Assembly (NCBI GenBank): GCA_018304505.1
Contig: JAGVWA010000011.1
Location: forward strand, 1 to 21,158
Origin: Nanobdellati archaeon
GTDB lineage: Archaea; B1Sed10-29; JAGVWA01
DNA: 21,158 nt
Reading direction: 5' to 3'
Shown: one piece after another, positions 1 to 21,158 of the stretch
Position numbering within the stretch: position 1 is the stretch's first letter
Layout of the letters: every line of letters starts with the position of its first letter
Position numbers and translations under genes: made by a program
Notes under the pieces: generated by a model
Told to the model about the DNA's origin: nothing
The model's database searches: none
What the model saw: only the letters and a program-made list of their open reading frames with translations

Positions 1-726
1 AGCAGCAGCAAAAAGATTCCAAAGGCGGACATTGAAGCTCTTGAGAACTTTATAAGCAAGCCGCAAAAGAAAACCACCGGTGCGCACGTGCCGACAGGAA
101 TGCCCCTGCTTGACGCTGAATTAGGGGGGGGCTTCATGAGCCCAGGCAGCATACTCGTAAAAGGCGCCCCTGGCACAGGAAAGACCGCGTTCTGCCTAGC
201 GATTTCAGACCAAACACTGAAAGACGGCAAGGAGGTCGTGTTCATCGTGACAAACAAATTCCCAAACGAAATAAAGCAAATGGCGAAAGAACTCGGCTAC
301 AACCTAGACAAGGCACGATTTGTCGACATGTACTCCTGGCTCGTCGGGGAGCGAAAGGGAACAATATCATCATTAGACGCGACAAGCATCCTTGAGTATC
401 TGGAAGACGAACTCGAAAAGGGGAAGCTAGAAACCGTGGTCTTCGACTCGCTGGCATCGCTCCTCTTGTACAACGACGACCGGACCGTACAGCGGTTTCT
501 CGACGCATTCAACGCCATGATCAAAGAGCAAAACGCAATAAGCCTCGTTGTTATTGAAACGGGGGTTGTCGAAAAAAGCACTGAAGAAGTTTTTGACTAC
601 CTGTCAGACAACACAGTGTTACTCGAAGAGGACAAGCTGACCCTGGAAAAAACGAGCCACGCAAAGCCCAAAAAGCGCGCATTCCGCTTCGACGTGTCCG
701 ACAAGGGCTTCCGCATCAAGGACTAG
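1..726 (+). CDS. KaiC/RAD55-family RecA-superfamily ATPase domain protein (5'-truncated by window edge)
   Basis: PTG..LD..LGGG motif, Walker A GAPGTGKT, Walker B VVFDSL. Frame 1 has no stop from base 1 (SSSKKIPKADIEALENF...), so the gene probably starts upstream of the window rather than at GTG 88. Confidence 0.85.
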   Translation, partial: SSSKKIPKADIEALENFISKPQKKTTGAHVPTGMPLLDAELGGGFMSPGSILVKGAPGTGKTAFCLAISDQTLKDGKEVVFIVTNKFPNEIKQMAKELGYNLDKARFVDMYSWLVGERKGTISSLDATSILEYLEDELEKGKLETVVFDSLASLLLYNDDRTVQRFLDAFNAMIKEQNAISLVVIETGVVEKSTEEVFDYLSDNTVLLEEDKLTLEKTSHAKPKKRAFRFDVSDKGFRIKD

Positions 727-760
727 AAAACCTTAAATTGAACCAATGCGATACTAAATT

Positions 761-3454
761 ATGCCCGCCACCGTGACCGCAGAACTAACAAAATTAGAGC
801 AAAATCTAAACAACGAAAAAGAGCAGCGGCTGGCAAAAATCCGAAAAGACGCCGAACGCATTAAAACACAACTACAGTCAGACCAGGACCCATTTCTCCG
901 ATTAAGCAATGACTTTCTTGTTCTCATAGAAGAAACCAGCAACATCCGAAACGCAATTCAGGCACAGGCAAGGGTGGAAAAATCCCAAGTACAGGGCCTT
1001 AAAGAGAAAATCAACGTACTGAACGAGAAACTCGACAAAATAAAAACAGAAGAGTCAAACACCGAAAAGGCCCTTACTAAACTCGGTGAGGCGCTCAACC
1101 GACAAATCTCCGCATTGCACAAAAAAGAACAACACGACTTAAGCCACATATCCGGAGCAATTGAAGCCCACGAGATAAAAACCGAACGGGCACAGGACAC
1201 CATCCTGGAATTAAGAGACACCCTAAGCGGGCTGAAACAAAAAACCGAAGGCATGCACACAATAATCGACATCAGCCTATCCCAATTAAACGGGAACCTC
1301 CTTGAAATTGAGCAAAAAATCAAGAATGAAGCGAAGATCGAAAACAAGGACATCAGCACCGTGAACCAGCGCGTCCATGACTTGGTCGAGCAGCTGAACA
1401 GGCTGAAGTCTGAACAGGAAGCCTCAAAGGAATCAGTAGTAAAGCTCATAAGAAACAACCAGGCCACGCTCGACGCACGCCTCACGACAATCGAGGCTGA
1501 AAAAATCGGTGTTGCTGAGGCCAAAAAACTCCTCAACGAAATTCAAGTGGCAAATGAACAAATGCAGCAACGGCTTAAAGAACAGCTCGGAAACCTCAGC
1601 ACAACAATGCGGCAACAGCTAGACTCACAATACAAACAGGCAATGACGCGCATGTCGCGGATACAAAAAACCAACACCCAGCTAAAAAACAAGGTTGGCA
1701 AAAACAGGGCCCTTGAGCAAAGCGATGTTGTCGACCTCAAAAATCACCTGCGCGAACTCGTGCTTGACATCAACAGGCTCAATGAGGCTGAAAAGGACAT
1801 CGAGTCAAGCATCATGAAAACCATTGCAGATCAGCAAGAGAAAAACCAGAAAAAAATCAAAGACATACTTGAAAAAGACCTGGAAGACACAAAAACAATC
1901 TCAGAGGCCAGGAACGCAATTGCCTCGCTCCAAAAAAGCGCCACAGAACAGCAAAATAAATTGTCCCAAATTGCAACTGGTTCAGAAGCTCAGGGCGCAA
2001 AACTCAGAGCGGCAATACAACAGCTTTCAGAAACCGCCGGCCAACTAAAAACCCAGATTGGCGATGAGCGAAGGCTTGAGCAGCAAGACCTCGCCCAGGT
2101 GCTTTCGAAAATCCAGCTTGTGTCAGAACGAATAACACAGCAGCGGGCTGAAACACAAAAACAAATCGCCCAAAGCATTGAACACCACAGGCAGGACTTC
2201 GACACAATCGACATGAACCTTAAAAATCAAACAACTAGCGTAGAAAAAATTTCCGGAATGCTGGCACAGAAAATAAACGCGCTAGAGAACACCCTCACGG
2301 ATGTAAAAACCAGTGCAACAGAAGCCCAGAAAAAAACCATTTCCCAAACAGAAGCACGGCTCAACGAATTGCGGGAGAAGCTTGAAAAATCCGCCTCGTC
2401 AAGCGAGGTCAAAAAAGCAATCGGGGCTCTCAGCGAACAGCTGAAATCAACAGACCTGCGAAACCGTGAAATCGAAAACTCTGCAAAGGAAAAAATAATG
2501 GGCCTGCAGCAGCAGCTTAATCAGGCAACCCAAGCCCTTGTGAAGGTTAAGAAAATCGATGAAATAAAAGAACAGCTCAACAAGCTCCAGGTGGCGAACA
2601 AAATGCTCCGCTCAGAAATCGATGAATCAAACCACTATCTTCTTGATGACATAATCGAACTCTCCGCCCGGGCACAGGAAACCGAAGAGCGCCTAGCCAA
2701 AGACGAAGTAATAGACCACTCTGACCTTCTGTCAATAAGGCACTCTGTCAACGAGCTAAACAAATCGCTGTCAACACTCAAGGGCATAGACAAAACCAAA
2801 CAGATCGGGGAAGACGTAAAGAAAATCGAAAACGTGCTCTCGAAGTTTTCCAAAAAAACACAACCCGCAGAGGCAACAGAATCTCTATCCGAAATAAAAG
2901 AAAAACTCATCGAGCTGAGCGGCAGGAGCGACAAAAAGGACACGGAGCTCGAACAGCGGCTTAACAGCCTGAACAAGACCCTTGAGAAACTCGCAACAGG
3001 CGAACTTGACACATCGGCAAAGCAGACCAGCGAAAAAATCGGCCGGCTCGAAAAGGAACACGAAGGCCTCCGGGAAAACAAACGCCTTATAGAAAAGCTC
3101 CAGCAAAAAACACGGGACCTTGAAGAACAACTGCAGCAAACAAAAGCAGCATCAAAACAGGACCTGCTAAAGCTCGAACAAAAAATAACGTCTATGAAAA
3201 AGGCCACACAGTCAATCAAAGAGACGGCCCAAGAAATTAAAAAACAGGAAGAAAAACGGGAAAAGCAACAGGAACCACCAGCCCCCGTTTCCGAAAAGGA
3301 GATATCACAAGACGACATACAAAAATCTGTGGGCGCGCTAAAGAAGGGCCAGGACATAGACGACATAATCGCTAACCTGAACTCGCTCGGATACTCCAGT
3401 GCACAGGTTCAAACCATACTAGAACAAGCACGCCTCACGTGGATGTACGGCTAG
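761..3454 (+). CDS. Very long coiled-coil protein (897 aa) with a small C-terminal helical domain
   Basis: E/K/Q/L-rich, almost no Pro for ~840 aa, no Walker motifs, signal peptide or TM segment. C-terminal LKKGQDIDDIIANLNSLGYSSAQVQTILEQA. TATA-like CCTTAAAT at ~731-738. Confidence 0.85.
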   Translation: MPATVTAELTKLEQNLNNEKEQRLAKIRKDAERIKTQLQSDQDPFLRLSNDFLVLIEETSNIRNAIQAQARVEKSQVQGLKEKINVLNEKLDKIKTEESNTEKALTKLGEALNRQISALHKKEQHDLSHISGAIEAHEIKTERAQDTILELRDTLSGLKQKTEGMHTIIDISLSQLNGNLLEIEQKIKNEAKIENKDISTVNQRVHDLVEQLNRLKSEQEASKESVVKLIRNNQATLDARLTTIEAEKIGVAEAKKLLNEIQVANEQMQQRLKEQLGNLSTTMRQQLDSQYKQAMTRMSRIQKTNTQLKNKVGKNRALEQSDVVDLKNHLRELVLDINRLNEAEKDIESSIMKTIADQQEKNQKKIKDILEKDLEDTKTISEARNAIASLQKSATEQQNKLSQIATGSEAQGAKLRAAIQQLSETAGQLKTQIGDERRLEQQDLAQVLSKIQLVSERITQQRAETQKQIAQSIEHHRQDFDTIDMNLKNQTTSVEKISGMLAQKINALENTLTDVKTSATEAQKKTISQTEARLNELREKLEKSASSSEVKKAIGALSEQLKSTDLRNREIENSAKEKIMGLQQQLNQATQALVKVKKIDEIKEQLNKLQVANKMLRSEIDESNHYLLDDIIELSARAQETEERLAKDEVIDHSDLLSIRHSVNELNKSLSTLKGIDKTKQIGEDVKKIENVLSKFSKKTQPAEATESLSEIKEKLIELSGRSDKKDTELEQRLNSLNKTLEKLATGELDTSAKQTSEKIGRLEKEHEGLRENKRLIEKLQQKTRDLEEQLQQTKAASKQDLLKLEQKITSMKKATQSIKETAQEIKKQEEKREKQQEPPAPVSEKEISQDDIQKSVGALKKGQDIDDIIANLNSLGYSSAQVQTILEQARLTWMYG

Positions 3455-4175
3455 CGTGAATTCCCCGTGGACGTTTTTTGCGCCCGTGTCCCTTAAGGAT
3501 TTTTTCGTGGTCGTGCTTAGTTATTTTTCCATCCTTAATAAGAAAAACATGATCATCTTTTGTAATGTATTCCGTGTCGTGGGTCACGACAACAAATGTC
3601 ACGCCGTGCTCTTTATTTAAGTTGCGCATGTACGCGAACAGCATGTTCCCTGTTCTGCTATCAAGATTCCCGGTCGGCTCGTCGGCAAGCACCACGACTG
3701 GGTCGTTTATAAGCGCCCGCGCAACGGCAACACGCTGGCGCTCACCCCCGGACAGCTCTGCAGGCCTGTGATTTATCCTGTCAGCCAGGCCAAGTTCCAT
3801 CAGCAGCTTCGCGGCCTTTTGCCGGCTTTCTTCTGTCACGCCTTCTGGATACACCGGAACAAGCACGTTTTCAATAGCGGTCAAAGCAGGCAACAAATTG
3901 AACGACTGAAACACGAATCCAATGCGGTCCCTCCTAAACAACGCCAATTGATAGTCATCAAAATCCGACAGGCGCTTTCCGTCAATGTAAACTTCGCCGC
4001 TGGTTGGGTGCATCAAGGCCCCAAGGATGTCCAGCAACGTGGTTTTTCCGCTTCCCGACGGACCAACGATGAAGGAAAATGCGCCGGGGTCAAGTTTCAT
4101 GCTAACGCCGGCAAGTGCCTCAACCCTTGTTGGGCCCTCGCCATATGTCTTCTTCGCGTTTTTTACTTCAATCAT
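3435..4175 (-). CDS. ABC transporter ATP-binding protein, LolD/MacB family
   Basis: Walker A GPSGSGKTT, Q-loop GFVFQSFNL, signature LSGGERQRVAVARAL, Walker B/D-loop LADEPTGNLD, H-loop VTHD. Overlaps the convergent coiled-coil gene by 20 nt. Confidence 0.95.
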   Translation of the reverse strand: MIEVKNAKKTYGEGPTRVEALAGVSMKLDPGAFSFIVGPSGSGKTTLLDILGALMHPTSGEVYIDGKRLSDFDDYQLALFRRDRIGFVFQSFNLLPALTAIENVLVPVYPEGVTEESRQKAAKLLMELGLADRINHRPAELSGGERQRVAVARALINDPVVVLADEPTGNLDSRTGNMLFAYMRNLNKEHGVTFVVVTHDTEYITKDDHVFLIKDGKITKHDHEKILKGHGRKKRPRGIHASRTST

Positions 4176-4274
4176 TTCACATCACATTTCATTTATTTCA
4201 CATCATATCTCATTTATTTCACTCACATTTCATTTATTTCACATCATATCTCATTTATTTCACTCACATTTCAT
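4172..4274. repeat. Tandem repeat of five 20-21 bp units (41-bp higher-order unit) between the permease and ATPase genes
   Basis: Units TCATTTCACATCACATTTCAT / TTATTTCACATCATATCTCAT / TTATTTCACTCACATTTCAT / TTATTTCACATCATATCTCAT / TTATTTCACTCACATTTCAT. Confidence 0.95.
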
Positions 4275-4280
4275 TTCAAG

Positions 4281-5450
4281 TTACTCATAATGTATCGCCT
4301 CTACTGGATCCATTTTTGCTGCGCGGTGTGCTGGATAGTACCCCCCAAACACGCCAAGGCCAATAGACAAAACAAACGCCAATAAAACCAAATCCGATGT
4401 AACCAAACCCGGAAAACCCAAAAACGAACCCAAAAGCACAACAATTATCGAACCAACTATGATTCCAATAATACCACCAATGACGCTCATAAACATCGAC
4501 TCAAACAACACCAGCTTCTGAATGTCCTTAGCCGTCCAACCAAGGGCCTTCAGGATTCCGAATTCCTTGGTTCTCTCAATAACGCTCATCAACATCGTGT
4601 TTAGGATACCAATAGCTCCAACCAAGATCGCGATCATCGAAACCGTAAAAAAGAATGCATCCAACGAAGACAAGATGGAGCCAGCCTGCTCGCCAAAACC
4701 GGCCCCCGTATCAGCTTTCAGCTCGTCCTCATACCGAAAGTTAATCTTCGATGCGACTTTTTCCGCGTCATTTGGATCTTTAAGTTCCACATAGAACGAT
4801 GCGGCTTGATCATCTTGAAGGCTCCTGAATTTACGGGCAGGCTCTATCGGAATCATGACTGCACGATCAACAAAATTTGAGCCGGTGCTGTAAATGCCTA
4901 CTACTTTCATGCTGATTCCGTTGATGTCAAGGGTTGTCCCAACATTAATCTTGAACTCTTCAGCTACCGGCTTTCCAACAACAACCGCGTTTTTGTCGTT
5001 GTTGTTCAGAAAACGCCCGCGCGTTATTGGCGGATTATACAACGAGCCCTTGACAAGCTGCGAATTCTTTGCTGGGTCCAAACCGAAAAATGGCAACGCG
5101 CCGCCAAATGGGGCCGCCCGCAACTCATGTGCCTTTCCGCCGAGGCTTGTTATAAAACCGCCGACGCTTGGCGCTACTATGCGCACTTCTGCAAACTTTT
5201 CAATCTCCGCAGCGCGCTTCATGTCAACAATACTGAAAACGTCGTCCACTGCCCCATCTTGCAAAACCACCACGCCTTGTATCTGCGTCAGGATCCCGGT
5301 TATGTTTTCACGCAAACCCGCGGAAATCGAAATCAGGCCCACGACGCCGACAATCGCAATGATAACGCCGATTAAAGCAAGAAGTGTTCTCGATTTTTTT
5401 ATCCACAAGTTCTGGTATGCAAACTTATATACGCCGGTAGTCTCTACCAA
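4281..5450 (-). CDS. ABC transporter permease, MacB/FtsX-like
   Basis: N-terminal RTLLALIGVIIAI TM, extracellular domain with GRFL...AVVVG, GILNTMLMSVIERTKEFGILKALG, C-terminal PAHRAAKMDPVEAI. TTG start preceded by GAGGT SD-like sequence. Confidence 0.93.
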   Translation of the reverse strand: MVETTGVYKFAYQNLWIKKSRTLLALIGVIIAIVGVVGLISISAGLRENITGILTQIQGVVVLQDGAVDDVFSIVDMKRAAEIEKFAEVRIVAPSVGGFITSLGGKAHELRAAPFGGALPFFGLDPAKNSQLVKGSLYNPPITRGRFLNNNDKNAVVVGKPVAEEFKINVGTTLDINGISMKVVGIYSTGSNFVDRAVMIPIEPARKFRSLQDDQAASFYVELKDPNDAEKVASKINFRYEDELKADTGAGFGEQAGSILSSLDAFFFTVSMIAILVGAIGILNTMLMSVIERTKEFGILKALGWTAKDIQKLVLFESMFMSVIGGIIGIIVGSIIVVLLGSFLGFPGLVTSDLVLLAFVLSIGLGVFGGYYPAHRAAKMDPVEAIHYE

Positions 5451-5451
5451 A

Positions 5452-6942
5452 CTACCTCACCTTTTTCTTGGATTCATCCATTTTCCGTTTCCTACGATAT
5501 ATATAGTAAGAAATGGCCACAGCTAACGCCAAGAAGGCGATCACGCCGAGGTTATTATTAGCCGCATGAACATAAACCGCCGCCTTAACCGTCTTTGAGT
5601 AGGCGTTTCCATTGTTGTCTTCATATCCAACTAGAACCGAAAACTCATTGTCGCCGAGCTTCGTCGTAGTCAGGTCGAAAATCGCCGTGTCTGTATCATC
5701 AGCATCAATTGTCCCCATGAATGATTCCCTGATCCCGATAACTTTCTCTTCTAAAAGCGTTGCTCTTACTGATCGCGCACTTCCTGTCCCAATGTTTTCT
5801 AATTGTATGGAAACACTAAACGGCTTTCCAGATATTACCTGCTCAACGTCGGTTGTTACTCCTGCCCCTCGCAGATCTGGAATTCCGTCCACAACAAGTG
5901 CTGCTGCTTCGCGCTGCGATTTTTCCGCAGCATCAATGATGATTGTCATTGGGTAGATACCACTGGCGAGCGCCCTGTCGGCGCGCACAGAAAACGTTAC
6001 CTGTCGCGACTCTCCTGGACGCAGGTTCCCGAGGTATAACGAGTTATCAGCAATGGATAATGAAATATTCGTTAGCAGCGAAACCTTAACATCAGAGAAG
6101 GTTGCCTGGCCCCGATTTGTCACAATAAAGCCCACGTCTGCTTGTTTTCCGGGTTCAATGCTGGTAACGACATCTGAGACATCCAGCTCTGCCCGCGAAG
6201 CAACCTGCAAAACAAATGACTTGTTCACTTGCTGCCCATCATAATCAACTGAAACAACCGCTGGATACGCCCCAGGATCGGCAAACGGCGTTACCTCACC
6301 GTCAATGACAACCATAGCTGCTGAACCCGCCCCTATGATAGCCGTCCGTTTCGGCATGCTGGTAAGCACATTGATGTACGGCGCATTTAAAATCAGGTCT
6401 GTCATTACGTTCGCCGCCGGAAAACCACCATTGTTCAACAGTGTGACGTTTATAGTGAATAAATCGCCCACGGATATGCTGGGCGTCATTATAATAGCGT
6501 CAATTTCGACACGCGGGGAGCTCTCGACGCTCATGGAAACATAACGCGTTGATACCACATTGATACCCTTGTTGGTTTCCGTAAAATAAAACGTCACTGG
6601 AACTGAATAAATCCCGGGGTCGACGTTTTCCACATTGAACCTAAAATACAGTGTGTACTGGTCATTTGGATTGATCTCCAACAACTCCACCGTGTCCTTG
6701 ACCGCAACAAATCCATCTGGGAAACTCGCCACGGCCTTTACGTTGGTGTATTTCGCATTGCCGTGGTTGATTACGTCGACCTGAAGCGTTGCGCCGGCCG
6801 TGTCGGGCTCTATTTCTGCGGGGAACGTCCTAGAATTTGAAATGCTCAGGGCGCTGCTGGCCGGATAATAGGTAGAGGCGTTCTGCGCAATCACTGACGC
6901 CAAAAGAAACACCAATACAAAAAGCACCTTATAATTTGACAT
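5452..6942 (-). CDS. COG1361-like S-layer-domain / CARDB-Ig repeat surface protein, first gene of the ABC operon
   Basis: Signal peptide MSNYKVLFVLVFLLASVIA, repeated NxGxxxAxNV / GNLRPGES Ig-like modules, C-terminal TM followed by YRRKRK. ATG 6942 chosen because a TATA (TTTAAAT, ~6964-6970) lies ~25 bp upstream. Confidence 0.85.
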   Translation of the reverse strand: MSNYKVLFVLVFLLASVIAQNASTYYPASSALSISNSRTFPAEIEPDTAGATLQVDVINHGNAKYTNVKAVASFPDGFVAVKDTVELLEINPNDQYTLYFRFNVENVDPGIYSVPVTFYFTETNKGINVVSTRYVSMSVESSPRVEIDAIIMTPSISVGDLFTINVTLLNNGGFPAANVMTDLILNAPYINVLTSMPKRTAIIGAGSAAMVVIDGEVTPFADPGAYPAVVSVDYDGQQVNKSFVLQVASRAELDVSDVVTSIEPGKQADVGFIVTNRGQATFSDVKVSLLTNISLSIADNSLYLGNLRPGESRQVTFSVRADRALASGIYPMTIIIDAAEKSQREAAALVVDGIPDLRGAGVTTDVEQVISGKPFSVSIQLENIGTGSARSVRATLLEEKVIGIRESFMGTIDADDTDTAIFDLTTTKLGDNEFSVLVGYEDNNGNAYSKTVKAAVYVHAANNNLGVIAFLALAVAISYYIYRRKRKMDESKKKVR

Positions 6943-6959
6943 GATAAAACAAATAAGAC

Positions 6960-7000
6960 AGGATTTAAATAACTTGCCCACTAAGAAGTTTTTTATACGC
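6960..7000. promoter_or_regulatory. Divergent archaeal TATA promoters
   Basis: ATTTAAATA at ~6963-6971 serves the minus-strand operon. TTTTTATA at ~6990-6997 lies ~24 bp before ATG 7021. Confidence 0.6.
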
Positions 7001-7020
7001 GACAAGCGTTGTTAGGCTGC

Positions 7021-8568
7021 ATGAAAAAAGCGGTATTACTCCTCATGGCTCTGTTGCTCGCCACGGGCTTCGCCCAGGCCAAGATAGTTTCGCCAAAAAG
7101 CGGCTCAACATTCCACGTTGGTGAAGAGATCAGGCTCATCGGCTTTGTCGGTTCAAACACCTCGTGCTCCGGAACAAGTTACCTGAGTGTCAATGACCAG
7201 CTCGTAACGCAGACAACACGGCGCTTCTATGCTGGCGAAATCATGTCGCTTGAAGGCCTTTTTGGAAACAACTCACTTCCAAACTCGGCGGGAAACAAAA
7301 ACCTTAAAATCTACTCAGACTGTTTCCTGGGCCTCAACATAGCTTACACCGTGGAAAATAACCTCGACATAATTTATTCCTTGAACAGGCAACAGGCGAT
7401 GCTAAACGACGAGATCGCCATCAGCGCTTACGCCTTTACTGACACGCAGCTCTGGAGCATAACGAAAATCCAGTCTGGCAAGACAGAATACATCGACAAC
7501 GCGGTTTTCAGTTTCAGCTCTGCCGGTGAAAAAACCATCTCCTTGAGCGCACAGGACCAGTATGGAAACAAAAACAACCTAACTCTCATTATTGACATTT
7601 TCGATGAACTGGCTCTCGATGTCAACCCTGGCAAGACAACAGCAGAGCCGCTCGAGATCATTCCAATAAGCTTAACCGCTAAAGACTCCTTTGGGCAACC
7701 CAGGGTGACGAACATAACCATTGCCGGCTTCGGCACCACCACTACCAGGGAAATAAACGGCGAACAGACAATCGATATAATTGCGCCCCAAATAACGGCG
7801 CCCGGAAACTACACAATAACAGTGAAAGCCGACTCGAACGGAAATACGGCAGAAAAAACAATTAGCGTCCTCGTCAAGGCCATTACCTCTCTCGTCGTCC
7901 TGTCCACGAACAAATACCAGTTTTCGCCTAATGAAAAACTAGAGGCCACGGTTACTGCACTAGACCAATCAGGCGGTCCTGTAAACGGAAACGCGATCTT
8001 GGAAATCAAAACCGATGCGGGAACGGCCCTCTACTCAAAAGAAGTCGCCAGCGGCGCGACAGAGCAAATCATCCTAACGAACTACTTTCCAGCTGGCACA
8101 CTAACGGTTTTCGCAACGCTCGGCCAGAAACAGGCGCAGCGGCAGGTATATCTGAATCAGGAAGCTGCAGTTGATGGCTCAGCAGAAGTTACTGCAACTG
8201 GTGTGCTCGAAACCACAGTAACAAACACAGGGAACATTCAGGTTGACAGCACCGTCATACAGGTATGCGATGATGAGCAGTGCCGTGAGACGACAATCAC
8301 TGGCTTAACGCCAACTGATTCTGAAAGGCGCGTGTTCACAAATGTTAAAGGAACCCCAACGATAACGGTGACGCATGACGGCGAAAGTGCAAACATTCCC
8401 GTAAAAACACAGGCCGTGTCGGCATTCTCTCCAACCGGCCTGGCAACCGGCGCAATGGCAGTGAAGGACAACTACGTCATGATCCTGACGATCCTCGTGG
8501 TTCTTTTGGCCATTGTTTACGCAAGACGATGGCGCATGGGTGGCCAGATGAACCCATTCAGGCGATAA
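7021..8568 (+). CDS. Secreted, membrane-anchored surface protein with tandem Ig-like beta domains
   Basis: Signal peptide MKKAVLLLMALLLATGFAQA, Thr/Asn-rich beta-strand pattern (AQDQYGN, PGNYTITV, TNTGN), PTGLATG motif, then C-terminal TM and basic YARRWR. Confidence 0.85.
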   Translation: MKKAVLLLMALLLATGFAQAKIVSPKSGSTFHVGEEIRLIGFVGSNTSCSGTSYLSVNDQLVTQTTRRFYAGEIMSLEGLFGNNSLPNSAGNKNLKIYSDCFLGLNIAYTVENNLDIIYSLNRQQAMLNDEIAISAYAFTDTQLWSITKIQSGKTEYIDNAVFSFSSAGEKTISLSAQDQYGNKNNLTLIIDIFDELALDVNPGKTTAEPLEIIPISLTAKDSFGQPRVTNITIAGFGTTTTREINGEQTIDIIAPQITAPGNYTITVKADSNGNTAEKTISVLVKAITSLVVLSTNKYQFSPNEKLEATVTALDQSGGPVNGNAILEIKTDAGTALYSKEVASGATEQIILTNYFPAGTLTVFATLGQKQAQRQVYLNQEAAVDGSAEVTATGVLETTVTNTGNIQVDSTVIQVCDDEQCRETTITGLTPTDSERRVFTNVKGTPTITVTHDGESANIPVKTQAVSAFSPTGLATGAMAVKDNYVMILTILVVLLAIVYARRWRMGGQMNPFRR

Positions 8569-8675
8569 CCTGCCCAAGAGATACGGTGCTTGTCAGTCCG
8601 CCTATCAATCTTCATTCAAAAAGTCAGGTACTCAAAATCTTCATCATCCAAGCACATTTATTATTGCGTGAGATA

Positions 8676-8686
8676 CTTTTATAAAC
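8676..8686 (+). promoter_or_regulatory. TATA box of the tRNA gene
   Basis: CTTTTATAAAC ~28 bp upstream of the tRNA 5' end. Confidence 0.65.
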
Positions 8687-8712
8687 CCCTCTTTTCAGAA
8701 CCCTTATTGCAT

Positions 8713-8787
8713 AGCGGGGTGGGGCAGCCAGGAGTGCCCGTCGGGCTCATAACCCGAAGGTCAGTAGTTCAAATCTACTCCCCGCTA
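8713..8787 (+). tRNA. Initiator tRNA-Met (CAT), archaeal type, CCA not encoded
   Basis: Acceptor stem AGCGGGG/CCCCGCT with A1-U72, anticodon arm TCGGG-CTCATAA-CCCGA with three consecutive G-C pairs, T-loop TTCAAAT, discriminator A. Confidence 0.97.
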
Positions 8788-8882
8788 TCTTGTTTTGTCA
8801 AAATCCTTTTATACAAACCTTGTGTCTTTGAGACATGACACTTGGGCAGAGTATGAAACGCGGCCTCGTTCCGGGGCACGCC

Positions 8883-9138
8883 TTAATCGTAGACCCGGGA
8901 TCTTTTGTCCAGTTTCATGACAACGATTTTTTTGCTTGAATAGTCAATCCTATAAAGTGCCCTGTAATTACCTATTCTAACCCTAAAAACCCCGTGCTCA
9001 CCGGTTATTGTGGTGGCATTGTGTGGAACTGGGTTCTCCCCAAGCGCACCCTCAATTTTATTTATTATTCTGCTAGCTGTGTGTTTATCATGCTTGTCTA
9101 GAAATTTTTCTGGCTGTGTCATAAAAAATTTCAAACAT
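8883..9138 (-). pseudogene. RelE/ParE-family toxin, frameshifted near the 5' end
   Basis: Core FRVRIGNYRALYRID...KRSRVYD. The natural start ATG 9138 overlaps the antitoxin stop (TGATG) and reads MFEIFYD, but the RelE body (QPEKFL...) is in another frame. Confidence 0.75.
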
Positions 9139-9335
9139 CATAGTCCCAATTTCTTTCTCAATTCTTTGCTAGAAAGTAGCGTTCCATCCTTCTGGTTCTT
9201 GTGGCTTTCTTCCAGAAGTTGTTCTTCCTCTTTAGTTAATCGTGTATCTTCTATGTATTCCATTATGTAATTTATGGTCTTCTCCATGTGCACCAATTTC
9301 CCCATAATTTGTTTTTCAAAGGTTGCTTCTGCCAT
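9138..9335 (-). CDS. Antitoxin of the RelE-type TA pair
   Basis: 65 aa, directly upstream of and translationally coupled to the toxin. LTKEEEQLLEES and ELRKKLGL C-terminus typical of archaeal RelB-like antitoxins. TATA TTTAAATA at ~9361. Confidence 0.8.
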   Translation of the reverse strand: MAEATFEKQIMGKLVHMEKTINYIMEYIEDTRLTKEEEQLLEESHKNQKDGTLLSSKELRKKLGL

Positions 9336-9476
9336 TATAATTATTATTTGCTAATTCCTGTTTAAATACCGATCTAAAATTTCTTTAAAAACAACAGCTA
9401 CGGTGATGCAGCCTCCAGACACCGGTTATGCCCGTTTGTCAAAATCCTTATAAACACGCCGTGTTTCAGTTGTAAC

Positions 9477-9923
9477 ATGAAACGCGGCGGGCGCGGCCAG
9501 GGTGCATTTGAGTTCATCATGCTGTATTTGTGGGCAATGATCATAGTAGGGGTCATTGGCATAGTGATTTTCGGCAGCGGGCTTTTCGGGCACGGGGTGA
9601 CGCAGGAAGACGTTTCAAAATTCACAACCGTGTTCCCTGACGACTTCGCCTTCTACAACACCGGCACGAACTCCTCGGTTGCGTGGAGACAATCTGGAGA
9701 AACCCGACTTGCAAACATCTCGCTGAACTATTCGGGGCACTGCAACGCAACAACGAGTCTTGGTGAATTGCGTCCTGGCAGATCGATCTTGGACGAGTTT
9801 GACTGCAACACGCAGTGCGACACCGATGAGCCCATTGTTGTGGACATTGACCTTAGTTATACCACGGGCACCGGAAGGCTAATTAATGAATTCGGGGTTA
9901 TTAAGACAAGGTGTAGCGGGTGA
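9477..9923 (+). CDS. Class III signal peptide (type IV pilin-like) protein
   Basis: MKRGGRG|QGAFEFIMLYLWAMIIVGVIG: basic N-terminus, G|Q cleavage site, Glu at +5, hydrophobic helix. TATA CTTATAAA at ~9447-9454. Confidence 0.85.
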   Translation: MKRGGRGQGAFEFIMLYLWAMIIVGVIGIVIFGSGLFGHGVTQEDVSKFTTVFPDDFAFYNTGTNSSVAWRQSGETRLANISLNYSGHCNATTSLGELRPGRSILDEFDCNTQCDTDEPIVVDIDLSYTTGTGRLINEFGVIKTRCSG

Positions 9924-9930
9924 TCCAAAG

Positions 9931-10290
9931 ATGAATGCTGACGCGATTCCAATAAACCCACCAAAAATTACGACACAAGACAAAATGAGCTATGCGAAAG
10001 AATTCCAGGCCTTCGTCAAAAACGTCAGGGAAAAGCCTGAAGACTACATACACGAAACCGAGGACATTCAAGAAAACGGTACCCATTTCATTGTGTATGA
10101 GCCGCGCAGAAAGGGCCTGCCGACCGTGCATTTCGTACCCAAGGCAGTGTACGATGAATTTGAGGGAAAGCGCGTAAGAACGCTCCAGGAATTCACTGGC
10201 CCAACAGTTAAAATCGACACTGGGGACGGCCGCGAACTACAGGTAAGCTGCTACGGCATCGAGCAATCCATGTTGGCCATCAACTTCTAG
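9931..10290 (+). CDS. Hypothetical protein (119 aa)
   Basis: Open frame with protein-like composition. ATG 9931 follows a GGTGAT SD-like sequence just after the pilin stop. Confidence 0.7.
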   Translation: MNADAIPINPPKITTQDKMSYAKEFQAFVKNVREKPEDYIHETEDIQENGTHFIVYEPRRKGLPTVHFVPKAVYDEFEGKRVRTLQEFTGPTVKIDTGDGRELQVSCYGIEQSMLAINF

Positions 10291-10310
10291 CCCCGCGTGA
10301 CTTGATTTTC

Positions 10311-11012
10311 ATGCAATTAAAAGAAACCCTGACGACGATTGATACATACGACAACATTTCTGAGGCAGACCTAGACACTCAGTTTAATCAACCCCTTGAC
10401 TCGTCACATTTGGGAAAATTCATAGACTTGCTGCACGGCAAGCTGATTTTAGACGCGGGGTGCGGCCCCGGCCGCAACTCGAAATATTTCCAAGGACTAG
10501 GCTACGAAGTCACCGGCATCGACGCATCCAAAACCGCGATAGAGTCCGCCAAAAAACGCGTGCCAGGCGTAACGTTCTACAAAATGGATATCCTAAATTT
10601 GGCGTTCAAGTCTCGTCATTTTGACGGCGTCTGGTGCAACGCCACTTTTCTTCACGTGCCAAAAGAGCATGCCCGCGCCGCGTTACAAAGCTTGCGCAAC
10701 GTACTCAAGGAAGGTGGCGTGCTGTTTCTGAGCCTTAAATATGGAAAGAAAAAACCGGGATACGAAACAGAAACGTATGGCCGGCCGCGGTACGAATCAT
10801 ACTACTCAGAAGCTGAAATACAAGACCTGCTGATAAAAAATGGCTTCGAGATCCTAAAAGCAGAAACTGGCACGGAAGCAGAAACGGGCGCAGAGACAAC
10901 CGGCACGGGCACAACCGGCACGGACACAACCGGCACGGACACAACGAACACTGGCCACGTTAACCCAAAACAAAAATGGCTGTACGTCTACGCAAGGCGG
11001 CACACTGAATAA
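10311..11012 (+). CDS. Class I SAM-dependent methyltransferase
   Basis: Motif I ILDAGCGPG, VTGIDAS, FDGVWCNATFLHVP, LKEGGVLFLS. Confidence 0.92.
   Translation: MQLKETLTTIDTYDNISEADLDTQFNQPLDSSHLGKFIDLLHGKLILDAGCGPGRNSKYFQGLGYEVTGIDASKTAIESAKKRVPGVTFYKMDILNLAFKSRHFDGVWCNATFLHVPKEHARAALQSLRNVLKEGGVLFLSLKYGKKKPGYETETYGRPRYESYYSEAEIQDLLIKNGFEILKAETGTEAETGAETTGTGTTGTDTTGTDTTNTGHVNPKQKWLYVYARRHTE
10863..10955 (+). repeat. In-frame 15-bp tandem repeat (TTGTD-like) inside the methyltransferase
   Basis: ACAACCGGCACGG(G/A)C x3 at 10896-10940, plus degenerate flanking copies. Confidence 0.9.
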
Positions 11013-11024
11013 ATAATCAGTTAA

Positions 11025-11462
11025 TCAATCGTCATTGCGCAGGGCGTCTTTCCCATATTCGTCCTCTAGTGCGCGAATCTGGTCAATGGTATTGTTTACC
11101 ATGTCAACCCTATCATTTCTCACACTTGTTATGGCCTCGATTTGAGCATCTACAATAGCAACGGCGGCATTGCCAGCAACAACATCGGCAACCCTTTCCC
11201 GTACAATTTTACGCGCCATTGCCGTCGCGTGGTCACCCCTTGCACCATCTGTCAAAAGCAGGCTATCGCTGCCTTCAACATCAAGCAAAATCCGCTTGCC
11301 AGGAATGATGTGCGCCTCGTGTATGGGCAAGACTGAGATTTCAATGTATTCCCCCATATCTTTTGCGTCACGGTGTATCTCAGGGTGTTCTACACTAAAC
11401 AGCGCTTTTCGTTTCAGGCCGTCTAGTTGATCTGGATCGTGTATCGTTGTTATGTCCCACAT
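11025..11462 (-). CDS. Hypothetical protein, MW(D/N) family copy A
   Basis: 145 aa, begins MWDI, own TATA (TTATATAC on minus strand, ~11491-11498). Clear paralog of 11542..12003 (LLLTDG..G.HA...AR.I). Confidence 0.85.
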   Translation of the reverse strand: MWDITTIHDPDQLDGLKRKALFSVEHPEIHRDAKDMGEYIEISVLPIHEAHIIPGKRILLDVEGSDSLLLTDGARGDHATAMARKIVRERVADVVAGNAAVAIVDAQIEAITSVRNDRVDMVNNTIDQIRALEDEYGKDALRNDD

Positions 11463-11541
11463 GCTAATCTTAAGGTTATTGCACCGCGCAGTATATAACT
11501 GTTTTGGTTTTCTCGGCTAAATTAAAGCCCGCGGGGATTGT

Positions 11542-12003
11542 TTAATCCTGGTCGTCTTTTTCAAATAAGTCCTCAATGTCATACAAGCTCCGTACACACC
11601 CAACAAACTCATCGGTCCTGTGCACGGCTTCTCTTATTTCTCTCTCCGTTTCGTCGAGCATCTTCCGTTGCTTTTGAATTTCCATAAACTCAAGCGTGCT
11701 GCGCACCTGCTCTTCAAGGGCGCTAGATGCAATTCTCCTGGCGATCTCTGAAGCATGCGCCCCCTCTGGGCCATCTGTCAAAAGCAGGCCGCTTCGTGTG
11801 CTTTCTGAATCATCACCTTGTTCAATCAAAATCCCGTGCGGTAGTAAAACGTGCGCATTTAGAACCGGCCCCTCTTTTGCCCCCAGTTCCGCGTTACCCG
11901 GGGCGATCTCAGAAAGCACCGCTGGGTTATTTGCACTAGCTATTGCTGTTTTTCGCAACCACTCAAGTTTACTTGGGTCGGTTACGGTTCTAATGTCCCA
12001 CAT
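11542..12003 (-). CDS. Hypothetical protein, MW(D/N) family copy B
   Basis: 153 aa, begins MWDI, own TATA (~12031-12040). Upstream region is homologous to that of copy A. Confidence 0.85.
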   Translation of the reverse strand: MWDIRTVTDPSKLEWLRKTAIASANNPAVLSEIAPGNAELGAKEGPVLNAHVLLPHGILIEQGDDSESTRSGLLLTDGPEGAHASEIARRIASSALEEQVRSTLEFMEIQKQRKMLDETEREIREAVHRTDEFVGCVRSLYDIEDLFEKDDQD

Positions 12004-12081
12004 CTGATCTTGTGGTTACTGGGTCGTGCGGTATATAAATGTTTGCGCACGGGTTGTATATTTGGATATTAAAATTAGTTA

Positions 12082-12315
12082 TTAGAACACGTCGCCGTCT
12101 TCCCCATATGACTCGCCGTCGTCCGAATCATAATCTGTGTCATCGTCGTCTGGGAAATCGCCATCCAGATCATCATCAGGGAATTCATCGTCAGGATCCC
12201 ACCCCTGGTCTGGGCCTGTGTCAACGTCTGTTTGCTCCAAACGCCTTGCAGCGGCAAACATTTTTTTGGTCTCGTCGGCGCGTGCAGCGTCGTAATGTAA
12301 TTGGATGTCCCACAT
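12082..12315 (-). CDS. Small hyperacidic protein, MW(D/N) family copy C
   Basis: 77 aa from ATG 12315: MWDIQLHYDAARADETKKMFAAA followed by an Asp-rich tail. TATA-like TTTAAAAA ~30 bp upstream. Confidence 0.75.
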   Translation of the reverse strand: MWDIQLHYDAARADETKKMFAAARRLEQTDVDTGPDQGWDPDDEFPDDDLDGDFPDDDDTDYDSDDGESYGEDGDVF

Positions 12316-12372
12316 AAGATCAACAATCCAATAACCCACATGGTCTTTTTAAAGTTTTCCCTGGTGGCTTCT

Positions 12373-13602
12373 TCAGCGTGCGATCAGCATTCTCCAGAGG
12401 GTTCCCGGGGTTATCGAGATTCGATCGATCGGCGACTCGTTTATGAACGTTCCGGCAAGCATGTCCCTGAATTCCTTGCTCGCATGTATGCGCTTTATGG
12501 CGAAGTTGAGAAGCCACTTGTGCTTTAAGAATCTCTGGAGCCTTGTCGAGTTCTTAAATTCACCCCCAATTTCCTTCAGTAGTTCATCGCGGTACTCGCC
12601 AAGGTTCTGCTTTGAAAAATCGTTATCATAAAAGGCCTTTAGAATCACCTTTGATGCCACACGGGCGCTCAGCATGCCGTTTCCAATACCCTCGCCGCTG
12701 AACGGGTCAATAAGGCCGGCGGCGTCGCCAATTAGCAGTGCCCCATCAAAAACCATCTCCCGCGGCTTGCTTCCAAGTGGCAGGTTCCAGCCAACTATCT
12801 TGCCCTTCTTCTTCGCGTTCTTGAAGCGACCTTTCATCAGCGGGTTTTTTTCAACGATTTCGTCCATCAGCTTAACTAGATTCACGTTCCGTTCTTGGCG
12901 CGCATCAACCAGCATGCCCAAGCCCACATTAGCTTCGTTTTTGTCGCCAGTTGGGAAGATCCAGAAATATCCGGGCATCACTTCGTCGACAAAATGAATT
13001 TCTATGCGATTCGTCATTCCCTCGACGCCATCATAGTACGCGCGCACCGCGATACTCGTGTTTGGGGGATCCATCAACTCCAGCCCTAACTTTTGGGCAA
13101 CGACACTAGTGGCCCCGTCAGCACCAACAACCATGCGAGAAATGAATTCGTGGTCTTGGCCCTTTGCGTCCTTGGCCTTTATTCCAACAACCCTGCTGTT
13201 GTCGAAAATCAAATCCATAACAGCGAGGCCTTCCATTACCGTTGCGTGTTTTTTGGCTTCTTGAAACACCAGGTTGTCGAACATTTGGCGCTTGCACACA
13301 AAACCGAGAAACGTCTCATCTGGTTTTGGGTTGTCGATCTCTGCCGCAATTCCTTTTGGGCTCGAGATGAGTACGCCGTTGATCTTTGCCGCTCCCGTTT
13401 TTGCAACTCGGTCCACCAAATCAAGGTCCTTGAGGATCGCCATGCTTTTTCCCGAGATGGCATCACCACAGGTCTTGTCCCGGGGAAACGTGGCCTTGTC
13501 TATTAAGAGGACGCGCTTGCCCGCCTTTCCCATGTAGATAGCGCAGGCGCTGCCGCTGGGGCCTGCCCCAACAATGATTACGTCAAAATCCGCTTGTTGC
13601 AT
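12373..13602 (-). CDS. Geranylgeranyl reductase family FAD-dependent oxidoreductase
   Basis: DVIIVGAGPSG, FPRDKTCGDAIS, VGADGATS, PGYFWIFP, LLIGDAAGLIDPFSGEGIGNG. GGAGA SD upstream. Confidence 0.93.
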   Translation of the reverse strand: MQQADFDVIIVGAGPSGSACAIYMGKAGKRVLLIDKATFPRDKTCGDAISGKSMAILKDLDLVDRVAKTGAAKINGVLISSPKGIAAEIDNPKPDETFLGFVCKRQMFDNLVFQEAKKHATVMEGLAVMDLIFDNSRVVGIKAKDAKGQDHEFISRMVVGADGATSVVAQKLGLELMDPPNTSIAVRAYYDGVEGMTNRIEIHFVDEVMPGYFWIFPTGDKNEANVGLGMLVDARQERNVNLVKLMDEIVEKNPLMKGRFKNAKKKGKIVGWNLPLGSKPREMVFDGALLIGDAAGLIDPFSGEGIGNGMLSARVASKVILKAFYDNDFSKQNLGEYRDELLKEIGGEFKNSTRLQRFLKHKWLLNFAIKRIHASKEFRDMLAGTFINESPIDRISITPGTLWRMLIAR

Positions 13603-13630
13603 AAATATCTCCCTTTTCTTGTGTTGTTTA

Positions 13631-13726
13631 TAATCCGCTGTAATCTATTGCTTGTAATCTGCTGTAATCTATTGCTTGTAATCCGCTGTAATCTGTTGTT
13701 TATAAGCTTCTGTAATCTATTGCTTG
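13631..13726. repeat. Four 24-bp tandem units in the GGR promoter region
   Basis: TAATCCGCTGTAATCTATTGCTTG / TAATCTGCTGTAATCTATTGCTTG / TAATCCGCTGTAATCTGTTGTTTA / TAAGCTTCTGTAATCTATTGCTTG. Confidence 0.92.
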
Positions 13727-13796
13727 TTCCTGCTTAAGCTTTTTACGCCGCGCTGTAATTTAAAGTTTACGCTGGCCGCGCCGTTGTCAGTGCACC

Positions 13797-15113
13797 TCAC
13801 AGGTATTGCTCTGTGTAAAGTGCCGTGGCATAAATAAGAAACTGACTCATGCTGTTGTTTTCGATTGCCTGGTAGTACCTTTCTTTTGAATCTGCTTCGA
13901 AGGTAACTGGAAAATAATCTCTCGAGATGAGCAAATTGAAAATCAATCTAGCTACCCTGCCGTTGCCGTCTTGAAACGGGTGAATCATAACAAACTGCTG
14001 GTGTACAACAGATGCCAAAATAAATGGGTGCAGCGTGTCCTTGTTTTCCCTGTACCACGTCATCAGTGAACGCATTCTTTCTTTTACGTGCACCGGCGGC
14101 GTTGTGGGGTGGTTTCCAACCACGTTGTAGCCCGCCTTGTACTTGCCGGCGCTTTTGCTGATGTTCTTTTCTATAAAATAGTGCAGATCTTTTATCAGCG
14201 CCCCGTCAAAGTCGCTCGCCGACTTTTGCTGCGCCCACTCAAAAGCCTCTGCGGTATTTATCGTTTCATGCAGGTCCTTAGCTTTTGCGTACCTGGGAAA
14301 GGTTCCTGCGGTGATGTACTTGGTGACTTCTGATGCGGTTAGGGGGTTTCCCTCTATCCGATTTGTGTTGTACACGTACCTATATTTCCGCTGCTTTTCC
14401 AACTCGTCCCTCGTTGCTTCTGGCAAGCTCTTCAGATAATACGCATGCTGTTTAGTGATTTCGCCAATTTTGGCCAGTTGTATCATTATTCTCTCATCTG
14501 GGGCATATGCCCTTGCTTTGTCAAGAAAGTAATCCCCTCCTTGCACATAGTGCTCGTCACACGCCTGCTTTATCCCCTTGTCCGATTGTGCCCCCCGCGG
14601 TTTTCTTGCTGCTGTTTTCTCAAGCTTTTCCAAAAATTCTAAGTACTCATCAGCAGTTACCCTTGGCACAATGTTGAAGTAATCCAACAGTGTTCTTGCT
14701 ATCGTTTCGTTGGCCCGTAGGCTTGCCGTCAGCGGCCTCTTTTTCGTTATCAGCGCGATCTTTAACCTGTGCAACTGCCTTGTCTTTCTTATGCCGTTGA
14801 GGCTAGCGTTTTTTGCAATTTCTAAACTCTTGCTGCCGGCCAGCAGTCTGAGGAGCTTTTCTGTTCCCGGCGAAATCAGGAAGAGGTAGTCCTTTGGTGC
14901 TATTTCCCTTAGCAAAATCAGCTTCCTGGCCTTTTCACTTGCTGGGTTTGCTATGTACGTTTTTCCTTTTTTCGTTATCAGGCCATCCGTCCTAAGTGCT
15001 GCTAGCTGAGTGTACAGGTTCGGCAACGCGGTCTGTGTTTTTTCTGCTAGCTCTTGAGCTGTGAGGCCCTCTGGGCGCTTGAACAAATAACTTAGCACTA
15101 TGTACTTCTTCAT
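13797..15113 (-). CDS. Fic-domain protein with N-terminal winged HTH
   Basis: Canonical Fic motif HPFQDGNGRVAR, upstream inhibitory motif TNRIEGN, N-terminal GLTAQELAEKTQTALPNLYTQLAALRTDGLI. Start could alternatively be 15128. Confidence 0.9.
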   Translation of the reverse strand: MKKYIVLSYLFKRPEGLTAQELAEKTQTALPNLYTQLAALRTDGLITKKGKTYIANPASEKARKLILLREIAPKDYLFLISPGTEKLLRLLAGSKSLEIAKNASLNGIRKTRQLHRLKIALITKKRPLTASLRANETIARTLLDYFNIVPRVTADEYLEFLEKLEKTAARKPRGAQSDKGIKQACDEHYVQGGDYFLDKARAYAPDERIMIQLAKIGEITKQHAYYLKSLPEATRDELEKQRKYRYVYNTNRIEGNPLTASEVTKYITAGTFPRYAKAKDLHETINTAEAFEWAQQKSASDFDGALIKDLHYFIEKNISKSAGKYKAGYNVVGNHPTTPPVHVKERMRSLMTWYRENKDTLHPFILASVVHQQFVMIHPFQDGNGRVARLIFNLLISRDYFPVTFEADSKERYYQAIENNSMSQFLIYATALYTEQYL

Positions 15114-15135
15114 GCCTGTATTCTGCATTTTTTAG

Positions 15136-15208
15136 TATAAAAATATACCTGTTTTGGTTAAAATAATCATTTTTTAGCATAAACAGATATAAAATTATAC
15201 CTGTTTTG
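15136..15208. promoter_or_regulatory. Putative operator: 21-bp direct repeat plus inverted repeat over the Fic promoter
   Basis: TATAAAA(A/T)TATACCTGTTTTG at 15136-15156 and 15188-15208. Imperfect palindrome AAACAGATATA-aaat-TATACCTGTTT at 15181-15206. Confidence 0.6.
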
Positions 15209-15329
15209 TGCTCGGGGGTCTTTTTGGGCTTTAACCGACCTTCTTTTATACTATCCGCTTTATTTGTGCCGTCTGCTTCTTTTTTGTATATACCGCCCTC
15301 TTCGTGCTGCTGGCCCCATTTATACTGCG

Positions 15330-16022
15330 TCAGAGCAACGCCAGGAACTCCTTGGCCGTCTCAATGTTTGGTTTGAACGGAAATCGCTCGAAGAAAGACC
15401 TGAACTCTGGATAGAACTCCAGTGTGGCGTCGATGAGGGTCTGCTCCCTATCCGAGAAGTCCAGCGAGCGCATTTCCAGCTGCAGCACGTGCCGGTATGC
15501 CGGGTCGGTGTAGCACATGAACAGGTTGATGGCGTGCCACAGGAAGTCCGTCAGTTTTCGGTCCCTGACTAATGGATAGAACAGCGTAATGAGGTCGAAA
15601 TTATGTTCTTGTAGGACGGGCAGGTTGTACATGAAGAACGCGTCGTCGAGGTACAGGAAGTTCACCTGATACAATGCAGTGAGGTTGCGCGGTAGTGTAA
15701 GATCCTGGTTTGCGTGGTGAATCCTCATCAGGGCCCGGATCTTGGCCCAGTCACCCCCAGCGCTCCCTGTATCTCCCATACTCATGGAAACCCCGACGCG
15801 CCGGGTGTCTGGGGTGTACTTTACTAAAATGTTCTTGGCAACGAGGTCTGCAAGCACATCATCCTGCACGAACCTGCTGACCTTCTTGTCCGGCGTTTTC
15901 GGGTAAAAGCCCGGAACGGTGTCTCTTAGGTGCCGCGCGATCTCTGTCGCGCTTCTGGGAATTGGGTACCTGCAGAACTCCAGCGTTTTCATCTTGGCGA
16001 GGTCCTTGCTGTAGTGCACCAT
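15330..16022 (-). CDS. Hypothetical protein with probable N-terminal winged HTH
   Basis: 230-aa ORF. PRSATEIARHL...VSRFVQDDVLADLVAKNILVK resembles a wHTH. Confidence 0.7.
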   Translation of the reverse strand: MVHYSKDLAKMKTLEFCRYPIPRSATEIARHLRDTVPGFYPKTPDKKVSRFVQDDVLADLVAKNILVKYTPDTRRVGVSMSMGDTGSAGGDWAKIRALMRIHHANQDLTLPRNLTALYQVNFLYLDDAFFMYNLPVLQEHNFDLITLFYPLVRDRKLTDFLWHAINLFMCYTDPAYRHVLQLEMRSLDFSDREQTLIDATLEFYPEFRSFFERFPFKPNIETAKEFLALL

Positions 16023-16232
16023 GGCTTAATCTTTCATTTAAGGTATAAAAAAGTATGGGTGCTTTCTCGGACTTGGCGTAATCCTGCGGGCTGTGTAGGT
16101 TCGGCACATGTCAGACCACGTGTCCGGCTCAACAGTTCTCAGACCACACCTCCAGCCCAGCAGTTCTCCGGCCCAATAGTTCCAGTATTCGGTTTTTCAG
16201 AAATCGGTAGTTGTAGTAGTAGAAAGTAATTG

Positions 16233-16274
16233 CGTATATATAATATAATACGTATATATAATATAATATAATGT
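16233..16274. repeat. AT-rich tract built from a perfect 18-bp tandem duplication
   Basis: CGTATATATAATATAATA x2 at 16233-16250 and 16251-16268. Confidence 0.95.
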
Positions 16275-16275
16275 A

Positions 16276-16615
16276 TCTGTTGGTGTGTTGGTTGGTTCGG
16301 TTGTTGATTGGTTCGGTTGTTGATTGGTTTGATTGTTGGTTGATTCGGTTGTTGATTGGTTTGGTTGGGGCTGGTTTGGGTTTTGGTTGGGGTTGTTTGT
16401 GCATTTTTTGGGGGTTGGTTTGGGTTTTTTGTTGGTTCGTTTGGGTTGGTTGTGGGTGGAAGCTGGTCGCTTGACCGTGTTGGTTGTTTGACAAAAATGG
16501 GTTGCTTAGCGATGATTTTGGTGTGTTGTGGGTGTTGGGTTGTTGGTTGGTTTTTGGGTGTGTTGTGGTTGGGGTTGTTTTGGGGTTGTGGGTGTTGTGT
16601 TGCGGTACGTGTTGG
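16276..16615. repeat. Strand-biased G/T low-complexity tract, starting with five 16-bp units
   Basis: TTGGTTCGGTTGTTGA-like units at 16292-16371, then mostly G and T to ~16615. Confidence 0.9.
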
Positions 16616-16619
16616 GCCC

Positions 16620-16985
16620 CTATCGTCTGTGGTGCCTGATCAGGTGGGCTGGCGACTTTTTGTACAAACCCGTGCTGCTAGTCCTTGAGCGTACCGCCCT
16701 TTGCGGTTCTGGCGCGTGTTCTTCTGGTTCGGGGCTATAAGCCGGGCCCCCACGCCGTTGTACAAGCACAATGTCCTTAACTGATAAAACGTTTGAGTAT
16801 GAAACCGACATGTCCCGAGCCATTACACGTGCTTCTTCCTTGCTCATTGGCCGCAGGGCCTGCGTTGTGAGCTTGAGCACACCCCCCATTTCTAGGTCTA
16901 GGATTATGTCATGGACCTTGCCAACATAACCCGCTTCTGCGCTGAAGATGTCCATACCGTACATGCGTGATAGCTCTACTGTCAT
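16620..16985 (-). CDS. PRC-barrel domain protein (archaeal COG1873 / CdpB-like)
   Basis: LSRMYGMDIFSAEAGYVGKVHDIILDLEMGGV...VSYSNVLSVKDIVLV, followed by a disordered basic tail. Confidence 0.88.
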   Translation of the reverse strand: MTVELSRMYGMDIFSAEAGYVGKVHDIILDLEMGGVLKLTTQALRPMSKEEARVMARDMSVSYSNVLSVKDIVLVQRRGGPAYSPEPEEHAPEPQRAVRSRTSSTGLYKKSPAHLIRHHRR

Positions 16986-17018
16986 GATGTTTCGCCAATG
17001 AGAAATAGGAAGCAGGGG

Positions 17019-17034
17019 TTTATAATTCTTTCGT
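17019..17034 (-). promoter_or_regulatory. BRE-TATA promoter of the PRC-barrel gene
   Basis: Minus strand ACGAAAGAATTATAAA. Confidence 0.65.
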
Positions 17035-17135
17035 TTTCAGAAGCCGCACAACGAAATACTGGAAGTAGCCCCCCAGCGCGGGGCGTTGAAACAACCCCCA
17101 ACCAGGAACGCCAAACCCGGCCAGCAAGTCAAGGA

Positions 17136-18248
17136 TTACTTGTTTGCGAGCACAAACCTGATTTTTTCCTCTAGGTCAAAGACCTGCCCGTTGTCACGCG
17201 AGATTTTTTTCACCACGGGTTCTGTTAGACCCTTCTTGCTCATGATGTGCACGTCGCTCACGAGCGCAAGCCGAGAGAGCTGCTTTGCGATGCTGCCCTT
17301 TGTTTTTCCGGTTTGCTCGGCTATCTGCTCGTACGTCATGGGCTTGTTTGAGTCGCTAAGACACGTGACTATGCTCCACTGCAGCGGCGACAACCTCGAC
17401 TCGAGTTCGTTTATTTCCAGCGACCGGGTGTTTTCTGCGATTTTCTCGTTTGATTCCTTCACAATGCGCACCAGGGTAGAGGTGGGTGATAGCTCCACGG
17501 GCACGCGCTTGTCAAGTTCCGCCAAGGCGTGACTATGCTTGCCAATGATTGAGGCAATGGTGTTGCTGTTGATGCTGTGCTCCTTGTTGTGCGTCTCGTG
17601 CAGTTCGCGGCAGATCTTCTCCGCATTTTTGAGCACGTTCCTGGCGTTCAGGTCGCTCCTGACCGCGAGCTCGTGTAAGGCTTGGCTCGTGAACGGGTTA
17701 ACGCCACCGTCCATGCGCTTTTTAATCAGCTCAATCAAGTCATCTGAGCTGAACTTTGGCAACTCGATGGTGTCTGAAATGCGGTGTTTCATTGAATCAA
17801 CAATGTTTGCGTAGTCAATGGTTGAGAACACCACGGCCTTAAGCACACCAGAGTCGAAGAAAGCCTTGATTTCCTCGGTCTTGTCTTCATCAAGCTTCTG
17901 GATCTCGTCGCAAAGTAGCACGACCTTGTCTTTGCTTGAGTACGCCCCGCCGTCAAGCAGGCCGAGCAGGCGCCGGGGTTTAGTCATGAGCTTAGTCATG
18001 GAAAACTCGCTTGCTGGGGCCTGACTACAGTCATGATAGACCATGTTAAAGTCAGTCCCAAGTTCACCGGCAAGCAGCTTCAGCATCGTTGTCTTGCCAT
18101 TTCCTGCGTAGCCAACAACAGCGGTGATGTTTCCGCTGTGGATGCTTTCCTTAATTTTTTTAAGTTCACTCACCCTACCCACAAACTTTTCTGGGTGGGG
18201 CCTAATGTCGAAGGGGTTTTCCTTGAAACCATACGATTCAAACCACAT
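17136..18248 (-). CDS. AAA+ ATPase (ExeA/Cdc6-like fold) with C-terminal winged HTH
   Basis: W..YGFKENPF N-terminus, FVGRVSEL, Walker A GYAGNGKTT, Walker B LLCDEIQ, lid SDLNARNVL, C-terminal LSPLQWSIV...MTYEQIAEQTGKTKGSIAKQLSRL. Confidence 0.9.
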   Translation of the reverse strand: MWFESYGFKENPFDIRPHPEKFVGRVSELKKIKESIHSGNITAVVGYAGNGKTTMLKLLAGELGTDFNMVYHDCSQAPASEFSMTKLMTKPRRLLGLLDGGAYSSKDKVVLLCDEIQKLDEDKTEEIKAFFDSGVLKAVVFSTIDYANIVDSMKHRISDTIELPKFSSDDLIELIKKRMDGGVNPFTSQALHELAVRSDLNARNVLKNAEKICRELHETHNKEHSINSNTIASIIGKHSHALAELDKRVPVELSPTSTLVRIVKESNEKIAENTRSLEINELESRLSPLQWSIVTCLSDSNKPMTYEQIAEQTGKTKGSIAKQLSRLALVSDVHIMSKKGLTEPVVKKISRDNGQVFDLEEKIRFVLANK

Positions 18249-18259
18249 ATCAATTCTCC

Positions 18260-18437
18260 GTAGTCATTTTTGATAGCCCGCAGGCGTAGTCATTAGTCAC
18301 GGACTTAGTCACCGATAGGTTTATATAGTAGTCATGACTAGTCACCATGACTACAATTTGACTAAGACACACGTTCTATGACTAAGATGCGTGACTCTGA
18401 CTAACAAGCGTTAGTCAAGAAATGAATACGTAGTCAG
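18260..18437. repeat. Dense array of TAGTCA/TGACTA hexamers in a divergent intergenic region
   Basis: 13 perfect copies: TAGTCA at 18261, 18287, 18294, 18306, 18329, 18339, 18412, 18431; TGACTA at 18335, 18348, 18359, 18379, 18398. Confidence 0.95.
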
Positions 18438-18466
18438 GGTATATAAAGGTATTGGGGCTGTTGGGC

Positions 18467-18598
18467 ATGATAACTCTCACTGAGTTTGTGAAGGCGCTCG
18501 AAAAGAGCAGATTTGGATATAAGATCGAGAACAGGGGCTTTGTAAATATAACTGTAGACACGTCGAGGCTCCTCCTACACCCAGTCAAGGCATGCTGA
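18467..18598 (+). CDS. Small hypothetical protein (43 aa), absent from the ORF track
   Basis: MITLTEFVKALEKSRFGYKIENRGFVNITVDTSRLLLHPVKAC*. TATA GTATATAAAG at ~18439-18448. Confidence 0.55.
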   Translation: MITLTEFVKALEKSRFGYKIENRGFVNITVDTSRLLLHPVKAC

Positions 18599-18689
18599 GG
18601 GGCTGAACTCTCACTTTGGGATCAACCCTCATTTTTCTAGCTTCAGCGCTTGAATACCGGAAGTGACCCCCTGGTTTTCGGTCTTTTTT

Positions 18690-18836
18690 CTACTTTTTGC
18701 CTTCGTATACGGTGCGAACGCTCACGTTTCCCTTTTTGTTCACACGCTGCGAGCTGTACCTGTAAGGCCCGTGAAGCTGGCCGCGGGCGCACCTACAATT
18801 GGGCTTCCCACACCGCACATACCTTGAATACACCAT
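18690..18836 (-). CDS. Small basic Cys/His (zinc-binding) protein, DUF6788-like
   Basis: MVYSRYVRCGKPNCRCARGQLHGPYRYSSQRVNKKGNVSVRTVYEGKK, with the CGK..C.C....HGPY motif. ATG 18836 with TATA-like TTAAATA ~25 bp upstream. Confidence 0.75.
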   Translation of the reverse strand: MVYSRYVRCGKPNCRCARGQLHGPYRYSSQRVNKKGNVSVRTVYEGKK

Positions 18837-18869
18837 GTTGTAGTGTAAGAATAGGGGGTATTTAAGACT

Positions 18870-19230
18870 TGTGCTCAAACCCTCACATTGTGCCCGGCAA
18901 ACTGAGCACGAACCGCACGCCCCTGGGCGCGAGCATAAAACCCACCCGCGAGCATGGGGGCTCGGTACCCCCGCACGAACCCCCACAACCCCTCTGTAGT
19001 GTAAGATCTGCTGCGTGTAGTGTAAGATCCAATGTTTGGGGCCCTGAGCACAGAATCCTCACTTTGGGCACAACACACCTGAGCACACGTGCTTGGGCAT
19101 CACCGCATGCGCCCACGCCCAAGGCGCCCACAAGCCAAACCACAGCACAAACACACACATTACGCCCCCCACCCACTCAGCATACCACCCAAGCCACGCC
19201 AGCAGCCGCATAGCACCCGTATTCGCAGAA
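18870..19230. repeat. C/A-biased low-complexity non-coding tract
   Basis: C- and A-rich plus strand (e.g. CACAGCACAAACACACAC, CCCCCCACCCAC). Overlapping ORFs look spurious. Confidence 0.65.
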
Positions 19231-19249
19231 CCCTCACCTTTAGCGTGCC

Positions 19250-19395
19250 ACTTATATATGATATATCTTAATGGTTTTTGTTTATAAATTAAATTGATTA
19301 TAGCGTAAAGTATAAAAAATAAAATATGTTTTAAAACCTATAAATTAAATCGTAACGGCAAACATTTATATACTTCGTCTTATTATATTTTGTTT
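19250..19395. other. AT-rich intergenic tract containing TATA elements
   Basis: ~145 bp strongly AT-rich. TTTATATA at ~19365-19372 precedes the wHTH gene. Confidence 0.7.
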
Positions 19396-19406
19396 AGGTG
19401 AGACTC

Positions 19407-19739
19407 ATGATAAGTGCCCTTTTCTTTAAGCAAAAACCGGTGCGCGCCCTTGCCTCCCTGGCGCAAAAAGACAGGGTTTGGTATGCAAGCATGCTGTGCA
19501 AGGAAATCGATTGCACGTACCCCCATTTGACAAACCTCCTGAAGGAGTTTGAGCGTCAAAATTTGATTACGACCACCGGGCAAGGCAGAATTAAGATCAT
19601 CGAACTCACAGACACGGGCGACGACCTCGCGCACGACCTCGAAAACCTGCTGCGGCGCATGGACAAAATCGAAAAAAGCGGAGGAAGCAAGGCGCAGGAG
19701 CAAGAGGCTGAAGCGGGAGAGAAAAAGCCCGGAAAGTAA
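19407..19739 (+). CDS. MarR-like winged-HTH protein
   Basis: LFFKQKP...YASMLCKEIDCTYPHLTNLLKEFERQNLI...GRIKIIELTDTG. AGGTGA SD before ATG 19407. Confidence 0.88.
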   Translation: MISALFFKQKPVRALASLAQKDRVWYASMLCKEIDCTYPHLTNLLKEFERQNLITTTGQGRIKIIELTDTGDDLAHDLENLLRRMDKIEKSGGSKAQEQEAEAGEKKPGK

Positions 19740-19790
19740 ACTTTGGGAAAAACCCAAAAAGTTTGGGAAAACAGAATTTGGGGAAATAGC

Positions 19791-20375
19791 ATGGTGGCAG
19801 CAGAAATAAGGCACGTGGGAATCGAGGATTTTGAGACCCTGAAGATGATCTACGACAAGACAAACCCGAAGGGCGGCAAAAAGTTCGGCAGTTACCCGAT
19901 GATGGACTGGATCAAGTACCCGCGGCAGAACCAGATGCTGCTCGCATTTGTCGATGAAAAGCCAGCGGGTTTCATTATCGCGCAGCCCCGTGGAAGAAAG
20001 ACCAAGATAGTGTTCTTAAGAATTCTTAAGGCATTTGAGAAAAAGGGCACGCGGAAGCAGTTGCTTGATGCGATCACCAGCACGCTGGACGCAGGGCGCA
20101 CGGTGGAAATGGTTGTGCCGCGCTCATCAGCTGCATTGACTGGTTTTTTCAGGCGCCACGGTTTTGAGCAAACGGAAACTTATCCTGGCTTGTTTGGCAG
20201 CGGCAAAACAGGCGTGCTGTTCAGCAAAACAATTGAACTTCCAGTGTACGGCCGAACCAGGGCGCTGAAGGAAGCCGGGGAACGAGAGAAGCCGCAGGGC
20301 CTTTCGGGAACACGGGGTTTGCGCACTTCGATTTTAGAGCGCAATTTGCGGAAGCTGGACGAGATTTTAGATTGA
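19791..20375 (+). CDS. GNAT-family N-acetyltransferase
   Basis: LLAFVDEKPAGFI, FEKKGTRKQLL (degenerate motif A), FFRRHGFEQ. Confidence 0.8.
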   Translation: MVAAEIRHVGIEDFETLKMIYDKTNPKGGKKFGSYPMMDWIKYPRQNQMLLAFVDEKPAGFIIAQPRGRKTKIVFLRILKAFEKKGTRKQLLDAITSTLDAGRTVEMVVPRSSAALTGFFRRHGFEQTETYPGLFGSGKTGVLFSKTIELPVYGRTRALKEAGEREKPQGLSGTRGLRTSILERNLRKLDEILD

Positions 20376-20388
20376 TGATCTTTTGGGG

Positions 20389-20785
20389 TTAGAATGATCG
20401 TGGCACAGGTTGTTGAGCGCCACGCAGTAGGCCTTCCAGCGCCGCGATTTCTGTTTCCAGGACAGCTATAGTGCTGTCGACCTTTACACCAGGCTGGTCG
20501 ATCATTGCCTCAACGGCAAGTTTTCTGGCTGCGCATTCTGCTTCAGCTCTTGTCAGGGTGCCCCACAATTAAATTTCCCCTCTCAGTTGTGCGCCCGTCC
20601 GCGTCGCACAGCAACGCAAAATGGCCTTCGATGCCAACGATTTCCGCTTCAAATTCCTTGCGCAACGTTCGCGCGCCAGGATCATCGCCGTAAGTACTCA
20701 GTTCGTCAACAGCGTTCACCAGCGCCGCTCGCCGTTTAGCAAGCGCTCCGTCGCTTTTGTATTCTAGAATTGGTTCGTTCCACAT
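20389..20785 (-). pseudogene. MW(D/N) family copy D, apparently frameshifted
   Basis: ORF 20543..20785 begins MWNE. Removing one G from the GGGG run near 20561-20564 (plus-strand CCCC) continues as GTLTRAEAECAARKLAVEAMID...PRSF* to 20389, which resembles the C-halves of copies A and B. Confidence 0.6.
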
Positions 20786-20840
20786 AACTAATCACTTAGA
20801 TAATCACGTAGAATAATTTGGCTGTTCCGCTTTATAAGCT

Positions 20841-20877
20841 TTTTGCAGAATTAGATGTTGTTTTGCAGAATTAGATG
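20841..20877. repeat. 17-bp direct repeat (20-bp period) duplicating a stop-codon region
   Basis: TTTTGCAGAATTAGATG at 20841 and 20861. Confidence 0.9.
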
Positions 20878-21086
20878 GTCATAGGTATATTTTTTAGGGT
20901 TTGGTAGTAGCGTGGGTCTTCGTCTTCCAACGGCTCTAGCACGTTCAGCATTTCCTTGACAAATTCTGATGGATCTTCTGCTAGCAAGCGTGCAGCCTCT
21001 TCAGCAGTCAGGTAACCAAGGCGATTAGGGTTAATTTTTATAGGTGCTGTTCCGAAGAATCCTGTTCCTGTTCCGCCGTCCCACAT
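20871..21086 (-). CDS. Small acidic hypothetical protein, MW(D/N) family copy E
   Basis: 71 aa beginning MWDG. GGAGA SD and TATA (TATTTATA, ~21122-21129) upstream. Confidence 0.75.
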   Translation of the reverse strand: MWDGGTGTGFFGTAPIKINPNRLGYLTAEEAARLLAEDPSEFVKEMLNVLEPLEDEDPRYYQTLKNIPMTI

Positions 21087-21158
21087 TAGTTGTCATCTCC
21101 GGTATAATTATACATCGTATCTATAAATAGCTTTTGGTAGACTGCTAGAAGTTGACCC

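Follow-up and report, generated by a model that had tools for sequence, protein, structure and literature searches.

Five Met-Trp genes and a sixth ORF in the window

The window, the whole stretch of 21,158 nucleotides that was analyzed, contains six copies of ATGTGGRAC where 0.18 would be expected, and none of 100 shuffles yielded that many. Five of these copies are the starts of minus-strand open reading frames (ORFs) at positions 11462, 12003, 12315, 20785, and 21086 (genes A–E), and the ORF translations begin with MWDITT, MWDIRT, MWDIQL, MWNEPI, and MWDGGT, as a previous examination of this DNA (hereafter the sequence-only reading) had stated. The sixth copy, at 4792, opens a frame just 24 codons long. 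The only Rfam match in the window is a tRNA-Met.

Gene A (11025..11462, 145 aa, pI 4.79) belongs to a six-protein 'TD(G/D)xxGxH' family, and gene B (11542..12003, 153 aa, pI 4.65) is its tandem paralog, with 28% identity (E 7e-12) bearing out the paralogy that had been proposed. Gene C (12082..12315, 77 aa, pI 4.05) carries an Asp-rich tail and has no detectable relatives. Gene D (20543..20785, 80 aa, pI 4.87) had been taken for a distant paralog of A and B; a comparison with A detects no similarity (E 5.8), and C, D, and E each stand alone, outside any family. Gene E (20871..21086, 71 aa, pI 4.34) has a GGAG 10–13 nt upstream and is the first of a gene run extending onto the adjoining contig C11. 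All five products are therefore acidic (pI 4.05–4.87), as claimed. The sequence-only reading had also assigned each gene its own TATA box. A TATA-like word does occur 29–52 nt upstream of all five ATGs, but it is a match by eye and regular expression, that is, a pattern match only. These words, all on the minus strand, are TTATATA (11492..11498, 30–36 nt upstream of A), TTTATATA (12032..12039, 29–36 nt upstream of B), TTTAAAAA (12346..12353, 31–38 nt upstream of C), TTATAAA (20831..20837, 46–52 nt upstream of D), and ATTTATAG (21121..21128, 35–42 nt upstream of E).

A further minus-strand ORF, D' (20389..20568, 59 aa), starts with TTG-TGG-GGC, reads (M)WGTLT, and is preceded by the Shine-Dalgarno (SD)-like GAGAGGGG. 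Its start lies within the end of D, which is read in another frame, and a GGGG run occurs at the overlap. D' is a sixth Met-Trp gene or, alternatively, the frame-shifted C-terminal half of D. ORF D' probably belongs to the lineage-specific class described below.

A genome-wide class of small genes starting with Met-Trp

The two clusters of the sequence-only reading turned out to be part of a genome-wide pattern. Met-Trp starts are found on 16 of the 21 contigs, and the enrichment that was to be checked is strong: Met-Trp opens 82 of 473 small genes (<160 aa) but just 3 of the 579 genes of larger size (odds ratio 40, p 1e-26). Of 9110 internal in-frame ATGs, just 74 precede a TGG. When misplaced starts and GTG/TTG starts are added, the class comprises about 95 genes, or about 9% of the genome (about one gene in 11), in an assembly that is 93% complete. 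Genes A–E are members of this lineage-specific class of small (about 50–155 aa), acidic, soluble proteins without relatives, in which Trp2 is the sole common feature.

TGG is the only second codon enriched in small genes. The counts in small versus large genes are 1 versus 1 for TGT, 1 versus 1 for TGC, 7 versus 8 for AGG, and 1 versus 9 for GGG. The Phe and Tyr codons at position 2 are likewise not enriched in small genes (TTT 3 versus 9, TTC 2 versus 6, TAT 1 versus 6, TAC 2 versus 6), and no Leu or Ile codon is among the enriched second codons.

The Met-Trp start calls are robust. An in-frame GTG or TTG upstream is absent for 55 of the 82 genes, the frame stays open upstream for a median of 6 codons, and codon 35 is the median position of the following in-frame Met. 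As an explanation, chance is effectively refuted, and so is an artefact of the assembly or the ORF calling. The gene caller was crude (first ATG and a dicodon score), and one of the 82 calls is a false start inside a DUF655 gene. However, the significance of the enrichment and its spread over the contigs speak against an artefact, and the region recurs almost unchanged in contigs from another four public runs, X3–X6 (about 4x depth, 0–2 differences), of which X3 and X4 are perhaps one data set filed twice. In a control pattern, relatives use the same SD as often, which also argues against an artefact. The Met-Trp pattern itself is absent from all of the 30 other sequenced species of the phylum. 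In two relatives with a few SD+ATGTGG matches (G020 and G021), the stretches around five of these matches encode Met-Trp proteins of 207–981 aa, not small acidic ones.

Met-Trp genes form tandem runs within variable islands that hold many toxin-antitoxin genes, and 28 adjacent Met-Trp pairs were counted against 7.6 ± 2.5 expected. Three strain variants differ by 10 substitutions over 401 residues, one of them at Trp2. The latter is found in a near-identical variant of A from another assembly that starts with MCDITT, and Trp2 is thus not inviolable.

Composition and relatedness of the class

Net acidic proteins make up 80% of the class, compared with 35% of other small proteins, and membrane-like segments occur in 0% compared with 20%. 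No Sec, Tat, or class III (pilin) signal-type core was found, since 0 of 81 proteins have a 19-residue window of mean hydropathy >1.6. In the alignment of 82 sequences, M1 and W2 are the only invariant columns, and the mean column identity is 6%. Together with the preference of Met-Trp for small genes, this upholds the proposal that the extreme N-terminus is kept while the bodies diverge. The motif is shorter than had been thought, because position 3 is not confined to Asp or Asn (D12, E11, N10, A9, Q6, T6, S6, and others; n = 82). The composition is biased above the 99th percentile of the null at positions 3–6 and 9; Trp2 is followed by a soft polar or acidic stretch to about residue 9 that is poor in Lys, Arg, Gly, and Pro, and Thr, Ile, or Val occupies position 4 in 43% of the proteins. 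Among 10 paralog pairs, positions 3–8 are conserved no better (22/60) than the rest (282/905). The bodies span coiled-coil-like, beta/turn-rich, and poly-acidic-tailed proteins, with helix-forming residues making up a fraction of 0.31 to 0.71.

When Met-Trp is left out, just 20 of 3240 pairs score above the 99.9th percentile of shuffles, and by such sequence comparison most Met-Trp proteins have no detectable relationship to one another. These values bear on the explanation that Trp2 is a structural anchor inherited by descent, in which one or a few gene families expanded through tandem duplication until their members no longer looked related, and Trp2 packs an N-terminal strand or segment onto a small core, with no reader involved. 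The clustering of the genes agrees with it, as does the excess of similar pairs, which is 6.2-fold among Met-Trp proteins and 1.3-fold between these and other small proteins; recognizable paralogs of Met-Trp proteins are nearly always Met-Trp proteins too. The six members of the A/B family have only M, W, G, T, D, and G in common, and the next two best matches of the A/B profile among the 1052 genome proteins both start with Met-Trp. The residue preference at position 4 points the same way. On the other hand, the scarcity of pairs above chance and the low probability (0.1%) obtained on aligning the A/B profile with that of the C14 family do not favor common descent, and a single structural position for Trp2 is hard to picture in bodies of such variety. 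The homologs C15_1485 and C17_5761 (E 2e-9) both start with Met-Trp even though their bodies are offset by 7 residues, so that the mark follows the terminus and not the body. Moreover, Phe and Tyr never replace Trp2, whereas at buried aromatic sites such substitution is frequent. We consider the structural anchor a rather unlikely explanation.

Homology and structure searches

Searches of 5.8 billion proteins with the A/B and six-member profiles returned proteins of the same organism and near-identical variants, apart from one outside match, the VWA-repeat protein P0003. This match covers 21 profile positions (LLLTDGxxGxH), is repeated five times, and was rejected as a local resemblance; A and B have no von Willebrand A match in Pfam. 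The A/B profile alone retrieved only proteins of the same organism and near-identical variants from 1.84 billion cluster representatives, and 0 of 74 pattern matches in a scan of metagenome contigs were confirmed. No real Pfam family was found for the Met-Trp class. PHROGs matched 2 of 82 proteins at E 0.003–0.009 only and PADLOC matched 1 of 82 at E 0.008, and neither was counted as a family match.

AlphaFold models were obtained for A (pLDDT 65) and a C14 protein (pLDDT 76). Foldseek gave no match for either at E ≤ 0.001, VIA-align gave a best Z of 3.6 for the C14 model, and the ESM Atlas gave no usable match. In both models, which represent two unrelated families, the N-terminus is predicted as a beta-strand (residues 2–7 in A and 4–7 in the C14 protein) with above-average pLDDT (71–88) that pairs with a later hairpin, and a free N-terminal tail is absent. 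The modeled strand would suit a structural role of Trp2 at least as well as a tag, and we count it in favor of the anchor.

Peptide, codon, or RNA

The sequence-only reading had offered an mRNA 5' element as its alternative. Codon 3, the synonymous usage of which was to be compared, follows the genome's 67–68% C-ending usage (GAC:GAT 8:3, AAC:AAT 6:4). TGG also follows non-ATG starts in seven small ORFs with strong SD sites (six GTG, one TTG) and in C16_404, and two paralog pairs have switched from ATG to GTG with Trp kept. An ATGTGG hexamer acting as RNA is therefore unlikely. A shared RNA structure at the start was also considered and dropped, as no difference in mRNA folding energy was seen in this region between Met-Trp and other genes (p 0.2 and 0.1). 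These results weigh against that alternative.

Since Trp has a single codon, selection on the peptide and selection on the codon at position 2 are inseparable from sequence alone. In a codon-level control, the UGG second codon would gate translation of the whole class, for example through a stall of the initiating ribosome whenever charged tRNA-Trp runs low, and expression would be tied to tryptophan supplied by the host. The enrichment of TGG alone, regardless of the start codon, fits such control, and so do the single tRNA-Trp gene of the genome and the stronger SD sites of the class (40/81, compared with 87/362 and 110/609 in other genes); a reduced symbiont may plausibly depend on imported amino acids. 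It leaves unexplained why only small acidic soluble orphans are marked, and why Lys and Arg are short at positions 3–8, although Lys, with its A-rich codons, is what usually follows a start. The Trp content elsewhere in Met-Trp proteins is ordinary (0.95% versus 0.96%), which does not suit a Trp-dependent control. We know of no mechanism of second-codon control of this kind, and we regard it as unlikely.

Alternatively, a mobile or copied 5' cassette of promoter, SD, and ATGTGG may have seeded new genes, with Met-Trp a functionless relic of their birth. The class does consist of lineage-specific orphans in variable islands, with a lower dicodon coding score (0.38) than other small genes (0.47). 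However, no shared upstream cassette was found: apart from generic TATA and SD words, upstream k-mers are enriched at most 5.6-fold and each occurs in at most 21 of 81 genes, and both the upstream distances and the signals vary from gene to gene. The start codons vary as well, and a relic dipeptide would decay with the remaining sequence. This origin seems very improbable.

A putative mark at the free N-terminus

We tentatively favor a mark that acts at the protein level, in which Met-Trp would be read at the free N-terminus by a common factor; judged on sequence patterns, we hold this with somewhat less than even confidence. Selection would then act on the free N-terminus of these proteins. 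By the specificity of methionine aminopeptidase, Trp at position 2 blocks Met removal, and thus every member would carry a Met-Trp end that is unprocessed and perhaps acetylated. A shared factor may recognize this end, at the ribosome or afterwards, and may direct the whole class to sorting, modification, transfer, or degradation. A narrower version, that Met-Trp is an address label by which machinery of the lineage's own would deliver the about 95 proteins to the host through the cell-cell contact, appears improbable.

Several candidate readers and known signal classes were searched, with a view to the export, encapsulation, or docking signal that the sequence-only reading had put forward as a possibility. 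None of the phylum's 31 genomes has a ClpS (PF02617) match. WXG100 (PF06013) was found neither in a six-frame search of the genome (93% complete, as for the following two families) nor, with Pfam, in any of the 82 Met-Trp proteins. The encapsulin shell (PF04454) has no match in the genome, and three ORFs match FtsK/SpoIIIE (PF01580) at profile positions 35–61 (the P-loop) only. The GNAT gene adjacent to the D/D' pair (19743–20375) matches generic GNAT models only, with no NCBIfam match and thus no named N-terminal acetyltransferase. All members encode Met followed by a bulky hydrophobic residue, as in Met-Phi N-degrons and NatC-type N-termini.

If Met-Trp is a tag, the class provides a ready list of candidate interaction proteins of an uncultured host-dependent archaeon, and a short N-terminal peptide would be a simple handle for finding the reader. 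If it is an address label into the host, DPANN-type symbiotic archaea would gain their first described sorting signal and effector repertoire. A structural relic would mean an extreme family expansion in which divergence erased all but one residue, and a mark acting through the codon would be a new form of amino-acid-gated translation.

Comparison with known systems

A two-residue N-terminal signature on about 9% of genes is, as far as we know, without counterpart among known sorting, stability, and translational signals, and neither a Met-Trp start class nor a Trp second-codon rule appeared in the titles and abstract openings returned by literature searches. The Y/F/WxC candidates of powdery mildews and the RXLR proteins of oomycetes are effector repertoires recognized only by a short N-terminal motif. 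Like the Met-Trp class, they are large lineage-specific sets of small, fast-diverging proteins that are encoded in gene clusters and carry a tiny N-terminal motif. They differ in that the motif follows a cleaved Sec signal peptide and in that they belong to eukaryotic pathogens, whereas the Met-Trp motif is the first two residues themselves, a signal peptide or hydrophobic segment is present in 0 of 81 proteins, and secretion is putative.

The PE/PPE proteins of mycobacteria are also a lineage-specific expansion, amount to about a tenth of the genes, and are named after an N-terminal residue motif. However, they share conserved N-terminal domains of about 110–180 aa and ESX secretion, while only M1 and W2 are invariant in the Met-Trp class. 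WXG100 and type VII substrates are similar in size (about 100 aa), acidity, clustering, and definition by a Trp-containing mini-motif, but their WxG lies in the central turn of a helical hairpin, and the Met-Trp proteins, as noted above, lack PF06013.

Eukaryotic Met-hydrophobic N-termini serve as NatC-type acetylation substrates, docking ends, and Met-Phi N-degrons. To our knowledge, they are the only kind of signal built from a retained Met and a bulky second residue read at the free N-terminus, which is the working principle proposed here for the Met-Trp mark. The known signal belongs to eukaryotes and makes no distinction between Leu, Ile, Phe, Tyr, and Trp, whereas the Met-Trp class is enriched for Trp alone.

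Met-Trp genes in the window

The window is an entire contig (C13, 21,158 bases) from a genome of 917 kb in 21 contigs with 93% completeness. It contains ATGTGGRAC six times, where 0.18 would be expected, and none of 100 shuffles reached six. Five of the six matches are starts of open reading frames on the minus strand, as described in the sequence-only reading: gene A (11025‒11462, 145 aa), gene B (11542‒12003, 153 aa), gene C (12082‒12315, 77 aa), gene D (20543‒20785, 80 aa), and gene E (20871‒21086, 71 aa). The remaining match, at 4792, opens a frame of only 24 codons. All five products are acidic (pI 4.05‒4.87), and a TATA-like box lies 29‒52 nt upstream of each gene, in agreement with the acidic character and the individual TATA boxes noted earlier. 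A second ATGTGG, 26 nt upstream of the gene C start and inside its promoter region, opens an 88-codon frame (MWVIGLL..., 12075‒12341, minus strand) that overlaps gene C out of frame; it is unlikely to be a gene.

A further minus-strand ORF, D′ (20389‒20568), starts with TTG-TGG, preceded by the Shine-Dalgarno (SD)-like sequence GAGAGGGG. D′ overlaps the last 26 nt of gene D (20543‒20568) in a different frame, with a GGGG run inside the overlap, and represents either a Met-Trp gene of its own or the C-terminal half of gene D in a shifted frame. A one-base shift at the overlap would yield a fused protein of approximately 130 aa, near genes A and B in size; contigs of other runs showed no difference at this site. 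Between the stop codon of gene E and the TATA-like box of gene D lies a perfect 17-nt direct repeat, TTTTGCAGAATTAGATG, in two copies 20 nt apart from start to start (20841‒20877), possibly an operator or a small duplication. Since the end of the window (21060‒21158) repeats the first ~99 nt of contig C11 (G000:C11:1‒99), the two contigs join, and the E-D cluster therefore runs on into C11, where seven more Met-Trp genes are located within 7.3 kb (positions 1609 to 7259).

The window also encodes a KaiC-like ATPase, a MacB-type ABC transporter, a CARDB surface protein, a methyltransferase, a geranylgeranyl reductase, a helix-turn-helix (HTH)-Fic/DOC protein, an AAA ATPase, and a GNAT acetyltransferase. 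The HTH-Fic/DOC protein (13797‒15128, minus strand), whose best NCBIfam match, "mobile mystery protein B", falls under the cutoff of the model, marks the DNA that separates the two Met-Trp clusters as variable or mobile. On contigs C11 and C15, Met-Trp genes are interspersed with PIN_3 genes, a ParD-type antitoxin, PaREP1 with a nucleotidyltransferase, and unknowns; these stretches are variable islands with many toxin-antitoxin genes. The methyltransferase of the window (10302‒11012) has a Thr/Gly-rich tail encoded by three tandem 15-bp units, CCGGCACGGrCACAAC (10900‒10945). At 16235‒16490, a TA-repeat tract is followed by ~200 nt of C/A-rich low-complexity sequence (minus strand). The TA tract is covered very deeply, with indels, in two metagenomes, presumably by unrelated DNA, and a 121-aa ORF over it (16129‒16494) is doubtful.

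Met-Trp starts throughout the genome

ATG-TGG starts 88 of the 2072 first-ATG ORFs of at least 70 codons, while TGG follows only 74 of 9110 in-frame internal ATG codons; among ORFs of at least 150 codons, the starts number 5 of 758. Genes were called by a simple procedure in which 372 long ORFs served to train a dicodon score, with greedy non-overlap and the first ATG as the start, giving 1052 genes. A Met-Trp start was found in 82 of the 473 genes shorter than 160 aa and in 3 of the 579 longer genes (odds ratio 40, p = 1e-26), so that the pattern seen in the window extends to the whole genome. One of the 82 calls is a false internal start within a DUF655 gene. Nine further small genes, compared with none of the 579 large genes, carry Met-Trp inside the first 13 residues and probably have misplaced starts, and eight small ORFs start with GTG-TGG or TTG-TGG, most with strong SD sites in front. 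The class thus comprises about 95 genes (81 + 9 + 8 candidates), or ~9% of all genes, and is spread over 16 of the 21 contigs. The assigned starts are robust: 55 of the 82 genes lack an in-frame upstream GTG or TTG, the frame stays open upstream for a median of 6 codons, and the median position of the next in-frame Met is codon 35. Met-Trp genes also cluster, with 28 adjacent pairs where 7.6 ± 2.5 would be expected; the highest count in 2000 shuffles was 17.

The AAA/"archaeal ATPase"-type protein of the window (370 aa, 17136‒18248, minus strand), which starts MWFESYGF, is one of the three larger genes with a Met-Trp start, probably by coincidence. The genome has one tRNA-Trp gene (G000:C3:106320‒106457, anticodon CCA, 64-nt intron), and a Met-Trp gene starts ~160 nt away from it, at C3:106158.

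Constraint on the second residue

Among second codons, only TGG is enriched in small relative to large genes (81 vs 4). No enrichment is seen for codons that differ from it by one letter (small/large: TGT 1/1, TGC 1/1, CGG 0/1, AGG 7/8, GGG 1/9) or for those of Phe and Tyr. The sequence-only reading had included Asp or Asn at position 3 in the motif. Since position 3 of the 82 genes is spread over many residues (D12, E11, N10, A9, Q6, T6, S6, and others), D/N falls outside the rule.

An mRNA 5′ element had been offered as an alternative to a peptide signal. However, synonymous codon 3 usage (GAC:GAT 8:3 and AAC:AAT 6:4) fits that of the genome (67% and 68%), and Trp follows ATG, GTG, and TTG starts alike, including two paralog pairs in which the start codons differ and Trp is kept. 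Met-Trp genes are not distinguished from other genes by their folding energy between -30 and +33 (p = 0.2 and 0.1), and the upstream regions share nothing beyond generic TATA and SD words. An ATGTGG element in RNA or DNA is thus unlikely as the basis of the pattern. A copied 5′ cassette, which would seed new genes with their start region, we regard as very improbable. Selection on the UGG codon itself is indistinguishable from selection on Trp; gating at the codon level via UGG is, in our estimate, improbable, though less so than the cassette.

Behind Trp2, positions 3, 4, 5, 6, and 9 show a composition bias beyond the 99th percentile of the compositional null, being high in Asp, Glu, Asn, Gln, and Thr and low in Lys, Arg, Gly, and Pro, and position 4 is Thr, Ile, or Val in 43% of members. 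In paralog pairs, 22 of 60 residues are conserved at positions 3‒8 and 282 of 905 elsewhere, which is no extra conservation. Two homologs whose bodies are offset by seven residues both begin with Met-Trp.

Kinship, structure, and a possible N-terminal mark

The Met-Trp class is net acidic in 80% of its members (35% of other small proteins) and has membrane-like segments in 0% (20% of other small proteins). Its bodies are heterogeneous: the share of helix-forming residues ranges from 0.71 (coiled-coil-like) down to 0.31 (beta/turn-rich), and gene C carries a poly-acidic tail. Among the 82 proteins, there is one Pfam family (the DUF655 false start), two marginal PHROG matches, and one marginal PADLOC match; genes A‒E and D′ match nothing in Pfam or NCBIfam at E ≤ 0.001. 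BLASTP and phmmer give only about nine small paralog groups. Of the kinship proposed among the five window genes, that of A and B stands (28% identical), while gene D has no detectable relative, as is the case for C and E. After removal of Met-Trp, 20 of 3240 pairs within the class score above the 99.9th percentile of shuffles. This excess is 6.2-fold, compared with 1.3-fold for pairs of a member and a small protein outside the class. Paralogs of Met-Trp proteins are thus Met-Trp proteins as well, but most members show no detectable kinship to one another.

The phylum, here identical with the taxonomic class, comprises 31 species genomes, and this genome is the sole member of its family. SD-preceded ATGTGG (GGTGAN{4,9}ATGTGG) occurs 21 times here (reversed control 1) and 0‒8 times in 40 other genomes. 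The control SD+ATGAAA gives comparable counts (12 here, 2‒35 elsewhere), so the screen of relatives is fair. In the stretches around five such matches in two relatives (G020 and G021), Met-Trp starts belong to proteins of 207‒981 aa, and the small-gene pattern was found in no other genome searched.

The predicted structure of gene A (three-row alignment; pLDDT 65, pTM 0.46) has strands at 2‒7, 47‒53, 57‒62, and 67‒72 and a long helix at 78‒136. That of a Met-Trp protein from contig C14 (C14_35601; three paralogs; pLDDT 76 overall and 84‒88 over the first 40 residues, pTM 0.66) has a strand at 4‒7 and a hairpin at 27‒42, followed by helices. Foldseek gave no match for either model, and VIA-align, run on the C14_35601 model, gave a best Z of 3.6. 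In both models, the chain opens directly on a strand, without a free tail. This strand, the tandem clusters, and the closure of the class under paralogy speak for Trp2 as a structural anchor or relic retained by descent, an explanation that we consider rather unlikely overall. We tentatively favor, with less than even confidence, an N-terminal mark, a signal on the protein read at its free end by a common factor, because position 2 is reserved for Trp, the class has a coherent physicochemical profile and heterogeneous bodies, positions 3‒8 show no extra paralog conservation, and the offset homologs both start with Met-Trp. The search for a reader gave no candidate: ClpS is absent from all 31 genomes of the phylum, and encapsulin and WXG100 were not found in this genome (93% complete). 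A 96%-identical variant of gene A on a 1.8-kb contig of another assembly (P0002) starts MCDITT, with Trp2 replaced by Cys and five further changes near the C-terminus, a single case that would speak against any strict requirement for Trp2; Met-Trp is retained in two other variants.

For genes A and B, searches covering 5.8 billion proteins and 1.84 billion cluster representatives matched only sequences of this organism and near-identical variants. The A/B family grows to six members that have nothing in common but M1, W2, a Gly, and the T-D...G of a "TD(G/D)xxGxH" segment. Its best-conserved segment, LLLTDGxxGxH followed by a helix (11220‒11290 in A, 11745‒11815 in B), is similar to the strand-TDG-helix portion of von Willebrand A (VWA) domains, and through this likeness the searches picked up their single outside match, a eukaryote-like VWA-repeat protein.

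Follow-up and report, generated by a model that had tools for sequence, protein, structure and literature searches.

An AAA+ ATPase with a C-terminal winged helix and a covarying array of short DNA boxes in a Nanobdellati archaeon: a candidate autoregulated switch tied to cell division

In DPANN archaea, whose genomes measure 0.6–1.3 Mb, the control of replication and division is almost wholly unknown. The window analysed here, that is, the whole stretch of 21,158 nucleotides, comes from a tiny archaeon of symbiotic type and carries a gene for an AAA+ ATPase preceded by a dense array of hexamer boxes. This raises the question of what such a protein does with such DNA: whether it opens an origin, marks a chromosomal position, or controls genes. 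A sequence-only reading had proposed that the ATPase oligomerises on its own array as a non-canonical initiator or segregation factor linked to division. Below, loci carry labels of the form L0xx and genomes labels of the form G0xx; the source genome is G000, and C3, C8, C9 and C14 are its contigs. The features needed for the first part of the argument are as follows.

15330..16022, minus strand: gene for a 230-aa protein, with an N-terminal winged helix and an unmatched helical domain; last gene of the conserved set
16620..16985, minus strand: PRC-barrel gene with a basic/proline-rich tail, downstream of the ATPase gene
17136..18248, minus strand: AAA+ ATPase of 370 aa (P0001) with a C-terminal 'LSPLQ' winged helix at residues ~277–370, from ORF and translation
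17366..18027: six intragenic TAGTCA boxes, starting at 17366, 17530, 17812, 17981, 17993 and 18022
18261..18436 (176 bp): array of 13 TAGTCA/TGACTA boxes by count, in both orientations, over the ATPase promoter and 5' leader
18320..18327, minus strand: TATA-like TTTATATA, from the sequence, abutted by the palindrome
18328..18354: nested box palindrome GTAGTCATG-ACTAGTCAC-CATGACTAC, directly upstream of the TATA-like element in the ATPase sense
In the window, upstream of a geranylgeranyl-reductase (lipid-synthesis) gene: a second box array, (C/T)TGTAATC x8

Both the 13 boxes in 176 bp and the nested palindrome of the sequence-only reading were confirmed at these coordinates. The boxes, with the extended consensus T-TAGTCA-a, form direct and inverted repeats spaced ~9–12 bp, or about one box per helical turn. 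The TATA-like TTTATATA is probably the ATPase promoter element, as predicted from its sequence; four further boxes sit between it and the ATPase ATG, and the palindrome-plus-TATA arrangement is kept in L003, L004, L013 and L014. In total, the window contains 24 copies of TAGTCA/TGACTA, compared with 6.0 ± 2.4 expected from 100 dinucleotide shuffles (maximum 13; 24 reached in 0/100). Outside the array and the ATPase CDS the boxes are few, as had been claimed, although we counted five (at 594, 3952, 5667, 8941 and 15566) and not about three. Across its 917,116 bp the whole genome has 248 copies (0.27 per kb), and the proposed genome-wide density scan found the array to be unique, with no other 200-bp stretch exceeding three copies; the second-densest 200-bp bin of the 917-kb genome holds three boxes. 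A blastn search for a second, paralogous version of the intergenic region found recurrence of the TAGTGTAAGA pairs only. Rfam returned nothing beyond tRNAs for the window and four loci. A 43-aa ORF at 18467–18598 (plus strand) was rejected as a gene, its homologue being undetectable in related loci. The eightfold (C/T)TGTAATC array at a lipid-synthesis gene suggests that dense multi-box arrays are an ordinary operator style in this organism.

The structure model of the ATPase (pLDDT 82.5) combines an AAA+ base, a lid and a C-terminal winged helix in a single chain, and the family alignment shows an invariant Walker A (GxxGxGKT), Walker B (DE) and NxR sensor. The best full-length matches by VIA-align were Cdc6 7jgr_G (Z 18.8 over 293 aa), Orc1 2qby_A (Z 17.9 over 291 aa) and 2v1u_A (Z 17.8 over 300 aa), which bears out the AAA+ plus C-terminal wHTH architecture noticed earlier; RFC came within 1 Z of these matches but aligned over the AAA+ part only. 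In profile searches the ATPase matched Cdc6 7jgr_G (E 2.9e-5), and hhalign against the genome's own Orc1 gave a probability of 89.7%, over the AAA+ part only. Pfam assigned AAA_22 (PF13401; 29.4 bits against a cut-off of 27; the L016 protein, of subfamily B, reaches 48.6 bits), and Cdc6_C (PF09079) and Orc1 models were absent among the Pfam and NCBIfam matches. The ATPase is not the canonical Orc1, a copy of which is encoded elsewhere in the genome. Its N-terminus and ATPase domain are ExeA/AAA_22-like, in agreement with the earlier judgement that the N-terminus resembles ExeA rather than canonical Cdc6, and its nearest predicted structures include ExeA-family clusters (TM 0.61–0.65). Pfam finds no PG_binding match, the module of ExeA proper being absent and the C-terminus formed by the winged helix instead. 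PHROGs and PADLOC gave generic AAA+ matches only (clamp loader, 8.2e-11; MuB-like, 4.1e-7; mad8, 2.6e-5). The gene at G000:C9:20871-21380 was discarded as a paralogue, since it belongs to a different family and has no array; judged by eye from its sequence, we took it to be of AAA_14/DUF4143 type.

For the array count, we used the 12 loci that encode an LSPLQ-winged-helix homologue and have at least 300 bp of upstream DNA (the window, L002/G031, L003/G016, L004/G015, L007, L013/G027, L014/G030, L016/G010, L017/G012, L018/G007, L020/G014 and L043/G011). A dense box array lies across the promoter, directly upstream of the gene, in 12/12, so that the homologue check suggested by the sequence-only reading came out positive at every winged-helix-bearing locus. 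None of 30 homologues without the winged helix (L015 and 29 loci of another phylum) has an array, and their top hexamer count of 2–5 equals that of CDS controls. The TAGTCA box itself recurs at the equivalent site in L002 (12 copies), L003 (23), L004 (24) and L007 (16), and closely spaced TAGTCA pairs fall within the single array upstream of the orthologue in G015 (15/15), G016 (14/14) and G031 (4/4).

Moreover, the box changes with the recognition helix. The helix KGS(I/V)AKQLSRL goes with TAGTCA at five loci (L008 has the same helix and no upstream DNA), R(S/A)TLAKQ(I/V)SRL with TGACAC/TGACTAG at two, YDT(I/V)RHM(I/L)KRL with CGAGTA/CGGGTA at three, and SATIRHMMHRL with CGTGTA at one. The conservation of the array, together with a box that tracks the recognition helix, argues that the ATPase very probably binds its own upstream array, and this comparison of sequences supports the earlier proposal that the protein targets the array. 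Across the phylum the ATPase is present in 10/31 genomes, or in 7/11 when only those of at least 90% completeness are counted. A search for viral and plasmid relatives found none.

The six boxes inside the ATPase CDS lie exactly where they had been reported. Permutation of synonymous codons gave a mean of 0.77 boxes and reached six in 0/5000 trials, so the intragenic boxes go beyond what protein sequence or codon usage explains. Orthologues have six in L002 and five in L007 (each 0/5000), two in L008 (P = 0.013) and none in L003 and L004. Selection at the DNA level thus acts on the intragenic boxes of three orthologues, in each of which the observed count was reached in 0/5000 shuffles; no positional conservation of these boxes was seen among the orthologues.

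Downstream of the ATPase gene, the PRC-barrel match (Pfam PF05239) scores 23.4 bits against a cut-off of 21.2, the weakest of the five PRC genes in G000. The best PDB sequence match of its profile is 8qzo_A (E 9.6e-15), named as A. fulgidus CdpB2 in excerpts of PMC13488343, and by its sequence the protein is a stand-alone, CdpB2-like PRC barrel. CdpB proteins function in FtsZ/SepF division, according to excerpts of PMC10120694. Three loci of subfamily B, namely L016, L017 and L018, likewise have a PRC homologue after the ATPase gene (Pfam 2.5e-9 for the L018 protein). The PRC neighbour is therefore kept in four loci, namely the window and three of subfamily B; its proposed conservation stands for these loci and fails for the L003/L004 lineage, where the gene is missing. 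In L003, L004, L016 and L018 a homologue of the 230-aa protein is encoded downstream of the ATPase; in G017 one adjoins the small winged-helix gene described below. The model of this protein (pLDDT 85.4) gave only weak matches, to winged helices at the N-terminus (Z at most 6.9), and no confident fold match beyond these in the structure search.

Elsewhere in G000, tight TAGTCA clusters are confined to the DNA upstream of its two ftsZ genes.

C3:71419-71442 and C8:17296-17310: ftsZ-upstream boxes, as 9-bp-spaced direct repeats

G000 has three exact TAGTCA pairs with 9-bp spacing, and all of them are upstream of the two ftsZ genes, compared with an expectation of 0.03 (from an analytic expectation and 20 shuffles). 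These mini-clusters lend unexpected support to the link with division that the sequence-only reading had drawn. The ftsZ gene on C3 is confirmed by Pfam, and that on C8 was called because it matches the N-terminus of the C3 protein and has a tubulin-type glycine motif. In the relatives examined, the pattern fails, and the ftsZ-associated boxes occur in G000 only. For ftsZ paralogue 1, the upstream DNA of G010, G011, G012, G015, G016, G027 and G030 contains no copy of the respective genome's own box, and that of G007 and G014 only one or two loose ones. For paralogue 2, 6/7 of the genomes examined (G007, G010, G011, G012, G016 and G030) likewise lack the box upstream; G015 has a single box within the neighbouring upstream ORF, and the G027 flank is too short.

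We give an even chance to the reading that the module is a DNA-binding switch which is driven by ATP, regulates itself and is linked to cell division. The 370-aa protein would be a sequence-specific DNA-binding AAA+ ATPase of the ExeA/AAA_22-like branch, arranged in three domains like Orc1/Cdc6. The winged helix at its C-terminus would read TTAGTCA, as conservation and covariation suggest, and the 176-bp array may serve as the scaffold on which the AAA+ modules oligomerise. Since the palindrome abuts the TATA-like element and further boxes lie in the leader and coding region, occupancy of the array would set transcription of the ATPase, PRC-barrel and 230-aa genes, and the module would thereby regulate itself. 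Such an ATP-dependent transcriptional or nucleoprotein switch would act on FtsZ-based division and would be comparable in function to DnaA as a transcription factor. The boxes upstream of both ftsZ genes of G000 and the presumably co-transcribed CdpB2-like partner point to a division switch rather than to a replication origin. DnaA regulates ftsZ in Caulobacter. In excerpts of PMC8203912, DnaA, an AAA+ plus HTH initiator, is described as doubling as an autoregulating transcription factor. Against the switch, the ftsZ boxes are confined to G000; the 13–24 boxes are far above the need of an autoregulator, and are as many as origins, iterons and centromeres typically have; the modelled fold is equally close to Orc1/Cdc6 as to any other; and the PRC gene is missing in the L003/L004 lineage.

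Weighing an origin against this switch also requires the other half of the 1.15-kb intergenic region, which has a DUF6788 mini-gene inside.

18472..19237, minus strand: same-strand GTGAGRGWT repeats at 18472, 18606, 18878 and 19229, plus GTGAGGATT at ~19058
19251..19370: AT-rich segment (82.5% AT), ranking second in AT content among the 120-bp loci of the genome
19407..19739, plus strand: small winged-helix gene resembling AF_1382 (PDB 2qvo, E 6.9e-14), in divergent orientation to the ATPase gene
19743..20375, plus strand: GNAT acetyltransferase (Pfam), co-oriented with the small winged-helix gene and conserved in L002, L003 and L004

The genome contains 13 copies of GTGAGRGWT, four of them in this region. 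Strand-asymmetric GTGAG repeats adjoin the small winged-helix gene in the 21 loci examined (flank of at least 1 kb), and matching AT-rich segments (0.71–0.89) lie beside it in all genomes examined. The repeats are found where this gene is a neighbour; L013 and L014, in which it is not, lack them. The gene product is a probable candidate for the reader of the repeats. The gene is core and single-copy in the phylum (22/31 genomes, and 11/11 of those at least 90% complete), and the small-wHTH/GTGAG module, to which the AT-rich segment belongs, persists in genomes without the ATPase. This phylum-wide non-coding element, AT-rich with oriented GTGAG repeats beside a core winged-helix gene, is the most origin-like DNA in these genomes. 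In other orders the slot of the ATPase is occupied by a protein that begins with an amphipathic helix and also has a coiled coil and a winged helix; its identification as SepF from the amphipathic helix was dropped, as Pfam gives only the winged helix HTH_24.

According to the origin explanation, a divergent Orc1/Cdc6-like initiator would assemble on the array, in the way of DnaA on the DnaA boxes ahead of dnaA, and open nearby AT-rich DNA, making the locus a second or alternative chromosomal origin. The AAA+, lid and winged-helix fold fits this, with top full-length matches that are Cdc6/Orc1 on origin DNA, as do the profile relations to Cdc6 and to the genome's own Orc1 and the dense, bidirectional, unique array adjoining the gene within an intergenic region that holds the genome's second most AT-rich segment. 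Furthermore, the flanks of canonical orc1 are short (~116 and ~320 bp) and lack obvious repeats, likewise in G007, and the ATPase locus lies 27–40 kb from orc1 in 4/4 genomes with both on one contig. However, a canonical Orc1/Cdc6 is encoded in G000 (C14:33694-34899; Cdc6_C, PF09079, 78.5 bits, 2.3e-22) and in all seven relatives checked, whereas the ATPase is patchy. Between the array and the AT-rich segment lie 0.8 kb, the segment is part of a module that persists without the ATPase, and L013 and L014 have ATPase and array apart from that module. Viral or plasmid relatives were not found. Skews, the proposed check for an origin, were computed on G007:C1 (248 kb) and on two contigs of G017 (569 kb). 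GC and AT skews share their sign (purine loading), indicating that they track gene strand and not replication, and in both genomes the locus sits at a broad turning point on which gene orientation converges; neither skew nor gene orientation gave a positive origin signal. Origin function, as put forward in the sequence-only reading, is thus not supported: a canonical Orc1/Cdc6 is encoded elsewhere, the ATPase is patchy, the AT-rich segment is distant, and the eightfold (C/T)TGTAATC array makes dense boxes a common operator design here. We regard an origin as unlikely. A broader proposal, and a decidedly unlikely one, is a DnaA-like master switch, in which an initiator-fold AAA+ protein nucleates on the unique array and, in DPANN archaea, links FtsZ division to chromosome replication or position, through the CdpB-like partner and the ftsZ1/ftsZ2 boxes, beside a candidate oriC or landmark (AT-rich/GTGAG) read by the AF_1382-like winged helix.

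The repeat layout of the array resembles the parC, tubC and omega centromeres. The locus could accordingly be a centromere or landmark of the parC, tubC, omega-iteron or matS/MatP kind, with an ATPase complex at one chromosomal position and the PRC partner leading to the divisome. Short direct and inverted repeats upstream of the binder-encoding operon and including its promoter, a single array site per genome in G015, G016 and G031, and a CdpB2-like partner would all suit this; so would the slot protein of other orders, whose domains make a plausible DNA-to-membrane tether, and the position at the convergence of gene orientation in G007 and G017. Yet that convergence is a matter of gene orientation alone, one lineage has no PRC gene, and no ParA-, ParM- or TubZ-type match is present among the window ORFs scanned. 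To our knowledge AAA+ proteins do not serve as segregation motors, and the context is chromosomal, with no plasmid or viral relatives. We consider a centromere improbable. An accessory defence or mobile-element module, in which an NTPase sensor with an HTH is only incidentally autoregulated, appears highly improbable. It would account for the patchy distribution, the weak PADLOC matches of the ATPase (mad8, 2.6e-5; PDC-S01, 3.5e-5), the DUF6788 mini-gene and the neighbouring ParE-like gene and HTH-Fic protein (PADLOC PDC-S04, 2.5e-36), but the Fic and ParE neighbours are not conserved, no effector domain is present, and viral or plasmid relatives are again lacking. The ATPase also keeps its place next to a core gene in both of two deeply diverged subfamilies, a pattern that speaks for vertical inheritance with losses.

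An autoregulated switch tied to division is therefore the reading that we carry forward. No published description of the ATPase family or of the array was found in the literature on DPANN replication, TAGTCA, PRC/CdpB and Micrarchaeota ftsZ/AAA+ proteins, and a PRC gene beside an AAA+-wHTH gene is not among the neighbourhoods described in excerpts of PMC10120694. The locus offers a directly testable protein–DNA pair: its box is legible in the genome and differs among four classes of recognition helix, so that short oligonucleotides would serve to check specificity. In G000, the module points to the promoters of the two ftsZ genes and to a partner of CdpB type. Orc1-2 of Sulfolobus uses the initiator fold for something other than origin firing, and an initiator fold without an initiator role would here be the second archaeal example.

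Among known systems, archaeal Orc1/Cdc6 with its ORB and mini-ORB sites shares the AAA+ base, lid and winged helix (Z 17.8–18.8 over 291–300 residues), a weak profile relation and, likewise, an array of presumed sites preceding the gene. The ATPase differs in having no Cdc6_C match, in not being universal in the phylum, and in a sensor-2 'NPR' and an N-terminal 'GFxENPF' that are ExeA/AAA_22-like; its box, a 6–7-mer, is unlike the ORB. Bacterial DnaA belongs to the same initiator/clamp-loader group of AAA+ proteins, has a C-terminal DNA-reading domain and regulates itself through a cluster of short boxes, of either orientation, at the dnaA promoter; in G000, extra boxes lie at division genes. 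The DNA-binding domains are non-homologous, however (a winged helix here, domain IV in DnaA), and evidence of origin opening is lacking here. ExeA/GspA-type AAA_22 ATPases have the same AAA_22 match and the same N-terminal motif before the P-loop, but bacterial ExeA carries peptidoglycan-binding and secretin-assembly domains where this protein has a DNA-binding winged helix and a predicted cognate array. The iteron centromeres (parC/ParR, tubC/TubR and the omega heptads) show the same 10–24 short repeats about one helical turn apart, upstream of and over the promoter of the binder operon, whereas here the setting is chromosomal, the binder would be an AAA+ ATPase, and the window ORFs scanned give no ParA/ParM/TubZ-type match. 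Finally, the PRC-barrel protein has the same single barrel as CdpB (Haloferax CdpB1-3; A. fulgidus CdpB2, PDB 8QZO), from which it is set apart by its basic/proline tail.

The 370-aa AAA+ ATPase P0001 is encoded on the minus strand at 17136-18248 of the window, which is one whole contig (C13) of a 917-kb genome in 21 contigs that is 92.8% complete. The host belongs to a small DPANN phylum, represented by 31 species genomes in our collection. A sequence-only reading had pointed to a dense array of the hexamer TAGTCA/TGACTA upstream of this gene, with 13 copies and six more inside the coding sequence, and both counts were confirmed. The window holds 24 copies, compared with 6.0 ± 2.4 in shuffled sequence; 13 fall within 18261-18436, six within the ATPase gene, and the remaining five are scattered. 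By genome-wide count there are 248 boxes, and every other 200-bp bin contains at most three, so the array is real, far beyond chance, and stands alone in the genome. With its flanks, the box reads T-TAGTCA-a.

Features of the region (window positions unless a contig is named)
13637-13760, second array, eight (C/T)TGTAATC boxes spaced about 10-11 bp apart, upstream of the geranylgeranyl-reductase gene
15330-16022, gene for a 230-aa protein, conserved at the related loci L003, L004, L016 and L018 and in genome G017
18320-18327, TATA-like element adjoining the palindrome
18328-18354, nested box palindrome abutting the TATA-like element
19407-19739, small winged-helix gene, divergent, upstream of the ATPase gene
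15693, 18841, 18997 and 19018, and on other contigs C11:4505-4556, C9:88210-88260 and C14:1383-1414, TAGTGTAAGA sites

Four further boxes lie between the TATA-like element and the ATPase start codon. The intragenic boxes exceed the expectation from codon usage in the window (6) and in the orthologues at L002 (6) and L007 (5), each count being reached in 0 of 5000 shuffles. Their positions are non-homologous among the three genes, and the ATPase genes of L003 and L004 contain none.

Close homologues of P0001 are scarce, with nine proteins among 5.8 billion clusters, within a wider ATPase family of 396 cluster representatives. The orthologues at L002, L003, L004 and L007 are 37-45% identical to P0001 and carry the same hexamer within 500 bp upstream (12, 23, 24 and 16 copies, respectively), confined to -7 to -355 relative to the start codon. 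All closely spaced TAGTCA pairs of the genome fall in one array in G015 (15/15), G016 (14/14) and G031 (4/4), the hosts of L004, L003 and L002. In G027 and G030 the orthologues have looser TGACA(C/G)/TGACTAG boxes, about 9-10 counted by eye, with top exact hexamer counts of 5 and 4. A second subfamily (390-505 aa, N-terminal 'W..QGWE..NPF') shares the C-terminal 'LSPLQ' winged helix and uses the boxes CGAGTA (G010, G012), CGTGTA (G007), CGGGTA/CGAGTA (G014) and GAGTAA (G011).

Homologue collection thus bore out the proposal of an ATPase tied to its own short-box array: an array is present at all 12 loci with a winged-helix homologue and at least 300 bp of upstream sequence (L008, with just 47 bp, was left out), and it is missing where the winged helix is missing. 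No array accompanies L015, a 236-aa homologue lacking the domain. A survey of the phylum to which L002's genome belongs showed homologues in 84 of 301 sampled genomes, mainly matches to the ATPase module and often tandem pairs. Among 30 loci fetched from this survey, 29 have no LSPLQ motif, and their top upstream hexamer counts (2-5) equal those of within-gene controls; the remaining locus is L002's own gene, with its 12 copies. Box and recognition helix covary in four classes, which is the strongest non-experimental evidence that the winged helix would read the array. The wider ATPase family present in those 84 genomes (L132-L160; about 230-390 aa, starting 'MWYxxYGWxxNPF') lacks the LSPLQ winged helix and upstream arrays, and its members are very often encoded as two adjacent paralogues.

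On the other side of the array, the small winged-helix gene and a GNAT gene, both divergent, are kept in L002, L003 and L004, and the former also in L016-L018. The small winged-helix protein is AF_1382-like (PDB 2qvo, E 6.9e-14). Its gene belongs to the single-copy core: 22 of 31 genomes have it, among them every one of the 11 with a completeness of 90% or more. The 1.15-kb gap between array and gene contains same-strand GTGAGRGWT repeats (4 of the genome's 13 copies, plus one variant), and 120 bp at 82.5% AT, the second most AT-rich locus of the genome, adjoins the gene. All loci examined (L041-L061) show the same layout, a small winged-helix gene followed by an AT-rich segment (0.71-0.89) with GTGAG(A/G)G repeats over 0.3-1.1 kb, strand-asymmetric (e.g. 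6:0, 7:0, 12:1, 13:1), independent of whether the ATPase is present. Since the element persists without the ATPase, the TAGTCA array belongs to the ATPase and the AT-rich/GTGAG element to the small winged helix. Because the ATPase operon adjoins this element in both subfamilies, the arrangement argues for old vertical descent of the module with losses. Where the ATPase is missing, the next gene is the 230-aa gene (G017) or, in 10 genomes of other orders, that for a 120-260-aa protein (L042, L046, L047, L049-L059) in which a 'MGLxxWLKKK' amphipathic N-terminal helix and a coiled coil precede a winged helix at the C-terminus. The winged helix begins 'LSPRL' in G004, G005 and G008, resembling the ATPase 'LSPLQ'.

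Several other elements were seen in and around this region. The long intergenic region holds a small DUF6788 zinc-ribbon-like ORF (18690-18986, minus strand, likely ATG 18836; Pfam 36.4 bits), which has a TATA of its own and was not seen in the corresponding part of related loci. One copy of TAGTGTAAGA lies between that TATA and ATG. This dispersed 10-mer occurs 19 times in the genome, against about 1.7 expected from length, often paired or tripled 21 bp apart, and probably serves as a site for another regulator. The genome's most AT-rich 120 bp (90.8% AT, within C11:4140-4700) lies just 3' of a winged-helix-like gene; three TAGTGTAAGA boxes and two GTGAGAC motifs come after it, loosely echoing the array/AT-rich region of the window.

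Whether the array and ATPase form a non-canonical replication origin was weighed against this arrangement, and we regard it as unlikely. The initiator-type fold, DnaA-like layout and nearby AT-rich DNA would suit an origin, the canonical orc1 flanks are short and repeat-free in this genome and in G007, and in four genomes the distance between the AT-rich/GTGAG module and orc1 is a steady 27-40 kb. However, winged-helix members occur in just 10 of 31 genomes (7 of 11 when only nearly complete ones are counted), the AT-rich DNA does not adjoin the array, and in L013 and L014 the ATPase and its array lie apart from the AT-rich/GTGAG element. The skew check proposed earlier gave no sign of an origin: GC and AT skews have the same sign on both G017 contigs and on a 248-kb contig of G007, and so follow coding strand; the long runs of genes there are directed to the region, not away from it. 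The most origin-like DNA encountered is the phylum-wide non-coding AT-rich/GTGAG module (window 18472-19739).

Regulation, the role we prefer for the ATPase and its array, is favoured by the setting. The second array lies between an HTH-Fic gene (13797-15128, minus) and the 5' end of the geranylgeranyl-reductase gene (12373-13602, minus), so multi-box operators seem to be a local style in this genome. The HTH-Fic protein (Fic 7.4e-19; PADLOC PDC-S04 2.5e-36) and a ParE-like toxin ORF (8883-9134, minus; Pfam 1.2e-8) are not conserved beside the ATPase in other genomes. The ATPase would bind its own array, oligomerise there and autoregulate its operon, and in this genome it may also regulate ftsZ.

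The suggested link to division held for this genome and failed to generalise. Outside C13, the only tight TAGTCA clusters are a triple at C3:71419-71442 and a pair at C8:17296-17310, spaced exactly 9 bp throughout; three such pairs were found against 0.03 expected, and one pair arose in 3 of 20 shuffles. One ftsZ gene (C3:70194-71270, confirmed by Pfam Tubulin and FtsZ_C) has the triple about 150 bp upstream of it, and a second paralogue (C8:16041-17267, named from its match to the first, not from a family scan) has the pair about 30 bp upstream, just 3' of a TATA-like element. Upstream of paralogue 1, own boxes are absent in seven ATPase-bearing genomes, and G007 and G014 have 1-2 loose ones. 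Upstream of paralogue 2 they are absent in 6 of 7 genomes examined, G015 having a single box inside the neighbouring upstream ORF; the G027 flank was too short for a count. Since relatives mostly lack them, the ftsZ link is strong here but lineage-specific.

Conservation of the PRC-barrel neighbour, downstream of the ATPase, was likewise partial: the second-subfamily loci L016, L017 and L018 have a homologue of 39-48% identity after the ATPase, but L003 and L004 lack it. Among solved structures the best match is 8qzo_A (E 9.6e-15), A. fulgidus CdpB2 (PMC13488343), and CdpB proteins take part in haloarchaeal division together with SepF and FtsZ (PMC10120694). Four other PRC genes of the genome all score better than this neighbour. 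The 230-aa protein is modelled with a weak N-terminal winged helix and a helical domain without a match. The stretch between the PRC-barrel and 230-aa genes (16233-16600) opens with a TA-repeat (16233-16272), after which degenerate tandem repeats rich in G+T (units of 11-27 bp) run for about 320 bp; GC skew is +0.37, and the minus strand reads as a 121-aa Q/P/T/N-rich low-complexity ORF.

We did not find the ATPase family or its array described in the literature searched. The Walker A, Walker B and NxR sensor motifs of P0001 are intact (alignment A1), and its model (pLDDT 82.5) comprises an AAA+ base and lid, a disordered linker (239-275) and the winged helix. The proposed Orc1/Cdc6-like architecture is borne out by the top full-length structural match, Drosophila Cdc6 (Z 18.8, 293 residues aligned), with Sulfolobus and Aeropyrum Orc1 also among the leading ones; RFC subunits tie with these over the ATPase part only, and RuvB is close behind. 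Cdc6 is also the first match for the ATPase profile among PDB sequences (E 2.9e-5), and hhalign against the genome's own Orc1 gave 89.7% probability over the AAA+ part. The ATPase part is nevertheless ExeA-like rather than a canonical Cdc6, as had been noted for the N-terminus: the Pfam AAA_22 match is only just over threshold, no Cdc6_C match was found in Pfam, and in the ESM Atlas the protein groups with AAA_14/AAA_22 clusters from archaea and has ExeA-family models for structural neighbours. A canonical Orc1/Cdc6 is encoded at C14:33694-34899. P0001 thus has the predicted architecture of an initiator, yet lies outside the Orc1/Cdc6 family by sequence.
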